Below, one piece after another: positions 1-64,000 of a stretch of 64,000 nucleotides of DNA. The first letter of the stretch is position 1. Every line of letters begins with the position of its first letter. Origin of the DNA: Candidatus Eiseniibacteriota bacterium (lineage in GTDB: Bacteria; Eisenbacteria; RBG-16-71-46; CAZAMP01). The stretch is taken from contig OZ245046.1 in assembly GCA_965224245.1 (NCBI GenBank), positions 1,696,001-1,760,000 of the forward strand, given 5' to 3'. Made by a program: the position numbers and the translations under genes. The notes below the pieces were generated by a model. That model did no database searches, was not told the DNA's origin, and saw nothing but the letters and a program-made list of their open reading frames with translations.

Positions 1-437
1 CGGGAGCTCGCCCCGCGGTACGGGTAGAGCGCCCTCCGGAGCTCGGACTCCTCGGTCAGCGGCAGCTCCTGTGTGGGTCCGTCCTCCGAGCCGTTCACGA
101 GGCCATAGGCGCGATACACGTCCTGGCTGCTGAGGACGACGATCCGGCGCGCGAGGTGACCGAGCTCGGTGAGCACGGCCTCGGCGTCGGACTCGACGAC
201 GGCGATCATGTCGAGGATCACCTCGGGGGCGAACGCGTCGAGCGGGTCGCGGAGCTCGGCGAGGTATCCGCGGTCACCGAGCCGACACGGCGGGCATCGG
301 ATGTGGCGGGTCGCCGCGGGCAGCTCGGCGATGGTGGTGCCCCGATGGAGCACCGCCACCTCGTGTCCGAGCGCGTCGAGCCCGGCCACCACGTGCGGGC
401 CCATGAACCCGGTACCGCCGATGATCAGGACTCGCAT
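1..437 (-). CDS. NAD-dependent epimerase/dehydratase family protein (partial, runs off left edge)
   Basis: Manual translation from ATG at 437: MRVLIIGGTGFMGPHVV (Rossmann GGTGFxG), later VVLSSQDVY. Confidence 0.85.
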   Translation of the reverse strand, partial: MRVLIIGGTGFMGPHVVAGLDALGHEVAVLHRGTTIAELPAATRHIRCPPCRLGDRGYLAELRDPLDAFAPEVILDMIAVVESDAEAVLTELGHLARRIVVLSSQDVYRAYGLVNGSEDGPTQELPLTEESELRRALYPYRGASS

Positions 438-686
438 GCGCGACCGCCTCCCGGGGGCTCACCGCATCGTGACCCGGCGCCCGTTCCGGGTGCTCTACGA
501 GCGAGAGCCACCGCCGTTGCGGACGATTCCGCGACCGCGCCGCATCGCGGCCCCCGTGCACGTGATCCGTCACACCGCCGGGGCCGCGCGACACCAGGGC
601 CGGCGTGTCCACTCTCCCACTCACGTCAGGGTCTGTTACCCTCGTCTTCTGGACAGCCGGGGCCGCGACCCACGAGGAGAGCCACC

Positions 687-1367
687 ATGACCCGCATGCC
701 ACCGATCGCCGCATTCGTCCTGCTCGCACTGGGCACCGGGTCCGAGGCGCGTGATCTCGACATCTGCTGGATGGTGAACGTCGCGGTGACCCTCCCGAGC
801 TACGCCGGCTGCGCCGACCCGGACCTCGTCGCGCTCGACGAGCTGGACTGCGTCGACGTTCCGATCGGGGCCTCGGTCGGGCCCGGCTTCGTCTGGGTCG
901 TGATCAACCACCTCGACGGATTCGAGAACGGGATCGGGGGCGCCCAGTTCGGCCTCTCCCACGACCTCGGGTTCGTGCCGTGGACACTGTGTACCGGAGG
1001 ATCGGAGATTCCGATGGACGGCTGGCCGGCCAGCGGAACCGGCAACGCCGTGGTCTGGACCGACGGGTGCTACGAGCCGCCGAGCGAGACGGCACGCGTC
1101 GGGTTCCTCTCGGTGGCCGAGACCTCCAGCGGCGAGATCTTCGTCGTGGGAGATCCCCGGATCGGCGACACCATCTTCGCCGACTGCAACGCGGATCTCT
1201 TCTCGATCTGTCACTCGAGCAGCGGCGGTGGCTCGCTGACCGACCTGTACCTCGCCTGCGAGCCCTGCGGCAAGTCCGGGTATCCCTGCTACGACGGCAC
1301 GCCGGCCGAGGCGACGACGTGGGGCCGGCTCCGGTCCGTGTTCGGGCTCCCCGACGGGCCGCGCTAG
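687..1367 (+). CDS. Secreted Cys-rich hypothetical protein with C-terminal TWG motif
   Basis: GAGGAG RBS before ATG 687; signal peptide (IAAFVLLALG); ends TPAEATTWGRLRSVF. Confidence 0.8.
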   Translation: MTRMPPIAAFVLLALGTGSEARDLDICWMVNVAVTLPSYAGCADPDLVALDELDCVDVPIGASVGPGFVWVVINHLDGFENGIGGAQFGLSHDLGFVPWTLCTGGSEIPMDGWPASGTGNAVVWTDGCYEPPSETARVGFLSVAETSSGEIFVVGDPRIGDTIFADCNADLFSICHSSSGGGSLTDLYLACEPCGKSGYPCYDGTPAEATTWGRLRSVFGLPDGPR

Positions 1368-2065
1368 CGCGCGGCGGCCGGGAACAGCACGAAGTCATCG
1401 ATCGAGTACGAGGCGTCCTCGTACTTCCCCCGCAGAAACGGCTCCACCTCGGTGGCGATCACACCGTTCGCCTCGGTCGTATCGAAGCGGAACTCCCCGC
1501 CGTTGGCGTCGAAGAACGCGACACGTTTAGGGCTGCGAAAGAACGCGGTCGCGTGCGCCCAGGGCTCGGGCCCGTCGCCGAAGATGCCCAGGATCATCGA
1601 CTGGCGAAAGTGATCGGCCTGGAGTGTCGAGCCGGCGTCCACGCAGCTGAAGGCCAGGTCGTACTTGGCGCTCGTGTGCTTGGCCTGCGTACCGTGCTGC
1701 CAGCTCCGGAGCGTGTCGAGGCTGATCTCGCTGACCCTCTTCTTGAACGTCGCATAGGGCTTGCCGGCGCACTCGTAGGGCGCCACGCGTCTCAGGTAGT
1801 CGGTCTGCTTGCCGGCGATGCTGGCCGCCTTGGGCATCGGTCGTGCTTCCTTCGTGTCGGCGTGCGAGCCCTCGAACAGGAACTGGAGCTCCTGCTTCAG
1901 CGCATCCTCGTCGAGGGTGGAGTTCCACCACCCGAACGCAAACCCACCGGGGTTGCGAAACTGACAGGCCAGCCACTTGAAAGCCAGACGGAAGCAGACG
2001 CCGTCGCCGGCGCCCTCGATGAACGTCTGCCAGAAGTCGCGACCCTGGACTCGTCGGTTCCACAC
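1364..2065 (-). CDS. YopT-like (C58 family) cysteine protease
   Basis: GVCFRLAFKW (Cys), WAHATAF (His), FFDANGGEF (Asp); GAGGAG RBS before GTG. Confidence 0.7.
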   Translation of the reverse strand: MWNRRVQGRDFWQTFIEGAGDGVCFRLAFKWLACQFRNPGGFAFGWWNSTLDEDALKQELQFLFEGSHADTKEARPMPKAASIAGKQTDYLRRVAPYECAGKPYATFKKRVSEISLDTLRSWQHGTQAKHTSAKYDLAFSCVDAGSTLQADHFRQSMILGIFGDGPEPWAHATAFFRSPKRVAFFDANGGEFRFDTTEANGVIATEVEPFLRGKYEDASYSIDDFVLFPAAAR

Positions 2066-2262
2066 GTTCGGGTCTCCTCGTGACGGAGGTCATGGCGCGG
2101 CCGCCGCGATGCGTGCCGGCGAGAGTATGAGGCCAAGTCGACCGGGACGCGAGTGTCTCGATCAGCCGGCGCGCGGGGCGTGCGCGTCGGCGGACCGGCG
2201 TCGTGCTAGAGTCCGAGGTGGAGCACGACGATCCGTCGACCCGCGATCGCGGACGGGGGCCG

Positions 2263-5200
2263 ATGTCGGAGACAGGCGACAGACAGAAGCAGATCGAGCG
2301 TCTCTTTCAGCAGGCGCTGGCGCTTCCCGCATCCCAGCGCGAGCGCTTCGTCCGAGAGCGCACGCGGGATCACCCCGACGTTTGTGACGAGGTCGCCAAG
2401 CTCCTGGAGTCGTACGGCAGCGCGCGGGACTCCTTCCTCGACTCCCCCGTCGACCTCGGGCTGGCGCCGGTCCTGGGTCCACCGCGCGAGGCCGCGTCCC
2501 GGCCCGCGCCCCCACCCGATGCCCCACCCGAGCGAATCGGTCAGTATCCCGTGGTCGGCGAGCTCGGTCGGGGCGGAATGGGAGTCGTGTACCGGGCCAT
2601 CGATCCGCAGCTCCTGCGCGAGGTCGCCATCAAGATGCTGCCCCCGGCCGTCTCGGACGACCCCACCTGGCTCGAGCAGTTCCGTCACGAGGCGCGGACG
2701 CTCGCGTCGATCAACCATCCGAACATCGCCACCGTCTTCTCGCTGGAGGAGGACCACGAGGTCTCCTTTCTGACCATGGAGCTGGTCGAGGGCGAGCTCC
2801 TGGCCGAGCGGACCCGGCGCGGCGCGTTGCCCCTCGACCACGCCCTGAGCATCGCTCAGCAGATGGCGGCCGCGCTCGAGGCAGCGCATCAGCGGGACGT
2901 GGTCCACCGGGATCTCAAGCCGCTGAACATCATGGTCACCGTGGACGGGCGCGTGAAGGTGCTCGACTTCGGGCTGGCGCGAAGCCCGTCGTCCGAGGAG
3001 ACCGATGCCGGCGATCGCGTCGTCGGGACGCCGGGGTACATGAGCCCCGAGCAGCTCCGCGGCGCTCCCGTCGACGTACGTGCCGACATCTGGGCCTTCG
3101 GCTGCGTGCTCTACGAGTGCCTGACCGGCGTGCCGGCGATCCGCGGCGCCACGGTGGACGAGCAGATCGCGGCCACGCTGGAGGGAACACCGGACTGGTC
3201 TCTGGTGCCGCCGGCCGTCCCCGAGCGCGTGATCGAGGTGCTGAAGCGCTGCCTGGCCACCGCCGAGTCCGATCGCCCGGACCACATCTCGTCGGCCCGC
3301 CGGGAGATCGAGGAGTCGATGGCGGCCCGCGCCCGCCCGGCGTCGCCCGACACCGGCGGCGTTCGTTCAGCGGGCATCCCCAACAACCTGCCGGTTCCGC
3401 TGACGAGCTTCGTCGGGCGCACCGAGGACACGCAGCGCCTGAGCCGGCTTCTCGGCGCGGCGCGTCTGGTCACGATCGTGGGCGCGGGCGGGTCGGGAAA
3501 GTCGCGTCTGGCGATCGAGATGGGCCGGCAGCAGCTCCGCGGGTTCACCGACGGCGTGTGGCTGGTGCAGCTCGCGTCGGTGACCGATCCGGCCGACGTC
3601 CCCGACGCGGTGGCCGCGGCCCTCGACGTTCCGGACGCGCCGGGCCGGTCTCGCGACCAGGCGATCGTTGAGCACGTCGGCGAGCGGCGCGCACTCCTGA
3701 TCCTCGACAACTGCGAGCACGTGCTGTCCACGGTGGCGCCGCTCGTCGAGCACCTGGGACGCTCCTGCCCCAACCTGGTCCAGCTCGCCACGAGCCGCGA
3801 GTCCCTCGGCGTCTCCGGTGAAGCCACCCACGCCGTGCCGTCGCTCGGCGACGACGCGATCCAGCTCTTCGTCGACCGCGCCGCCGCGGTCCTCCCCGGC
3901 TTCGCCCGAACCGACGCCAACGCCGCCGTCATCGCCACGATCTGTGAGCGCCTGGACGGCATCCCCCTGGCGATCGAGCTGGCCGCCGCCCGGGCGCGCG
4001 TCCTTCCCATCGAGGAGATCGCGACGCGGCTCGACGACCGCTTCCGGTTCCTGAGCGGGGGCTCGCGGACCGCGTTGCCCCGCCACAAGACGCTCCGCGC
4101 CCTGATCGACTGGAGCTACGAGCAGCTCGACGAGAACGAGCAGCGGTTCCTCACCCGCCTCTCGGTCTTCGTGGGCGGGTGGACGCTGGAGGCCGCCGAG
4201 GCGGTGTGCACCGGTGACGACATCGAGGCGTGGGAAGCCCTCGACATCCTCACGCGGCTGCTGGACAAGTCGCTCGCCGAGGCGATGCCCACCGAGGAGT
4301 CGACCTCGCGCGTCCGCTTCCGCATGCTGGAGACGATCCGCGCCTACGCGGCCGAGGAGCTGACCGATCGCGAGGCCACCGAGACCCGCTACCTGGCCTA
4401 CTTCGCCGATCTGGCCGTCACGGCCGAGGGTGAGCTCATGTCGCCGAAGGAAGCCCAGGCCATCGAACGGCTGGCCGCCGACTACGAGAACCTCCGACAT
4501 GCGATCGAGATCGGGCTCTCCGGCGCGGACATCGCCCCCGGGACGCTCGAGATCACGCGGGCCGTGCTGCAGCTCCTGTCCATCCGGTCGCGCTGGCGCG
4601 AGGGCATGCAGGTCGGGCTGGCCGCACTCCGGCATCCGGCGATCGGCGACGCGGATCGCACCGCGGTCGGACACGTGCATCACCGTCTCGGAAACATGGC
4701 GCGGCCCCTGCTGGAGCAGGACACCGCGCGGCATCACTACGACGAGGCGATGGCGATCTGGAAGGAGACCGGCAACACCCGCAACCAGGCCGCGGTGCTG
4801 AACAACCGCGGGCTCGTGGCGCACCACACCGGCGACATCGAGCAGGCGAAGGCCCTCTTCACCGAGGCGCTGGCCCTGAACCGCACGCACGGGAACCTCG
4901 ACTTCGCCTCGTCCAACCTGAACAACCTCGGTCTCATCGCCACCGAGAACGACCGGGTCGAGGAGGCCGTCGAGTACTTCTCGCAGGCGCTGGAGATGTC
5001 CCGCGAGATGGGGCTGACGGTGTACATGGCCCTGTTCGCGGACAACCTGGCCACCGCCTACAGCAAGCTGAACCAGAACGATCGCGCGCGCGCGCTGCAC
5101 GAGGAGAGCATCGCCCTCAACCGACAGGTCGGGAACCAGCGAGGCGTGGCCACCACGCTTCACAACCTCGCGAGCATCCTGCTCGACGAGGGTGCGCACG

Positions 5201-5520
5201 AGGAGGCGCGCGCGCTGCTTCTCGAGAGTCTCGACATCAAGTCCGAGAACGACGACACGCGCGGCCTCCTGTTCGGCCTCGAGTCCATGGCCGATCTCGC
5301 GTGGCGCCTGGGCGAGTGGGATCACGCCGTGCGTCTTCTGGCCGTGGCCGATCGTGACCGCGAGCGGTTCAACGTGCCGCTCGCGCTGGCGCAGGGCCGT
5401 CAGGTGGGCATCATCCTGGCGAGCTGTCGCGAGCAGCTCGGGGAGGCGAGGTTCGACGACGCCTGGAACGACGGACTGACGCTGACGCTGGCCGAGGCCG
5501 TGGCCCTGGCCCGGGAGTGA
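2263..5520 (+). CDS. Ser/Thr protein kinase with P-loop ATPase (NB-ARC/STAND-like) and TPR repeats
   Basis: GRGGMG, HRDLKP, DFG, GTPGYMSPE; Walker A GAGGSGKS, LDNCEH, GIPLAIELAA; C-terminal LNNLG TPRs. Confidence 0.92.
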   Translation: MSETGDRQKQIERLFQQALALPASQRERFVRERTRDHPDVCDEVAKLLESYGSARDSFLDSPVDLGLAPVLGPPREAASRPAPPPDAPPERIGQYPVVGELGRGGMGVVYRAIDPQLLREVAIKMLPPAVSDDPTWLEQFRHEARTLASINHPNIATVFSLEEDHEVSFLTMELVEGELLAERTRRGALPLDHALSIAQQMAAALEAAHQRDVVHRDLKPLNIMVTVDGRVKVLDFGLARSPSSEETDAGDRVVGTPGYMSPEQLRGAPVDVRADIWAFGCVLYECLTGVPAIRGATVDEQIAATLEGTPDWSLVPPAVPERVIEVLKRCLATAESDRPDHISSARREIEESMAARARPASPDTGGVRSAGIPNNLPVPLTSFVGRTEDTQRLSRLLGAARLVTIVGAGGSGKSRLAIEMGRQQLRGFTDGVWLVQLASVTDPADVPDAVAAALDVPDAPGRSRDQAIVEHVGERRALLILDNCEHVLSTVAPLVEHLGRSCPNLVQLATSRESLGVSGEATHAVPSLGDDAIQLFVDRAAAVLPGFARTDANAAVIATICERLDGIPLAIELAAARARVLPIEEIATRLDDRFRFLSGGSRTALPRHKTLRALIDWSYEQLDENEQRFLTRLSVFVGGWTLEAAEAVCTGDDIEAWEALDILTRLLDKSLAEAMPTEESTSRVRFRMLETIRAYAAEELTDREATETRYLAYFADLAVTAEGELMSPKEAQAIERLAADYENLRHAIEIGLSGADIAPGTLEITRAVLQLLSIRSRWREGMQVGLAALRHPAIGDADRTAVGHVHHRLGNMARPLLEQDTARHHYDEAMAIWKETGNTRNQAAVLNNRGLVAHHTGDIEQAKALFTEALALNRTHGNLDFASSNLNNLGLIATENDRVEEAVEYFSQALEMSREMGLTVYMALFADNLATAYSKLNQNDRARALHEESIALNRQVGNQRGVATTLHNLASILLDEGAHEEARALLLESLDIKSENDDTRGLLFGLESMADLAWRLGEWDHAVRLLAVADRDRERFNVPLALAQGRQVGIILASCREQLGEARFDDAWNDGLTLTLAEAVALARE

Positions 5521-5582
5521 GTCCGCCGAGATCGTCCAGTCTCGCGCCGGTCCACGTCGGACAGCCGCCGTCGCGGACCGCG

Positions 5583-6005
5583 TCAGCAGGCCGCCGCCGC
5601 CCGCGCTCCGGGGTGTCCCGGAGGTCCGCACGGCATCTCCACGCGCTCGCAGGGCGTGCGCCGGCCGATCGAGGTCCGCGACCGCAGATACCCCTGTAGC
5701 TGCCCCACCCCGTAGGCCACCGCGCTGACCACGAACCCGTACTGCTCGGTGACGAGCGCGTAGCCGATCCAGAGCGGCTGCAGACCGAACAGCAACAGCC
5801 AGCCCCAGCCGATGCCGCGTCCGGCCATCATCGTCCCGACGATGCCGACGATCACGAGGGCCCAGCATAGCCGCGACGCGTCGGGCCCCGCCGGGCCGCT
5901 CGTCCGCGCCGCGAGGGTGATCAGGGTCCCCAGCGCGGAGCCGCCCAGAAGCACGCCGGCGATCCGGCGCCGCGTCGTTCCGCTCCGATCGTTCCTCGTC
6001 TGCAT
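5583..6005 (-). CDS. Small multi-pass membrane protein
   Basis: 140 aa, about 4 hydrophobic segments; RBS-like GGAGAG; sigma54 promoter upstream. Confidence 0.65.
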   Translation of the reverse strand: MQTRNDRSGTTRRRIAGVLLGGSALGTLITLAARTSGPAGPDASRLCWALVIVGIVGTMMAGRGIGWGWLLLFGLQPLWIGYALVTEQYGFVVSAVAYGVGQLQGYLRSRTSIGRRTPCERVEMPCGPPGHPGARAAAAC

Positions 6006-6067
6006 GGCCGCTCTCCGTGGTCTGGTGGCCGGCTCTCGCCGGTCCTGTTTTCATCATCCACACAGAC

Positions 6068-6082
6068 GCACGGCTTGTGCCA
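6068..6082 (-). promoter_or_regulatory. sigma54 -24/-12 promoter
   Basis: Minus strand TGGCAC-AAGCC-GTGC, ~60 bp upstream of ATG 6005. Confidence 0.7.
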
Positions 6083-6150
6083 CCGCGGGGCACGTGACAG
6101 GATCAGCGCACTGGCAACGCGTTACGGTCTCCAGGGGGGCTTGCCGGCGC

Positions 6151-6183
6151 TCGCGACATCTCGTGGCTCGCGAGAAGTCGTGA
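6151..6183. promoter_or_regulatory. Paired putative enhancer (UAS) sites for the bEBP
   Basis: TCGCGA-CATC-TCGTGG and TCGCGA-GAAG-TCGTGA, starts 17 bp apart. Confidence 0.6.
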
Positions 6184-6226
6184 GCCTCCGGGGCGACGTT
6201 CCGCGCCACCGTCGACGAGAGAGGTC

Positions 6227-8170
6227 ATGAGCGAGCACTCTCCCCGCGTCATCGACGAGCAACAGGCCCTGCGCCTGATCCTCGAGGGCACCGCGCCCGC
6301 CACGGGACAGGAGTTTCTGAAGGCGCTCGTCCGGAACGTCTGTCGCGCGCTCGATGCCCACGGCGCCTGGGTCACCGAGTGGCTACCCGAGTCGCGGCGC
6401 CTGCGCGCGCTCGCGTTCTGGCTGGGCGATCGGTGGGTGGACGAGTACGAGTACGACGTGGCCGGTACGCCCTGCGAGCCGGTCATCGACGGTCGCCGCG
6501 CCGCTCACTTTCCGCGCGACGTGATCCGGATGTTCCCCGACGATCCCGATCTGCCGGGCATGAACGCGGTGAGCTATCGCGGCGTTCCGCTCATCGGCGA
6601 GGACGGCGACGTTCTCGGTCACCTCGCGGTCCTCGACGACGAGCCGATGATCGCCGACCCGCGACTCGAGGTCGTCTTCGGGGTCTTCGCCGATCGCGCA
6701 GCCGCCGAGATTCGCCGGCTGCGCGCCGAGCAGGCGGTTCGCGACAGCGAGGAGGAGCTGGTGCGGCTCCTCGACTCGGCGATGGACGCGGTCCTCCTGT
6801 TCGACGACTCGCGACGAATCGTGCGCGCCAACCGGGCCGCGGCGCGGATTCTGAAGGTGTCACGAGACGAGCTGCACGGCGCCGATCTGGGGCGCTTCCT
6901 CGACGAGGACACGAGCACGCAGGTGGACGAGCGGATCCGTGCGTTCGAGTCGATCTCACCCGCCGAGCGCCGGCACTGGTTCCCCCGCGGGCTGGCCGGC
7001 CGCCGGGCGAGCGGCGAGCCGTTTCCGGCCGAGGGAACGCTGTCGTGCTTCGAGACCCGCCGCGGTCGCCTCCACGCGCTCATCGTGCGCGACGTGAACG
7101 ATCGCGTGGAGACCGAGCGCCGCCTCCGGATGCTGACCGACGAGGCGGAGTACCTCAGAGACGCGGCGCGCGAGGCACCCGGTGGCGGCGAGATCATCGG
7201 GAACACGCCACCGATGCGCCGCCTCTTCTCCGCCATCGAGCGCGTCGCCGACACCGACGCGACCGTGCTCGTCCTCGGCGAGACCGGCACCGGCAAGGAG
7301 CTCGTGGCCCGTGCGATCCATCGCGCGAGCCGACGCTCGGAGGGGCCGCTCGTCCGCGTGAACTGCGCGGCGATCCCGCCGACGCTGATCGAGAGCGAGC
7401 TCTTCGGACACGAGAAGGGGGCGTTCACCGGGGCCACCGCTCGCCGCGAGGGGCGCTTCGCGCTGGCCGACGGGGGCACGATCTTCCTCGACGAGATCGG
7501 GGAGCTGGCGCTCGACCTCCAGGCCAAGATGCTCCGCGTGCTCCAGGACGGCGAGATCGAGCCCGTGGGAGCCGCGCGCTCGAGGACGATCGACGTCCGC
7601 GTGATCGCAGCCACTCACCGGGATCTCCCGGCGATGATCGCGGCCGGAGAGTTTCGCGAGGATCTCTACTACCGGCTGAACGTCTTTCCGGTCCAGGTGG
7701 TCGCGCTCCGCGAGCGCCTGGACGACGTGCCACTGCTGGCCCAGTCGTTCCTGGAGCGTTACGCGCGGCGGATGGGGCGCCGCGTCGAGCCGCTGGGACC
7801 CGCCGACCGCGCCACGCTCACGGCCTACCAGTGGCCGGGGAACGTCCGGGAGCTCCAGAACGTGATCGAGCGCGCGCTGATCCTCTCTCCGGGTCCCCGG
7901 GTCGACGTCGCCGCCGCCATGCCCGACGACCGCGCGGCGCGTCCCCCCGGGCCTTCGACCCCGGCGGCACTCCCCGTGTCGCGGGACGACGCGGTTCTCG
8001 ACGCCGAGGAGATGCGCGCGTTCGAGCGAGAGAACATCTTCCGCGCGCTCGAGGCGTCCGGCTGGCGCATCGCCGGCGCCGGCGGCGCCGCCGAGAGGCT
8101 GGGACTTCCCCCCTCGACGTTGACCTCGCGCATGCGGGCCCTCGGACTCGAGCGGCCGCCGAGGCGGTGA
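6227..8170 (+). CDS. sigma54-dependent activator, GAF-PAS-AAA+-HTH (FhlA-like)
   Basis: [40 protein letters not shown]-terminal Fis-type HTH. Confidence 0.95.
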
Positions 8171-8243
8171 CGAACCGGTCGACGAGACGCGGCACGCGGC
8201 GGACGGTCAGGTCCGCCGGTGCCGTATCTCCGGTCGCACGGCC

Positions 8244-8807
8244 TCACTCCACGACGAGGTTGCTGTTCAGCTTGATGGCCGAGCCGAGGTTGTAGCGGTT
8301 CGGCGACGTGGCCATCACCGCCTCGTGGATCTTCCGGAGCTGCTCGGGCGTTCCGTTTCCCTTGAGGTACACGGTGTAAGAGAGGCTCTCGTAACCCGGT
8401 GCCACGTCGGGATCCAGCCCCAGGAAGCCGCGTAGGTCGATGTCGCCGTGGGTCTCGATTCGCACGTCCTCCAGCTCGATGCCCTCGAGTGCCGCGAGCG
8501 CGACGTACCCCACCATCTGGCAGGCGTTGAAGGCCGCGAGCAGGTACTCCTGCGGGTTCGCGAAGCGGTTCGTCCCGCCGAGCTCCAACGGCTCGTCGAT
8601 CGGGATCGTCCAGTCTTTCTCGACCTCCGTGCCGCCGATCGCGTACGAGGACACCTTCGTGTCCGAGCGCGTTCCGCCCTTCCAGTGCGTGGCCACGCGC
8701 CACGACGTCATGCCGTTGCCCGGATCCTCGCTCACCGCGCCGACGAGCTGTCGAACGGCGTCGGTGTCGATGCCGTTGATCAGGGTGCTCTGGGGGGTGC
8801 TGGTCAT
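8244..8807 (-). CDS. OsmC/Ohr family protein
   Basis: DEPLELGGT..NPQEYLLAAFNAC, GDIDLRGFLG; AGGAGG RBS before ATG 8807. Confidence 0.9.
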   Translation of the reverse strand: MTSTPQSTLINGIDTDAVRQLVGAVSEDPGNGMTSWRVATHWKGGTRSDTKVSSYAIGGTEVEKDWTIPIDEPLELGGTNRFANPQEYLLAAFNACQMVGYVALAALEGIELEDVRIETHGDIDLRGFLGLDPDVAPGYESLSYTVYLKGNGTPEQLRKIHEAVMATSPNRYNLGSAIKLNSNLVVE

Positions 8808-8883
8808 GTCCGTCCTCCTGGTTGCGCCGGCCCGCCGCCGCCGGTCCATCCGGCGGCGAGGTCGGCCTCGCCCCGGCTTCATC

Positions 8884-8898
8884 GCAACCGGTGTGCCA
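8884..8898 (-). promoter_or_regulatory. sigma54 -24/-12 promoter of the osmC-like gene
   Basis: Minus strand TGGCAC-ACCGG-TTGC, perfect consensus. Confidence 0.85.
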
Positions 8899-8967
8899 TC
8901 TGGCCATCTATCTCGTAATCGCCCTGTTGAAAAAGCGTTGCAGGGATCGGCGAGGATCCACCGGAGG

Positions 8968-9021
8968 TCGCGAGCTCTCGCCGATCCCGAGATGTCGGGA
9001 GCGCCTCACGGGATCTCGCGC
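8968..9021. promoter_or_regulatory. Putative enhancer (UAS) sites, 2-3 copies
   Basis: TCGCGA-GCTC-TCGCCG (8968), TCCCGA-GATG-TCGGGA (8985), TCACGG-GATC-TCGCGC (9006). Confidence 0.6.
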
Positions 9022-9052
9022 CAGGAGCGCGCGTGGAGCCGGGTCCACCGGG

Positions 9053-11443
9053 TCAGTCGTCTCGGGTGGCGTCGCGCGCCGCGGTCGCGGTCCTCGGAAG
9101 GCGTATGCGTGCGAGGAGGTCGCGGAATCGCGGATGTCCGCGAAGGGGATCCAGCGTCCAGTCCACGGCGATGAGCGCCAGGAAGTTCTCGCGCTGCTCG
9201 TGTGCCTTCTCGAGAGCGTCGATCGCACGCTCGACGTCGCCCAGCGCCGCGTATACCGACGCGATCGGCGCGTTCGGAATGAAACGATCGGCCGCCTGCG
9301 CCGACAGCGCCTCGACGCGTCGCCGCGCCTCGTCGGTCCGTCCATCCCCGGCGATCACCCGGGCCAGCGCCGACTCGTACACGACGAGACCGGGCGCCAG
9401 CTCGAGCGCGCGTCGAATGGACGCCTCCGCCTCGGCGTGGCGGCCGAGCCCCTCGAACGCCCCGCCCAGCCCCCAGTGCGCGACGGGGAAGCGCTCGTCC
9501 ACGTCGAGGGCCTGCCGGCTCCAGCGTGCGGCCGCGTCGAACTCGCGCGCCAGCAGGTAGATGATCCCCTTGTCGGCGAGCACGATCAGCGAGAGCGGGT
9601 CCAGCTCGAGCGCGCGGTCGACGGCCGCGATCGCTTCGGGGGTCCGGCCGAGGCTGCAGAGGCGCAGCCCCGACCAGAGATGCGCAGTGGCATAGCCTGG
9701 ATTGAGCGCGATCGCACGCCGCAGGTGGGCGTCGCCGGCCTCCCAGTCCCACTCGAAGAACGTCGCCACGTAGCCCAGCGTCGCGTACGGCTCGGCCAGG
9801 CTCGAGTCGAGCGCGATGGCTCTCCGGGCGGCCGCGCGGGCGCGCGGATACGCCTCGCGCGGGTCCATCGTCGAGTAGAACCCGGCGCCCTTCATCGCGA
9901 AGCAGTCGGCGAGTCCCGCGTGGGCCGCCGCGTACGTGGGGTCGGCGTCGATCGCCTCCTGGAACAGCTCGGCGGCCCGCGAGATGGCGTCCGGCGTGCG
10001 CCGGCCCCAGTGATGGCGGCCCTTCAGGTACGCCGTGTAGCTCGTGGGATCCACGCGTTGCGTCCGCTCGAGCCGGGCCTCCTCCTCCGGGGTCAGGGTC
10101 GTCTTGATCTCCCGAGCAATCGCTCGCGCGACGTCCGACTGCAGGGTCAGGACGTCGCGGAGCTCCCGCTGGTAGCTCGTGGCCCAGAGGTGGCGGTCGG
10201 TCGCGGCGTCGATCAGCTGGACCGATATCCGGACCTGATCCTCCGACGTGCGCACCGTGCCCTCGACGATCGTGTCCACGCGGAGCTCGCGCGCGATCTC
10301 GGGCAGGGTGCGCGAGCGATCGCGGCACTGCCGGACCGAGGTCCGCGAGATCACCTCCAGGTCGTGGACGCCGGCCAGCGCGGTGATGACCTCTTCGTGC
10401 ATGCCGTCGGCGAAGAACTCCCGGTCGGGATCAGGATCCAGGCTCTCGAAGGGTAGAACGGCCAGTCGCCGCGGCCGCGCGGGAGCGGCGGGCGCCGTCG
10501 AGCGAGTGGACGTCTCGAGCGTCCGGGACCCGGACTCGTCGCGGCGGGTCTGGCGTGCGAGATCACGCGCCATGGACCGGAGCGCGTCGCGAATCTCGGC
10601 CGCGCCCTGGACGCGATCCGCCGGCCGCTTCTCGAGACACCGCGCAACCAGGCGCTCCAGCGACTCGGGCAGCGCCGGATCGAGATCCCGGAGCGGCCGC
10701 GGTGTGTCGCGCAGAATCGCGGAAACGACGTCGGGGAGCGTGTCGCCGGAGAACGGACGGCGACCGCTGGCAATCTCGTAGAGCATCGTGCCCAGCGAGA
10801 AGACGTCGCTTCGCGCGTCGACGTCCTGGCCGCGCAGCTGCTCGGGCGATGCGTACGGCACCGTGCCCAGTATCGACCCCTCGCCGGTGAGCGTCGGGTC
10901 CAGCGTCGTGGCGTCGGGGGCGGACGCCTCTGCTCGCACCGACTTCGCCAGGCCGAAGTCCAGCAGCTTCACCCGTCCCTCGTCCGTGACGACGACGTTG
11001 TCGGGCTTGACGTCGCGGTGGACGAGCCCGCGTGCATGAGCCGCGGCGAGCCCGTCCGCCACGGCGGTGCCGACGTCCAGAAGCGTGGACATCGGGGGCC
11101 GACCGGCGCGGAGGATGTCGCCCAGCGGCCGGCCGTCCACGAGCTCCATGGTCAGGAAGCGAACGCCCGCGGCCTCCTCGACCGAGTGCACGGTGACGAC
11201 GTTCGGATGATTGAGCCCGGCGAGCGAGCGTGCCTCGCGCTCCAAGCGGGCGAGTCGCGCCGCGTCGGTCGACACGTGAGCGGGCAGCACCTTCAGCGCG
11301 ACGTCGCGGCCCAGACGCGCGTCGTGGGCGCGGTAGACCTCTCCCATGCCGCCGGCGCCGATCCGTTCCAGGATCCGGTAGTGGGCGATCGTTCGGCCGA
11401 GCACGTCGTCGGGTCCTCGCGAGGGAGCGCGTTGCGGCGGCAT
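9053..11443 (-). CDS. Ser/Thr protein kinase with TolB-N-like and TPR domains
   Basis: GAGGMGEVY, HRDVKP, DFG, LAVLPFE..FADGMHEEVI, TPRs. Confidence 0.92.
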   Translation of the reverse strand: MPPQRAPSRGPDDVLGRTIAHYRILERIGAGGMGEVYRAHDARLGRDVALKVLPAHVSTDAARLARLEREARSLAGLNHPNVVTVHSVEEAAGVRFLTMELVDGRPLGDILRAGRPPMSTLLDVGTAVADGLAAAHARGLVHRDVKPDNVVVTDEGRVKLLDFGLAKSVRAEASAPDATTLDPTLTGEGSILGTVPYASPEQLRGQDVDARSDVFSLGTMLYEIASGRRPFSGDTLPDVVSAILRDTPRPLRDLDPALPESLERLVARCLEKRPADRVQGAAEIRDALRSMARDLARQTRRDESGSRTLETSTRSTAPAAPARPRRLAVLPFESLDPDPDREFFADGMHEEVITALAGVHDLEVISRTSVRQCRDRSRTLPEIARELRVDTIVEGTVRTSEDQVRISVQLIDAATDRHLWATSYQRELRDVLTLQSDVARAIAREIKTTLTPEEEARLERTQRVDPTSYTAYLKGRHHWGRRTPDAISRAAELFQEAIDADPTYAAAHAGLADCFAMKGAGFYSTMDPREAYPRARAAARRAIALDSSLAEPYATLGYVATFFEWDWEAGDAHLRRAIALNPGYATAHLWSGLRLCSLGRTPEAIAAVDRALELDPLSLIVLADKGIIYLLAREFDAAARWSRQALDVDERFPVAHWGLGGAFEGLGRHAEAEASIRRALELAPGLVVYESALARVIAGDGRTDEARRRVEALSAQAADRFIPNAPIASVYAALGDVERAIDALEKAHEQRENFLALIAVDWTLDPLRGHPRFRDLLARIRLPRTATAARDATRDD

Positions 11444-11675
11444 CGTCCGCCACGTGAACGCTCTCAGGGTACGGCCGACGAAAAGCCGTCTGCAAGCGGG
11501 TCGGGATCGCCGACCTCACGCGTGGCGGTCGGGCCGGATGCGTGACCCCGGGGCGTGGCCCGCACTCGTTCCGAGCATCGATCCGGCACCGTCCCCTCTC
11601 GAACCTGGCTCGGAGCCGCCGCGAGGGTTACAGTCCGCGCGGATTCGAGAGTCCATTCACGTCACGGAGCGAGAG

Positions 11676-12398
11676 ATGAAACCTCGACGAGTCTTGATCG
11701 CGATCGGAGTGCTGGTGGTGATCGTGCTGGGGGCCCTCCTCTGGCTCGGCGACAACCTGAACGCCCTCGTCCAGAAGGGGGTCGAACGCTACGGCCCGCG
11801 CGTCACCGAGACTCGCGTCCGCCTGGCCGGGGCGGACATCGCGCTCCGCGACGGGCGGGGCACGCTGCGCGGACTCCACGTGGCCAACCCCGACGGATTC
11901 TCGAACGACGACGCGATCTCGCTCGGGGAGATCACGCTCGACATCGATCTCGGCTCGGTGACGGACTCACCGATCGTCATCGAGACGCTTCTCGTCGAGG
12001 GGCCCTCGCTGCTCCTGGAGGTGGCCGAGAACGGCGACGTCAACCTGCGCACGCTGCAGAAGAGCGTCAACGAGTACGCGTCGCGGTCGGCCGATGGTGC
12101 GGACGACTCGCCGCCTCCCCGGATCGCCGTGAAGGAGTTCACCCTGCAGGGCGGGACGCTGAAGCTCGACACCACCGCGATCGGCGGCGAGCGGACCGAA
12201 CGCACGCTGGACGGCTTCACGCTGCGCGACATCGGCGGATCCGACGGGGTGCCCGCCGACGAGCTGGGGCAGGCCGCGCTGCGCGCGATCCTGGACAGGG
12301 CGGTGGCCCAGGGCGCGGTCGACGAGCTGAAGGAGCGGGCCAGGGATGCGATCGGCGAGGCCGGCGGCCGGCTCCTCGATCGACTCACGGGTGACTAA
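11676..12398 (+). CDS. AsmA/DUF748-like membrane-anchored protein
   Basis: N-terminal TM, LHVANPDGFS motif, beta-rich; start chosen at MKPRRV. Confidence 0.7.
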   Translation: MKPRRVLIAIGVLVVIVLGALLWLGDNLNALVQKGVERYGPRVTETRVRLAGADIALRDGRGTLRGLHVANPDGFSNDDAISLGEITLDIDLGSVTDSPIVIETLLVEGPSLLLEVAENGDVNLRTLQKSVNEYASRSADGADDSPPPRIAVKEFTLQGGTLKLDTTAIGGERTERTLDGFTLRDIGGSDGVPADELGQAALRAILDRAVAQGAVDELKERARDAIGEAGGRLLDRLTGD

Positions 12399-12472
12399 GG
12401 GCCTCCACCGACTCAAGCAGCTCCCCCGGCAATCCGATCTTTCTGGGAGACCTCGAGCCCAGGGGGATCTCC

Positions 12473-12907
12473 ATGCTCATTCGCGCCATCACGCTTCTGG
12501 CCGTCGCCGCCGTCACGCTCGCCGCACTCGGTGGGTGCGCCAAACGGACCCACCACGACTCGTCCACGGTCGTCGTGACCTCGAACGACGACACGTCCCG
12601 CGTCGGACACGGTCCGCCGCCCCACGCGCCGGCACATGGCTACCGCCACAAGATGCGTGACGACACCGCTCTCGCCTACGACGCCGATCTCGGCGTTTAC
12701 GTGGTGATCGGAACCAGCGGCGTCTACTATCACTCCGAACGCCAGCTCTACTATCGGATGAAGGGGTCCACCTGGGAGGCGAGCGCGAGCCTGAGCGACG
12801 GCTGGCGGCGGGTCTCGGACGATGCCCTCCCCGGAAAGCTGGCCTCGGCGCAGAAGGGGCGGGGCAAGGGCAAGGCGAAGCACCGGGTCGCGGAGTCGAA
12901 CCGCTAG
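12473..12907 (+). CDS. Hypothetical lipoprotein
   Basis: Lipobox LGGC; GPPPHAPAHGYR motif; basic tail. Confidence 0.8.
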   Translation: MLIRAITLLAVAAVTLAALGGCAKRTHHDSSTVVVTSNDDTSRVGHGPPPHAPAHGYRHKMRDDTALAYDADLGVYVVIGTSGVYYHSERQLYYRMKGSTWEASASLSDGWRRVSDDALPGKLASAQKGRGKGKAKHRVAESNR

Positions 12908-13264
12908 CGGGCGCCAGCCCGCGGACGAGGCCCCCGCGGACGTCGGCCGACCCCCTCGTCGTCCTCGCCGGGTGCGGGACGCTAACAGGCGGCCCACGGC
13001 TCGGCCCGGGTGATACTCGTCCCCCAGGCGCTGCGCGGCTCCGGGCCGAGCGCAGCAAACGGGAGTTGCCTAGGAGGGCGCGTCAAGCTCCCATGCACCA
13101 TCGACCTGCGGGGTTCTTCCAACGCGATGCATCAGTCCCGGCCGTCCGGTCGGCGGGACGCCGGGCGCGCGCGATCACCGCCGCGGCGCGGTCGGGGTAT
13201 AATCCGCCAATCGCCGACGATGCCGACCGGGCTCAATCTGTCGATCGCCACTCCGGAGGTGCCC

Positions 13265-15436
13265 ATGTACCAGCGTGCTCACGCTGCCGGTGTCGCGCTT
13301 CTCACGTTGACGGCCGCACTCCCCACCTTCGGCGCCACGCACGACAGCGATGACGTCGACCTCGTGGGCCGCTGGGCCAGGGGGCCGTGCTACACGGTCG
13401 CGGGCTCCGGGGACGTTCTCTACGCGGGCGACGGCGCCATCGTACGCGTCATCGACGTGAGCACGCCGTCCCTCCCCACCGAGGTCGGGAACGTGACGAT
13501 CACCGGACTCGTGAGCAGCCTGGCTCTATCGGGGAACCGGCTGTGCGTCGCCGGCTACGAGGACGGGCTTCGCATCGTCGACGTGTCGAACCCCGCCGCT
13601 CCGGCCGAGGTCGGGAGCCAGGCGACGAGCGCGGTCGCCACCGCCGTCGCCGCCGAAGGCAACTACGCCTACGTGGGGACGTCCGGCGACGGTCTCCGGA
13701 TCGTGGACATCACGACGCCCGGCAGCCCGTTCGAGGTGAGCGGGGTCGCGCTGGGCTTCATCTTCGCGGTGGGTGTCGAGGGATCGCTCGCCTTCGCCGC
13801 CGACTACCGCGGCGACCTCCACATCATCGACGTCACGAACCCCGCGAGCCCGGCGGTCCTCGACGTCATCGACGTTCATGGGACGCCGTACGGGATCGAG
13901 GCCAGCGGCAATCATGTCTACACGGCCGCCTCGGGCACCGACATCGCCCAGATGACCGTCGTCGACGTCAGCGTGCCCACCGCCGCGGTGGAGACGGACC
14001 GGTACTCGATCCTCTTCACCACGGGCAGCGGCATCGGCCTCGACGGCAGCCTGGTGTACTTCGCCGCCGGCGCGGGCGGCGGCGTGCACCTGATCGACGT
14101 GTCCAACCCCGCGGACGTCGTCCTCGTGGGTCAGATCGACACCCCGGGCGTGGCCTCCGACGTGACCGTGCTCGGAACGCACGCGTACGTCGCCGACCGA
14201 CACCACGGCGTGCGTGTGCTCGACGTGTCGACCCCGGCGACGCCGACCGAGGTGGCGGCGTTCGAGACGCCGGGCAAGACGTTCGACGTGGCGGTCTCCG
14301 GCACCTACGCCTACCTCGCCGACCGTGCGGATGGGCTGCGCATTCTCGACGTCGGCAATCCGGCCGCGCCGGTCGAGGTGGGCGGCCTCGCGCTGGACGG
14401 AATCCCGATCGGCATCGCGGTCCGGGACGACGTCGCGTTCATCTCGGTCGACACCCACGGCCTCGACATCGTCGACGTCTCTACACCCGCGTCGCCGGCG
14501 CTCCTCGCCACCCACGACGTCGGCGCCGGTGGCGCGGCCTGGGAGTGCGTGCTGGACGGCGATCTCGCCTACGTGGCCGCGCAGTCGAAGGGGCTCCAGA
14601 TCGTGGACGTCTCCGATCCCACCGCGCCGGTGCAGCTCGGCGCGATCGTGCCTCCGTCGGCGTACGCGCTCGGAGTGGACGTCCGGCATCCCTACGCCTA
14701 CATCGCAAGCAGCTTCGCCGGGCTCTACGTCATCGACGTGAGCGACCCGGCGAACCCCGTGCAGGTCGGCTATCTGGACACCTACAACGCGCGCGACGTG
14801 GAGGTGGATCTCTCGGGCGACTACGCCATCGTCGGTGACGCCCAGGACGGCGTGGTGGCCATCGACGTCTCGGATCCCAGCAATCCGTTCCTGGCGGGCT
14901 CGCTCGGTTCGATCGAGTACGGTCGCGAGATCGACGTCGAGGGCGCCCTCGGCTTCGTCGTGACCGAGGACACCGGACTGCGCGTGATCGATCTCAGCAA
15001 TCTGCCGACCCTGACCGAGGTGGGCTACTACGACACCGCCGACGAGGCGTTCGGGCTCTCGGCGGACGGCGATCGCATCTACGTGGCCGACGACGACGAC
15101 GGCCTGTGGATCTTCGAGAACCTGTTTCTCCTCTCCGTCGGGGAGTCCCCCATCGCGGGACGCGCGGTGCTTCACGGAAGCTGGCCCAATCCGTTCAATC
15201 CGCGCACGACGATCCGCTTCAGCCTCGATCGCGCGCAGCGCGTGCGGCTGAGCGTTCACGACGGCGAAGGGGCGAGGATTGCCACGCTGCTGGATGGAGC
15301 GTGCTCCCCCGGTCCCCACGACGTCGTCTGGGACGGCCGCGACGGCCGTGGCGTGGAGGTCGCGTCCGGCGTCTACGTCGTCCGACTCGAAGCCGGTGGG
15401 CGAACGGAGACCGCCAAGGCAACGCTTCTCCGCTGA
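13265..15436 (+). CDS. Secreted LVIVD-repeat beta-propeller protein with FlgD-Ig C-terminal domain
   Basis: Many YAYVA..GLRIVDVSNP repeats; PNPFNPRTTI..WDGRD..VASGVY; GGAGG RBS. Confidence 0.9.
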   Translation: MYQRAHAAGVALLTLTAALPTFGATHDSDDVDLVGRWARGPCYTVAGSGDVLYAGDGAIVRVIDVSTPSLPTEVGNVTITGLVSSLALSGNRLCVAGYEDGLRIVDVSNPAAPAEVGSQATSAVATAVAAEGNYAYVGTSGDGLRIVDITTPGSPFEVSGVALGFIFAVGVEGSLAFAADYRGDLHIIDVTNPASPAVLDVIDVHGTPYGIEASGNHVYTAASGTDIAQMTVVDVSVPTAAVETDRYSILFTTGSGIGLDGSLVYFAAGAGGGVHLIDVSNPADVVLVGQIDTPGVASDVTVLGTHAYVADRHHGVRVLDVSTPATPTEVAAFETPGKTFDVAVSGTYAYLADRADGLRILDVGNPAAPVEVGGLALDGIPIGIAVRDDVAFISVDTHGLDIVDVSTPASPALLATHDVGAGGAAWECVLDGDLAYVAAQSKGLQIVDVSDPTAPVQLGAIVPPSAYALGVDVRHPYAYIASSFAGLYVIDVSDPANPVQVGYLDTYNARDVEVDLSGDYAIVGDAQDGVVAIDVSDPSNPFLAGSLGSIEYGREIDVEGALGFVVTEDTGLRVIDLSNLPTLTEVGYYDTADEAFGLSADGDRIYVADDDDGLWIFENLFLLSVGESPIAGRAVLHGSWPNPFNPRTTIRFSLDRAQRVRLSVHDGEGARIATLLDGACSPGPHDVVWDGRDGRGVEVASGVYVVRLEAGGRTETAKATLLR

Positions 15437-15514
15437 TCGTGTCGAAATCGCGTCGAAGGGGCGAGCGGCGACTCCCCCGATCCGGCAGCCCGCGCCACTC
15501 GCGACGTTTGCGTC

Positions 15515-16765
15515 TCAGCGCGTGCCGAAGCCGCTCGCCCGCAGGAAGTCCTCGTAGTCGGTAACGGAAAGGATCTCCGCCACGGCCCGGCGCCGGTCGC
15601 CTGCGCGTTCGTAGTAGGCCTCGACGATCCTCGCACCGAACGCGTACGCGAAGTCGCGGGGCCAGTCCGGCCGCGTGGGGGTGGACCAGAGCCATCCCGC
15701 GGTGTCGGGACTGCGCATCTCGTCCTGAAAGAGCCGCCAGATGTCCGCCTCGTGCTCGCGCGCGAACACGCGGGCCTCCTCCTGGGTCATCCGGCCGGTG
15801 ACCCGATCGGCGAGGAACTCGGCGGCCCCTTCCCGGATGGTCAGCGCGAGGAGGCTCTTCTCGGGTCCGAAGATCGCATAGAACGCATCGCTGCCGGCCG
15901 AGACGAGCTGCTGGAAGTGGACGAGCTCGTGCGTGATCAGGGTCTCGATGCGCCCGATCGACTCCTCGCTCCGGCGCTCGATGGTGATCAGCTGGCCCTC
16001 CGGAGAGCCCGACGCGATGCCCCCGTAGTCCGCGACCAGGAAGTACGTGGGCGGAATGACCACCCCCGGGGCCAGCTCCTGGAGCCGGGCGAAGGCGGCG
16101 CGGATGTCGTCCTCCTTCTGCCTCAGGAGCTCGAGCGTGCGCGGCACGGCCGCGTACGCGTCGGGTCGCTTCTCGATCGCGTTCGCCACGTCCTCGGCGG
16201 TGAGGGAGTACTTCTCCACGAACATCCGGAGCCCGGGACTCGCCTTCGCGAAGACCTCCGCCTCCAGCGTGGGCACGACCTCCCGTCCGGCGGAGACGAG
16301 CGTCATCGCGTGGACGAACCGCTCGGCGTCGTCGTAGACGAAGCGCGCGCCGGCCGCGGAGTCGGCGACGTCGTCCGTGATCGTCACCGGCGGCGGCTCG
16401 ATCGTGCGCGCGAGCGGGGCCCAGCGGGAATCGTCCCGGAGCCCACGCAGGTCCGAGTCGCTCGTCAGCGTGTTGTAGTTGGCGTAGCCGGCCGCGATCG
16501 CCGTCTCGAGCATCGCGAACGCGGCATCGATCTCCCCGGCGAGGGCGAGACAGCAGGTGGCGTTGTAGTAGTCGGAGGCCCCCGCGCTCCCGGTCGCCGC
16601 CTTTGCCGCCTTCTCGAAGGCCTCGGCACAGGCCGCATACTCGCCGTGCCCGTACGCCTCGGTGGCGCGGTCTCGTAGCTCGGACACGTCCTGCCCGGCT
16701 CCCGACGAAGCCGTGGCGAGCGAGGCGAGCACGATCGTGACGGCGTGACGCAGCGGCGTGTACAT
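15515..16765 (-). CDS. Secreted DUF2268-like Zn-dependent protease with N-terminal TPR
   Basis: Signal peptide, YYNATCCLAL TPR, HELVHFQQ zincin motif, REGAAEF. Confidence 0.8.
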   Translation of the reverse strand: MYTPLRHAVTIVLASLATASSGAGQDVSELRDRATEAYGHGEYAACAEAFEKAAKAATGSAGASDYYNATCCLALAGEIDAAFAMLETAIAAGYANYNTLTSDSDLRGLRDDSRWAPLARTIEPPPVTITDDVADSAAGARFVYDDAERFVHAMTLVSAGREVVPTLEAEVFAKASPGLRMFVEKYSLTAEDVANAIEKRPDAYAAVPRTLELLRQKEDDIRAAFARLQELAPGVVIPPTYFLVADYGGIASGSPEGQLITIERRSEESIGRIETLITHELVHFQQLVSAGSDAFYAIFGPEKSLLALTIREGAAEFLADRVTGRMTQEEARVFAREHEADIWRLFQDEMRSPDTAGWLWSTPTRPDWPRDFAYAFGARIVEAYYERAGDRRRAVAEILSVTDYEDFLRASGFGTR

Positions 16766-17216
16766 GAGGACCTCCTGATCGCGTGGTGTCGGTCGCCCCG
16801 GCGAAGGGCCTCTCTACTCTGCCCGGCCGACGCTCGTGGTCGGATGAACGCGTGCATACCGTTGCTGACGGCCAGCTCGCTCAGGAAGTTGCCAAAGGTG
16901 GGGACGTTCGCGCGGTGGATGCGGTAGATCCGGTTCGTGCGTGCCAGGGCATCGAGGAGGGTCACCGGCTCCTCGTCCGGTGCGGGCCGAACGAGGCCGC
17001 GAGGCGGTCGATCTCCGACGGGATCAGGCGACCCCGTAGTGTGTCTCGCCGAGCCGGTCGCGCTAGTACTGGCGGGCCTCAGCGGCCAGCATCTCGGCCT
17101 CGCGTCCCGGACGGCATCGAGCAGAGAAGGTCACACCCCACCCGGTCGCCACGCCGTCGTGGACAGACACCGCGCAGCGTTTCGCGACCAGGAGAGAGTC
17201 GAGCGGGAGCGGCGGC

Positions 17217-17705
17217 TCAGGCGCCCGGTTCGCGCTCGGCGTCGAGGTCGACCGCCGTGTCCATCTCCAGTACGAGGCGATGCGCGGGCACGAAGCCCAT
17301 GCGCTGGAAGAACGTGATGAGCTCGGTCTCGTTCCAGGCCACCTCCGTGCGCAGACACGTGATCCGGAGCGCGCGCAGGTTCTTGAGCATCTGCGCCAGG
17401 AGCGCGCGCGCGATGCCCTGACGGCTGAAGTCGCGAGACACGAGCAGCGTGTCGAGGATGGCCACCGGCTCGGCCAGCCCGTACTCCCCGTACTGGACCG
17501 ACCCCATCAGCGCCCCCACGAGGAGCCCGTCCTTCTCCGCTCCCAGGGACATCCAGACGTCGCTCTCCTTGCGGGCGCGATCGATCTTCGACGCGAAGTA
17601 CGCCGGCCGCGACCGGCCGCTGATGGCCTCGTCCGTGCGGACGAGCCACTCGCAGTCGTCGGGCCTGAGGACCCGGATGATCAGGTCAGTGCGGTCGCCT
17701 TCCAT
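17217..17705 (-). CDS. GNAT family N-acetyltransferase
   Basis: LLVSRDFSRQGIARALL motif A, FFQRMGF. Confidence 0.9.
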   Translation of the reverse strand: MEGDRTDLIIRVLRPDDCEWLVRTDEAISGRSRPAYFASKIDRARKESDVWMSLGAEKDGLLVGALMGSVQYGEYGLAEPVAILDTLLVSRDFSRQGIARALLAQMLKNLRALRITCLRTEVAWNETELITFFQRMGFVPAHRLVLEMDTAVDLDAEREPGA

Positions 17706-18535
17706 GCCACTCCTGCCGTTTCTAGCTTGTGATAGCGGAAGCCGCCCCAGATGGCCGCGCCGATCGCTCCCGCGAACATGCTGTCGGGGTGAACGACGGG
17801 CTCCGGAGGTGATCCCGATCCGGTCCAGCCCTCACCGAGCGCATCGGCGATCGCCGCCACGAGCCCCACGTCCGAGGCCAGCCCCCCGGTCACGAGCACG
17901 ACTCCGGAGACGCCAAGCGACCGGAGAAGCCGCGCGTGGCGCCCCGCCATGCTCTCGTGGATCCCGCGCAGGATGTCCGGCGTGTCGATCCCGCGAGAGA
18001 CCATGTTGATCACGTCCGTCTCGGCGAGCACGGCGCAGATCGAGCTCACCTTCTCGGGGTTCGTCGACTTCAGAGACAACGGACCGATCTCGGACTGGGA
18101 GACCCCGAGGTAGCGCGCGATGTTCTCCAGGAACTGGCCCGACCCCGACGCGCACTGGCTCGTCATCTTGTATCCGAGGACCTTGCCGCGCTCGTCCATC
18201 ATCACCGCGCGCGTGTGCAGCGCGCCCACGTCGAGCACGGCGCGCGCCCGGGGCTCGAGGTGGAGCGCGCCCCGCGCGTGGGTCGTCATGCCGTAGAAGT
18301 GCCCGGTGGCGAACGGGATGTCCTCCCCCTCGCCGGTGGTCGCCACGTAGTGGATCTCGCCGACCTCCGCCCGGTCGACGGCGGTGGAAAAGACCTCCTC
18401 CACCACGGTCAGGATGTTCCGCTTCCGGATGCGCGAGCTCGCCTTCGACAGGACCGACGCCTCGCTCCCGTCCACCCGCATGACGACGGCCTTGACCGCT
18501 CCGCTTCCCACGTCCACGCCTGCGGTTGTGCTCAT
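17681..18535 (-). CDS. bcrD: Benzoyl-CoA reductase subunit D
   Basis: [55 protein letters not shown]. Confidence 0.93.
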
Positions 18536-19800
18536 GATCCGGCGATCCTCTTGGCGAAGAGCGCCGCGCCGAGCGCTCCGGTGTAGATGCTCTCCGGCGA
18601 GATGTTCAGGACCCGCCGGCCGTAGTTCTCCTCCACGAGCTCCGCGAGGGCGGCCACGGCGGCCCGGTTGCAGGCGACGCCGCCGGTGAACGTGAACTCG
18701 TCGTCGACGCCGCCCGAGCGGGCGAGGAGGCTCATCGCGCGGAGGATGATGGCCCGGTGCAGGCCGGCGAGGATGTCCTCGCGTCTCTCGCCGAGCGAGA
18801 GCCGCTCGCGGAGCTCGGCTCCCGCGAACACGGTGCAGGTGGAGTTGATCTTCACCCGGCTCCGGCTCTGCTCCGCCAGCGGCGCGAGCTCGTGAACGCC
18901 GATGTTCATCTCGTCGGCGATGTATCCGAGGTAGCGCCCGCAGCCGGCCGCGCAGCGGTCGTTCATCTGGAAGCTGGTCACGATCCCCGCCGGATCCACC
19001 TGGATCGCCTTGGTGTCCTGACCCCCGATGTCCAGCACGGTCCGCGTGCCCGGGAACATGGCGTGCGCCCCGAGCCCGTGACACAGGATCTCCGAGCGGA
19101 TCTGCTCCTTCGGAAACGGGAGCCGCGCGCGTCCGTAGCCGGTGCCGACCGTCGCCGCCACGTCGAACTCCGTTTCCACCGCCGCCTCGACGCCGCCCCG
19201 GACCGCCTCGGCCTCGGCCACGCGCGCCAGCGCGCCGTCGATGTGGCTGCGGAAGCCGAGCTCCAGGGGCTCGTTCTCCACCTTGATGATGCTCTTGTCG
19301 TAGAGCCCGACGAGGAGATCGAACGTCACGTTGGCGGGATCGGCGATCTCCTCGGCGATCCGGAGGTAGGCCGATCCCACCGCGTCGCGGAAGAAGTCCG
19401 AGCGCGTCGCCGGATCGGGATCGGCGAACCGGGCCTCCTCCTCGCCCTGGATGCGACCGATGATCGTGTTCACCGCTCCGGCCACGTCGTCCCGCAGTCC
19501 CGGCCCGTCGGCGTCCTCGAGGATGAACTCACGGAGACGTCCCAGCTGGTGAAGCGTCTGCTCCAGCCGGAACGCGCGGAGCAGGTGATCGAGCACCTCC
19601 GCGCCGGCGGTTCGCTCGACCTCGCGCCGGAGGAGTCCGAAGCGCGCGGTCGTGAACGCCTCGGTGCGGGCCACCGAGGCCGCGAGGTCGTAGTTCGATC
19701 GCGAGTTCGTGATCCCCCGCCCCAGGACCGCGCCCTCTTCGTCGAGGATCACCGCCTTGGTGGTCGTGGATCCGAGGTCGATACCGACGGCACATCTCAT
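18532..19800 (-). CDS. bcrA: Benzoyl-CoA reductase subunit A
   Basis: [51 protein letters not shown]. Confidence 0.95.
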
Positions 19801-21071
19801 GTGGCGACTCTCGCTCGTCGTGCGTCGATCATCTGCAGGTAGCTCTCGACGCGGTTCTTGATGTTGGCCGCGGAGAAGTACCGCGGATCCACGAGATCCG
19901 ACTCGATGAACGCCCCCGGAACGCCGGCCCGCTTCTCGATCTCGCGCAGCATCAGGAGCTGTCCGGCGGAGAACGAGTTGCACGACTTCACGGAGTTGAT
20001 GACGAAGCCGTCGGCCTCGTACTCCTGGATGTAGCGCACGAGCATGTCGATCCGGCTCGGGAGGTTCAGGTTGGTGTAGCAGCCGCTGCAGTACTCCCCG
20101 AGCGTCCCCAGCGGATCGCCGGGATCGTGGCGGAACCCGAAGTCGTACGTCCCCCCCACCTTCGTGTAGGTGGACGCCACCACGACCGCCTGCTCCTGGG
20201 AGAAGATCCGCCAGAACTCCCGGAAGCTCGTCCAGTTGGGCGGTCCCTCCACGACGAGCCGGTACCGCTCCTCCTCCAGGGGGCCGTCGGGGGTGATCGG
20301 CCCCAGCCCGGCGGCTGCCCGGGCCTCCACTTCCTCGCGCAGCGCCGCGTAGTACTCGACGCCCTCGGGGGTGCCGCGAAACGCGCTGAAGATCGGCCCC
20401 ACGTAGTAGACCGCGCCGAAGTAGGCGTCGATCGGGCTGGGGCGCTTCCTGGCCGACTGGAGGACCGCCACCAGGTCGTCCTCGGAGCGCGCGCTCATCG
20501 CGAGGTACTCGCGCAGACGATCCTCGTCGTACGGGCGCCCCGTCACCTTCTCGAGCGCGGGGATGACCCGGTCGCGCAGCTGCTCGACCATGTAGGCGCG
20601 GTGCTCGGGGGTCTGCGTGCCGTCGCCCTGGTAGGGCACGTGCAGGAAGACCGTCGGACAGTCGTACTCCTCGCGCAGTAGCTCGAACCACTTCATGAAC
20701 GTGTAGCAGCCGGTGTACGACAGGAGCAGGAGATCGGGCTTCGGGAGCCGGCGGCCGGTGGGACCGATGTTGCCTGCCTTGGCCATGCCCACGTCGCACT
20801 TGACGTACGTGCAGACGTCCTCGGAGTGGCCGTCCTTCTCGGCCTCGGCGATGTAGTCCCGGCTCTTGCCCCGCATCCCGGACTGCAGGGCGTTGATCTC
20901 CGGCAGCACGGGCAGTGCGTCGAACGAGCGCACGAGCTCGGTGAGGTTGCCGGGAACGAACGTGTAGACGACCGGCTCGCCCGTCTCGGGGGCCGCCTCC
21001 AGGCGCTCGTAGTGGCGGGCGATCATCTCCTTCTGCAGGACCATCGAGCGGTCCTTCTGCACGTCGGTCAT
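19797..21071 (-). CDS. bcrB: Benzoyl-CoA reductase subunit B
   Basis: [44 protein letters not shown]. Confidence 0.95.
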
Positions 21072-22239
21072 CACTCCCCCCACAGCTTGATCGAGTCGGC
21101 GAACGTTCCCGCCTGCTCGCGGAACTGCTGGAACTGGCCGGAGTTCTCGGCGTACTTGAACGCGATGCACGGGATCTTCTCCGCCTCCGCCCCGGCGCGC
21201 AGCATCGGGCGATCCAGAAGCGCGGGATCGCAGAAGCTCGGCGCGGCGAAGATGATCCCGTCCGCCCCCGCCGCCTTCACCCGCTCGGCCATGAGCCGGC
21301 GCTTGCCCTCCGGGTCGTCCTCGTACACCACCGAGCTCTTCACCGCGTGCTCGAGGTACGCGGTGGCCAGCGCCTCGACGGGATCGCCGTCGGTGCCCAC
21401 ATCCCGCGTGAAGAAGCGATTGCCGATGAGGAAGTCGTCGCCGACGATGTAGCAGCCCGCGCGCTCGATGGTCTTGATGAGCCCCAGCGGCGGCTGCTCG
21501 CAGAACGCGCCCTCGACGAGGACGCGGCTCCGGTCCTTGAGCGGCTGCGGATCGGACTCGACCGCGGCCAGGTACGCACGCATGCGATCGATGAAGAGCT
21601 CCACCGGCACCACCTCGCCCGCCCGCATCAGCACGAAGAGCTCCGCGGTGGGGATCTTCCACGGCGACGTTCTGCGGACCCGGTACAGCTCGGCGATGGT
21701 GGCCCGGGCCGTGTCGTAGACGGCGATGGATCGGCGCAGGTCCTCGTCCGTGGCCGGCCGCCCGGAGATCTCGCCGAGGTCGCGCCGGAGGATCCGGAGC
21801 TCCTCCTGCCAGAACGTGCCCCCCGTGGCACGGTCCAGCACCTGCGGCAGATCCAGGTAGCGCACGTAGAGATCGGGGAACATGATCTGCCACATGCCCG
21901 AGAGGTTGCGGATCACGTCGCAGGTCGACGGAAAGAGCATCGCCGAGAGCATGCGAAGACGGCCCGACTGCGCCAGCTCCACGACCGATCGCGGCAGGTG
22001 GCAGATGTAGGACTGGTAGTATGCATCGCCGCGGATGATCTCGAGCCGGTCTCCGCCCCCGTGAATCCCCACCGGCAGCATGCCGCTGGCGTGGATGAGC
22101 TCCCGGGGCTGGTAGACCGGGAGGTAGCCCACGGCCTTCCGACCCGGGTGCTCCTCGAGCCACTGCACCACCGTCCCGAGATCGAGGTCCTCGTAGATCC
22201 CGGTCGCCCAGTCGACGATCTCGGTCCGCGTCGGTGCGC

Positions 22240-22243
<4 letters not shown>
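21071..22243 (-). CDS. bcrC: Benzoyl-CoA reductase subunit C
   Basis: [50 protein letters not shown]. Confidence 0.95.
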
Positions 22244-23523
<1,280 letters not shown>

Positions 23524-23533
23524 GTCTCACTCC

Positions 23534-25501
<1,968 letters not shown>

Positions 25502-25517
25502 TGCGATCTCCTTCGGC

Positions 25518-26603
25518 TCACGAGCCGCTCGCTCCGTCGGGAACGAGCACGACCCGCTTGGCCAGCTCGCCGCGGTGCGCGGCGTCGAAGGTGGAGTTGA
25601 TCTCGCTCAGCGAGCGTCGCTCGATGAACGGCTTGACGCGGAGACGCCCGTCTGCGATCCACCGGAGGAGCGTCGGATACAGGGTCGGGTCGCTTCCCCA
25701 GACCCCGAACGCGGACGCGTCGAACGCCATGAGGTTGCTGAGGCGCACCTCGAGCCGATCCATCGTGAAGCCCACGATGGCCAGCGTGGCCCCGAACCCG
25801 AGCAAGGAGAACGCCGCCTCCTGCCCGGCCCGGGTGCCGGACGTCTCGTAGATCTTCCAGCCCCAGCTCGGGGCCCCCAGCGCCTCGGCCTCGCTCGCCA
25901 CCCGCTTCCGGAGGTCGCGGCTCGAGAGCTCCCGGGCGTCGATCGCGGCGCGCGCGCCGTGCGCCGACGCGAGCTCGAGCCGTCCCGGGTCGACGTCGAT
26001 TGCCACGACCTTGGCGCCGGTGGCCGCGGCGATCTGGATTCCGTGGATTCCGATGCCGCCGGCGCCCACGAAGACGGCCAGCTCGTCGTCCCCCAGCTCC
26101 GAGCGCACGACCGCCTGGAACGGAGTGGCCATCGCGTCGGAGACCACCGAGAGCTCCCACAGCTCGTGCGTGGCCAGGAGCGCGTCGTCGACCTCACAGA
26201 GATAGCGCGCCGGCACGAGCACGTGGGAGGCATAGCCGCCGTGCCGGTCGTTGCCCGGCATCACCTGCTCGCGGCAGATCCGGAGGTGCCCCGAGCGACA
26301 GCGCTCGCAGCGACCGCAGGGCAGCACCGCGGGCACGACGACGGGCTTGTCGACGAGGCCGGGGTCGGTCTTCTCTCCGACCTCGACGACGGTGCCCGTG
26401 ATCTCGTGCCCCAGAGTCAGCGGGAGATCCGCGCGCGTCTTGACCCCCTGGTAGAGGAACGACACGTCGGTGTGGCAGACCCCACAGCCGGCCACCCGGA
26501 CCAGGGCTTCGCCGGGCGGGACGTCGGGCCACGGCAGCTCGCGCGAGACCATCGGCTCACCGGGAGCCGTCATCACCCACGCCTCGATCGTTCGATCCGT
26601 CAT
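25518..26603 (-). CDS. had: 6-hydroxycyclohex-1-ene-1-carbonyl-CoA dehydrogenase
   Basis: Zn-ADH GVCHTD, GHE, PAVLPCGRCERC, MPGND, RLSNLMAFD; bcr context. Confidence 0.9.
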   Translation of the reverse strand: MTDRTIEAWVMTAPGEPMVSRELPWPDVPPGEALVRVAGCGVCHTDVSFLYQGVKTRADLPLTLGHEITGTVVEVGEKTDPGLVDKPVVVPAVLPCGRCERCRSGHLRICREQVMPGNDRHGGYASHVLVPARYLCEVDDALLATHELWELSVVSDAMATPFQAVVRSELGDDELAVFVGAGGIGIHGIQIAAATGAKVVAIDVDPGRLELASAHGARAAIDARELSSRDLRKRVASEAEALGAPSWGWKIYETSGTRAGQEAAFSLLGFGATLAIVGFTMDRLEVRLSNLMAFDASAFGVWGSDPTLYPTLLRWIADGRLRVKPFIERRSLSEINSTFDAAHRGELAKRVVLVPDGASGS

Positions 26604-28477
26604 GTCTCCGTCCTTTGCTCCGTCCCCGCGGGCGGCGGCGAGGACGTCGGCCTCCCCGTCGCCTCGTGCGTGTCGTCGAACACGAGCGAGCCGCACTCGT
26701 GGCACCGGTCCAGCGTGACGTCCTTGCCGCGGAAGCACCTCCGATCGTCCGGACGCAGACGCATGACCTTTCTCAGGAAACAGCAATCGCACTCGCGCGA
26801 CGGGTCGTAGATCGCCTCGACGTACATCCGGCGGCTCTCGAGGACGTTCTGAACCCGTACCTTCATCGACGGCGTCAGCTCTCCGCTCTCCACAGTGGGC
26901 TCCCGGTCGACCACGGCGAACGCCTGCACGTGCTCGTAGCCGACCTCGTTCGAGTCGTTGAGCCGGGTCACCGCCTCGCGAAACGCCGCGCGCACGACGC
27001 GATCGGCTCTCGCGCGGTCGTCGCCGAACTCCCCCTCGATGAGGAGGTAGTTGGGGAAGATGAGCGCGGCCAGGAAGTCCCGCCCGCTTCCCACCACCAC
27101 CGCGTGCTGGATGTACTTGCACGATCCCACGAGTGCGTTCTCGAGCTTCGTGGGCACGACCTTCTCCGCGTTCAGCATCTTGAACACGCGGTCCTTCCGG
27201 CTGATCAGCCGGAGCCCGTGCTCGCCCAGCGCTCCGAGATCGCCGGTGTGAAACCATCCGTCGCGGAGCGCGGCCGCGGTCGCGTCGGGGTCCCGGTGGT
27301 AGCCGCGCATGACGTTGGGTCCCCGGACGAGGATCTCGCCGTCGCCGGCGATGCGGAGCGTGACCCCGGGGATCGGGCGACCGACCACGCCGGGGACCGC
27401 GCGCGCCTCCTCGGGATCGGTGACCGTGCAGCAGGGAGACGTCTCGGTGAGACCCCACCCCTCGATCACCGGCAGGCCCCGCCGGCCGAAGTACCGGGAG
27501 ATGGTCGCGGGCAGCGGCGCGGCCGCGGTGAAGACGAACCTCAGCCCCTCGTGGAACACCCGCTCCTCGTCCTCGGGATGGGTCTCCACGTGGCTCACGA
27601 GCTGCTGGAAGATCTTCGGAACGCTGAAGTAGACGGTGGGACGGACCTCGCGCCAGTTCGCCAGGAGCACCGGGAGGTCCTTGCCCCGGCTCTCGTCGAT
27701 GACGTAGCGCGCCCCGTTGTAGAGCGCGGTGTACTTCTCGAAGATCCCGCCGAAGCTGTGATGCCAGGGAAGGTACGACAGAAACACGTCGTCGGGCGTC
27801 ACGGACCAGAGCGCGGCCATCGCCCGCTGCTGCGAGAGGATGTTGTCGTGGCTGAGGAGCACGCCCTTCGGCTCGCCGGAGGTTCCGGACGTGTACATGA
27901 GGAGGCAGGGATCGTGTACGTCACCGGTCTCGCCGGCGCGGAAGAGCGCGTCGATCTCGTCGCGGTCCCGCCGGCGAGGCGCGCGGCGGGCGGCCTCGTA
28001 CGTGGAGAGCGCGCCCCGGTACCCCGGAGGCCGCGCCGTCTCCGGAGACCCGGAGTCGAACGCGAGCACGAGCCGGACCGTCTCCGGAAGCGCCATCTCG
28101 CACAGGCGCTCGGCGTCCGGCACGAGCACGGCGAGCGCGCCCGAGTGCTCGATCAGCGCCAGCGCCTGCGCGGGCGAGTAGCCGGCGAAGATGGGCGTGT
28201 ACACCGCGCCGATGCTCATCGTCGCGAGCTCGGCCACGAGCATCTCGGCGCGGTTCGGGCAGAAGACGACGACGCGATCTCGCGGTCCGACGCCGTGCGC
28301 GTGCAGATGGAACCCGAACGCGCGGACGTCCGCCCCCAGCTCGTTCCAGCGGATCCAGCGTCGCCGGCCGTCGCGCTTCTCACCGAGAAGCGGCCGATCC
28401 CCGAACCGCGCGAGGCTCCTTGCCAGGAACGCACCGATGGTCTCGGGCGCTCCGATGGGCTCGCGTGAGGACGTCAT
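26600..28477 (-). CDS. AMP-dependent acyl-CoA synthetase (long-chain type) with Cys-rich tail
   Basis: YTSGTSGEPKG, GWGLTET, FHTGDLG, ELTPSMK. Confidence 0.9.
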   Translation of the reverse strand: MTSSREPIGAPETIGAFLARSLARFGDRPLLGEKRDGRRRWIRWNELGADVRAFGFHLHAHGVGPRDRVVVFCPNRAEMLVAELATMSIGAVYTPIFAGYSPAQALALIEHSGALAVLVPDAERLCEMALPETVRLVLAFDSGSPETARPPGYRGALSTYEAARRAPRRRDRDEIDALFRAGETGDVHDPCLLMYTSGTSGEPKGVLLSHDNILSQQRAMAALWSVTPDDVFLSYLPWHHSFGGIFEKYTALYNGARYVIDESRGKDLPVLLANWREVRPTVYFSVPKIFQQLVSHVETHPEDEERVFHEGLRFVFTAAAPLPATISRYFGRRGLPVIEGWGLTETSPCCTVTDPEEARAVPGVVGRPIPGVTLRIAGDGEILVRGPNVMRGYHRDPDATAAALRDGWFHTGDLGALGEHGLRLISRKDRVFKMLNAEKVVPTKLENALVGSCKYIQHAVVVGSGRDFLAALIFPNYLLIEGEFGDDRARADRVVRAAFREAVTRLNDSNEVGYEHVQAFAVVDREPTVESGELTPSMKVRVQNVLESRRMYVEAIYDPSRECDCCFLRKVMRLRPDDRRCFRGKDVTLDRCHECGSLVFDDTHEATGRPTSSPPPAGTEQRTET

Positions 28478-28563
28478 CGTGGCCGGCCCCCCGTCACCCG
28501 GCGCCCCGTCCGGCGGTCCGGCTCGGCCTCCGAGATCGTCGCGTCGCGTGTGCACGTCGGGAC

Positions 28564-29364
28564 TCACGACGTCACCTCCGAGCGCACGCTCGCGATCGCG
28601 TCGCGCGCGGCCAGCGCGGCGCCGAACGCGCCCATCTCCTGGGGGTGCGGCGGCAAGAGCACCTCGGTCCCGAGCGCCTTCCCCATCAGCTCGACCACGG
28701 TGGGGTGATGCGCCACGACGCCGCCGGTGGCCACCACGCGCGAGTCGAGGACCTCCATCTCCAGCACCCGCGCCACGACCGACTTGTACGCCGCCCGGGC
28801 GAGATCGGCCGGCCACTGCCCGCGGCGGATGGCGGCGAGCAGCTCGGTGCCCGAGAACACCGTGCAGTAGCTGCCGAGCTCGATCTCCTCGCGGTACCCC
28901 GACGCGAACTCGTCCAGCTGCTCGATGGCGATGCCCAGACGCAGCGCCATCTCCTCGAGAAAGCTCCCGGTGCCGGCCGCGCACTTCCGGTTCATGCGGT
29001 GGGAGATCCGGCGTCCGGCCTCGTCGATCCGGATGATCTTCGCGTCCTGCCCGCCGATGTCGACGATGGTCGCCGCGCCGGACACGTAGTGCCTCACACC
29101 GCGGGCGTGGCAGTCGAGCTCGGTGCGGGTCCCACCGGCGGCGCTCACGTTGCCGCGGCCGAACCCGGTGGCCCACACGGCGCTCAGCGCCTCGCGGGCC
29201 ACGCCGGCCTTGGCGAGGGCGGAGTCGAGCGCACGCTCGGCGGCGCCCGAGAGGTCGGCCGCCGAGCGGACCACCGCGGTGCCGAGCACCGCGGCCGCCT
29301 CGTCGAGGACGAGCGCCTTGGTGTTCCACGACCCGCTGTCGATGCCCGCGTAGAGCCTCGCCAT
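28564..29364 (-). CDS. Acyl-CoA dehydratase activase (HgdC/BadF-BadG ATPase family)
   Basis: GIDSGS, ATGFGR, DIGGQDAK, MNRKCAAGTG, SYCTVF. Confidence 0.92.
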   Translation of the reverse strand: MARLYAGIDSGSWNTKALVLDEAAAVLGTAVVRSAADLSGAAERALDSALAKAGVAREALSAVWATGFGRGNVSAAGGTRTELDCHARGVRHYVSGAATIVDIGGQDAKIIRIDEAGRRISHRMNRKCAAGTGSFLEEMALRLGIAIEQLDEFASGYREEIELGSYCTVFSGTELLAAIRRGQWPADLARAAYKSVVARVLEMEVLDSRVVATGGVVAHHPTVVELMGKALGTEVLLPPHPQEMGAFGAALAARDAIASVRSEVTS

Positions 29365-29374
29365 CGCCGCCGTC

Positions 29375-30607
29375 CTATCCCGATCCGGCCGTCTGCTCGG
29401 CCAGCTGCTCGACGAACCCCTCGATGCTCGTGCGCGACTGCTCGGCCGAGTAGCACCGGAGGTCGTTCTGGTCGCCCTCGACGGTCAACACCGACACCCC
29501 CAGGCGCTCCTGCAGCCGGAGCGGCATGCCGTAGCGCGCGTTCGAGTTGTTGGGGCAGGTTCGACTGTCGTGGAAGACGACGCCGTCCGCGCCGAAGTCG
29601 CGGACCATCCGCTCGATGTAGCGTTCCTTGGGACCGTCGCAGCGCGCGATGAAGAGCTCCAGCGAGGCCCGGGCCATCGAGCGAAACGGGTCCGACGGGT
29701 CCAGCGTGTCGAAGATCCAGCTGTTGCAGTACGTGGAGGCCACGACGCACGTGGCGAGCTCGGCGAAGAACTCCGAGTGCTCGCGGAGCTTCCCCCACAT
29801 CGGCATGCCGTCCCAGTAGAGCCGGTACTGCTCGCCCTCGACCGCACCAACTCCGTCGCGAACGCGCGTCTCGAGCTCGGCCAGGAGCGTCTCGTAGTAG
29901 GAGCAGGCCTCGCGTCGCCCCCGGAGCACCACGGCGGGACCCATCTGCGTGGTGCCGTCGAAGAACGTGAAGGGGCTCGGCCGGTGGGTGGCCGTCTCCA
30001 GGCACGCCTTCCAGAGGCGCGTGCACTCCGCCGAGGCACGCATGGCCGTCTCGAGCGCTGGGCTCAGCCGGGTGCCCGCGATGGACTCCAGCGGACTCAC
30101 CAGGGACTCGATCTGCGTCGCCACCGCGTCGACGTGTCCCTCGGTGACGTCGTCGACCATCCGGATGGACGTCACACCGAGGACGGGAACCCCCCACTCT
30201 CGCCCGTAGAACTCGAACCAGTCGCGGACGTCCCGACACTGGTTGGTGTTGAACACCAGGACGTCGGCCCGCGGAACCGCCTCGAGGCCCTGGGCGGCGA
30301 ACGCGCTCTCGCCGCCGAGGTACGCCCCGATGTCGCTCGTCAGATACGAGCAGATCTCCTGCGAGTACCCCTTCGCGTGTGCGCGCGCCATGCAGCGATT
30401 GGCGATGCGCGAGGCCCCGAGCGCGGCCGCGTGGTTCTCCGGGAAGAACACCCGGAAGCCGAGCGCGTAGAGGAGCTCGGCGGGGCCGACGCTCGTACAC
30501 CACGCGACCGGCGCCGAGCCGTCGCGGGCCGCCGTCGCGAGCTCGCCGTAGTAGGCGTTCATCACCCGCCTGAGCTCGGTCGTGCTCTCGAGCGCCTTTC
30601 GCCGCAT
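29375..30607 (-). CDS. 2-hydroxyacyl-CoA dehydratase family subunit (HgdA/FldB-like)
   Basis: PENHAA, ICSY, NQC, RTC: three cluster Cys; VEGD near C-terminus. Confidence 0.9.
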   Translation of the reverse strand: MRRKALESTTELRRVMNAYYGELATAARDGSAPVAWCTSVGPAELLYALGFRVFFPENHAAALGASRIANRCMARAHAKGYSQEICSYLTSDIGAYLGGESAFAAQGLEAVPRADVLVFNTNQCRDVRDWFEFYGREWGVPVLGVTSIRMVDDVTEGHVDAVATQIESLVSPLESIAGTRLSPALETAMRASAECTRLWKACLETATHRPSPFTFFDGTTQMGPAVVLRGRREACSYYETLLAELETRVRDGVGAVEGEQYRLYWDGMPMWGKLREHSEFFAELATCVVASTYCNSWIFDTLDPSDPFRSMARASLELFIARCDGPKERYIERMVRDFGADGVVFHDSRTCPNNSNARYGMPLRLQERLGVSVLTVEGDQNDLRCYSAEQSRTSIEGFVEQLAEQTAGSG

Positions 30608-30617
30608 GCGTCTTCTC

Positions 30618-30697
30618 CCCGATCGCGGGTTCCATCCACGTCGGCCCGATCGCGGGTCCTACCCGCGTCGGCCCGATCGCGGGTTCGTTCGCGTCAG
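30618..30697. repeat. Intergenic tandem repeat, 3 x 27 bp
   Basis: CCCGATCGCGGGT core at 30618, 30645, 30672. Confidence 0.85.
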
Positions 30698-31512
30698 CCG
30701 ACGCCCGTGGACGCCGGGTCCGTCTTCAGCTCCAGTACCCTCAGGGCCGCTCCCAGCGCCCCGGTGATGATCGGCTCGGGCACCACCCGCGGCGACAGCC
30801 CCGTCAGCTCGCCGAGCGCCTTCATGACGCCCGGGAAGTACTCGGCCACGCCGCCCGAGATCACCAGGGGATCGCGGAAGCCGCCGATCTCGAACACGCG
30901 GGCCGCGATGGAGTGCACGCAGCCGAGCGCGATGTCCTCGCGGCTCGCTCCCTCGCGAAGCCGATCCAGCACCTCGGAGTTCGCGAAGACCGAGCAGTAG
31001 CTTCCGATCGCGGCCGGCTCGCGCGCGCTGGAGGCCAGCTCCTCGAGCCGCGTCGGGTGCACGTCGAGATGCCGCGCGGCGAACATCAGGAATGTCCCGA
31101 TGCCCAGTGCGCACTTGCGCACCGCACGGTTCGACACCGCGCGTCCTCGATCGTCGACCTCGATGACGGTGGGGTCGCGGCCGCCGATGTCGACCAGCGT
31201 CATCGGGTGTGAGAAGTGGTGAAAGGCGCCGCGGGCGTGGCAGTTCGACTCCCGGATGACGGTCGTCGCGCCGTCGACGCAGGAGGCCCCGAAGCCCGTG
31301 GCCGCGATCGACGACAGATCCCCGCGCCGGACTCCGGCCTCGTCGAGCGCGGCCGCCAGCGCCTCCTCCGCGCGGTCCTGAAAGTACCGGCGCGTGGGGA
31401 CGACGGCCCGCCCCACGAGCGCGTGGTCGTGGTCCATGACGATCGCCTTGACGCACTCGGTGCCGACATCGAGCCCCGCCACGAACATCGTGTCGCTCTT
31501 CATGGTCATCAC
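30694..31512 (-). CDS. Second, divergent acyl-CoA dehydratase activase
   Basis: GLDVGT, ATGFG, CHARG, DIGGRD, RKCALG, SYCSVF. Confidence 0.9.
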   Translation of the reverse strand: MMTMKSDTMFVAGLDVGTECVKAIVMDHDHALVGRAVVPTRRYFQDRAEEALAAALDEAGVRRGDLSSIAATGFGASCVDGATTVIRESNCHARGAFHHFSHPMTLVDIGGRDPTVIEVDDRGRAVSNRAVRKCALGIGTFLMFAARHLDVHPTRLEELASSAREPAAIGSYCSVFANSEVLDRLREGASREDIALGCVHSIAARVFEIGGFRDPLVISGGVAEYFPGVMKALGELTGLSPRVVPEPIITGALGAALRVLELKTDPASTGVG

Positions 31513-31525
31513 ATCCCCCGGCCGG

Positions 31526-33805
31526 CTAGCAGCCGGCTCCTACCGATGGGCTCGACGACGCCTCGGCGATCGACTCCTGTTGATCGATGAAGTCCGCGAG
31601 CCGGGTCTGGATCTGATCCATCGAGATCAGTCGAAGATCGTGCGTATCCCCCTCCACGACGATGGATGGAAGCCCCGTCGCACGACTGAGACGAACCTCG
31701 AGGCCGTAGCGCACGTTGCTCTGCTCGGGAGAGGTCCGTCCGTCGTGGTAGAGGGCGGCATCCACCGCGAAGTCGCGGAACTGCGACGCGAGGAAGCCGG
31801 CCTTGTAGTCGTCCGAACGGTTCGGGAAGATCCGGGTGTAGGCGTGGGCCATGCTCTCCAGGGGGTTCGCGCCGTCGAGACCCTCGAGCGCGAAGATCCC
31901 GGTGTACGTGGCCGCCACCACGGCCGTCCGGTGCTCGAGAAACAGCTCGGCCAGCGGACGGAGCGCGCACCAGATGGGTGGACCTTCCCAGTAGAGCCGG
32001 AAGCGCTCGCCGGGAACCGCGGCCTGCTGATCGGCGACCCGCTGCTCGATCTCGGCCTTCAGGATCGTGTAGTACGCCACCGCCTCGGGCGTGCCTCGCA
32101 TCAGAACGATCGGCGCCATGTGGATGAGCAGATCGAAGAACGTCAGCGGCGCGGGCACGGTCCGGGCGAGCTCCAGGATCTCGCCCCACAGACGCGCCGC
32201 CTGGGCCGAGTAGTCCACGATCCGGGACAGCGCGGTCGTGTCGAGGCGCGTGCCCACGATCTCCTCCAGCCGCGCGGTGACGTGCTTGATCTGCTGCACG
32301 GACGCGTCGATCTCGAGCGAGCTCACCTCGCGAAGCGCGGCCGGCGGATGGAGTCCCAGCACCGGAACGGAGAAGCGCGTGCCGTAGTACTCGAACCAGC
32401 GGGCGAGACTGCGGCCGTTGTTCGTGTTGTAGACCACCAGATCGGGATCCGGCGGTCCCGCGATGCCGTAGACCGAGACGAGCGGGCTGTCGCCCACCAG
32501 CATCGCGCCGATGTCGCTCGTCATCGCCGAGCTGGCGAACTGGGAGAAGCCCTCCGCGAGCGCACGCGGGATGTACCGTCCCGCCTGCCGGCTGGCGCCG
32601 ATCAGGGCGGCGTGGTTCTCGGGGAAGTACGGCGTGATCCCGAGCGCCCGCAGGATCTCGACCGGCCCCATCCCCGAGCACCAGGCCACCGGACGATCCG
32701 GATCCTCGGCGGCGGCCTGGACGTCCCGGTAGTAGTCACGCAGGAGCTCCTTCAGCTGGTGCGCGGTCCGGAGCGGCACCCGCCCCTCCACCATCCCGCC
32801 CTCGCGGCTCATCCGCGTGGGCTTCACCGTGACGCGCTCGGTGGTCGACTGGAGGGTGTTCGAGATCTCGCGGCGCCGAAGCTCCTTGAGCCGCTCGCGG
32901 GATCGGATGAAGTGGACCAGCGCCCGGTTGTGCGGCGTGCTGAGACCGTGACGCTCGCCCTCCTCCACGATCGCGCCGTTGATGGCCTCCACCTCGGTGC
33001 GATTGCCCCGCGCGAGGTCCTGCCACATCGAGGGCCGGTTCTTTCCCAGCGCGGTCAGCGATCCGGTCACCGGCCGGAACGGATCCTCCTCGTCCACGAT
33101 CGGGATCCCCCTGGCCTTCATGACGGCGACGATCTCGTTCGTGAGGTCCCGCATGAAGTCCATGAGGTCGGGGTCGTCGAGGAGCTCGCGACACGTGAGC
33201 CCGGTGAGCGCGGACGTCGGGTTCACCACCGCGTTGTGGAGGAGCTTCTGCCAGATCGAGTTGTCGATGTTGTCGACGACCTCGGTGGCGAGGTCGGCTT
33301 TTCGGAACACCTCGGCGATCGTCTGCATCTGCGAGGTCGGGCGGCCCTGGTAGGGCGCGATCTGGATCGGCTTGATGCCGACGCGGTAGCGGAGGCGGTT
33401 CGGCCCGACGTGCTGCACGCTGTGGTAGGTGATCCCGCAGAGCACGCGCTCGGGGCCGACCGCGTCGGCGATCGTGCGCGTGTTCCCGATCCCGTTCTGG
33501 AGACTCAGGACGAGCGTGGACGGCGTCAAGACCGGACTCGTTTCCTCGATGGCGTCCCCGGTCTGGTAGCTCTTGACGGCCAGGAACACGAGGTCCGCGG
33601 GTCCGACGTCGCACGCGCTGTCGAGGACGTGGATGCGGACCTTTCGCTCGGTCCGCCCCGCCTCGGAGATGTACATGCCGTCGTCGTCGAGGAGTCGCGC
33701 GCGCGCGCGATTGCGCTCGATGAAGATCACGTCCTCGCCCGCCTCGGTGAGCTGGGCGCCGATCAGTCCGCCCAGCGCGCCGGCCCCGACGACCACGATT
33801 CTCAT
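31526..33805 (-). CDS. Fusion: ketopantoate reductase (PanE/ApbA)-like domain + 2-hydroxyacyl-CoA dehydratase-like subunit
   Basis: GAGALGG, SLQNG, WQKLLHNAVVNP, SMWQD..RTEVEAING; then PVAWC..PENHAA..VEGD in one open frame. Confidence 0.9.
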   Translation of the reverse strand: MRIVVVGAGALGGLIGAQLTEAGEDVIFIERNRARARLLDDDGMYISEAGRTERKVRIHVLDSACDVGPADLVFLAVKSYQTGDAIEETSPVLTPSTLVLSLQNGIGNTRTIADAVGPERVLCGITYHSVQHVGPNRLRYRVGIKPIQIAPYQGRPTSQMQTIAEVFRKADLATEVVDNIDNSIWQKLLHNAVVNPTSALTGLTCRELLDDPDLMDFMRDLTNEIVAVMKARGIPIVDEEDPFRPVTGSLTALGKNRPSMWQDLARGNRTEVEAINGAIVEEGERHGLSTPHNRALVHFIRSRERLKELRRREISNTLQSTTERVTVKPTRMSREGGMVEGRVPLRTAHQLKELLRDYYRDVQAAAEDPDRPVAWCSGMGPVEILRALGITPYFPENHAALIGASRQAGRYIPRALAEGFSQFASSAMTSDIGAMLVGDSPLVSVYGIAGPPDPDLVVYNTNNGRSLARWFEYYGTRFSVPVLGLHPPAALREVSSLEIDASVQQIKHVTARLEEIVGTRLDTTALSRIVDYSAQAARLWGEILELARTVPAPLTFFDLLIHMAPIVLMRGTPEAVAYYTILKAEIEQRVADQQAAVPGERFRLYWEGPPIWCALRPLAELFLEHRTAVVAATYTGIFALEGLDGANPLESMAHAYTRIFPNRSDDYKAGFLASQFRDFAVDAALYHDGRTSPEQSNVRYGLEVRLSRATGLPSIVVEGDTHDLRLISMDQIQTRLADFIDQQESIAEASSSPSVGAGC

Positions 33806-33847
33806 TGACCGATCCTCCCCACCGAACCGGCGCCGGCAGGTCGAGTC

Positions 33848-34621
33848 CTACCGGTTCTTCCAGATCGGCTTGCGCTTCTCGGTGAAGGCCGCGAGTCCCT
33901 CCTGCACGTCCTCGGTGATCATCAGCTCTTCCAGAAAGCGGCGCTCCGCGCGTGTGAGCAGCTCGGCGAACGGTCGCGCCTCGGCCAGCCGGAGTGCTCG
34001 CATGTTCATGCGCATGACCAACGGGCTCGCCCGGCGGAAGTCGTCGAGCGTCGCCTCGAGCGCCCCGTCGAGCTCTCCCTGCGGCACCACCCGGGCGACC
34101 AGACCGAGCTCGCGCATGGCCGCGGCGTCGTAGATCCGTCCGGAGGCCGTGATCTCGGCCGCGCGCGCCGGTCCCACGAGCGCCGGAAGCCGGACGACCG
34201 CGACCGGCGCGAAGAACCCCAGCCGGATCTCCGGCTGACCGAACGTCGCGCGCTCGCTGGCCAGGAGCACGTCCGCCATCATGACCAGCTCGAAGCCGGC
34301 ACCCAGCGCCGCGCCGTCCACGGCCATGACGACGGGGACGTCCAGCGCGTCGAGTCGGCGGAACAGCTCCCCGAACGCCCCGATCATCGGGCGGACCTCC
34401 GACGGCGCGTGCTCACCGACGTCGGCCCCCGCGCTGAAGGCCTTGCCGTTCGCGGTGATGGCCACGGCCTTGAGCGAGTCGTCGTGCGCGACGCGGTCCA
34501 GCGCCGCCGTGAGCTCCCTCATCATCGCGGTGGTGAGGATGTTGAGGGGCGGCGCATCCAGCGTGACGTAGGCCACCCCGTCGCGCGTCGTGACCCGAAC
34601 GGTTGCGGTCTCGGTGCTCAT
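33848..34621 (-). CDS. dch: Enoyl-CoA hydratase, probable cyclohexa-1,5-diene-1-carbonyl-CoA hydratase
   Basis: APPLNIL, FSAGADVGEH, GQPEIRLG, EGLAAFTEKRKP; bcr/had/oah context. Confidence 0.75.
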   Translation of the reverse strand: MSTETATVRVTTRDGVAYVTLDAPPLNILTTAMMRELTAALDRVAHDDSLKAVAITANGKAFSAGADVGEHAPSEVRPMIGAFGELFRRLDALDVPVVMAVDGAALGAGFELVMMADVLLASERATFGQPEIRLGFFAPVAVVRLPALVGPARAAEITASGRIYDAAAMRELGLVARVVPQGELDGALEATLDDFRRASPLVMRMNMRALRLAEARPFAELLTRAERRFLEELMITEDVQEGLAAFTEKRKPIWKNR

Positions 34622-35088
34622 GTCTTCACCTTCGGCGGCTCGGTGTCCGGCGTCCGGACCCACGTCGTGCCCGGTCGCTCCAGGCTGTAGTAGACGTGGA
34701 TCTCCTCCATCTCCTCGTACATGCGGGGAACGGCCTGGAGCGGCATCCCGATCTCCAGCGCGTCGGGCGGCGCGCTCTCCCCGAGCGGGGCGAGGAGCCG
34801 TCCTCCGTCCTCGAGGTCGAGCACCCCGACCCAGTAGACCCCGAGGTCCTCGAAGCCCGCGGGGGCGGCGTCGATCCTCGTGTACGTGACCAGCGTTCCC
34901 CGGCCCGAGACCTCGACGTACTCGAACTCGCTCCCGAGACAGCTCGCGCAGTCGGCGCGCGGCGGGAACGTCCGGGCGCCGCACTCGGCACAGCGTGACC
35001 CCATGATCCGGCCGTTCCGCAGGTGTCGCGCGAAGTCGGCGATCTTCGTGTGAGGACAGAAGCTGACCCTTCCGAACCACTCGAACAT
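34618..35088 (-). CDS. Zn-ribbon/OB-fold (DUF35) thiolase partner
   Basis: CAECG..PPRADCASC; adjacent to thiolase. Confidence 0.9.
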   Translation of the reverse strand: MFEWFGRVSFCPHTKIADFARHLRNGRIMGSRCAECGARTFPPRADCASCLGSEFEYVEVSGRGTLVTYTRIDAAPAGFEDLGVYWVGVLDLEDGGRLLAPLGESAPPDALEIGMPLQAVPRMYEEMEEIHVYYSLERPGTTWVRTPDTEPPKVKT

Positions 35089-35091
35089 GGG

Positions 35092-36246
35092 TCACTCCCT
35101 CCGGAACACGTGGACGAAGCAGTACTGACCGATGCCCCCCACGTTGTGCGTGAGTCCGACGTCGGCGTCGGCCACCTGCCGCTCGCCGCACTCGCCCCTG
35201 AGCTGGTGGACGATCTCGGCGGCCATGGACACGCCGGTGGCCCCGATCGGATGTCCCTTCGCCTTCAGTCCGCCGTCCACGTTGACCGGCGTCTTGCCCC
35301 CGACGTACGAGAGCTTCTCCTGGACGAACGCTCCTCCCTGCCCCTTCTCGCAGAAGCCGAGGTCCTCGTAGGCCATGATCTCGGCGATGGTGAAGCAGTC
35401 GTGCACGTCGGCGACCTTCACCCCGTCGGCCTCGATGCCGGCCATCGCGTACGCCTGGCGCGCGGCCTCCCGCGCGGCCGGGAGCCCGGTGAGATCCGGT
35501 CGGCGCAGGACGGACATGCTGGCGCTCGCGCACCCGAGGCCGTCCAGCCACACGACATCGTCGCGCATCGCACGCGCCCGCTCCTCGGAGGCCAGGACGA
35601 GACAGGCGGCGCCGTCGGCGTTCGCGCAGCAGTCGTACACCCGGAGCGGAGAGGCCACGGGGTCCGAGAGGCGCGCCTTCTCGCGCGTGATCTCCTTCTG
35701 GAACATCGCGCACGGATTGCGCGCGCCGTAGTAGTGGTTCTTGATCGCGACGTCTTCCAGCTGCTCGACGCTGGTGCCGTACTCGTGCATGTGGCGATGC
35801 GCGAACATCGCGTAGTAGCCGGGGAAGGTCGTGCCGAACACCGACTCCCACTGTACGTCGCCGACCCGGCCCATGAGGGCGAGCACCTCGGCGGTGCCGA
35901 GCTCGGTCATCTTCTGGCAGCCGACCACGAGGATCACGTCGTGCAGGCCGGAGCCGATGGCCATCCACGCGGTCCGCAGCGCCGCGGAGCCCGACGCGCA
36001 GGCCACCTCGGTGAGCCAGGTCGGCTTCGGGTTGAGGTTCAGGTACTCCTGGATCACGCCCGCCAGCGAGCGCTGCTTGTGGTACTCGGGGACCGAGCCG
36101 ATCACCGAGGCGTCGATGTCCTCGGCCGCGAGCCCGGCGTCCCGGAGGGCCTCTCGGTACGCCTCGAAGGCCAGCTCCTGGACGTTCGCGTCGCTGCGAC
36201 GCCCGAAGGGCGTGTGCCCGACGCCCACCACGCCGACCCGCCTCAT
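35092..36246 (-). CDS. SCP-x-type thiolase
   Basis: EVACASG, HDCFT, GGLKAKGHPIGATG, HNVGG. Confidence 0.92.
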   Translation of the reverse strand: MRRVGVVGVGHTPFGRRSDANVQELAFEAYREALRDAGLAAEDIDASVIGSVPEYHKQRSLAGVIQEYLNLNPKPTWLTEVACASGSAALRTAWMAIGSGLHDVILVVGCQKMTELGTAEVLALMGRVGDVQWESVFGTTFPGYYAMFAHRHMHEYGTSVEQLEDVAIKNHYYGARNPCAMFQKEITREKARLSDPVASPLRVYDCCANADGAACLVLASEERARAMRDDVVWLDGLGCASASMSVLRRPDLTGLPAAREAARQAYAMAGIEADGVKVADVHDCFTIAEIMAYEDLGFCEKGQGGAFVQEKLSYVGGKTPVNVDGGLKAKGHPIGATGVSMAAEIVHQLRGECGERQVADADVGLTHNVGGIGQYCFVHVFRRE

Positions 36247-36277
36247 CGGTCCGGTCTCCTCGATCGCGTCGCGTCCC

Positions 36278-37027
36278 TCACATGTACTGCCCTCCATCGA
36301 CCCGGATCACCGACCCGGTGACGTGCCGCGCGCGCTCGGTGCAGAGAAAGACGACCACGTTGGCCACGTCCTCGGGCTCGGCGAGCCGCCCGAGGACCGT
36401 CTCCTTCATCGACGCGTTCCGGAACTCCGCGGGGATCGCCCGGGCCATCTCGGTCATCACGAGGCCCGGCGCCACGGCGTTGACGTTCACGTTGAACTTC
36501 CCCAGCTCGCGCGCCAGGGCCTTGGTGAGCGCGATGTTCCCGGCCTTCGAGGCGGCGTAGTTGCTCTGGGCGTGCTTGCCGCGAAGCCCGTTGATCGAGG
36601 ACACGTTGACGATCTTCCCGTGTCGCTGGTCCTTGAAGATCCCGGCCGCCGCGCGGTTGTAGTTGAAGTAGCCCTTGAGATTGACGTCGAGAACGCGGTC
36701 CCACTGCGCCTCGGACATCTTCCACACGACCGCGTCGGCGGTGATCCCCGCGTTGCAGACCAGGATGTCGAGGCGTCCCAGCTCCTCTCGCGCCCGCTCG
36801 ACGATGGTCTCGGCGTCGGAGAAGTCGGCCACGTCGGCGGCGTACACCACGCATCGTACGTCCTCGCGCTCGATCGTCTCCCGGAGCCGCTCGGTCTCCT
36901 CCGTGGGCTTCCGGCACACGATCGCCACGTGACACCCCAGTCGTGCCAGCCCGAGGGAGATCGCGGCCCCGATCCCCCGGTTGCCGCCGGTGACGACGGC
37001 GACTTGCCGGTCGAGCTCTCGCTTCAC
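36278..37027 (-). CDS. SDR family oxidoreductase (FabG-like)
   Basis: TGGNRGIG, CNAG, YAASK. Confidence 0.93.
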   Translation of the reverse strand: MKRELDRQVAVVTGGNRGIGAAISLGLARLGCHVAIVCRKPTEETERLRETIEREDVRCVVYAADVADFSDAETIVERAREELGRLDILVCNAGITADAVVWKMSEAQWDRVLDVNLKGYFNYNRAAAGIFKDQRHGKIVNVSSINGLRGKHAQSNYAASKAGNIALTKALARELGKFNVNVNAVAPGLVMTEMARAIPAEFRNASMKETVLGRLAEPEDVANVVVFLCTERARHVTGSVIRVDGGQYM

Positions 37028-37031
37028 GCTC

Positions 37032-37994
37032 TCAGCTTCCCTTCAGCTCGGCTCCGCAGCGCCCGCAGTGCTGGAACTGCTCGGGGATCCCCTTCGCGCC
37101 GCAGGCGGGGCAGACGTGGCTCGGCGGACCCCACACGAACTCGCTGCTCCCACCGCTGGCCGCCAGGTCCCGGAGATGGCGGTAGCCGGCCTTTCGCTTC
37201 TCGACGAAGGCCGTCATCCCCTCGTAGGGCTCGGCCGACGTGAAGTGCAGGCTCAGCCAGTCGCGCGCGTGACCGATCGTCGCGTGCCACGCGGTCTCCT
37301 TCCAGTAGTTGAGCTGCTGCTTGGTGTACCGCGTGCACTCGGGGAACTTGTCGATGCAGTGCTGTGCGATCTCTTCGACGGTGTCGTCGAGCTTCTCCCG
37401 GGGCACGACGCGGTTCACGAGACCCCACTCGAGCGCCTGCTTCGCCGGGATTCGCGGGTTCAGAAACAGGATCTCCCGGGCTCGCCGGTCGCCCACGTGA
37501 ATCGAGAGCCACTGCGTCGCGCCGCCGCAGGCCACGCTGCCCACGCTGGTTCCGACCTGCGCGATGTACGTGTCGTCGGCCATCACGGCCAGGTCGCAGG
37601 CCAGCTGCGACTCGTTGCCCCCGCCCACGGCCATGCCGTTCAGCCGGGCGATCGTGACCTTTCCGCTCTTCAGGATGCTCTCGATGTAGCTGGAGAACAG
37701 ACCCATGTACTTCCAGTAGTGACGCGGTCGCTGCGTGTAGATCCCGGCGTACTCCTTGACGTCTCCTCCCGTGCAGAACGCCTTCTCCCCGGCGCCGGTG
37801 TAGACGATGACGCCCACCGCGTCGTCCTCCGACGCGTCCGTGAACGCGGCGATGAGCTCGCGGAGGGTGTCGGTGGTATAGGCGTTGTAGGCCTCCGGAC
37901 GGTTGATGGTGATGCGCGCCACCATGTCCTTCTTCTCGTAGAGGATGTCCTTGAAGGCCATCTCCGCCGCCGGTACCGAGGGGAAGTAGTCCAT
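37032..37994 (-). CDS. oah: 6-oxocyclohex-1-ene-1-carbonyl-CoA hydrolase-like crotonase
   Basis: YNAYTT, AFCTGGDVKEYA, GSVACGGAT; C-terminal CPACG..CGRCG zinc ribbon. Confidence 0.75.
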   Translation of the reverse strand: MDYFPSVPAAEMAFKDILYEKKDMVARITINRPEAYNAYTTDTLRELIAAFTDASEDDAVGVIVYTGAGEKAFCTGGDVKEYAGIYTQRPRHYWKYMGLFSSYIESILKSGKVTIARLNGMAVGGGNESQLACDLAVMADDTYIAQVGTSVGSVACGGATQWLSIHVGDRRAREILFLNPRIPAKQALEWGLVNRVVPREKLDDTVEEIAQHCIDKFPECTRYTKQQLNYWKETAWHATIGHARDWLSLHFTSAEPYEGMTAFVEKRKAGYRHLRDLAASGGSSEFVWGPPSHVCPACGAKGIPEQFQHCGRCGAELKGS

Positions 37995-38662
37995 CACGTC
38001 ATCTCCTTGCGCCCGGCCGGACCGGCCGCTCCGTGGGCTGTGCCGCCCGTGAGACCCGGCAGCACCAGATCGATCATCTCGTGGCCGAGCTCCGCGACCG
38101 GTCCGTCGCGCTCGGGCTCGAACCACGTGAAAATCCAGTTCAACATGCCGAACATGAACAGCGTGTAGTGGCGAACGAGCCGCTCGCGGTGCGGCTCGGT
38201 CATCCCGGCGGGCAGCAGGTCGCGGACGACTCCGGCCAGGATCTTGAAGTACTCGGCCCGGAGTCGCCGGACGCTCTCGTAGAACTCGCCCTCGAGGGAC
38301 TCCAGCTCGAAGGCGCAGACCTTCATCTCGTTGGTCTTCTCGGTGTAGAAGTGGAGGTGGTTCTCCACGAGCCGCTGGAGCTTCTCTCGCGGAGCGGCGT
38401 CCTCGTCGGAGATGGCCTGCTGTCGCTCCAGGAGGACCGAGAACGTGCGGTGCTGGATCTGGAAGAGCAGGTCGTCCTTGCTCTTGAAGTAGTAGTACAT
38501 GCCCGAGAGGCTGAAGCGGGTGACGCGGGCCACGTCGCGGATCGTGGTCTGGTCGTAGCCCTGCCGGGCCATGAGCTCCGAGGCGGCGTCGAGCAGACGC
38601 TCGCGCTTCGTCGGTGAGCCCACGCCGGGCTCAGTCGTCACCTGGGATCGCTCCGGGTCCAA
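37994..38662 (-). CDS. TetR family transcriptional regulator
   Basis: GYDQTTIRDVA..MYYYFKSKDDLL; FGMLNWIFTWF. Confidence 0.93.
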   Translation of the reverse strand: MDPERSQVTTEPGVGSPTKRERLLDAASELMARQGYDQTTIRDVARVTRFSLSGMYYYFKSKDDLLFQIQHRTFSVLLERQQAISDEDAAPREKLQRLVENHLHFYTEKTNEMKVCAFELESLEGEFYESVRRLRAEYFKILAGVVRDLLPAGMTEPHRERLVRHYTLFMFGMLNWIFTWFEPERDGPVAELGHEMIDLVLPGLTGGTAHGAAGPAGRKEMT

Positions 38663-41516
38663 CCATGGCCTCCTGGGTCGACTTCGCGTCCGCCGTGCGG
38701 ACGGGCGCGTTCTCTCGGAGCCCCGCGAGGATCTTCTCGGGGGTGATGGGCAGCTCCGTCACCCGGACCCCGCAGGCGTCGTAGATCGCGTTCGCGATGG
38801 CGCCGATAACGGGCAACAGCGAGCCCTCGCCGATCTCCTTGGCTCCGAACGGCCCGCGGGGCTCGAAGCTCTCCACCGCCACCGACCGGATCGCGGGCGT
38901 CTCGTGGATGCTGGGGATCAGGTAGTCGTGGAGCGTGGGATTGGCGATCGTGCCGTCGGGGCGGACGACGACGTCCTCGAGGAGCGTCTCGCCGAGCCCC
39001 ATGATGACCGCACCCTCCACCTGTCCGTGAAACGTGACGGGATTGATGACGGTGCCCGCGTCGCTGTAGTCGACGACGCGCTCCACGGTCACGTAGCCGG
39101 TCTCGAGGTCCACGTCGACCTCGCACACCGCGGTGGAGAAGCTGTAGGCGGGAGACGTCCCGACGGTCCCGCCCTTGAACGAGCCGCCGAGCCTCGACGG
39201 GGGCCGGTAGCACCCGGTTCCCACCACCGGTCCCGACCGCGCGAAGAGCGCGCGCGCCGTCTCGTCCCACCCGAGCCCCACGTCGGGATGCGTCTCGACG
39301 AAGATCCGTCCCTCGCGCGCCACCAGCGCGCCGGAGTCGCAGCCGAGAACCGAGGCCGCCACCCCGAAGAGCTTGCCGCGAACCTCGGCGGCGGCCGCCT
39401 TCACCGCGTTGCCGGCCATCAGCGTGACCCGGCTCGAGTAGGAGCCGAGGTCGAAGGGCGCGAGCACCGAGTCGCACTCCACGAGCCAGACGCGGTCGTA
39501 CGGAATGCCCAGCTCCTCGGCGGCGATCTGGACCAGGACCGTGTCCGAGCCCTGTCCGATCTCGGCCGCGGCGATGTGGACGGAGACCGCGTTGCCGTCC
39601 TCGTGCACGCGGATCACCGCGTTCGAGTGCGGGAAGTCGGAGCGATGAATCGGATAGCCGGCGCCCGAGACGAAGCCGCCGCAGCTCGCGCCGATCCCTT
39701 TGCCCCGGGGCAGGCGGCCGCGCTTCTCGCGCCAGCCCGACGCCTCGCGCGCCCCTTCGATGGTGGCGCGGAGCTCGCACGACGAGATGTCGAGGTCGTT
39801 GCAGGTCAGGGTGCCGGGATCCATCGCGTTCCGGAGGCGGATCTCCAGGGGATCCAGCCCGAGGTCCTCGGCGATGGCATCCATCAGCGTCTCGAACGCG
39901 AAGCGGGGGTGCGGCACGCCGTGTCCGCGCATGGCGCCCGACGCCGGCAGGTTCGTGTAGACGCGGAGCCCCTGGTAGCGGAAGTGCGACATCTTGTACA
40001 GCGTGGGCAGCATCGAGCCCGCGTAGTACGCGGTGATCACGCCGAACGACGTGTAGGCGCCGCCGTCGAGCACGGTGTGGAGGTCCACGGCCGTGATTCG
40101 TCCGTCGCGGCGCACGCCGATCCGGAGATCCATGTACTGCTTGTGACGCCCGCGGAAGTGCCGGACCATCTCCTCTCGCGTGTAGCGCATCATCACCGGG
40201 CGTCCCGTGCGCCGTGACAGGATCACGGCGCAGAAGTCCAGCGGCGTCGTCTCGGCCTTGACCCCGAAGCCTCCCCCCACCGCGGGACGGATCACGCGGA
40301 TGTTGCCGGTGGGAATGCCGAGCGTCATGGCCAGCGTCTTCTGCACGTAGTAGGGCGCCTGCGCGGACGACCAGAGCGTCACCTTCTCGCCGTGATGCTC
40401 CCAGCGCGCCAGCGACGCGTGGGGCTCGATCGGCGACTGGTAGGTCCGGTTCCCCACGAAGCGCTGCTCGCGCACGTGGTCGGCCTCGGCGAAGCCGGCC
40501 TCCACGTCGCCGAAGTGCCAGTCCACCCGGGTGTTCACGTTGCCCGCGTAGCGCGGGTCCTCGGGATGGATGGGCGTGGCGTCGGGGGCCAACGCCGCCT
40601 TGGGGTCGAACGCGGCGGGGAGCTCCTCGTACTCCACCTCGATCAGCTCGAGCGCGCGCTCGGCCGTCTCCTCGTCCACGGCGGCCACCGCGGCGACCTC
40701 GTCACCGACGTAGCGGACGCGCTCGGTGGCCAGCACGTGCTCGTCGAAGCGCGCCGGGCTCACGCCGTACCGCACGTCCGGCACGTCGGCGCCGGTGATC
40801 ACGTCGAGCACGCCCGGGAGCGCGCGAGCGCGCGAGACGTCGATGCGCCGGATGATTCCGTGTGCGATCGGGCTGGTCAGGATCTTCCCGTGGATCATGC
40901 CCGGCAGCCGGAGGTCCGCCGTGTACGTCGCGCGTCCCGAGACCTTGTCGGGGGCGTCGTAGCGCGTGACGCCGTGGGTGACCACGCGCTGGTCACGCAC
41001 CTGATCTCGCTCGGCATCCGAGGCGGGCGCCGTCGTGAACGGCTCGTCGGCGAACCGCCGCCAGTCGCGGATGGCGGCCACGATCCGGGGATAGGTGCCG
41101 CAGCGGCACAGGTTCGCGCTCAGCGCCTCGCGAATCTCCGCCTCGGTCGGGTCGGGTTTGCGATCGATCAGCGCCTTGGCCGACAGGAGCATGCCGGACG
41201 TGCAGTAGCCGCACTGGAGGGCGCCGTGCTTGATGAAGGACTTCTGCAGCGGATGAAGCTCGCCGCCGGCGCCGAGGCCCTCCACGGTGGTCACGTCGGC
41301 GCCGTCCACGGTCACGGTCAGCGTGAGGCAGGCCATCACCACCCGACCGTCCACGATGACCGTGCACGCGCCACAGTCGCCGAGGCCACATCCCTCCTTC
41401 GTGCCGGTCAGATCGAGCGTCTCGCGGAGGGTGGAGAGGAGGGTGTCGGAGGGCTTCACCGCGATCGCATGTCGTCGACCATTGACGCGAAGCGTGATGA
41501 GCGTCTCCTCCGCCAT
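38631..41516 (-). CDS. hcrA: 4-hydroxybenzoyl-CoA reductase-like fused [2Fe-2S] + molybdopterin subunit
   Basis: GCGLGDCGAC and QCGYC..LCRC, then GGGFG, GAMRGHG, GFVSG, KEIGEG; resembles HcrA. Confidence 0.75.
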   Translation of the reverse strand: MAEETLITLRVNGRRHAIAVKPSDTLLSTLRETLDLTGTKEGCGLGDCGACTVIVDGRVVMACLTLTVTVDGADVTTVEGLGAGGELHPLQKSFIKHGALQCGYCTSGMLLSAKALIDRKPDPTEAEIREALSANLCRCGTYPRIVAAIRDWRRFADEPFTTAPASDAERDQVRDQRVVTHGVTRYDAPDKVSGRATYTADLRLPGMIHGKILTSPIAHGIIRRIDVSRARALPGVLDVITGADVPDVRYGVSPARFDEHVLATERVRYVGDEVAAVAAVDEETAERALELIEVEYEELPAAFDPKAALAPDATPIHPEDPRYAGNVNTRVDWHFGDVEAGFAEADHVREQRFVGNRTYQSPIEPHASLARWEHHGEKVTLWSSAQAPYYVQKTLAMTLGIPTGNIRVIRPAVGGGFGVKAETTPLDFCAVILSRRTGRPVMMRYTREEMVRHFRGRHKQYMDLRIGVRRDGRITAVDLHTVLDGGAYTSFGVITAYYAGSMLPTLYKMSHFRYQGLRVYTNLPASGAMRGHGVPHPRFAFETLMDAIAEDLGLDPLEIRLRNAMDPGTLTCNDLDISSCELRATIEGAREASGWREKRGRLPRGKGIGASCGGFVSGAGYPIHRSDFPHSNAVIRVHEDGNAVSVHIAAAEIGQGSDTVLVQIAAEELGIPYDRVWLVECDSVLAPFDLGSYSSRVTLMAGNAVKAAAAEVRGKLFGVAASVLGCDSGALVAREGRIFVETHPDVGLGWDETARALFARSGPVVGTGCYRPPSRLGGSFKGGTVGTSPAYSFSTAVCEVDVDLETGYVTVERVVDYSDAGTVINPVTFHGQVEGAVIMGLGETLLEDVVVRPDGTIANPTLHDYLIPSIHETPAIRSVAVESFEPRGPFGAKEIGEGSLLPVIGAIANAIYDACGVRVTELPITPEKILAGLRENAPVRTADAKSTQEAMVGPGAIPGDD

Positions 41517-41539
41517 ACGGCTCTCCTCCACTCCCGGGG

Positions 41540-42412
41540 TCACGTGACACCCGCGCGTCTGGCCGCGGTCGTCAGCGCACGCCGCGTCAGCACCTCTACG
41601 AGCTCGTGCCGGTAGTCCACCGTGCCGCGGACGTCGGTGATGGGCCGGGCCTCGGTGGCGGCGATCGCGGCGGCCGTCGCGACGCACTCCGCCGTGGGCA
41701 TCTCCCCCACGAGTGCGCGACCGCACGCGGCGGCCAGGAGCGGCGTCGGCCCCACCGCGCCGAGCACGACGCGCGCGTCGGCGATGGTCCCGCCGTCCAG
41801 CACGATCCGGGCGGCCACGGCGGCCACCGCGAGGGCGGAGCCCCGGCGTCGGGAGAAGCGTTCGTACGCGGCGCCCGAGTGCGGCGGCTGTCGCGGGATC
41901 CGGATCTCGGTGAGGAGCTCGCCCGGCTCGAGCACCGTCCGGCGGGGACCGCGGAAGAAGTCGAGCGCCGCGAGCGTGCGTGAGCCGCCGTCGGCCTCGA
42001 GCGTCAGCGTGGCATCGCCGGCGATACAGATGGGGGGCGTGTCGGCACAGGGAACGGCCCGACAGAAGTTGCCGCCGATCGTGGCCTGGTTGCGAACCTG
42101 CTCCCCCGCCACGGTGCGTGCCGCCTCGGCCAGCGGCGCGAAGTGCTCGCGAACGTACGGGTCGTCGCAGACGTGCGTGAGGGACGCGGTGGCGCCGACG
42201 ACCAGCTCGGACCCGTCCATGCGGATCTCGCGCAGATCGGCGACCCGGGACAGATCGATCAGGTGCTCGACGCGGTCGCGCCCCTGCTTGAGGTCGGGCA
42301 GCACCTCGGTGCCCCCCGCGAGGTAGCAGGCCCCAACGCCCAGACGGCGCCCCAGCGCACTGGCCTCGGCCAGCGTCTCGGGTCGGTGATACGAGAAGTC
42401 ACCCATTCGCAT
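41540..42412 (-). CDS. FAD-binding subunit of xanthine-oxidase-family enzyme (HcrB-like, short)
   Basis: LAGGTE, RNQATIGGN, PITDVRGTVDYR. Confidence 0.9.
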   Translation of the reverse strand: MRMGDFSYHRPETLAEASALGRRLGVGACYLAGGTEVLPDLKQGRDRVEHLIDLSRVADLREIRMDGSELVVGATASLTHVCDDPYVREHFAPLAEAARTVAGEQVRNQATIGGNFCRAVPCADTPPICIAGDATLTLEADGGSRTLAALDFFRGPRRTVLEPGELLTEIRIPRQPPHSGAAYERFSRRRGSALAVAAVAARIVLDGGTIADARVVLGAVGPTPLLAAACGRALVGEMPTAECVATAAAIAATEARPITDVRGTVDYRHELVEVLTRRALTTAARRAGVT

Positions 42413-42464
42413 GGACTTATGGCTCTCGCGTTGGGGCCGGCGGGCGCTCGCGCCGCTCTAGATC

Positions 42465-42476
42465 GAACGTCCGTTC
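42465..42476. promoter_or_regulatory. Candidate TetR operator of the aromatic operon
   Basis: Inverted repeat GAACG-TC-CGTTC ~55 bp upstream of the first gene. Confidence 0.45.
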
Positions 42477-42562
42477 CGTAGGATCCGGCCCGGAGGAGGG
42501 CCCGTCTATCCGTAGTTTCCGAAGTGGTCCGGGCCGGCCTGCCCGCTGCGGTGATCGGGACA

Positions 42563-42644
42563 CCGGAGAGCGACGGCGCCCCGGATCGGCCGGAGAGCGA
42601 CGGCATCTCGGATCGGCTGGAGAAGCGACGGCAGGCGGGATCGG
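42563..42644. repeat. Intergenic tandem repeat, 3 x ~27 bp
   Basis: CCGGAGAGCGACGGC-N5-GGATCGG-type units at 42563, 42590, 42617. Confidence 0.85.
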
Positions 42645-43132
42645 CGGGACCGCGGGCCGGGCCGTGTCGCCATGCGCCTCGCCGGGCTCCTCCACGAGCG
42701 CCGCACCCGCACCCCTCCTCGAGCCGGACGATGCACACCCCACGTCGCGTCGGAGTACGAGTTGCGAACGGGTCGAGCAGTCTGCACGCGTCCCCGATGG
42801 TCGAGATCGTGCAATCGATCCGTCGCGACGATCCGTGATCGACGACGCGAACGTGACCGGTGGCGACGGGAGCGCGATGTGTGCGGAGTGCAAACTATCG
42901 CGTTGATCCCGCCTTCGGAGTAGTCCACGATCCCCTGTCGTGAGGACACGTCGCTACGTGGTAGCCGCAGGGCAGGTAAGTACTTTCCGTTCCGGGACGA
43001 AATCGTGCTTGGTAATCGGCACGCTGTTCGACAATAAAGACGTTGGCCGCCACTACACGGTGACCGTGCGGTGGCTTAACTTTGGCTGAAACCTTTTCGC
43101 TGGAATAGAACACTCGGAGAGAGGGGGCTACG

Positions 43133-44119
43133 ATGTCCGCGTGTGACAAGACAGCGTTGTGGTTCAAGAGAGCGGCGGTGCTCACGACCGTCGCCACGGT
43201 GACGGTCGTGCTGGCGTCATGCGATCGTGAGGTCACGCGCATCGTGTCCAACGAGGAGCCGTCGACCTGTGCGTCGTGTCACGTGTCGAACGACCTGATC
43301 ACCGCGAAGCAGACGCAGTGGGCGGAGTCGGGCCACGGCATGGGCGAGGCTTACGTACGCGGGACCCGGTCCAGCTGCGCCGGGTGCCACTCCGGCAGCG
43401 CCTTCTCGGAGATGATCGCGGCGGGTCTCAATCCGGGCAGCGTCGAATCGGGTGATCCGGAGCCGACTCGCCAGGACTGCCGCGCCTGCCACATGATCCA
43501 CGAGACCTACACCGAGGCCGACTTCGCGCTGGAGACCGAGGCGCCGGTGACCTTCTACGCCATGGAGGGCGTGACCTTCCGCGGCGGCGAGGGGAACCTG
43601 TGCGTCAACTGCCATCAGCCGCGCCGCGTCATCCCCGAGCCCGGCGAGGACGGGATGATCACCGGCATCACGAGCCACTGGGGACCGCACCACGGTCCGC
43701 AGAGCTCCATGCTGCTCGGAGTCGGTGGGGCCGGCGTGGACGACATGGTGAGCGGTCACTACGGGGCCGTCGTCAACACCTGCGTGCACTGCCACATGGG
43801 CGATGAGAAAAACCACACCTTCGAGCCCGAGGTCGAGAGATGCCAGGGCTGTCACCCCGATGCCGAGAACTTCGACATCGAGGGCGTGCAGACCGAGATG
43901 GAGGCGCTCATCGACGAGCTCGGCGAGCTGCTGGTGGCGAGAGGCCTGATCGACGAGAACTCGGAAGACGGCCACCCCATCGTCCGCTCGGCGCCCGAGG
44001 ACGAAGCGATCGCGCTGTGGAACTGGATCTACGTCGCCCACGAGGACAAGAGCAAGGGCGTCCACAACGCGAACTATACGAGAGCACTGCTCCTGGAAGG
44101 CCTGTCGCGGCTGGAGTAG
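43133..44119 (+). CDS. Hexaheme cytochrome c lipoprotein
   Basis: Lipobox LASC; CASCH, CAGCH, CRACH, CVNCH, CVHCH, CQGCH. Confidence 0.92.
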   Translation: MSACDKTALWFKRAAVLTTVATVTVVLASCDREVTRIVSNEEPSTCASCHVSNDLITAKQTQWAESGHGMGEAYVRGTRSSCAGCHSGSAFSEMIAAGLNPGSVESGDPEPTRQDCRACHMIHETYTEADFALETEAPVTFYAMEGVTFRGGEGNLCVNCHQPRRVIPEPGEDGMITGITSHWGPHHGPQSSMLLGVGGAGVDDMVSGHYGAVVNTCVHCHMGDEKNHTFEPEVERCQGCHPDAENFDIEGVQTEMEALIDELGELLVARGLIDENSEDGHPIVRSAPEDEAIALWNWIYVAHEDKSKGVHNANYTRALLLEGLSRLE

Positions 44120-44474
44120 TCGACGGTCGACGGGGCGGTCCGGCCGCCCTCTGAGGAACACGGCCCGGCGAGGGTCCTCTCCCTCGCTCGGGCCGTTCGT
44201 GTTTCGACTCGGTTGACGTCGGGTCCGGATGCCCGATGCGGGCCGTCCATCGAGGTCGTCGCCGGGACGATGGCGAAAGCCGTGACCGCGAGCCCCCCAC
44301 CTAGCCCCCGAAGAGATCGTGATCCGCGTCGGTAGCCGACGCCGACAAAACGGGCATCTCCATGGTGCATCGACATCAATGTGCTGGACCCGGAACCCGA
44401 TGGCATCGGATGCCCCGAGCTGTCAGAATCCACGTTCGTCACCGGCCGGACCCTCTCGAACCCTGGAGGACCCC

Positions 44475-46133
44475 GTGACCCACCGCGCCCCGTGGCTCGC
44501 TCTCGTGCTCGGTCTCGTGTCCGCTCCCTCCGCTCCCGCCGGCGACTCGACCGTCGGCACGCTGGTCAACTCGCTCGACGCCTACCTCGGCTACACGCTC
44601 TTCTCACCGATGCTCTACAACGAGACGTACCTCATCACGAACGACGGCCGGGTGGTGAAGACCTGGCGCAGCGACCACGTCGTGGGAAACTCGGCCTACC
44701 TGCTCGAGAACGGTGACCTGCTGCGGACCGCCGACCCCGGAAGCCCGTACTTCGTCGTGGGCGGCGACGCCGGTCTCGTCGAACGCTACGACTGGGACGG
44801 CAACCTCGTGTGGAGCTTCCTCTACTCCGACGAGCAGGTGCGCGCCCACCACGACGTCGCGCCGCTCCCGAACGGCAACGTGCTCATCCTCGCGTTCGAG
44901 CTCATCACGGGCGAGGAGGCGATCGCCGCGGGACGCGACCCGGCCCGGCTCGTGGATGGCGAGATCTGGGCCGAGCACGTGGTCGAGGTCGAGCCCGTGG
45001 GTACGAACGGGGGCAACATCGTCTGGGAGTGGCACGTCTGGGATCACCTGATCCAGGACTTCGACCCGACCCGGGACGACTACGGCGTCGTGGCCGAGCA
45101 CCCCGAGCGCTTCGACGTGAACTTCGGCGGCACCAGCGCGGACTGGATGCACGCGAACGCGATCGACTACCACCCGGGGCTGGATCAGATCATGATCTCG
45201 TCTCCGTTCTGGAGCGAGTTCTGGATCATCGATCACGGCACGACGACCGAGGAGGCCGCCGGCCACACCGGAGGACCCCGCGGACGGGGCGGCGACGTGC
45301 TCTATCGCTGGGGGAATCCCCAGGCCTATCGTGCGGGCACGAAGGCCGACCGCAAGCTCTACGGACAGCACCATCCCCACTGGATTCCCGACGACCTGCC
45401 GGGGGCCGGACACGTCCTGGTGTTCAACAACGGCCAGGGACGTCCGGAGGGTGCGTACTCGAGCGTGGAGGAGATCGTCACCCCCGTCGACGCGGACGGT
45501 GACTATCCCGTCCCGCCCGCCGGCACCGCCCACGGTCCCGCCGACGCGTCATGGATCTACGCCACCGGGACCAGCGACTTCTACTCCCCCTTCATCTCCG
45601 GCGCCCAGCGCCTCGTGAACGGCAGCACCCTGATCTGCCAGGGTCCCCAGGGGACGTTCTTCGAGATCGACGAGGGGAAATCGGAGGTATGGCGCTACGT
45701 GAGCCCGGTCAACGGGGACGGCGCGATCTGCCAGGGGGAGACGCCGTCACAGAACCTGGTCTTCCGGGCGCAGCGCTTCGCTCCCGACTTCGCGGGGTTC
45801 GCCGGTCGCACGCTGATCGCGGGCGACCGGATCGAGGACTGCATCCTCGCCGCAGGCGGTGCAGCCGCGGACGTTCGGCCGATCGTGTACGCAGCCCCGA
45901 ACCCACTGATTACCCGCGCGGAGATTCGCTACACGCTGGATGTGGCCGCGACCGTCACGTTGCGCGTCGTCGACGTCGCGGGGCGCGTCGTCCACGAGCT
46001 CGCGGCCGGACCTCGGCCCGCCGGCGCGCACGCGGAGGTGTGGGACGCGGCAGACGTCGCTCCCGGCGTTTACTTCTACGAGCTCCGCGCGGGCTCGGCG
46101 CGGCACGTGGATCGACTGACCGTTCTCGAGTGA
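44475..46133 (+). CDS. Secreted arylsulfate sulfotransferase (ASST)-like protein with C-terminal sorting-like domain
   Basis: HHD, DWMHANAIDY, GQHHPHW, FNNG, ISGAQRL; C-terminal APNP..PGVYF; GGAGG RBS. Confidence 0.85.
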   Translation: MTHRAPWLALVLGLVSAPSAPAGDSTVGTLVNSLDAYLGYTLFSPMLYNETYLITNDGRVVKTWRSDHVVGNSAYLLENGDLLRTADPGSPYFVVGGDAGLVERYDWDGNLVWSFLYSDEQVRAHHDVAPLPNGNVLILAFELITGEEAIAAGRDPARLVDGEIWAEHVVEVEPVGTNGGNIVWEWHVWDHLIQDFDPTRDDYGVVAEHPERFDVNFGGTSADWMHANAIDYHPGLDQIMISSPFWSEFWIIDHGTTTEEAAGHTGGPRGRGGDVLYRWGNPQAYRAGTKADRKLYGQHHPHWIPDDLPGAGHVLVFNNGQGRPEGAYSSVEEIVTPVDADGDYPVPPAGTAHGPADASWIYATGTSDFYSPFISGAQRLVNGSTLICQGPQGTFFEIDEGKSEVWRYVSPVNGDGAICQGETPSQNLVFRAQRFAPDFAGFAGRTLIAGDRIEDCILAAGGAAADVRPIVYAAPNPLITRAEIRYTLDVAATVTLRVVDVAGRVVHELAAGPRPAGAHAEVWDAADVAPGVYFYELRAGSARHVDRLTVLE

Positions 46134-46178
46134 CGCCTACCATCCGAGCCCCAACACCCGGGTGTCGGGCGACGCCGA

Positions 46179-49100
46179 CTATGGAAGTCGCAGCACCCGG
46201 GTGTCACGAACGCGCCCGGGCGCGGTGAGCCGGATGAAGTAGACGCCCGGCATCACCGTGCGATGGTGCGCATCCCGCCCGTCCCACGTGATCGTGTGGG
46301 CGCCGACCGGGTAGACGCCGTCGCCGAGCGTCGCGACGCGCCGGCCTCCGACGTCGTAGGCGGCGATCGTCACGTGCTCGTCGGTCCCGGCGAATCCCGA
46401 GGCGATGAACCCGATCCGGAGCGGGCCTGCCCGCCACGGGCTCGGCCCCACCGACAGCGCGGACGGTGCCCGCACGGTTCCCTCGTGGAGCACGACGGCC
46501 TCCCCGAGGCCGTTCCGGGCGGTGAGTCGAAGCTCGCTCCCCCACGCGCCGTCCAGCACGAGCGTGCCTTCGGTGGCATCGGCGATCTCGGTTCGCCACG
46601 GCGCGCCGCCCCGCCGCGTCTCGACGTCGTAGCGAACGCCCGCGTCGGGACCGGGCTCGGTGGCCCAGGAGATCACGGTCTCCCGCTCGCGCGAGTCGAT
46701 CGCGAACCGCGTCAGCGCGATGGCGGCGTCGATGGTGAACGACGCGCCGGTGGTCGCCTCGCCGGAGACCGCGGAATCGGAGGGGACGACGCGGACCTCC
46801 GCGAAGCGCGTCGGGAGATGCGGGACGCGCACCGTCACGCGATTGGCGCCGGCTCCCCCGACCCCGGCGACGAGGGATCGATACGTCGACCCGCCGTCGA
46901 GCGACAGCTCCAGATCCGCGGGCTGAGCACCGTCCCAGCGTACCTCGACCGGCGCGCCCACGTTCCAGGTCTCGCCCCCGGTGGGCGCGGTGAGGTGGTA
47001 GCGATTCAGGTCGAGAAGACGCGCGATCCCGCTGCCCTGCGACGGACGAGCGGTCAGGAGATCCGCGAAGCCGTCGTCCACGTGGTCGCCTCCCGCCGCG
47101 ACGCGCTCCCCGAGACGATCCCCGGGTGTGCCGTACATCGTCACGTCGGCGATCGCGTCCAGACGCGGCCCCCCGAAGTACACGTCGATGCGCCCCGCGT
47201 CCACACCCGCCGCATCGGAGCCCGGCGAGCCGACGACGACGTCGGCGTAGCCGTCGCCGTTGAGATCCGGATGGAGGACGACGGCGGCGCCGGTCTCGTC
47301 GCCCGTCGCGCCCTCGATCACGAGTGCCGGGACGTCACTGACGTCGAAGGCGCCGAGGTACACGTACGCCCGGCCGGCATCGTCACCCACGCGGTCGTCG
47401 GTCGGGGCCCCGACCACGAAGTCGGGTCGTCCGTCCCCGTTCACGTCCCAACCGGCGCTCACGGCCGACGCGAAGGAGTCGCCGGGCCAGGGCTGGTCGA
47501 TCCGGATCGCACCCGAGCCCGAGCCGCTCGCCCCGCCGAGCCACAGGTAGACGTCGTCGTTGCCGTCGAGGCGTCCCACGACGTCGTCGTATCCGTCGCC
47601 GTCCACGTCGCCGGCGGCCACGCCGTTCTCGACGTTGCGATCGGCGTCGTAGCCGGTGTCGAAGGCCGGGCCGCCGTAGTAGATGTAGGTGGAGCCGTCG
47701 TAGGACTCGGAGATCGCGACGTCCTCGAAGCCGTCGCCGTTGAAGTCGCCCGCGCTCCCCACGTGCGAGCCGAACCGCTGCACGCCGATCCCGCCGTCGA
47801 AGGTGGCGTCCGCGACACCGTCGAACGACGGACCGCCGAGGTACACGAACACGCTCCCGCCGCCGGCCGCCTCGGTGGCCCCGACGAGGAGATCGGGGTG
47901 CCCGTCCGCGTCGACGTCCGCGGCCCCGACGCTCGTTCCGAAGAGGTCGTTCGAGCTCGGTCCGCCGATGACGACGTCGGGAACGTCATCGAGAGCCGGT
48001 CCCCCGAAGAAGACGAACGCGGCCCCGGCGTTCGAGCCCACGACGTCGTCCTGGGGGGCGCCCACCGCGAAGTCGTCGTGGCCGTCGGCGTTCAGGTCGC
48101 CCGCGTTCACGAGGCTCTCACCGAACCGCGAGGACCCCGACGTGCCGGAGAGCGACACCGCCTCGCGCTGAGCGATCGCCGGAGGCGCGACCGCTCGCAC
48201 GAGGCGTAGCGGCCCCACGGTGCGCGACGTCCCGGGCCCAGCCGCGCGGCCGGTGTACGTGATCCGGATGCTCGCGGCGTCGGTCACCACGTCGGGCATC
48301 GGGATCGTCAGCGTGTTCTCGTCGTCGCCCCCGACGCCGTGAGCCACCTCGATCCACGTGTGGCCGTCGACGGACGTGCTGACGTCGGCCCGGTCGTGCC
48401 CGCGCCAGCGCACGACGGCCTCTTTGCCGGCGACGAGTCGCGTGCCCGGCGACGGTGCGAGTATCTGGTACGGGAAGACCTCCTCGACCCATATGCGACC
48501 CCGGGCCGTGCCTCCCTCGTCATCGTATGGAGCGCTGAACGCGACGTCGGGATAGCCGTCGCCGTCCATGTCCCCCACGCCGGTGACGGCGGTGCCGAGC
48601 CGATCGGCACCGGTGCCGAACCAGCTCAGCGTCGGTGTCGTGCTGAGCGCCGATCCGCCGAGAAACAGATCCGCGCGACCCGCGTTGCCGATCGACCCGA
48701 CCGGAAACGCGTACGAGCCCACGAGAATGTCGTCGTACCCGTCGTGATCGACGTCGCCGGCCGCCGCCACGCTCGTGCCCATGCCGTGATTGGGGATCTG
48801 CCCCGGGAGTGTGACGCCCCGGAGCGAGAACCCGTCGGGTGCACCGTACTTCACGTAGACGAGGCCGTACCCGAGCTCGGCGTTCGGTCCTCCGACGGCG
48901 AAGTCGTCGAAGCCGTCGGCGTCGACGTCGCCAACGCCGGCGATGGCAGCCCCGAAGTCGTCGTCGGTGTCGCCGAAGATGCTGAGGTCGGCCGTCACGT
49001 CCAGGTGGCGGGAGCCGAAGTACCCCGCGATGAAGCTGCCGGTCGGCGCCCCGACCGCGAAGTCGTCGAGACCGTCGTCGTTGTAGTCGCCGATGATGGC

Positions 49101-49775
49101 CACGGCCGCGCCGTAGTCCGTGCCGGCCACGGGACCCACGATCTGCGCGTCGGCCACGGTGTCGTAGCCGAGACCGCCACGGTACAGGTGGACGCGTCCC
49201 GTGCTCGCGTAGCCGGGCTCGGAGATGACGATGTCGTCGTACGCGTCCCCGTCGACGTCGCCGCCGCCGGCCAGCGCGTAGCCGAAGAGCCCGCCGGACA
49301 CGGGGCCGTCGAAGGACACGTCCGCGGTGCCGTCGAGGCCGGGACCGCCGAAGAAGATGTCGACGTGCCCGGAGCTCCCACCACTGGCCGCGTCATTGTA
49401 ATCACCGACCATGATGTCGTCGTACCCGTCGCCGTTGAAGTCGCCTGCGCTGGCGCAAGTGACCCCAAAGCTCTGGGCGCTGCCGCTGGCGGGATACAGC
49501 ACGATGCTGAAGCTCTGCGGCGCCCGGGGCCCACCGAGATAGACGAAGGCGAGGCCGGTCACCCCGTAGGAGGGGGTGCCGATGACGAGGTCACCGTAGC
49601 CGTCGCCGTCGAAGTCGCCGCCGGCGATGGACGTGCCGTTATAGCCGCCGGCCGGGTGCCCGACGGTTTCCAGATACGTGTGGCTCGAGATGGCGACGGC
49701 GTACTCGGCCAGGGCGCAGAGGGCGATGACCGCGATGACCAGGACGGCGACGCGGCGGGCGGTCTTGCACGGCAT
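46179..49775 (-). CDS. Secreted FG-GAP (integrin alpha) repeat protein with FlgD-Ig domain
   Basis: Numerous GDxNGDGYDD..VGAP repeats in two blocks; WDGRD..PGVYF C-terminus. Confidence 0.92.
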   Translation of the reverse strand: MPCKTARRVAVLVIAVIALCALAEYAVAISSHTYLETVGHPAGGYNGTSIAGGDFDGDGYGDLVIGTPSYGVTGLAFVYLGGPRAPQSFSIVLYPASGSAQSFGVTCASAGDFNGDGYDDIMVGDYNDAASGGSSGHVDIFFGGPGLDGTADVSFDGPVSGGLFGYALAGGGDVDGDAYDDIVISEPGYASTGRVHLYRGGLGYDTVADAQIVGPVAGTDYGAAVAIIGDYNDDGLDDFAVGAPTGSFIAGYFGSRHLDVTADLSIFGDTDDDFGAAIAGVGDVDADGFDDFAVGGPNAELGYGLVYVKYGAPDGFSLRGVTLPGQIPNHGMGTSVAAAGDVDHDGYDDILVGSYAFPVGSIGNAGRADLFLGGSALSTTPTLSWFGTGADRLGTAVTGVGDMDGDGYPDVAFSAPYDDEGGTARGRIWVEEVFPYQILAPSPGTRLVAGKEAVVRWRGHDRADVSTSVDGHTWIEVAHGVGGDDENTLTIPMPDVVTDAASIRITYTGRAAGPGTSRTVGPLRLVRAVAPPAIAQREAVSLSGTSGSSRFGESLVNAGDLNADGHDDFAVGAPQDDVVGSNAGAAFVFFGGPALDDVPDVVIGGPSSNDLFGTSVGAADVDADGHPDLLVGATEAAGGGSVFVYLGGPSFDGVADATFDGGIGVQRFGSHVGSAGDFNGDGFEDVAISESYDGSTYIYYGGPAFDTGYDADRNVENGVAAGDVDGDGYDDVVGRLDGNDDVYLWLGGASGSGSGAIRIDQPWPGDSFASAVSAGWDVNGDGRPDFVVGAPTDDRVGDDAGRAYVYLGAFDVSDVPALVIEGATGDETGAAVVLHPDLNGDGYADVVVGSPGSDAAGVDAGRIDVYFGGPRLDAIADVTMYGTPGDRLGERVAAGGDHVDDGFADLLTARPSQGSGIARLLDLNRYHLTAPTGGETWNVGAPVEVRWDGAQPADLELSLDGGSTYRSLVAGVGGAGANRVTVRVPHLPTRFAEVRVVPSDSAVSGEATTGASFTIDAAIALTRFAIDSRERETVISWATEPGPDAGVRYDVETRRGGAPWRTEIADATEGTLVLDGAWGSELRLTARNGLGEAVVLHEGTVRAPSALSVGPSPWRAGPLRIGFIASGFAGTDEHVTIAAYDVGGRRVATLGDGVYPVGAHTITWDGRDAHHRTVMPGVYFIRLTAPGRVRDTRVLRLP

Positions 49776-49901
49776 GGGTCGACTCCGGACCGAGGGTCGG
49801 TGCGGTCACGGTCGGTCGCGACCGCTGTCGACAGGAGAACACCGGCACCCGCAGGAACCGCACGCGTCCGACCGGGGGGCCGCCCGGTTGCCAGGACCCG
49901 T

Positions 49902-52550
49902 CTACGGCTCGAGCCCGGCACTCCAGTTCAGGACGACGGTGAAGGGCGTCGGGTCGGTGTCCACGACGTCCCGGATGAAGAGGAAGCGCTGGCCGTCGGG
50001 CGAGGGCACGTACTCTCTCGTGCCCGCGCGTGACCAGGTGAGTGCGAAGAGCTCCTCGGGGGTCCCGATCACGAGGCCGTCACCGGCACTCACGGAGACG
50101 GACATCAGACGGCGGTCGTCGGAGATGTAGAAGATCTCGTTTCCGTCCGCGCGCCACGCCAGCTGCTCGCCTCCGTCGGTGGAGACCTGCCACTTGCTCT
50201 CGCCGCCGGGAAAGGAGCGGACGTAGATCTCCGGACGGCCGGACTCGTCGGACACGTGGGCGATCCAGCGATCGTCGGGAGAGAGACGCGCCCCGTACTC
50301 GTCGAACGGGGTCGCGACGAGCGGAACCGGGGCGCCGCCGTCGGCGAGGTCGAGCCGCATGACGTCCCAGCGGTTGTCACCCCTGAGGGTCGACAGCACG
50401 AGGGTCTTGCCATCACGCGTGATGGTGTCGGCGTTCACCAGGGCGTCGAAGTGCGCCACCGGCTCCGCGTCACCGACTCCACTCGCGGCCCGACGTCGGA
50501 GCTCCCACCCTCCGGTCTCGTCCTGCGCCGCGTAGAGGATGTGCCGCCCGTCGGGCGTCCACATCGGATTGAGGTCGACCTGCGGATCGAAGGTGAGCCG
50601 GCTCGTCGTTCCGCGCTCGGGGTCCATCACCCAGACGTCGACGTTGTTCGCCTCGGCCATTCTCCGCTCCACCGTGATCCGGCCGTCCGGGGCGAGGTCG
50701 ACGAAGTCATAGCTCGCATGGTCTCCGAGCTCCTCCAGCACCCTGGCGTCACGATCGATCCACGTGAGGTGCTCGTCGTCCTGACCCAGCCTCCGGTACG
50801 CGAGGACGCCGTTTCGCGAGGCGGCGAACGTCGCGTCGCCCCAGTTGTTCACGCGGATCTCGTCCGCCAGCGGGATCGGCTCGCCGGTGAAGGCGCGCCG
50901 CTTCGCGTCGAACGGCTGGGCGACGAGCGTCTCCTCGGTGACGTGGAGGAGATAGCCGGGCTCGACGTACCTTACGCGGGACCCGATCGGTCCGATGGGC
51001 GCCTTCTCGCCCGTCTCGAGATCCGCCCAGTAGAGCTCGTAGCCCGCCGACTGGATCGCGATGAAGAGAAAGTGCCGTTCGTCCGGCAGAAAGGCGGGCC
51101 ATCCGTAGGTCGCGCCGACCTCCGACGAGTCGCGCCGGAACGCGGCCGCCGGCGTCCCACCGGCGGCGCTCACCCGGGCGATCGCATCGGTGAAGCTCCC
51201 GTCGAAGAGGATCACACCGTCCGAGCTCCACGCGCCGGCATCGCCGCTCGGCGCATCGCAGACGGTCTGGGGCGGGCCGCCCGCAACCGACACCTTCCGG
51301 AGCTTGCCGCCCGAGAAGAAGCCCAGGTGGCGGCTGTCGGGCGACCAGAACGCGAGATCGCCGCCCTCGGCCCCCGGGACCGGACGCGTGGTCAGGTCGT
51401 CGAGCGACCGCAGCCAGATCTGGTCCCCCGCGGAGCCGCGCGTTCCGATGGCCAGGTGGCGCCCGTCCGGGGAGACGGAGACCGAGCGAACGAAGTCGAC
51501 CTCCTCCGGCACCGCAATCTCGAAGCGCATCACCTCCGGCGGTGAAGGCTGAGTCCTCCACCACAGGAACGCCACCGCGACGAGGCCCAGCGTCGCCACC
51601 GCGGCGACGCTCCACCCGAGGCGGCTCTGCGCCCGGCGGCGCGTCGACACGACGGCCGGGACACCGGCCGCGGAGCTCGACTCCGCGACCCACCGGAGCT
51701 GCCCCGCGACGTCGGAGGCGCTCTGCCAGCGGTCCTCCGGGTCCTTCTCCAGGCACTTGTGCACGATGTGGTCGAGCGCGGGCGGCGCCAGGGGCACGAT
51801 GGACGAGAGCGGCGCCGGCTCGCGCTCGAGAATCGCGGCGATGAGCGACGCCTGACTCTTGCCCTCGAACGCCCGGCGCCCCGTCGTCATCTCGTAGAGG
51901 ACCGAGCCCAGCGCGAAGATGTCGCTGCGGGCGTCGGCCTCGCCGCCCTCGAGCTGCTCGGGCGCCATGTACTGGAACGTGCCGAGGATCGTGCCCTCGA
52001 CGGTGAGCGGGCCGCCGGGCGATCCGATCGGAGTCGTCGCGGTGACGGCCTGCGTGACCGCGGCGCCCGCCCCACCGGCCCCCTCTCCGAACTTCGCGAG
52101 GCCGAAGTCGAGGAGCTTCACACCCGTCTTCGTGAGCATGACGTTCCCGGGCTTGAGATCGCGGTGAACGATCCCGGCCTTGTGGGCCCGGTCGAGCGCC
52201 TGCGCGATCTCCGCGCCGTGGCGGAGGGTGTCCGCCGGCGAGAGCGGACCCGCCGTCAGGCGATCGGCGAGCGTCTCCCCCTCCAGGAACTCCATGACGA
52301 GGTAGTCGACGTCGTCCTCGCGACCCAGGTCGTACAGGGTGCAGATGTTCGGATGCTGCAGGCTGGAGATCGTCTTCGCCTCGCGCTCGAAGCGCTGGCG
52401 GCGCTCGGCGTCCTGCGAGAACTGCGCGGGGAGGATCTTGACCGCGACCGTGCGATCGAGCCGGACGTCGCGGGCGCGGTAGACCTCGCCCATGCCGCCG
52501 ACACCGACCTTCTCCTGGATCTCGTAGTGGCCGAGGGTCTTTCCGATCAC
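49902..52550 (-). CDS. Ser/Thr protein kinase with TM and PD40/TolB-like beta-propeller
   Basis: HRDLKPGN, DFG, GTFQYMAPE; SPDG repeats; VVLNW end. Confidence 0.94.
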   Translation of the reverse strand: MIGKTLGHYEIQEKVGVGGMGEVYRARDVRLDRTVAVKILPAQFSQDAERRQRFEREAKTISSLQHPNICTLYDLGREDDVDYLVMEFLEGETLADRLTAGPLSPADTLRHGAEIAQALDRAHKAGIVHRDLKPGNVMLTKTGVKLLDFGLAKFGEGAGGAGAAVTQAVTATTPIGSPGGPLTVEGTILGTFQYMAPEQLEGGEADARSDIFALGSVLYEMTTGRRAFEGKSQASLIAAILEREPAPLSSIVPLAPPALDHIVHKCLEKDPEDRWQSASDVAGQLRWVAESSSAAGVPAVVSTRRRAQSRLGWSVAAVATLGLVAVAFLWWRTQPSPPEVMRFEIAVPEEVDFVRSVSVSPDGRHLAIGTRGSAGDQIWLRSLDDLTTRPVPGAEGGDLAFWSPDSRHLGFFSGGKLRKVSVAGGPPQTVCDAPSGDAGAWSSDGVILFDGSFTDAIARVSAAGGTPAAAFRRDSSEVGATYGWPAFLPDERHFLFIAIQSAGYELYWADLETGEKAPIGPIGSRVRYVEPGYLLHVTEETLVAQPFDAKRRAFTGEPIPLADEIRVNNWGDATFAASRNGVLAYRRLGQDDEHLTWIDRDARVLEELGDHASYDFVDLAPDGRITVERRMAEANNVDVWVMDPERGTTSRLTFDPQVDLNPMWTPDGRHILYAAQDETGGWELRRRAASGVGDAEPVAHFDALVNADTITRDGKTLVLSTLRGDNRWDVMRLDLADGGAPVPLVATPFDEYGARLSPDDRWIAHVSDESGRPEIYVRSFPGGESKWQVSTDGGEQLAWRADGNEIFYISDDRRLMSVSVSAGDGLVIGTPEELFALTWSRAGTREYVPSPDGQRFLFIRDVVDTDPTPFTVVLNWSAGLEP

Positions 52551-52740
52551 GATCCGGGCGTCCTTTGCTGGTGGGCGAGCAGTGAGGGACGCGATAATCT
52601 AGCACCATGCAACGGCTTCCGCCAACGTGAGATCGGCTCCGACCGCTGCGGGCGTCGGTGCTGGTGCTCGCCGGTCCACAGCCGCTACAGTCCCCACCTG
52701 GCTCCGGGCACCTCTCCGAACCCAGCAAGGACATCCGACC

Positions 52741-55620
52741 GTGATCGGCAACACACTCGGCCACTACCAGATCGTCGACCGGATCGGCGCCGGCGGCATG
52801 GGCGAGGTCTACCGCGCCCGCGACTCCCGCCTCGGCCGCGAGGTCGCGGTCAAGGTGCTCCGCGCGAGCATCTCCCTCGCCCCCGGCGCCCGCGAGCGCT
52901 TCGAGCGCGAGGCCCAGGTGATCGCGCGGCTGAACCATCCCGGCATCTGCACGCTCCACGACATCGGGCGCGAGGGCGACGTGGACTTCCTGGTCATGGA
53001 GTTCCTCGACGGCGAGACGCTGGCCGAGCGCCTCGCCCGGGGTCCGCTTCCGGTGCGCGAGCTCCTCGACGTGGCGGAGCGGATCTCCGACGCGCTGGGT
53101 CGCGCGCACGCCGCCGGGGTCGTTCATCGCGACCTGAAGCCCGGCAACGTGATGCTCACCAGCGCCGGGGTGAAGCTCCTCGACTTCGGTCTGGCTCACG
53201 CGCAGGAGAGCCGGCCAGCCGCGTCGGGTGGGAGTGACTCACCGACGGGCGTCGCACCGTCGCCGGTGGACGCGCCCTCGACGGTCGATGCGCCGTCGAC
53301 CGTCGACGCACCCTTGACCACCGCGGGCGCCATCCTCGGCACGCCCCAGTACATGGCGCCCGAGCAGCTGGAGGGCGGCGAGGTGGATGCCCGCACCGAC
53401 GTCTTCGCGCTCGGCTGCGTGCTCTACGAGATGGCGACGGCCGCGCGTCCATTCCCCGGGGACAGCACCACGTCGATCCTCGGGGCGATCCTTCGTGCAG
53501 GACCCGAGACGTTTGCGCCGCTCGAAGCGGCGGTGCCGGGACGGGTGGAGACGATCATCCGCCGCTGCCTGCGTCACGACCCCGCCGAGCGCTTCCCGAA
53601 CGCGGCCGAGGTCGGCGATGCGATCACCACGCTCCGCGAGTGGGTTCGCACGGAGGCGCTTCCGGAGCTCACCCGCATCGTGGAGCGCACGAACCCCATC
53701 GAGGAGGGGCCGGACTGCTGGGCCGCGTTCATGCTCGCCCGGGAGATCGAGGCGCTCGCCGGCGACGAGCCGCTGCTCGAGCGGCTCTGGCCGGAGTTCA
53801 CGAGCGAGCTCTCCATCACCACCGATCCCCCCGGCGCGTCGCTCCACGCGAGGTACTACGGTGACGCGGACGCCGAGTGGATCGACGTCGGCACCACCCC
53901 GATCGAGGGCGTTCGCTTTCCCCTCGGGATCGCCCGGCTGAAGCTGGAGCGGCCAGGGCACCGGGTGACCCGCGACGTGGTCTGGCACCTGCCCGCGCGC
54001 TTCTCGGGCGCGGTGCTCGGGGGCGTCACGCAGCACTACCGGCTCCTCGAGCCCGGCGCGATCCCCGACGACATGGAGGCGGTGCCGGCCGGTGTCGCGC
54101 CGGTCTTCATGCCCGGGCTCGATCATCTGGAGCCCGAGCCGACAGCGGCCTTCCTCATCGATCGGGATCCGGTCACGAACCGGGCGTTCAAGGCGTTCGT
54201 GGACGCCGGGGGCTACGACGATCCGTCGCTCTGGCGGCATCCCTTCCGCACCGCCGAGGGCGAGCTCTCGCGCGAGGAGGCCATGGCCCGGTTCACCGAT
54301 GCGGTGGGCCGTCCGGGCCCGGCCTCCTGGGAGCTCGGCGAGTACCCGCCGGGTGAGGACGACATGCCCGTGACCGGCGTCAGCTGGTTCGAGGCCGCCG
54401 CGTACGCCGCCTGGTGCGAGAAGGAGCTGCCGACCCTCTTCCACTGGAGCCGCGTCGCCGGCACCGCGATGAGCAGCCAGATCGTCCCCCACGCCAACCT
54501 CGACGGGCGTGCGCTCCTGCCGGTGGGATCCACCCTCGCCGAGCACCGGCACGGCGTGCGCGACCTCGCCGGGAACGTCCGCGAGTGGGTGTGGAACGAG
54601 TGCAATCGTCCCGGCGAGCGGTTCATCCTCGGCGGCGGCTGGAACGATCCCGGCTACGCGTTCATGGACGCCTACGCGCAGTCGGCGTTCGATCGGTCGC
54701 CCACGAACGGGTTCCGCTGCATCCGCCGGACCGAGCCCGAGCCCAACGCCGACCATCTGTCGCGCCGGATCGAGCTTCCATTCCGGGACTTCCTCGCCGA
54801 GGAGCCGGTCTCGGACGAGATGTTCGCGTTCTTCCTTCGCCAGTTCCAGTACGACGAGGCGCCGCTGGAGGCGCGCGTCGAGGAGGAGCAGCGCGACGAG
54901 ACCGCGCACCGGATACTGGTCTCGTTCGACGCCGCCTACGGCGGCGAGCGCATGCTTGCGTACCTGTTCCTGCCCACCGTGGGGACGCCGCCCTACCAGA
55001 CGGTCCTGATCTTCCCGGGATCGCTCGCCCTGCATCAGCGCACGGTGGGCTTCGAGGACTTCCGCCGCACCGACTTCGTGGTCAAGAGCGGCCGCGCGCT
55101 GATCCTCCCGATCTACAAGGGGACGTATCAGCGCGGCGGAAGTCTCACGTCGGACTACGCCAGGGAGACGAACGCGTACAAGGACCACGTGGTGGCGTGG
55201 GCGAAGGACCTCGCGCGGTCGATCGACTACCTCGAGAGCCGGAACGACATCGACGCGGATCGGATCGCCTACCTGGGGCTGAGCTGGGGCGGGGCGATGG
55301 GATCGATCATGCCCGCGGTGGAGACTCGGATCCGGGCGAACGTGCTGTACGTCGCGGGGCTCAACTTTCAGCGGGCGCTGCCGGAGGCGGATCAGATCAA
55401 CTACGTGACGCGGGTCAAGCAGCCGACGCTGATGCTGAACGGGGAGCTGGACTTCTACTTCCCGGAGCTGACGTCGCAGCGTCCGATGTTCGAGCTCCTG
55501 GGGACGCCGCCCGAGCACAAGAAGCGGGTGACGTACCCGCGGGGGCATTCGGTGCCGAGGGCTGAGTTCGTCAAGGAGACGCTGGCGTGGCTGGATCGGT
55601 ATCTGGGCGTGGTGGGCTAG
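52741..55620 (+). CDS. Ser/Thr kinase + PEGA-like + FGE-sulfatase + alpha/beta hydrolase
   Basis: Kinase motifs; ITTDPPGA; PVTGVSWFEAAAY, DLAGNVREW, GFRC; GLSWG nucleophile, GELD, GHS. Confidence 0.9.
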   Translation: MIGNTLGHYQIVDRIGAGGMGEVYRARDSRLGREVAVKVLRASISLAPGARERFEREAQVIARLNHPGICTLHDIGREGDVDFLVMEFLDGETLAERLARGPLPVRELLDVAERISDALGRAHAAGVVHRDLKPGNVMLTSAGVKLLDFGLAHAQESRPAASGGSDSPTGVAPSPVDAPSTVDAPSTVDAPLTTAGAILGTPQYMAPEQLEGGEVDARTDVFALGCVLYEMATAARPFPGDSTTSILGAILRAGPETFAPLEAAVPGRVETIIRRCLRHDPAERFPNAAEVGDAITTLREWVRTEALPELTRIVERTNPIEEGPDCWAAFMLAREIEALAGDEPLLERLWPEFTSELSITTDPPGASLHARYYGDADAEWIDVGTTPIEGVRFPLGIARLKLERPGHRVTRDVVWHLPARFSGAVLGGVTQHYRLLEPGAIPDDMEAVPAGVAPVFMPGLDHLEPEPTAAFLIDRDPVTNRAFKAFVDAGGYDDPSLWRHPFRTAEGELSREEAMARFTDAVGRPGPASWELGEYPPGEDDMPVTGVSWFEAAAYAAWCEKELPTLFHWSRVAGTAMSSQIVPHANLDGRALLPVGSTLAEHRHGVRDLAGNVREWVWNECNRPGERFILGGGWNDPGYAFMDAYAQSAFDRSPTNGFRCIRRTEPEPNADHLSRRIELPFRDFLAEEPVSDEMFAFFLRQFQYDEAPLEARVEEEQRDETAHRILVSFDAAYGGERMLAYLFLPTVGTPPYQTVLIFPGSLALHQRTVGFEDFRRTDFVVKSGRALILPIYKGTYQRGGSLTSDYARETNAYKDHVVAWAKDLARSIDYLESRNDIDADRIAYLGLSWGGAMGSIMPAVETRIRANVLYVAGLNFQRALPEADQINYVTRVKQPTLMLNGELDFYFPELTSQRPMFELLGTPPEHKKRVTYPRGHSVPRAEFVKETLAWLDRYLGVVG
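53266..53319 (+). repeat. In-frame 18-bp tandem repeat (VDAPST x3) in kinase activation segment
   Basis: VDAPST-VDAPST-VDAPLT between DFG and GTPQY. Confidence 0.8.
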
Positions 55621-55752
55621 CGGGTGCCCGAGCCGGGTCGGGGTTCGTCGATCCGCCGAGTGAAACCGGACGAGGCCGAGCCGGCGTGCGCGTCGGCCCC
55701 GCGTGTTCCCTGCATTGAGGAACGGAACGTCGTCGATGCCGTCGATCCGGCG

Positions 55753-56640
55753 CTAGAGATCGGGGAAGCTCGTGGCGTTCGCGAACGCACGGTAGACATC
55801 CTGTATGTCGGACGTCTCCGTCACCAGCCCCGGGCTCATCCCCGTGCCCGCCTCGCCGAACTTCATCTTGTGCCAGGCTTCGTTGGGCTTCTCCCTGACG
55901 AACTGTCCCAGGCTACGTCCTTCGAGATCCAGCGACGTTCCATCGGCGCCGTGGCAGGACGAGTTCGTGCAGCCCGCGGCAGCGATGACCGTGAGTCCAT
56001 TCGCCTCGTCGCCCATCGCACCGACGTTGGAGTAGGTCAACGTCGGCGCCTGGACCACGGGCGGGTCGACCGTGTAGTCGACGTACATGGCCGGTCCAGA
56101 CACCTCCAGATCGTAGAGCACGTTCGGTGCGACCCACTCTTCTTTCATGAACTTGACCAGGTTCCACACCTGATCGTCCGTCAGCATGGAGAAATCCGGA
56201 TGGGTATTGTCCCGAGCATCAATGGTCCGAGCTCCGAGATGACGAATCAGATCGAACAGCTCGCGATGGCTCTCGGAGGCGGCAGTGCTGCGGAGATTGA
56301 TCGATGAGACGTCGGGGCGGTTCGGGTTCAGCGTGCTCTGCCCGGTACGACTCGCGTACGAGGCCGCGTTCCCCAGACCATCCCAGGCGTGACAGGCCTT
56401 GCAGCGGTAGAAGTCGGCGGGGGCACTGGTACTCGGCTGGCTCCCGCTTCCGGCAGCGTCGGTCGTCCACCACTTCGAGTAGGCGGCACCGCCGGCGATC
56501 GCATCCGCGTCCAGAAACTCCTGAGGTGGCGGCCCCGGCCAGTCGGCTCCGTCCGTCCCCGCCACGCCCTGTGGCCCCTCGTCGCCCTCACACGCGGCGA
56601 AGATGAGCAAGAGAGTGCACGCGAGAAATGATCTTCTCAT
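55753..56640 (-). CDS. Cytochrome c lipoprotein with short collagen-like linker
   Basis: Lipobox FAAC, GDEGPQGVAGTDG, CKACH and CTNSSCH. Confidence 0.8.
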   Translation of the reverse strand: MRRSFLACTLLLIFAACEGDEGPQGVAGTDGADWPGPPPQEFLDADAIAGGAAYSKWWTTDAAGSGSQPSTSAPADFYRCKACHAWDGLGNAASYASRTGQSTLNPNRPDVSSINLRSTAASESHRELFDLIRHLGARTIDARDNTHPDFSMLTDDQVWNLVKFMKEEWVAPNVLYDLEVSGPAMYVDYTVDPPVVQAPTLTYSNVGAMGDEANGLTVIAAAGCTNSSCHGADGTSLDLEGRSLGQFVREKPNEAWHKMKFGEAGTGMSPGLVTETSDIQDVYRAFANATSFPDL

Positions 56641-57052
56641 GGCTGGGCTCCTTGGGCTTTTCACCCGGCGGAGTCAGAGAAGTGGAACCTCGTGTAGCGG
56701 TGCCTTCCCGTGTCCGCCGAGAAGTTGGAGGCGGGTGCGGTCATGTGGAGGTAGGACTGGGTGAGATGCACCCGTACGGGAGGGATGCTTAGATCCGGCG
56801 ACGTTCATCGCCAATAAGGGGTTTCCGAATCCGATTGATCGTGTCGTGGCTTCGGCATCGGGCTCGCGACTGCGGGCGCGATGGCCGAAGACCATGTGTC
56901 ATACCCGGGCAACATGGACAGTCGAGTTGTCCCTTTTTCCTGCGGAGTCCACCGCTCGGTCCTCTTTCTCATCCTGGGGTGTGGACGCGTTCGATGTGGT
57001 CGAACCCGTCGGCCGTCGGGATCCGTGCCGTCATGGTCGACGGGCGGAAAGC

Positions 57053-57129
57053 TGGCACCCCCGGCCCGACTCGAACGGGCGACACGCGGTTTAGGAAACC
57101 GCTGCTCTATCCACCTGAGCTACGGGGGC
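57053..57129 (-). tRNA. tRNA-Arg (CCT)
   Basis: GCCCCCGTAGCTCAGGTGGATAGAGCAGCGGTTTCCTAAACCGCGTGTCGCCCGTTCGAGTCGGGCCGGGGGTGCCA; cloverleaf, 77 nt, CCA encoded. Confidence 0.97.
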
Positions 57130-57524
57130 AACTCGTTGAGTAGAAGCAGGATACAGGCAAGACGAGCACCAGCCAACCTCGAAAGCACGCGGTCTGGAAC
57201 ACCGCATGCTCCTCGGAAGGCATGGCTACAACTCGTTCGATGGCGACGGATACTATCATGAGGACGAGCGACCGGCGTCTTCCGAGAGTGAGACAGACGG
57301 TAGCTGCGGCGATAGCCATCTGGCATCTCGAGGACGAGCCGCACGCTCGAAGGCACCCGTGTCGTGATGCTGAACCGCAACCCGGAGACGTCGACCGCCG
57401 CCATCGGACGGCTGACGAGGCAGTTCGCGGCCGACGCCGACGTGTCCTTCAGCAGAACGGACCTCGCGATCCTGGCTTCCAAGCTGGTCGCTGTAGTGCG
57501 ACCACGATTGCACGCAGAAGCCAG

Positions 57525-57956
57525 CTATTCGTGCACTCTCGCCGCCAGCGAGGCCAGCGCCTCCGCGTACTCCTGCCATCCTACCTGGTGATCGTGTACC
57601 TGGTTCGCCGGCAGCCCGCTGTGCGTGAGCACGAGATGGGTCCCGTTGCCGGATGGAGTCAACGCGATGCGGACCGCCGTGGATCCGACCGGCATCTCGG
57701 CCTTGCTGCTTCCCTCGCTCACGCCCCACGTGAACGCGATGAGATCGTGCGGGTCGAACTCGGTGACCTCTCCCTCGACGACCTCGCTGCAGCCGTTGAA
57801 GGCGATGCGCATCTTGCCACCGAGAGACGCGTCGAAGTCGACCGACGCTTCGAGCCACTTCGCGAGCAGCTCGCCGCGGGTCACGCACCGGAAGACCGTC
57901 GCCTGACTCGCGTCGATCGTGATCTCGACCTTCACCGTCTGCTCCGTCGCCCTCAT
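57525..57956 (-). CDS. SRPBCC/AHSA1 domain protein
   Basis: EITIDAS..VF, LAKW, FTWG, LVLTHSG..HQVGW. Confidence 0.9.
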   Translation of the reverse strand: MRATEQTVKVEITIDASQATVFRCVTRGELLAKWLEASVDFDASLGGKMRIAFNGCSEVVEGEVTEFDPHDLIAFTWGVSEGSSKAEMPVGSTAVRIALTPSGNGTHLVLTHSGLPANQVHDHQVGWQEYAEALASLAARVHE

Positions 57957-58261
57957 CGTCGTTCCTCCTGTTCAGCAACCATCTTGAGTCGTTCGAGTCG
58001 CTCGTTCCACATCGTTTCCAGCGCCAGCGCCACGGGGCCGAGCGCCTCGGGCTGCGCACGATAGAACCGCTGACGTCCCGCGCGCCGGACCGTGACCAGG
58101 CCCGCGTCCGCGAGCTTCTTCAGGTGCTGGGAGACCGCCCCGAACGTGATCGTGAACGCCTGCGCGATCTCGCCCGCGGACCGTTCCTCGGTCCAGCACA
58201 TCCGGAGGATCTCCTGGCGTCGCGGTAGCGCGACGATCTGAAGGGCGCTGGTCGTTTCCAT
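57953..58261 (-). CDS. ArsR/SmtB family regulator
   Basis: RRQEIL..SAGEIA..AVSQHLKKLADAGLV. Confidence 0.93.
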   Translation of the reverse strand: METTSALQIVALPRRQEILRMCWTEERSAGEIAQAFTITFGAVSQHLKKLADAGLVTVRRAGRQRFYRAQPEALGPVALALETMWNERLERLKMVAEQEERR

Positions 58262-58266
58262 GGCAT

Positions 58267-58288
58267 TATTTTAGCTGATACTAAAATA
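58267..58288. promoter_or_regulatory. ArsR operator (perfect 8-6-8 inverted repeat)
   Basis: TATTTTAG-CTGATA-CTAAAATA directly upstream of the arsR start, overlapping a TATATT -10-like box. Confidence 0.75.
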
Positions 58289-58476
58289 TAATCAACCCCT
58301 TTTTCCCGCGTGCGGCCGGCGAACTCGACCGCCCCGTGCCGGAGCGGCGACTTCCAGTGAGGGATCTGAGCGAAGGGGCTACAGGTTCGAAAGCGGCGGC
58401 GGAGACACCTCGTGGTCCCGGCATCGAGCGGCTGAACTCTCGGGGCCCGGCGTTTCCTACGCGCTCGTGGGGGCTC

Positions 58477-59853
58477 TCAGTCGGCCGTCCTCTCGTTCTC
58501 ATCGCGGCGGCCGTTACCGTACACGCCGAGCACCTTGTTCACGTGCCCACCGGCGTCGCGCTGGAACTCCAGGCGGAAGTTGTCCAGATCGCCCACCTGG
58601 AAGAGATCGTCACCCATCGGCGCCAGCCGGTGGCGGGGACGATCCTCGCGCTGGTAGTACAGAGCGCCGTCGTCGTCGAGGATGATCCTCCTCGGGCCGT
58701 AGCGGCCCACGTACTGCTCGAGCTGGCTCGGGGTCAGCTCGACCGGATCGAGCTCCGCCTCGACGTCGGCCAGCGCCCACTCGAGCGCGAAACGAGTGTC
58801 CTCTTCCGTCGCCGCCGCGCGCAGGGTCGTCAGAGCGTCGGCCCGCGCAGCCAGAAGCGCCCGGTCACTGCTCACCGCGATGTCGGGCCTCACCCCGACC
58901 CCCTCCCAGCCCTCGCCGTTCTCGGGGTTGTACGCCCGGCCGTACGGAAGGCGGATGCCCATCCGAAAGCCGTCGAAGGAGAAGAACTCCGAGGCGACGG
59001 TGTTCCCGGCGCCCGCGGTGGTGTCGCCGACGACGGTGGCCCGCTCGAGGTTCTTCAGGTCGAACGTGAACTCCTCCGCCGCGGAGCCGGTGAATCGACT
59101 GGTCAGGACGTAGACCGGTACGTCGGCCAGGCGGCGACCCGGTACGTGGTCCAGGGTGTAGGACTGGACCGTCTCGTCGATGGCGCGCTCGTACCAGTTG
59201 ATCAGGTGTACGCGCTCGTCGAACAGATAGCTCGCCAGCAGGCGAATCATCGAGGCGGCGCCACCGCCGTTCTGGCGCAGGTCGATGATCAGCGCGTGCG
59301 TGTTGGCGAGGAAGTTCATGGCCGCGATTGCCGCCTCGGCCGCGTCGGTGCCTTCGATGTGCGCGAACTCGTTCAGCTGCAGGTAGCCGATGTTGCCGGG
59401 CAGGATCTCGACCTTCTGGAAGCCGTAGTTCCGCTCGCGCTGGCGGCGCAAGAAGGCCTGCGTCTCCCGTGGGTTGTCCACCTGCTCCGCGGCCGACGGG
59501 TCGAGCGGCAACATCGCGCGGATGCCGAAGTGATTGTCGTGGTGGGTGGTCTGGGCGTCCTGCTCGAGCCGCTGGGCGAGCTCGACCGGATCGGTCAGCT
59601 CCTCGTAGGCGCCACGCGCCAGCTCGGCCTTCAAGAACACGACGATCCGCTCGGCGCCCTCCTGATCGACGTAGATGGAATCGATCGCGGCGCAGATGCT
59701 GTCCACGATGGCCCCGCGGATGGCCGCATCGATCGGGGGCAGCTCGCCAGGCTGGGCGAACATCCGCTGGGCGCGGGTGGACGAGGTGCACGACATCGAG
59801 ATCGCGAGGAGAAGCAAGAACGTGGTGACGAGACCGCACGCACGAGGCTTCAT
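58477..59853 (-). CDS. S41 family peptidase, secreted
   Basis: GNIGYL, IIDLRQNGGG, TGSAAEEF, WEGVGVRPD. Confidence 0.93.
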   Translation of the reverse strand: MKPRACGLVTTFLLLLAISMSCTSSTRAQRMFAQPGELPPIDAAIRGAIVDSICAAIDSIYVDQEGAERIVVFLKAELARGAYEELTDPVELAQRLEQDAQTTHHDNHFGIRAMLPLDPSAAEQVDNPRETQAFLRRQRERNYGFQKVEILPGNIGYLQLNEFAHIEGTDAAEAAIAAMNFLANTHALIIDLRQNGGGAASMIRLLASYLFDERVHLINWYERAIDETVQSYTLDHVPGRRLADVPVYVLTSRFTGSAAEEFTFDLKNLERATVVGDTTAGAGNTVASEFFSFDGFRMGIRLPYGRAYNPENGEGWEGVGVRPDIAVSSDRALLAARADALTTLRAAATEEDTRFALEWALADVEAELDPVELTPSQLEQYVGRYGPRRIILDDDGALYYQREDRPRHRLAPMGDDLFQVGDLDNFRLEFQRDAGGHVNKVLGVYGNGRRDENERTAD

Positions 59854-59928
59854 GGCTGGACCTCCGTCGTGCCAACCGTCTACTCCCCAGCCGCCGGACA
59901 GCTTCCGCCGGGGTCACCCTCGTAACTC

Positions 59929-59990
59929 GAAACCGCTCTTCATCCACCTGAGCTACGGGGCGATAACTCCTTGACCGAGCGGAGGATACA
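59929..59990 (-). repeat. Degenerate copy of tRNA-Arg 5' half and its upstream region (att-like)
   Basis: ATCCACCTGAGCTACGGGG at 59942-59960 equals 57109-57127; flanking GAAACCGCT and AGGATACAG also shared. Confidence 0.8.
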
Positions 59991-60073
59991 GCCGACTGCG
60001 TGAGATGACAATCCCGAAGCCCCCGGGCCTGGAGGACCGCCAACCCACCGAATCGCGGCCTCGCACGCCGTCT

Positions 60074-60916
60074 TCAGGGCTCCATTCGAGCCGCCGATCC
60101 GCTCACGACAATTCCCCCCGTCGCGGGAACCTCCACGCGAATCCGGCTCGGCCGACCCATCGCCTCCCCCTGCCGGATGAGAATGGCGGAGGGCACGGTG
60201 ATGAGTTTCGCGTCGCGAAGGTACCCGCCCAGAGCCGCCGCGGCGGCGCCGGTGGCTGGATCCTCGACCACGCCGCCGACGGGGAAAGGATTGCGTGAGT
60301 GAAAGACGTCCGAGCGCTCGCGCCAGATGAGCTGAAGCGTCGTGAGACCGTCGCGAAGCATCAGCGACCGGAGCCGATCGAAGTCATAGTCCAGCGCGGC
60401 CAGCCGCTGCCGGGTGGTGACCGCCAGCACCAGGTGCCAAGCTCCCGCATAGGCTCTGGCGGGCGGAATCGCATGATCCAGCTCGCCCGGTGGCCATCCA
60501 ATCGCCGAGAGCGCGTCCCAGACCAGCCCATCGGGCGCGGGCTCGACGACGGGCTCCACGGAGGTCAGCGAGGCCTCGCGGATGCCGTCGCGAGTCCGGA
60601 CCGTGACGGGAACCTCTCCCACGGCTGTCGCCAGTCGATAGTCTCCGTCGCCGTCGGCCTCACCCAGGACGACCCCGGTGGCGATCGTCGCGTGACCGCA
60701 GAAGGACACCTCCACTTCCGGGCTGTAGTAGCGAATGGTCCGGTCGCGGCCGTGCGCGGGGGCCACGAAGGCGGTCTCCGAGAAGCCCACTTCTGCGGCA
60801 ATCGACTGCATCTCCTCGGACGTCGGGAGCGACGACCCGATCCAGACACCGGCCGGGTTGCCTCCCCCGGGCTCGGCGGCAAAGGCGGAAAGTCGATGAA
60901 GCGATCCAGAGGTCAC
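60074..60916 (-). CDS. PhzF family isomerase/epimerase
   Basis: GGNPAGV, FSETAF, EVSFCGHAT, EDPATGAA, QGEAMGRPS. Confidence 0.93.
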   Translation of the reverse strand: MTSGSLHRLSAFAAEPGGGNPAGVWIGSSLPTSEEMQSIAAEVGFSETAFVAPAHGRDRTIRYYSPEVEVSFCGHATIATGVVLGEADGDGDYRLATAVGEVPVTVRTRDGIREASLTSVEPVVEPAPDGLVWDALSAIGWPPGELDHAIPPARAYAGAWHLVLAVTTRQRLAALDYDFDRLRSLMLRDGLTTLQLIWRERSDVFHSRNPFPVGGVVEDPATGAAAAALGGYLRDAKLITVPSAILIRQGEAMGRPSRIRVEVPATGGIVVSGSAARMEP

Positions 60917-61270
60917 GATGTGGTCCTTTCCGGTCGGATTCGCGTCCCGGACATTTCCGCTCGACCCGGGCTCCGAGATCGGTTCCCACATGGATCGACG
61001 CTCCCCTGGTACGCCCCGGGCGCCGGGTCGAGCACGATGTCGTCAGTACCGAATCGACTCACGTACTGCCACACCAGGGTACGTTCGGCGATCAGCTGCT
61101 CCGCGATCGCCCGAGAGGCCGCGTCGCCCATCTTGCACGATCGCGATCATGGTCCCCGTCCCGTCTGTTCCCATCTCGGTCTGCTCAGGCACGCCGTGAG
61201 TGCGTCAGTGCTCCTCGCAAAGGAACATCTGTACCTTCCATGGAACTCCACGACCCTCGAGGAGGACAGG

Positions 61271-61400
61271 ATGCCGCGCAAGGAGGACTTCCCGGTGATT
61301 CAAGCACTTCGACGACGCGGGGTCTACCTGGTGGACATCGCGGTCGATCCCGGCGTGAGCAAGAACACGATTTGGCGAGGTCCACGTCGTGGGGCGCCTG
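61271..61400 (+). pseudogene. IS21-family IstA N-terminal remnant
   Basis: MPRKEDFPVIQALRRRGVYLVDIA..GVSKNTI resembles the IstA HTH start; GGAGG RBS; truncated. Confidence 0.6.
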
Positions 61401-61640
61401 AAAGACGCCGGGATCGATCTCTCGGTCGGGAGCAAAGGCGACAGTCACGACGACGCGCTGGCCGAGACGATCATCGGACTGTACGAGACGGAGCTGATCC
61501 GTCGGGAAGGCCCGTGGCGGAACCTCGAGGACGTCGAGCTCGCCACGCTAGAGTGGGTGTCCTGGTTCACCGGCAAGCGTCCTTGGCAACTCCTCCCCTT
61601 CCCCTGTCCAGAGGCGGCTCCACGGGAGCCGGAGGAAAAC
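61395..61640 (+). mobile_element. IS3-family transposase C-terminal remnant
   Basis: RLKDAGIDLSVGSKGDSHDDALAETIIGLYETELIRREGPWRNLEDVELATLEWVSWF. Confidence 0.8.
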
Positions 61641-61688
61641 TTGCTTCGTCTCAATGCCGGTGCCGATCACATCGTATACTCTCCGGTC

Positions 61689-64000
61689 ATGGATGCAGAC
61701 CGGTACAGTCGACTCAAGCGGATCTTCTTCGAGGCCAGTTCCAGGGAAGTTGACGAGCGCGAAGCGTTCATCGACGAGGCATGCCGCGACGATCCCGAGC
61801 TCCGGTCGCAGGTCCACGATCTGCTCCAGACCGCTGGCCCGCTGACGCCCCATCTTGCCCGCTCCGACCTGCCCTCCGTCGAAGCGATCGGCGCCGGTGA
61901 TCGGATCGGTCCATACAACCTGCTGGAGAAGATCGGCGAGGGAGGGATGGGCACGGTCTGGCGCGCCCGGCAGGAGACGCCCGTCCGCCGCGAGGTCGCC
62001 GTCAAGCTCCTGCGGGCCGGAATCGAGACCGCGGATGCGCTGGCTCGCTTCGAGGCTGAGCGGCAGGCACTGGCGCTCATGGATCACCCCTGCATCGCGA
62101 AGGTGTACGAGGCCGGCACGACGAAAGGGGGGCGTCCCTTCTTCGCGATGGAGTACATCCGCGGCGAGCCTATCACCGAGTACTGCGACCGCCGCCGTCT
62201 CACGCTCCGCGAGCGCCTCGCCCTGTTCCTCCGCACGTGCGACGGGGTACGACACGCTCACCAGAAGGCGATCATCCACCGCGACCTCAAGCCGTCCAAC
62301 ATCCTGGTGACCGTCCTCGATGACCTGGCGGTGCCCAAGATCATCGACTTCGGCGTGGCCAAGGCGATGGCCCACCGCCTCACGGACCGCACGATGGTCA
62401 CCTACCTGGGGCAGCTGATTGGAACGCCGGAGTACATGAGCCCCGAGCAGGCCGAGATGGGTGGGGCCGATGTCGACACGAGAACGGACGTCTACGCGCT
62501 CGGCGTGATTCTCTACGAGCTCCTCTCCGGATCCCTTCCGTTCGATTCGAAGACGCTCCGCGAGGGCGGGTTCGAAGGCGTCCGTCGCCTCATTCGCGAG
62601 GTGGATCCGCTTCGCCCGAGCGAACGGCTCGGTTCGATGGGCCAGCAGCAGACGGACCACGTCGCGGCCGCGCGCGCGACCGAGCCCGTCATGCTCCTGG
62701 GCGCTGTGCGCGGCGACCTGGACTGGATCGTGATGAAGGCGCTGGAGAAGGACCCCGTCCGACGGTACGAGTCACCGTCCCAGCTCGCGGCGGACATTCA
62801 GCGCCATCTCGAAGACGAGCCCGTCGTTGCGCGACCGCCCAGCACGGCCTACCGGATGAGCAAGTTCCTCCGCCGCCATCGCGTCACCGTTTCCGTGGCC
62901 GCGCTCGTCGTCGGGCTCCTCGTCGTCTTCGCGGTGACGATGGCGTTTCAGGCCGCGCGGATCGCGCGCGAACGCGATCGCGCGAACGTCCAGACCGCGG
63001 TCGCACGGGAGACCACGGACTTCCTGGTCGACCTCTTCCGGGTCGCGGATCCGGCGGAATCGCGCGGAGAAGAGGTGACGGCTCGGGAACTCCTGGACCG
63101 GGGCTCCGCGCGGCTGTACGACGAGATCCAGGATCCCGCGGTGCGCGCAGAGCTCACGGGAGAGATCGGGCTCATTTACCAGAATCTCGGGCACTACCCC
63201 GAGGCCGGCCGGCTGCTCGGCGACGCGGCCGCGCTCCACGCCGAGACGTTCGGCCCAGACGATCCCCGGACGCTGGCGGCGCTGGATGATCTGGCCGGCC
63301 TGGAGGACGACGCGGGACGGTTCGCGGTGGCCGAGTCTCTCTATCTGGCGGTGCTCGACGGTTGGCGGCGCATCGGGGGCGAGGAGGACGAGCGCTACCT
63401 CGACACACGCCACGGCCTCGCGCTGGTGCACAAGAGCCAGGACCGGATGGAGGAGGCCGAGGAGGGGTTCCAGAGCGTCCTCGAGACGCTGCGGCGTCTC
63501 GGACGCGAGGACGAGCCGGCGGCGCTCGCGGCGCTGGCGAACCTGGCCACCGTCCATCTGCGGACGGGGAAGCCCGGCGAAGCCGAGCCCCTGCTGAAAG
63601 AGGTTCTCGCGCGGCGACGCAGGCTGCTCGGAGACGATCACCCGAGCACTCTCGGGACGATGGCGCGCCTCGGCTCCCTCTACCGTGAGATAGGACGGCA
63701 TGACGAGGCGGTGGAGATCCTCCGAGAGACTGCGAACGCGCAGAGAAGGGTCCTGGGGACCAGGCATCCCGACTACTCGATCACGCTGGAGTACCTGGCG
63801 AACGTCCATGCCGCCCGCGAGAACTGGGAGGAGGCCGCCGGGGCGTACACCGCGATTCTCGAGCTTCGACGCGACGAGCTCGGACCGGAGCACCCCAACA
63901 CGCTGATCTCCATGCACAACCTGAGCTCCGCGCTCGCGATGACTGGCCGACGGGCGGAAGCGGAGTCGCTGGCCACCCTCACCTGGGAGACACGCCGGCG
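61689..64000 (+). CDS. Ser/Thr protein kinase with TM and TPR repeats (partial, runs off right edge)
   Basis: Manual translation: MDADRYSRLKRIFFEA, GEGGMGTV, HRDLKPSN, DFGVAK, GTPEYMSPEQ, HPxTL TPRs; absent from the ORF track because there is no stop codon. Confidence 0.93.
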   Translation, partial: MDADRYSRLKRIFFEASSREVDEREAFIDEACRDDPELRSQVHDLLQTAGPLTPHLARSDLPSVEAIGAGDRIGPYNLLEKIGEGGMGTVWRARQETPVRREVAVKLLRAGIETADALARFEAERQALALMDHPCIAKVYEAGTTKGGRPFFAMEYIRGEPITEYCDRRRLTLRERLALFLRTCDGVRHAHQKAIIHRDLKPSNILVTVLDDLAVPKIIDFGVAKAMAHRLTDRTMVTYLGQLIGTPEYMSPEQAEMGGADVDTRTDVYALGVILYELLSGSLPFDSKTLREGGFEGVRRLIREVDPLRPSERLGSMGQQQTDHVAAARATEPVMLLGAVRGDLDWIVMKALEKDPVRRYESPSQLAADIQRHLEDEPVVARPPSTAYRMSKFLRRHRVTVSVAALVVGLLVVFAVTMAFQAARIARERDRANVQTAVARETTDFLVDLFRVADPAESRGEEVTARELLDRGSARLYDEIQDPAVRAELTGEIGLIYQNLGHYPEAGRLLGDAAALHAETFGPDDPRTLAALDDLAGLEDDAGRFAVAESLYLAVLDGWRRIGGEEDERYLDTRHGLALVHKSQDRMEEAEEGFQSVLETLRRLGREDEPAALAALANLATVHLRTGKPGEAEPLLKEVLARRRRLLGDDHPSTLGTMARLGSLYREIGRHDEAVEILRETANAQRRVLGTRHPDYSITLEYLANVHAARENWEEAAGAYTAILELRRDELGPEHPNTLISMHNLSSALAMTGRRAEAESLATLTWETRR

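Follow-up and report, generated by a model that had tools for sequence, protein, structure and literature searches.

A five-gene BCR/HAD-family module in a benzoyl-CoA operon and its proposed route from 2-oxo acids to enoyl-CoA

We propose that five genes of a benzoyl-CoA operon form a route from a 2-oxo acid through an (R)-2-hydroxy acid and its CoA ester to an enoyl-CoA, probably acting on aryl substrates, and we hold this reading with moderate confidence. Judged from the genomic context, the 2-oxo acid would most plausibly be phenylpyruvate or 4-hydroxyphenylpyruvate. Gene content, domain make-up, cysteine loss, paralogy, synteny and co-occurrence were observed; the route would be built on an atypical enzyme of the BCR/HAD radical family, and every catalytic step of it we infer from sequence. 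The new feature is the build of the enzyme, with two alpha-type HGD-D proteins, no beta type and a D1 that appears to be cluster-less, which is unlike that of known enzymes of this kind. The module represents an unstudied, widely conserved enzyme set within an operon for anaerobic aromatic-ring degradation.

Genes of the module and its operon

The window is the whole stretch of 64,000 nucleotides that was analysed. Based on GC3 frame analysis, Pfam and NCBIfam, the five module genes are present at 33805-26600 on the minus strand in the order PanE::HGD-D fusion, ATPase A1, D2, ATPase A2 and AMP-forming ligase, all co-oriented, exactly where the preliminary description had placed them. The operon comprises 21 genes and holds, together with the module, an Hcr-like enzyme, had and bcrCBAD. 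The last of these lies about 5 kb from the module and had been called complete, which the NCBIfam models confirmed by matching all four genes.

41540-42412, minus strand: CO-dehydrogenase-type FAD subunit
38631-41516, minus strand: 2Fe-2S and HcrA-like molybdenum subunit, fused
37994-38662, minus strand: TetR regulator
37032-37994, minus strand: ECHmenB, MenB/BadI/Oah-like crotonase
36278-37027, minus strand: FabG-like SDR
35092-36297, minus strand: SCP2-type thiolase
34618-35088, minus strand: DUF35/OB-fold protein
33848-34621, minus strand: ECH257, crotonase, non-canonical candidate dienoyl-CoA hydratase (dch) (TIGR03189 147 vs 292.5)
31526-33805, minus strand: PanE::D1 fusion, 759 aa (Pfam: ApbA 124.9, ApbA_C 125.1, HGD-D 166.3 bits)
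30694-31512, minus strand: A1, activase-type ATPase, 272 aa (BcrAD_BadFG 121.2 bits)
29375-30607, minus strand: D2, alpha-type HGD-D subunit, 410 aa (HGD-D PF06050 197.3 bits)
28564-29364, minus strand: A2, activase-type ATPase, 266 aa (BcrAD_BadFG 132.9 bits)
26600-28477, minus strand: LIG, AMP-forming acyl-CoA ligase, 625 aa (AMP-binding 256.3 bits)
25518-26603, minus strand: had, 6-hydroxycyclohex-1-ene-1-carbonyl-CoA dehydrogenase, downstream of LIG (TIGR03201 442 vs cut-off 339)
23534-25501, minus strand: 3-hydroxyacyl-CoA dehydrogenase/enoyl-CoA hydratase fusion
22240-23523, minus strand: thiolase
21071-22243, minus strand: bcrC (BcrC model 501 vs cut-off 421)
19797-21071, minus strand: bcrB (BcrB model 689 vs cut-off 487)
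18532-19800, minus strand: bcrA (BcrA model 560, just below the cut-off of 578)
17681-18535, minus strand: bcrD (BcrD model 368 vs cut-off 313)

Canonical dch and oah were not found in the genome. ECH257, which had been labelled dch, lies far under the TIGR03189 cut-off, but it is the best dch-like gene of its 97%-complete genome, and its orthologue is the best one in each of five other module genomes; we therefore retain it as a non-canonical candidate dch. No other gene of the genome resembles oah as well as ECHmenB does, and ECHmenB turns up where a canonical oah is lacking. With neither dch nor oah present in canonical form, the benzoyl-CoA lower pathway is enough to explain all of the hydratase, SDR and thiolase genes, which therefore give no specific support to beta-oxidation of cinnamoyl-CoA. 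Likewise, the view that the module explains the presence of Hcr is weak, because the flavoprotein of the Hcr-like enzyme is of the CO-dehydrogenase type rather than HcrB and the enzyme is missing from a simple variant of the module, which is presented below. LIG is of the long-chain/FadD11-like type with an AMP-binding_C_3 domain and reached none of the NCBIfam equivalog cut-offs, and neither did D2. A canonical benzoate-CoA ligase is encoded elsewhere in the same genome, in which no canonical phenylacetate-CoA ligase was found (best 75 vs cut-off 646), a finding in favour of the proposed route.

Subunits of the putative radical enzyme

The PanE part of the fusion (residues 1-305) is, by domain match, an NAD(P)H 2-oxoacid reductase of the ketopantoate reductase family. 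It contains PF02558 and PF08546, passes the cut-off of the subfamily model TIGR00745 (252 vs 141.35), and shares the QNG, WxKL..N...N and S..QD..G..E motifs with the solved ketopantoate reductases. Within these motifs, which we take from E. coli ketopantoate reductase to hold the catalytic Asn, Lys and Glu, N104, K187, N191, N195, S259, D263 and E271 are invariant among 47 fusion family members, and in this respect the earlier assignment as a reductase is supported. The domain lies below the cut-offs of all 2-dehydropantoate reductase equivalog models (best 199.8 vs 252), and D-mandelate dehydrogenase 3wfi is among its PDB matches, with 87 bits.

Residues about 336-759 of the fusion form the alpha-type HGD-D domain D1, which shows 43% identity to D2, both being of the alpha (HadB/BcrB) type. 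HadB is the closest solved relative of D1 (124 bits) as well as the leading PDB match of D2 (177 bits, with MbdO at 81 and BzdO at 75). In PDB alignments, Ser, Gly and Ser replace Cys at the three HadB ligand positions of D1, and within its family Cys occurs in 0 of 81 sequences at 425/426, in 0 of 81 at 464 and in 7 of 81 at 692; by sequence, D1 is without iron-sulfur cluster ligands across its family. C86, C124 and C351 of D2, on the other hand, align with the HadB [4Fe-4S] ligands and are kept in 51/51, and W36, E57 and Y88 are kept as well. The three-Cys [4Fe-4S] site of D2 is thus complete, and D2 is presumed to be the subunit that carries out catalysis.

Both proteins stay under the cut-offs of the HadB equivalog NF052455 (D1 171, D2 197 vs 750) and of the DCCP model NF040772 (D1 27.2, D2 46.5 vs 350), and D2 also stays under those of TIGR02260 for BcrB (126.6 vs 486.55) and TIGR03191 for BzdO (76.2 vs 448.6). 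The HadC and BcrC models matched neither D1 nor D2 at E<=1e-5, while they did match the genome's own BcrC, and Pfam and NCBIfam revealed in the module neither a beta (HadC/BcrC) type subunit nor a six-Cys [8Fe-9S] subunit of the BcrC/BzdN type. The phylogeny that the preliminary description had called for was built without named characterised FldB, HgdA or LcdA sequences; it placed D1 and D2 in one clade (SH-aLRT 100, 17 of 44 tree rows) apart from the BcrB clade, and in a second tree the D1/D2 clade holds 22 of 104 rows, with D2 outside the BcrB clade. Together with the 26% identity between D2 and BcrB of the same genome, the models and clades agree with the earlier claim of a second BCR/HAD-family system distinct from bcrCBAD. 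The claim of an FldBC/HadBC-type dehydratase stood only in part: D2 is nearer to HadB than to the ring-reductase subunits, but since D1 lacks iron-sulfur ligands and no beta subunit was found, the module is not a heterodimer of that type.

Because the D1 family has no cluster ligands, the D1-D2 pair would hold one cluster. A single cluster is easier to reconcile with one-electron, redox-neutral catalysis than with two-electron ring reduction, for which the ring reductase, as a passage of PMC11971306 describes, uses an [8Fe-9S] store. A model of the D1-D2 heterodimer gave an ipSAE of 0.79 (best control 0.00). Among solved complexes 58 of 80 attained this mark, and among mismatched pairs 2 of 110; at least 94% of the contacts agree between runs, and the partner pLDDT is 91 or higher. 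Since HadBC and BzdNO are solved, the model may have passed through likeness alone.

The ATPases A1 and A2 are paralogous, with 40% identity, and both exceed the TIGR00241 cut-off of 125 (158 and 189 bits). A1 keeps both cluster cysteines in 76/76 and has DIGGRD as its phosphate-2 motif, with R for Q in 71/76, and its PDB matches are MbdQ (127 bits), HgdC (122) and HadI (121.5). The motifs of A2 are canonical and invariant in 46/46, both of its cluster cysteines are kept, and its matches are HadI (162), MbdQ (141) and HgdC (129).

Two different ATPase subunits are a hallmark of ring reductases. We considered that the module may use ATP to reduce, or reductively dehydroxylate, a substituted aryl-CoA or an alicyclic CoA ester, in line with the second aryl-CoA reductase that the preliminary description gave as its alternative, and regard this as unlikely. 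In this case, the ligase would activate an imported acid, and D2 with A1/A2 would reduce the ester before Bcr/Bam, dch and had. The presence of two different ATPase genes, a trait shared with BcrAD, BzdPQ and MbdPQ, is consistent with this, as is the best PDB match of A1, MbdQ, which leads by only 5 bits. So is the location of the module, which in most loci lies between candidate dch and had and in the simple variant immediately follows bcrD. Trp36, Glu57 and Tyr88 are common to D2 and BzdO, where a passage of PMC11971306 names the Trp, Glu and Tyr around the benzoyl ring and thioester, and the related DCCP proteins are described in an excerpt of PMC9351452 as ATP-dependent reductases. However, the module has no six-Cys subunit of the BcrC/BzdN type, D1 appears to carry no cluster at all, D2 is far under the BcrB and BzdO cut-offs and outside the BcrB clade, and the scheme would have no role for the NAD(P)H 2-oxoacid reductase, which is conserved and apparently active. 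Moreover, the place of the ring reductase is already taken in module genomes: 13 of the 15 others checked have further HGD-D pairs, that is, class I pairs, and the remaining two have an AOR-family gene, which in one of them lies inside a class II-like, bamBCDEFGH-like cluster. We therefore consider that the module is not the ring reductase.

Distribution and choice of substrate

The PanE::D1 fusion is present in at least 113 species genomes, all of them MAGs. A1 stands directly after it in 72 of the 72 loci with room to test, so that the arrangement is not due to chance. Of the 36 loci whose sequence extends 8 kb or more to each side of the fusion, 29 contain had, Hcr or Bcr genes. Within the phylum, 6 of 206 genomes bear the fusion, and had scores above its cut-off in 6/6 of these vs 52/200 of the others. 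The module is thus strongly tied to benzoyl-CoA pathway genes, and it does not occur mostly without aromatic-degradation genes, the finding that the preliminary description had set against its own reading. CoA activation, proposed there as part of the module, is tightly linked to D2: a CoA ligase follows D2(-A2) in 40 of 42 testable loci, being of three unrelated kinds, one of them ACD. A sodium:solute symporter lies beside the CoA-activating enzyme in 8 loci. Among ten families scanned, no aminotransferase was linked to the module, and no additional gene family occurs near it in more than 13 of 80 loci.

The simple variant, found in 7 metagenome loci, consists of a ligase, a three-Cys alpha subunit, a separate PanE and one ATPase, and sits between bcrCBAD and thiolase-had-oah-dch. 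By sequence, this variant keeps the same four functions as the module. Two points weaken the comparison: PanE lies within 6 kb in only 10 of 17 testable metagenome relatives, and the ligase that directly follows bcrD in this variant may be of the benzoate type.

Because the module travels with benzoyl-CoA genes, phenylpyruvate/phenyllactate and their 4-hydroxy forms would be the likeliest substrates. It is rather unlikely that the same 2-hydroxyacid dehydration serves a non-aromatic substrate whose route joins the benzoyl-CoA lower pathway, for example 2-oxoglutarate, converted via (R)-2-hydroxyglutaryl-CoA to glutaconyl-CoA, or a hydroxylated pimelyl-/glutaryl-CoA formed after ring opening of hydroxybenzoyl-CoAs. 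On the one hand, the gene-content arguments for a dehydratase hold equally for such a substrate; the neighbours of the module are lower-pathway genes (had, the thiolases and the candidates for dch and oah) and include no aminotransferase, its simple variant does without the Hcr-like enzyme, and its ligases are of the fatty-acid or acetate type, not the aromatic-acid type. On the other hand, the operon holds no glutaconyl-CoA decarboxylase or similar partner, there is no obvious reason for an aliphatic route to be bound to bcr/had in several phyla, and a ring-derived intermediate would need no free-acid reductase, ligase or symporter.

We consider it improbable that the module is a one-cluster, ATP-primed radical enzyme acting on a ring compound that feeds the benzoyl-CoA pathway, and not a dehydratase of open-chain 2-hydroxyacyl-CoA. 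Such an enzyme might, for instance, catalyse alpha-elimination from quinoyl-CoA or another alpha-hydroxy alicyclic CoA ester, or it might reductively remove a ring substituent from an aryl-CoA. If true, the BCR/HAD family would gain a new type of reaction, and the anaerobic aromatic metabolism of Acidobacteriota, Gemmatimonadota and Myxococcota a new point of entry.

That D1/A1 and D2/A2 are two separate systems, with D2 homodimers served by A2 and PanE::D1 with A1 otherwise employed or a decaying duplicate, is very improbable: a D2-A2(-ligase-symporter) unit can stand apart from PanE::D1-A1 on the other strand or another contig, and 14 of 17 relative loci have one alpha subunit and one ATPase, but a D2-like gene is present in 15/15 other module genomes checked, D1 is by its sequences under strong constraint (71% mean column identity over 47 sequences), the survey of phylum genomes found no stop codons inside full-length fusion matches, A1 keeps its cluster cysteines although D1 would have no cluster to take the electron, and the predicted D1-D2 heterodimer passes its controls.

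Proposed mechanism and comparison with known systems

In the preferred route from 2-oxo acid to enoyl-CoA, the PanE domain, using NAD(P)H, would turn a free 2-oxo acid into the (R)-2-hydroxy acid, which the ligase would convert to its CoA thioester. D2, with its single [4Fe-4S] cluster, would dehydrate the 2-hydroxyacyl-CoA via a ketyl radical, and the A1/A2 pair would start this reaction by injecting one ATP-energised electron. D1 may be a duplicated alpha subunit that lost its cluster, in which case it would have a structural role, pairing with D2 in a pseudo-symmetric dimer and tethering the reductase domain. As in the DCCP:DCCP-R complex, electrons would pass straight from the ATPase cluster to D2, which would make a relay cluster unnecessary. 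Phenyllactate or its 4-hydroxy form would then yield cinnamoyl- or 4-coumaroyl-CoA and, by beta-oxidation, benzoyl- or 4-hydroxybenzoyl-CoA.

Known 2-hydroxyacyl-CoA dehydratases work with one activator, a homodimer, and with a beta subunit that carries a cluster of its own; their reductase is of the D-lactate-dehydrogenase type, and activation is by a CoA transferase. None of these four features is present in the module, which speaks against the dehydratase reading. Where dehydratases have a single activator gene, whose product forms a homodimer bridged by a [4Fe-4S] cluster, the module has two paralogous ATPase genes, and its simple relatives have one.

The Fld system of Clostridium sporogenes (FldH, FldA, FldBC and FldI) is a phenyllactate dehydratase system. 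For it, a passage of PMC13416013 cites Dickert et al. 2002. The chemistry proposed here is the same, from aryl-pyruvate through (R)-aryl-lactate and aryl-lactyl-CoA to cinnamoyl-CoA, and in both cases an HGD-D-family iron-sulfur enzyme would be started by an ATP-dependent electron-donating ATPase. However, Fld has a separate D-lactate-dehydrogenase-type reductase, a CoA transferase, an alpha/beta dehydratase and one activator gene, whereas the module has a PanE-family reductase fused to an apparently cluster-less alpha copy, a ligase and two ATPases, and lacks a beta subunit. Fld belongs to Stickland fermentation, and the module to respiratory or ring-reducing degradation.

HadBC, the (R)-2-hydroxyisocaproyl-CoA dehydratase of Clostridioides difficile, with its activator HadI (3o3m, 4eht), provides the best solved relatives of D2, D1 and A2. 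D2 agrees with HadB in its three-Cys site and in the Trp, Glu and Tyr, but its partner is a second alpha-type protein without these cysteines, whereas HadC has its own [4Fe-5S] cluster; Had has one activator, and the module two ATPases. The class I benzoyl-CoA reductases (BcrCBAD, BzdNOPQ and MbdONQP; 8s02, 9g87 and 9gai) belong to the same protein families and have two different ATPase subunits, and the module lies in a benzoyl-CoA operon, but it has no [8Fe-9S] subunit of the BcrC/BzdN type and its D2 falls in a different clade.

An excerpt of PMC9351452 describes for DCCP:DCCP-R that the ATPase cluster on the dimer axis can reduce the catalytic subunit directly, a precedent for an arrangement in which D2 would have no partner with a cluster. 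DCCP proteins have, in that description, six-Cys double cubanes, whereas D2 keeps Trp36, which would fill the space of the second sub-cluster; like DCCP:DCCP-R, the simple relatives of the module have one HGD-D gene and one ATPase gene.

Gene organization of the cluster

Since the G+C content of the window is 70%, genes were called by third-position G+C, and they were named using Pfam and NCBIfam. We found 21 co-directional genes in a tight cluster on the minus strand, running from 42412 to 17217, in which gaps or overlaps between neighbours do not exceed 86 bases. The preliminary description had placed five co-oriented genes between dch and had, and its account of them agrees exactly with our gene calls in both description and coordinates. 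Scores exceeded the NCBI equivalog cut-offs for the products of had, bcrB, bcrC and bcrD, and BcrA fell slightly short of its own.

Table. Genes of the 21-gene cluster, in order
Gene 1, minus strand, CO-dehydrogenase-type FAD subunit
Gene 2, minus strand, fused 2Fe-2S and HcrA-like molybdenum subunit
Gene 3, minus strand, TetR regulator
Gene 4, 37032-37994, minus strand, ECHmenB, a MenB/BadI/Oah-like crotonase
Gene 5, minus strand, FabG-like SDR
Genes 6 and 7, minus strand, SCP2-type thiolase and its DUF35 partner
Gene 8, 33848-34621, minus strand, ECH257, a crotonase
Next, 31526-33805, minus strand, PanE::HGD-D fusion (PanE::D1)
Next, 30694-31512, minus strand, ATPase A1
Next, 29375-30607, minus strand, HGD-D protein D2
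Next, 28564-29364, minus strand, ATPase A2
Next, 26600-28477, minus strand, AMP-forming ligase LIG
After LIG, minus strand, had
After had, minus strand, hydroxyacyl-CoA dehydrogenase/hydratase fusion, then thiolase
After the thiolase, minus strand, bcrC, bcrB, bcrA and bcrD, in that order
Last, after bcrD, 17217-17705, minus strand, GNAT acetyltransferase

Several loci from Gemmatimonadota (L030, L037, L051) likewise have a homologue of the GNAT gene after bcrD. Outside the operon, the window encodes large repeat proteins (LVIVD, FG-GAP and arylsulfotransferase-like) with a FlgD-Ig-like C-terminal domain (13010-15436, 44319-46133 and 46179-49805), a multihaem cytochrome c (43133-44119) and two Ser/Thr kinases (9053-11515 and 49902-52598).

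Components of the module

D1, the HGD-D domain of the fusion, and D2 match the HadB and BcrB models but not those of HadC or BcrC, whereas the BcrC of the same genome does match HadC; both are thus of the alpha type. They are close paralogues, with 43% identity over 401 residues and two gaps, while D2 shares only 26% identity with BcrB of its own genome. Among solved structures, the dehydratase subunit HadB is the closest to D2 (177 bits), with MbdO (81) and BzdO (75) far behind. D2 looks catalytically complete, retaining the three cluster cysteines together with the active-site Trp, Glu and Tyr of BzdO and HadB (PMC11971306). On the other hand, D1, which also aligned best with HadB (124 bits), has Ser, Gly and Ser at the three cysteine positions. 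Among 81 members of the D1 family, cysteine is found in none at ligand positions 1 and 2 and in seven at position 3, and the cluster has been lost from D1. In a wider alignment, ligand cysteines 1 and 3 are present in every one of the 82 rows that fall outside the clade of D1 and D2, and cysteine 2 in 81 of them. We also considered D2 as a double-cubane protein in view of its two extra invariant cysteines, Cys37 and Cys294. This identity was rejected: D2 scored 46.5 on the DCCP model against a cut-off of 350, Cys37 occurs in MbdO too, and D2 retains Trp36, the residue that occupies the place of the second sub-cluster in BzdO.

The model of the D1 domain with D2 is a pseudo-symmetric dimer with an ipSAE of 0.79, and none of three controls exceeded 0.00. 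An ipSAE this high was attained by 58 of 80 solved complexes and by two of 110 mismatched pairs; since HadBC and BzdNO have already been solved, this result counts as likeness rather than proof. Contact agreement between runs was at least 94%, and the partner pLDDT was at least 91. From these models, D1 and D2 probably pair with each other.

The two activase-type ATPases, A1 and A2, share 40% identity. Both look able to carry a cluster, as the two cysteines that bridge it in the dimer are retained throughout the A1 (76/76) and A2 (46/46) families. In A1, the phosphate-2 motif DIGGQD is changed to DIGGRD in 71 of 76 family members. The PanE domain scored 252 against a subfamily cut-off of 141, and the motifs that it has in common with solved ketopantoate reductases are invariant in 47 relatives; it looks active.

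A CoA-activating enzyme is encoded directly 3' of D2, or of D2-A2, in 40 of the 42 testable loci. It is a LIG orthologue in 17 of them, another AMP-forming ligase in 16, an ADP-forming acyl-CoA synthetase in six and both in one. The exchange of one non-orthologous enzyme for another at this place is an argument for free-acid activation as part of the module's task. A sodium:solute symporter is additionally present in eight loci. Several loci (L006, L015, L016, L017, L022, L025, L031, L062 and others) have D2-A2 away from the fusion, followed by the ADP-forming synthetase (702 aa) and the symporter. As for LIG itself, it is unlikely to be the benzoate-CoA ligase of this genome, because the canonical one is encoded elsewhere (494 against a cut-off of 375).

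Distribution and linkage to aromatic degradation

Among metagenomic proteins, at least 120 clusters are homologous to the fusion, with identities of 60-68%, and none of the 120 listed has an informative name, all being 'dehydropantoate reductase' or 'hypothetical'. In a set with one genome per species, 113 matches were confirmed, corresponding to at least 113 species genomes. The 80 genomes kept are all uncultured, 79 being metagenome-assembled, and belong to Acidobacteriota, Gemmatimonadota, Krumholzibacteriota and allies, and Myxococcota. A1 directly follows the fusion in all 72 loci with room for the test. D2-A2 comes next in many loci and lies elsewhere, on the opposite strand or a different contig, in others; a D2-like gene is present in all 15 other module genomes checked. 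No conserved aminotransferase or other tell-tale neighbour was found, and unassigned ORF families each recur in 13 of the 80 loci at most. By Pfam, ten ORF families comprised thiolase, ACD-type synthetase, symporter and hemerythrin, with six lacking a match. Ten clade members carry generic names only, as do the Atlas entries, and in a scan of ten representatives every equivalog score was below its cut-off. One in-frame stop codon (TAG or TGA) interrupts the match in each of two D2-like sequences (G034:C4:86013-87212 and G041:C97:11463-12638), which are 40-41% identical to the D1 domain; they may be broken genes, sequencing errors or cases of recoding.

Flanks of 8 kb or more on either side were available for 36 loci, and in 29 of these the flank contains had, Hcr-like or bcr genes. 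The remaining seven are of the Anaeromyxobacteraceae type, and in one genome of this type canonical had, oah and dch, all above their cut-offs, and bcrCBAD are located 25 kb from the module. The fusion is present in six of the 206 genomes of the window's phylum; had scored above its cut-off in all six, versus 52 of the 200 others. The module is therefore found mostly in the company of aromatic-degradation genes, and the condition that would have refuted the preliminary reading, a module mostly apart from such genes, does not hold.

The module itself could have been the organism's benzoyl-CoA reductase. We rejected this, because 13 of the 15 other module genomes hold further HGD-D pairs. The two genomes that have none, G051 (97% complete) and G008, have one AOR-family gene each, and the window's genome has no such gene. 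In G051, this gene heads a cluster of ferredoxin-, HdrD-, HdrA-, MvhD-, NuoE- and NuoF-like genes (bamBCDEFGH-like), the same gene set as that of the class II reductase. Many genomes of families f17 and f18 in the window's phylum carry a BcrB-like gene whose score is only about 205-225 bits, below the cut-off of 487; had, scoring above its own cut-off, lies a few kb away (G184:C143:7117-13279 and G089:C15:44838-52556 are examples). These BcrB-like genes may represent a divergent class I reductase type.

The window's genome has bcrCBAD and had, and neither dch nor oah was found in it above the cut-offs; its best candidates, ECH257 and ECHmenB, are both in the operon. We compared five relatives (G051, G008, G026, G071 and G085). 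The best dch-like gene of each is an ECH257 orthologue. Three of them lack a canonical oah and have an ECHmenB orthologue as their best oah-like gene, while the two with a canonical oah have no ECHmenB in the operon. ECHmenB is thus in the operon of four genomes without canonical oah and absent from the two with it, a pattern suggesting that the ring-opening hydrolase has been replaced by a non-orthologous enzyme. The operon hydratase, SDR, thiolase and ECHmenB may therefore belong to the lower benzoyl-CoA pathway, and they give no specific pointer to beta-oxidation of cinnamoyl-CoA.

The Hcr-like enzyme (38631-42412, minus strand), which resembles 4-hydroxybenzoyl-CoA reductase, is unusual. 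Its 2Fe-2S subunit is fused to the HcrA-like molybdenum subunit (961 aa); the HcrA-like part scored 557 bits with 1rm6_A and 910 on TIGR03194, against a cut-off of 995. Its FAD subunit is closest to CutM of CO dehydrogenase (181 bits) and matches HcrB over residues 4-122 only (88 bits), so that the rest of HcrB, presumably the site of the extra iron-sulfur loop, has no counterpart in it.

Origin and proposed function

Relatives of D2 were placed in two trees, a FastTree tree of 104 rows (100 full-length representatives among 150 listed and four own-genome proteins) and an IQ-TREE quick run of 44 rows (40 representatives and four own-genome proteins). To shorten the second run, its set omitted five irregular rows (P0137, P0150, P0153, P0164, P0217) and a further 55. 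In both, D1 and D2 fall in one strongly supported clade separate from that of BcrB (17 rows and SH-aLRT 100 in the 44-row tree). Other members of this clade retain the cluster cysteines. One of them, P0122 from a Myxococcota metagenome-assembled genome, is a PanE::HGD-D fusion with all three cysteines and 48% identity to D2, possibly an intermediate form.

A simple variant of the module, having neither fusion nor duplication, was found in seven metagenome loci (L108, L115, L120, L132, L146, L151, L154), on contigs of 39% and 62% G+C. Its gene order is bcrCBAD, ligase, one alpha HGD-D gene with three cysteines, unfused PanE, one ATPase, thiolase, had, oah-like and dch-like (for example, L120:6249-10995), and no beta gene was found on the gap-free gene maps of L120 and L151. 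The ligase after bcrD, with 41-47% identity to LIG, may be a benzoate-CoA ligase. Among 17 testable relatives, an ATPase lies within 6 kb in all, a ligase in 15 and PanE in 10; in 14, a single alpha subunit is accompanied by a single ATPase. Considering this variant and the clade members with cysteines, the window's form looks like a duplicated simple system; one of the two alpha copies would have lost its cluster and gained a reductase.

Two-electron ring reduction uses an [8Fe-9S] store (PMC11971306). One cluster per D1/D2 pair would fit a recycled single electron better than such a reduction. A reductase-type function seems unlikely to us. We consider it likely that the module serves a 2-hydroxyacyl-CoA dehydratase route, whatever the substrate. 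In the DCCP complex (PMC9351452), the ATPase cluster lies on the dimer axis with both subunits within reach, so the partner does not need a relay cluster. An asymmetric D1/D2 pair could also account for the asymmetric A1/A2 pair. An aryl substrate is suggested by the constant company of benzoyl-CoA genes and by the genome of the window, in which no canonical phenylacetate-CoA ligase was found; for the aryl-lactyl-CoA route in particular, we see the case as evenly balanced. The preliminary reading, from aryl-pyruvate to cinnamoyl-CoA, is thus supported in part: it keeps its aromatic linkage and its separation from the ring reductase but loses its beta-oxidation genes as specific evidence.

To our knowledge, the phenylacetate/phenylglyoxylate route is the only one known for anaerobic Phe/Tyr breakdown in ring-reducing bacteria. 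Conversion of phenylpyruvate through cinnamoyl-CoA to benzoyl-CoA in a sulfate reducer has appeared only as speculation (PMC13416013). Our literature searches found no paper on the PanE-HGD-D fusion or the module, or on a 3-methylbenzoyl-CoA reductase structure, and nothing relevant among the matches listed for benzoyl-CoA and the module phyla.

In summary, the module is a concrete and widespread candidate for a route from aryl-lactyl-CoA to cinnamoyl-CoA, in abundant, uncultured phyla of soil and sediment. The enzyme would be a member of the BCR/HAD family that works with a single cluster, a pseudo-subunit that lacks a cluster and is fused to a dehydrogenase, and an ATPase heterodimer, and this bears on the electron path to the active site in the family. 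In its predicted functions, the conserved quartet (a reductase of 2-oxoacids, an enzyme for CoA activation, a HadB-like subunit with one cluster and an ATPase that injects electrons) has the same gene logic as the routes of 2-hydroxyacid dehydration.

Follow-up and report, generated by a model that had tools for sequence, protein, structure and literature searches.

What does a reductase of the ketopantoate family do within a protein that also carries a domain of the 2-hydroxyacyl-CoA dehydratase family? The question is posed by one gene in a 64,000-nucleotide stretch of Candidatus Eiseniibacteriota DNA (contig OZ245046.1, positions 1,696,001 to 1,760,000; the whole stretch is referred to here as the window). 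To our knowledge, the radical 2-hydroxyacyl-CoA dehydratases and class I benzoyl-CoA reductases (BCRs), textbook cases of ATP-driven chemistry at very low potential, are known from little more than a handful of fermenters and denitrifiers. A first, sequence-only reading of the window had described a single 759-aa frame joining a ketopantoate reductase to a dehydratase-like subunit, and knew of no characterised enzyme built in this way; our targeted literature searches for ketopantoate/2-dehydropantoate reductase in connection with 2-hydroxyacyl-CoA dehydratase or benzoyl-CoA likewise found no description of this architecture. The gene and its parts are as follows:

31526..33805, minus strand: fusion gene P0001 (759 aa, ATG start), consisting of a PanE/ApbA-type reductase, a linker and a Cys-less α-type HGD-D domain (α′)
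32891..33805, minus strand: PanE/ApbA-type NAD(P)H reductase domain (aa 1-305), matching TIGR00745
32771..32839, minus strand: interdomain linker (aa 323-345), poorly conserved
31571..32770, minus strand: HGD-D domain α′ (aa 346-745), with S, G and S at the three positions of the cluster cysteines of HadB/BzdO and of the partner subunit

One gene for reductase and HGD-D domain

The fusion is a genuine, recurrent single gene. All three Pfam domains that the sequence-only reading had expected are found on the one 759-aa ORF, each far over its cut-off: ApbA at aa 3-152 (124.9 bits, cut-off 22.2 bits), ApbA_C at aa 179-303 (125.1 bits, cut-off 22.7 bits) and HGD-D at aa 380-741 (166.3 bits). The GC3 of the entire frame is 0.91, comparable to that of the adjacent genes. 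Both halves share one frame in all 80 related loci that we fetched; the span is free of any stop in 75 of these, and the sole stop in the remaining five, at aa 738-769, marks where the protein naturally ends. Among the 429 database matches (E<=1e-3), the best 120, the query's own included, are 748-806 aa long and carry PF06050, PF02558 and PF08546 in each case, and the fusion is present in at least 113 species genomes. Logan contigs from three runs of one sample each span 31526-33805 unbroken and with 0 differences, these runs possibly including the source data of the assembly itself, and a contig from a second sample covers 31934-33341, crossing the junction. An assembly or frameshift artefact, with homologues that are always separate genes, is thus ruled out by the 80/80 in-frame relatives and by the contigs across the junction. 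The linker between the two halves is 42-65 aa long among the relatives, and its predicted structure has a pLDDT below 50 at aa 324-339.

The two HGD-D proteins and their ATPases

Downstream of the fusion lie the genes for a second HGD-D protein, two activator-type ATPases and a CoA ligase, the first four genes of the module being ordered fusion, ATPase 2, α, ATPase 1:

30694..31512, minus strand: activator-type ATPase 2 (272 aa), over the cut-offs of BcrAD_BadFG and TIGR00241
29375..30607, minus strand: α subunit P0002 (410 aa), a HadB-like HGD-D protein with [4Fe-4S] cysteines C86, C124 and C351
28564..29364, minus strand: activator-type ATPase 1 (266 aa), over the TIGR00241 cut-off
26600..28477, minus strand: AMP-forming acid-CoA ligase (625 aa), with an AMP-binding_C_3 domain and a Cys-rich C-terminal tail

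The cluster ligands of BzdO are Cys95/128/380, and HadB coordinates its cluster in the same way (PMC11971306). The three cysteines of α align with those of HadB and are invariant in 44 orthologues, and all three ligand columns hold Cys in 50/50 orthologues. In the fused HGD-D domain, by contrast, cysteine occupies the three [4Fe-4S] ligand columns in 0/75, 0/75 and 7/75 fusions, so that two of the columns lack it in all 75; the catalytic cluster must therefore reside in the separate α subunit. The dehydratase-like half proposed by the sequence-only reading is thus there as an HGD-D domain, but one that would be incapable of radical chemistry by itself.

Judged by sequence, the fused domain is an α-type (HadB/BcrB-like) paralogue belonging to one old clade in the tree, with BcrB falling outside this clade. 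HadB (3o3m_A) ranks first among solved relatives for both HGD-D proteins (E 4.7e-51 for α and 1.9e-34 for the fusion), with MbdO and BzdO well behind; α scores 177 bits against HadB as compared to 81 against MbdO and 75 against BzdO. At the equivalog level both proteins stay under the cut-offs: the fusion scores 171.2 and α 197.2 with the HadB model NF052455 (cut-off 750), and the two HGD-D proteins score 110.7 and 126.6 with TIGR02260 (cut-off 486.55) and 56.5 and 76.2 with TIGR03191 (cut-off 448.6). A β (HadC/BcrC-type) identity of α′ is ruled out by its 43% identity to α and by its top models, HadB and BcrB, and a double-cubane protein by scores of 27-47 bits against a cut-off of 350 and by the three-Cys pattern. 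We dropped BzdO His131 as a discriminator between BCRs and 2-hydroxyacyl-CoA dehydratases: the window's own BcrB has Phe at this position, and α has Val. Genome-wide, HGD-D matches four proteins, namely BcrC, BcrB, α and the fusion, and there is no distinct HadC/HgdB-type β subunit among them.

Structure prediction of the fused domain with α, a check proposed by the sequence-only reading, pairs the two with a score of 0.78 as compared to 0.00 for the best control, a mark reached by 58/80 solved complexes and 2/110 mismatched pairs. Contacts agree between runs by at least 95%, and partner pLDDT is at least 91. This result is best taken as likeness of the predicted pair to the solved HadBC and BzdNO dimers, not as proof of pairing. 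In loci that lack α, an α homologue (52-58% identical) is encoded elsewhere in the genome in 5/5 cases.

The two ATPases are co-conserved paralogues, 39% identical and each with its own signature. ATPase 2 is encoded immediately downstream of the fusion in 71/71 loci with sufficient sequence, and both bridging cysteines are kept in 64/64 ATPase 2 sequences and in 39/39 sequences of the other ATPase. With the Bcr/Bzd equivalogs the ATPases score 72-105 bits, against cut-offs of 313-578. The 2-hydroxyacyl-CoA dehydratases that we know of have one homodimeric activator only.

The reductase domain and its partners in other lineages

TIGR00745 (apbA_panE) matches the reductase domain over aa 2-305 with 252 bits (cut-off 141.35). 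The motifs picked out by the sequence-only reading are all in place (GAGALG at aa 7-12, WQKL at 185-188 and RTEVE at 269-273), and the catalytic residues, which we take to correspond to Lys176, Glu256 and Asn98 of E. coli KPR, are retained: G7, G9, G12, N104, K187, S259, D263 and E271 are invariant among 60 fusions, and T270 is nearly so (at least 90%). Solved relatives of this half include 3hwr (E 2.2e-37) and 3wfi (E 6.3e-23). No PanE equivalog reaches its cut-off, the best being NF005091 with 199.8 against 252. The KPR family takes in D-2-hydroxyisocaproate and D-mandelate dehydrogenases (bioRxiv 10.1101/2024.01.05.573888), and as products of this type are those that the present class of dehydratases uses after CoA activation, family membership favours a role as a 2-oxoacid reductase. 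The sequence-only reading had suggested physical coupling of 2-oxo reduction to radical dehydration, possibly on the CoA ester; the retained residue set of free 2-oxoacid reductases and the CoA ligase of the operon both favour reduction before CoA activation, the ATPase fusion of Bacteroidota described below being a point on the other side.

The PanE-like reductase occurs in four arrangements: as a fusion with the Cys-less domain, with a Cys-bearing HGD-D domain (P0127) or with an activator ATPase, and as the product of a separate neighbouring gene. The ATPase fusion is found in Bacteroidota and accounts for 23/46 PanE-like matches in loci L081-L158; in Thermoplasmata a stand-alone PanE-like gene lies beside genes for HGD-D, ATPase and ligase. 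N104, K187, S259, D263, T270 and E271 are all kept in 23/23 ATPase-fused proteins, the same six in 20-21/21 stand-alone neighbours, and the columns invariant in the fusions across the 44 PanE-like neighbours of these other arrangements. Recurrence with different members of the complex would be a Rosetta-stone pattern for association of reductase and dehydratase, and the fusion to the ATPase in Bacteroidota points to physical membership in an enzyme complex. Among 123 ORFs around 17 α-only relatives there are 16 activator ATPases, six AMP-forming ligases and six ATP-grasp_5 matches, five ORFs have further matches to two domains of ADP-forming ligases, Succ_CoA_lig and CoA-binding, and just two are a second HGD-D protein.

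Could the domain simply be the ketopantoate reductase of the cell's housekeeping, attached to an enzyme that depends on CoA, with the fusion being catalytically meaningless for the dehydratase? In support of such a role, no other PanE-family match in the genome, which is 97% complete, passes its cut-off, and panB and panC are found elsewhere in it. The fusion is, however, part of a catabolic operon 1.2 Mb away from panBC, misses every PanE equivalog cut-off and has relatives that accompany the HGD-D/ATPase module in all four arrangements, in bacteria and archaea alike; in many bacteria, moreover, ketopantoate is reduced by IlvC. We regard the housekeeping role as very improbable.

Genomic setting and a proposed reaction sequence

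The remaining genes around the module are:

33848..34621, minus strand: enoyl-CoA hydratase, immediately upstream of the fusion
34618..35088, minus strand: DUF35-type zinc-ribbon/OB-fold protein (ChsH2-like)
35092..36297, minus strand: SCP-x-type thiolase
36278..37027, minus strand: SDR (FabG-like, 3-hydroxyacyl-CoA / 3-oxoacyl reductase type)
37032..37994, minus strand: BadI/Oah/MenB-like crotonase with a C-terminal zinc ribbon, 74-81% identical across phyla
37994..38662, minus strand: putative TetR-type regulator, assigned by sequence and conserved position
38631..42412, minus strand: 4-hydroxybenzoyl-CoA-reductase-like molybdenum enzyme, with 2Fe-2S and Mo subunits fused and the FAD subunit separate
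25518..26603, minus strand: 6-hydroxycyclohex-1-ene-1-carbonyl-CoA dehydrogenase (Had)
17681..22243, minus strand: canonical Thauera-type benzoyl-CoA reductase genes bcrC, bcrB, bcrA and bcrD, 9 kb from the fusion

The hydratase gene directly precedes the fusion in 47/67 loci, and α follows ATPase 2 in 41/65. Proteins of the DUF35 type are the usual partners of SCP-x thiolases. Had scores 431.6 with TIGR03201 (cut-off 338.65) and is present in 47/80 related loci, and a homologue of the 4-hydroxybenzoyl-CoA-reductase-like enzyme in 35/80. BcrC (500.7, cut-off 421), BcrB (688.6, cut-off 486) and BcrD (366.1, cut-off 313) pass their equivalogs, with BcrA slightly under (560.2, cut-off 578). The module is surrounded by central benzoyl-CoA genes, not by aminotransferases. 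A six-frame scan of the window for CxxCxxCxxxCP, as the mark of a ferredoxin that might donate electrons, gave no match.

We see about an even chance that the module converts a 2-oxoacid via the (R)-2-hydroxyacid and its CoA ester to an enoyl-CoA, with aryl-pyruvates that feed into benzoyl-CoA as the probable substrates. The fusion would then be bifunctional, serving as reductase and as scaffold subunit in an ATP-activated ketyl-radical enzyme of four proteins (2-hydroxyacyl-CoA dehydratase type, presumably a heterotetramer). Its N-terminal domain would use NAD(P)H to turn the free 2-oxoacid into the (R)-2-hydroxyacid, the AMP-forming ligase would form the CoA ester, and α, bearing the sole substrate-facing [4Fe-4S] cluster, would dehydrate the ester to the 2-enoyl-CoA. 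The cluster-less α′ domain would stand in for the usual β subunit, forming the dimer with α and anchoring the reductase, the ATP-driven injection of electrons would fall to the pair of paralogous ATPases, and the adjoining hydratase, SDR and SCP-x thiolase/DUF35 pair would β-oxidise the enoyl-CoA. Because of the benzoate-degradation setting, phenylpyruvate and 4-hydroxyphenylpyruvate are the likeliest substrates; their products would be cinnamoyl- or 4-coumaroyl-CoA, to be processed further to benzoyl- or 4-hydroxybenzoyl-CoA. A route from phenylpyruvate via cinnamoyl-CoA to benzoyl-CoA has been no more than speculated upon for a benzene degrader, with the fusion unmentioned in the text of that source available to us (PMC13416013).

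Several observations count against this sequence of reactions. The operon ligase is of the long-chain/FadD type and of no known aryl-acid ligase type, Anaeromyxobacter-type loci have a different ligase (26-28% identical), aminotransferase neighbours are lacking, and the equivalog-level HMMs for HadB, BcrB and PanE all stay under cut-off. With CoA ligation falling between reduction and dehydration, the fusion would allow no direct channelling of substrate, and fusion to an ATPase, as in Bacteroidota, is odd for a reductase that has to sustain the flux of the pathway if it provides no more than an upstream step on the free acid, and hints at action within the complex. The PanE-type domain might be no upstream pathway enzyme but an integral catalytic part of a new kind of ATP-driven ketyl-radical machine, using NAD(P)H to act directly on the complex-bound CoA ester; for example, it may trap the keto tautomer of a dearomatised hydroxy-aryl-CoA, or set the 2-hydroxyl on a 2-oxoacyl-CoA. 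Such a role, which we consider rather unlikely, would explain the independent fusions to cluster-bearing subunit, cluster-less subunit and activator ATPase, and would, if true, mean an unrecognised anaerobic ring or aryl-acid route in Acidobacteriota, Gemmatimonadota, Myxococcota, Bacteroidota and others.

The two distinct, co-conserved ATPases and the 2+2 gene set, which resemble those of benzoyl-CoA reductase, a stoichiometric reductase, also count against a dehydratase. The module may instead be a BCR-like, ATP-dependent reductase of a substituted aryl- or cyclic enoyl-CoA such as hydroxybenzoyl-CoA: a ketyl/Birch-type reduction by α, for which the ATPase heterodimer would hydrolyse ATP stoichiometrically, would leave a ring ketone on the CoA ester for the PanE-type domain to reduce, and ring opening would fall to the hydratase, the SDR and the BadI/Oah-like hydrolase. 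The location between BadK/H/I- or Dch/Oah-like genes and Had is in line with this, as are the methylbenzoyl-CoA reductases (PDB 9g87), a precedent for BCR paralogues dedicated to substituted rings, and the fusion of the reductase to various complex members, the ATPase among them, would suit a complex-bound intermediate. We nonetheless doubt it: α is closer to HadB than to MbdO or BzdO, the cluster-less partner leaves no six-Cys [8Fe-9S] site as in BzdN, the reductase has lost none of the residues in the set of free 2-oxoacid reductases, the genome already has a complete BcrCBAD, and the relatives in Thermoplasmata and elsewhere have CoA ligases and no adjacent bcr genes in the fetched loci.

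A further possibility, quite unlikely in our estimation, keeps the preferred chemistry with 2-oxoglutarate and (R)-2-hydroxyglutarate as substrates, so that the module would link 2-oxoglutarate with glutaconyl-CoA, which strict anaerobes form in the lower benzoyl-CoA pathway. The HGD-D family owes its name to 2-hydroxyglutaryl-CoA dehydratase; the Anaeromyxobacter-type module adjoins a lower-pathway hydroxyacyl-CoA dehydrogenase/hydratase and thiolase; and a Thermoplasmatales locus has, 3 kb from the module, a carboxyl-transferase gene of a family that presumably includes glutaconyl-CoA decarboxylase α. The AMP-forming ligase, however, suits activation of an acid and not the reverse direction, and neither a glutaconate CoA-transferase nor a decarboxylase was found in the window.

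If the aryl-lactate route is the correct one, phenylalanine and tyrosine carbon would enter anaerobic ring reduction; a BCR-like function would mean a new dearomatising or dehydroxylating enzyme. Either way, the present annotation as '2-dehydropantoate 2-reductase' misleads metagenome-based metabolic models. The module represents a widespread third layout, in which one lineage of an α-only clade has arrived at an α/α′ pair with a dead partner, completed by a pair of specialised ATPases and by an NAD(P)H reductase in covalent attachment; it lies within the benzoyl-CoA clusters of phyla that are common in soil and sediment.

Comparison with known systems

The double-cubane protein DCCP and its ATPase DCCP-R (PDB 6ENO) resemble the wider clade in that one HGD-D type is paired with one ATPase; they differ in the double-cubane score given above and in having six ligand cysteines where α has three. 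The KPR family, including the misnamed PanE proteins that are D-2-hydroxyacid dehydrogenases (D-2-hydroxyisocaproate in Lactococcus lactis, D-mandelate in Enterococcus; PDB 3WFI), resembles the fusion in that the latter matches both KPR domains over their full length and has the glycine motif and the conserved catalytic Lys/Glu/Asn/Ser/Asp. Unlike in these proteins, the domain here belongs to a longer chain (759 aa in the fusion, 611 aa in the ATPase-fused form of Bacteroidota) and scores under every PanE equivalog cut-off.

The class I BCRs (BcrABCD / BzdNOPQ / MbdNOPQ; PDB 8S02, 9G87) share with the module, by gene count only, two HGD-D-type subunits and two different BcrAD-type ATPases; further likenesses are location within a benzoyl-CoA cluster and an active-site subunit in which three cysteines hold the [4Fe-4S] cluster and the Glu of a P-E-N motif is conserved. 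We know of no BCR with a fused reductase. The BcrB/BzdO models give only 57-127 bits against cut-offs of 449-487, true BcrCBAD is separately present in the genome, and the module's second subunit is cluster-less, whereas BzdN has a six-Cys [8Fe-9S] site (PMC11971306).

The module also has much in common with (R)-2-hydroxyisocaproyl-CoA dehydratase HadBC of Clostridioides difficile and its activator HadI (PDB 3O3M): HadB ranks first among solved structures for both HGD-D proteins, its three-Cys [4Fe-4S] site recurs in α, and the activators are of the same family, with bridging cysteines. The proposed order of 2-oxoacid reductase, CoA activation and dehydratase is also that of HadBC-type pathways, with analogues in phenyllactate (FldH/FldA/FldBC/FldI) and 2-hydroxyglutarate (HgdH/GctAB/HgdAB/HgdC) metabolism. 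In contrast to HadBC, the module has a Cys-less α-type paralogue in place of a HadC/HgdB-type β, a covalently fused reductase of the PanE/KPR family in place of a D-2-hydroxyacid dehydrogenase, two different ATPases in place of one and an AMP-forming ligase in place of a family III CoA-transferase, and the fusion is hosted by Acidobacteriota, Gemmatimonadota, Myxococcota and similar phyla as opposed to fermenting Firmicutes.

The fusion gene and its junction

The fusion protein is encoded on the minus strand (31526–33805) by a single ORF with an ATG start (759 aa), in which Pfam places three domains, each far above cut-off:

aa 3–152, ApbA domain
aa 179–303, ApbA_C domain
aa 380–741, HGD-D domain

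With the NCBIfam apbA_panE subfamily model the protein reaches 252 bits (cut-off 141), and GC at third codon positions is 0.91 over the whole frame, with similar values in neighbouring genes. A word-indexed search across 5.8 billion proteins gave 429 matches at E ≤ 1e-3; the best 120 of these, the query's own row included, are 748–806 aa long and carry the three Pfam domains in each case, and the 119 besides the query are 60–68% identical to it. With each GTDB species represented by one genome, 113 of 142 candidate stretches encode a relative, and 80 loci were retrieved. The two halves share a frame in all 80: the span is free of stops in 75, and in the other five the stop, at aa 738–769, is the natural C-terminus. 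The junction is genuine, which confirms the single-frame union of a reductase and an HGD-D domain (ApbA + ApbA_C + HGD-D) described in the sequence-only reading. For each of three runs of one sample, Logan contigs span the entire gene without a difference, and a contig of a second sample bridges 31934–33341; as these contigs, built independently, may yet derive from the assembly's own source data, the 80 loci are the stronger evidence. In an AlphaFold2 model of the fusion (60-row alignment; mean pLDDT 88.4, pTM 0.70) two confident domains are linked by a long helix (aa 291–322) and a disordered linker (aa 324–339, pLDDT below 50); the linker is the least conserved part of the protein, ranging from 42 to 65 aa among relatives.

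As judged by its residues, the reductase half looks catalytically intact. The motifs GAGALG, WQKL and RTEVE, named in the sequence-only reading, are all found in the protein; G7, G9, G12, N104, K187, S259, D263 and E271 are invariant among 60 fusions, and the LQNGxGN, WQKLxHN..NP, RPSMWQDL and TEVE motifs are at least 97% conserved among 75. Among the best 120 of the 429 matches, the only name that databases give the fusion is ‘2-dehydropantoate 2-reductase’. A housekeeping role of the PanE domain in pantothenate synthesis seems very improbable to us, even though this domain is the genome's sole PanE-family match over cut-off, with panB and panC adjacent to each other 1.2 Mb from the window (G000:C1:509414-511049). 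Members of the ketopantoate reductase (KPR) family that reduce a 2-oxoacid to its (R)-2-hydroxyacid include the D-2-hydroxyisocaproate dehydrogenase of L. lactis and the D-mandelate dehydrogenase of Enterococcus, according to a preprint (bioRxiv 10.1101/2024.01.05.573888).

The HGD-D half, its partner and its origin

[quoted passage not shown] The three HadB cysteines align with C86, C124 and C351 of alpha (P0002), the 410-aa partner HGD-D subunit, and cysteine occupies each ligand column in 50/50 alpha relatives. In the fusion the three ligand columns hold S, G and S, and among 75 fusions cysteine is found in 0, 0 and 7, respectively. As an iron-sulfur protein, the HGD-D half is thus incomplete. 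The sequence-only reading, in which an apparently intact KPR joined to a dehydratase subunit suggested coupled 2-oxo reduction and radical dehydration, is supported in part: for the reductase half, but not for the other. The fused domain is 43% identical to alpha over 401 residues, and the models it matches best are those of HadB and BcrB rather than of HadC or BcrC; by sequence it is alpha-type, and we name it alpha'.

Residues still conserved around the lost cysteines map to predicted alpha/alpha' interface segments (aa 418–424, 461–473 and 688–704). Interface constraint may explain this conservation, and a retained ligand pocket therefore need not be assumed. Modelling supports the alpha'/alpha pairing: the predicted complex scores 0.78 versus 0.00 for the best control (a score reached by 58/80 solved complexes and 2/110 mismatched pairs), with at least 95% contact agreement between runs and partner pLDDT of at least 91. 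Since solved HadBC and BzdNO dimers exist, the prediction shows likeness only.

The C-terminal 420 aa of the fusion, used in an exhaustive HMMER search, matched 1271 representatives; in an alignment of 107 full-length ones, the cluster-less pattern is restricted to the fusion clade and a handful of scattered sequences, P0175 among them. P0175, an unfused 413-aa HGD-D protein of another lineage, has Q, G and N in place of the three cysteines and is placed among alpha-only proteins, at the end of a very long branch (2.17). In a tree of 98 HGD-D rows (quick search, SH-aLRT support only, BcrB as outgroup), all 20 sampled alpha' domains form one clade (support 100) on a long stem (0.69), within a 99-supported clade of 78 rows shared with the alpha-only family; today's alpha partners fall at three places among ordinary alpha-only proteins. 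By this placement alpha' arose once, long ago, and did not come from recent copying of its partner.

Gene neighbourhood and wider module

In minus-strand order, the cluster comprises:

First in the cluster (−), TetR-like gene, named by sequence and position only
37032–37994 (−), BadI/Oah-like crotonase
Next (−), SDR, SCP-x thiolase, its DUF35 partner and enoyl-CoA hydratase, in this order
31526–33805 (−), fusion
30694–31512 (−), ATPase 2
29375–30607 (−), alpha
28564–29364 (−), ATPase 1
26600–28477 (−), AMP-forming CoA ligase
Next (−), 6-hydroxycyclohex-1-ene-1-carbonyl-CoA dehydrogenase (Had; TIGR03201, 431.6 vs cut-off 338.65)
Between Had and the bcr set (−), hydroxyacyl-CoA dehydrogenase/hydratase and thiolase
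Next (−), canonical bcrCBAD: BcrC 500.7 (cut-off 421), BcrB 688.6 (487), BcrD 366.1 (313)
17217–17705 (−), GNAT acetyltransferase, directly after bcrD
38631–41516 (−), upstream of the TetR gene, 4-hydroxybenzoyl-CoA reductase (4-HBCR)-like molybdenum enzyme, its 2Fe-2S (gamma) part and molybdenum (alpha) subunit forming one fused protein
41540–42412 (−), FAD subunit of the 4-HBCR-like enzyme, its match to the HcrB model limited to the first 120 positions out of 321

BcrA (560.2, cut-off 578) and the fused gamma/alpha protein (909.9 bits, cut-off 994.55) fall below threshold. In this position the GNAT gene is reminiscent of BadL in the Rhodopseudomonas bad cluster. The 6.94-Mb genome (97% complete) has four HGD-D matches only, every one inside the window. 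The two ATPases share 39% identity and differ in their conserved nucleotide-motif signatures; both cluster-bridging cysteines are kept in each (39/39 and 64/64). Most conserved in the cluster is the crotonase (74–81% identity across phyla), which has a CxxC...CxxC zinc ribbon at its C-terminus and scores only ~189 bits against cut-offs of ~465 for the BadI and Oah models. The ligase, of the long-chain/FadD11-like type, carries an AMP-binding_C_3 domain, and its C-terminal tail is Cys-rich (CDCC ... CHEC); its identity is 54–59% in type-A loci and 40–45% in Bacteroidota, and an unrelated ligase replaces it in Anaeromyxobacter-type loci. The aromatic cluster is flanked by three large Ser/Thr protein kinases whose repeats are TPR or WD40-like (2203–5520, plus strand; 9053–11443 and 49902–52550, minus strand), an LVIVD-repeat protein (13010–15436), an FG-GAP-repeat protein (46179–49775) and a PAS-domain sigma-54 activator (6227–8170).

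Across relatives, ATPase 2 directly follows the fusion in 71/71 loci with at least 1.1 kb downstream, and is itself followed by alpha in 41/65 and by Had in 20/65. The hydratase lies immediately upstream in 47/67; Had occurs anywhere in the locus in 47/80 and a 4-HBCR-like alpha gene in 35/80. Genomes without alpha in the locus encode a full-length homologue elsewhere (5/5, 52–58% identity).

P0127 (728 aa, a metagenome representative) is a second kind of PanE-HGD-D fusion, with all three cluster cysteines kept. Its relatives are encoded in 268/298 stretches, of which 80 loci were kept (78 new); in L081 and L082 the PanE-like and HGD-D genes adjoin in the same order and reading frame with a stop codon between. 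In benzoyl-CoA clusters of Bacteroidota and Ignavibacteriota, the genes run bcrC, bcrB, a pair of ATPases, ligase, one alpha-type HGD-D and a 611-aa ApbA + ApbA_C + BcrAD_BadFG protein, followed by thiolase, Had, Oah-like and hydratase genes. This protein, a PanE-like reductase fused to an activator ATPase, accounts for 23/46 PanE-like matches; it directly follows the single Cys-bearing alpha-type gene, in L104 (11211–13046, plus strand) as in L095, L102, L106, L109, L116, L118, L120, L142, L145, L158 and others. Catalytic reductase residues are kept in 23/23 ATPase-fused and 20–21 of 21 stand-alone PanE-like copies. In Thermoplasmata, ATPase, HGD-D, AMP ligase and stand-alone PanE-like genes adjoin; in L132, a Thermoplasmatales chromosome, this set is flanked (5368–6975 and 13785–15008, plus strand) by an aldehyde:ferredoxin oxidoreductase, a pyridine-nucleotide-disulfide oxidoreductase and a carboxyl-transferase, to whose family glutaconyl-CoA decarboxylase alpha belongs. 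Many Desulfobacterales, Planctomycetota and others have only HGD-D and ATPase adjacent. The 123 ORFs neighbouring alpha in 17 alpha-only loci include 16 activator ATPases, six AMP-forming ligases, six ATP-grasp_5 matches, five ORFs that also match the Succ_CoA_lig and CoA-binding domains found in ADP-forming ligases, four hydratases and only two second HGD-D genes.

Proposed function and comparison with known systems

A PanE-type reductase and an acid-CoA ligase recur together with an alpha-type HGD-D enzyme and an activator. The 2-hydroxyacid route leads from a 2-oxoacid through the (R)-2-hydroxyacid and its CoA ester to 2-enoyl-CoA, and is most likely how the module works; we infer all activities, the substrate and the stoichiometry. 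The KPR-family reductase would turn the 2-oxoacid into the (R)-2-hydroxyacid, the ligase would form its CoA ester, and the alpha-type enzyme with its activator would convert this to 2-enoyl-CoA, which the hydratase, SDR and SCP-x/DUF35 thiolase beside the fusion could beta-oxidise. With the 4-HBCR-like enzyme, BcrCBAD and Had, every gene would have a role, from aryl-pyruvates to benzoyl-CoA and beyond. A version of the same chemistry acting on 2-oxoglutarate and 2-hydroxyglutaryl-CoA we consider improbable.

The CoA-ligation step would part the reductase's product from the dehydratase, which counts against the 2-hydroxyacid route, and the fact that the reductase is found fused to three different complex members, activator included, suggests that it works within that complex. 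These fusions, the two specialised ATPases and 2+2 layout, which recall stoichiometric benzoyl-CoA reductases (BCR), and the setting amid central ring-pathway genes therefore make a serious, if rather unlikely, rival of a BCR-like reductase that would act on a substituted ring and whose PanE domain would reduce the ketone so formed. Against it, alpha is far nearer HadB than MbdO or BzdO, its partner alpha' has no relay cluster, and the reductase keeps the residue set for a free 2-oxoacid.

We found no description of the PanE-HGD-D architecture in the literature searched. Class I BCR has the same gene count, whereas the module lacks the relay-cluster subunit. From its genes, we liken the module's working to that of the 2-hydroxyacyl-CoA dehydratase system, from which it differs in having no beta subunit, no cluster in the fused domain and no equivalog-level score. 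Compared with the known 2-hydroxyacid route, a ligase takes the place of the CoA-transferase, and a KPR-family reductase that of the D-2-hydroxyacid dehydrogenase.
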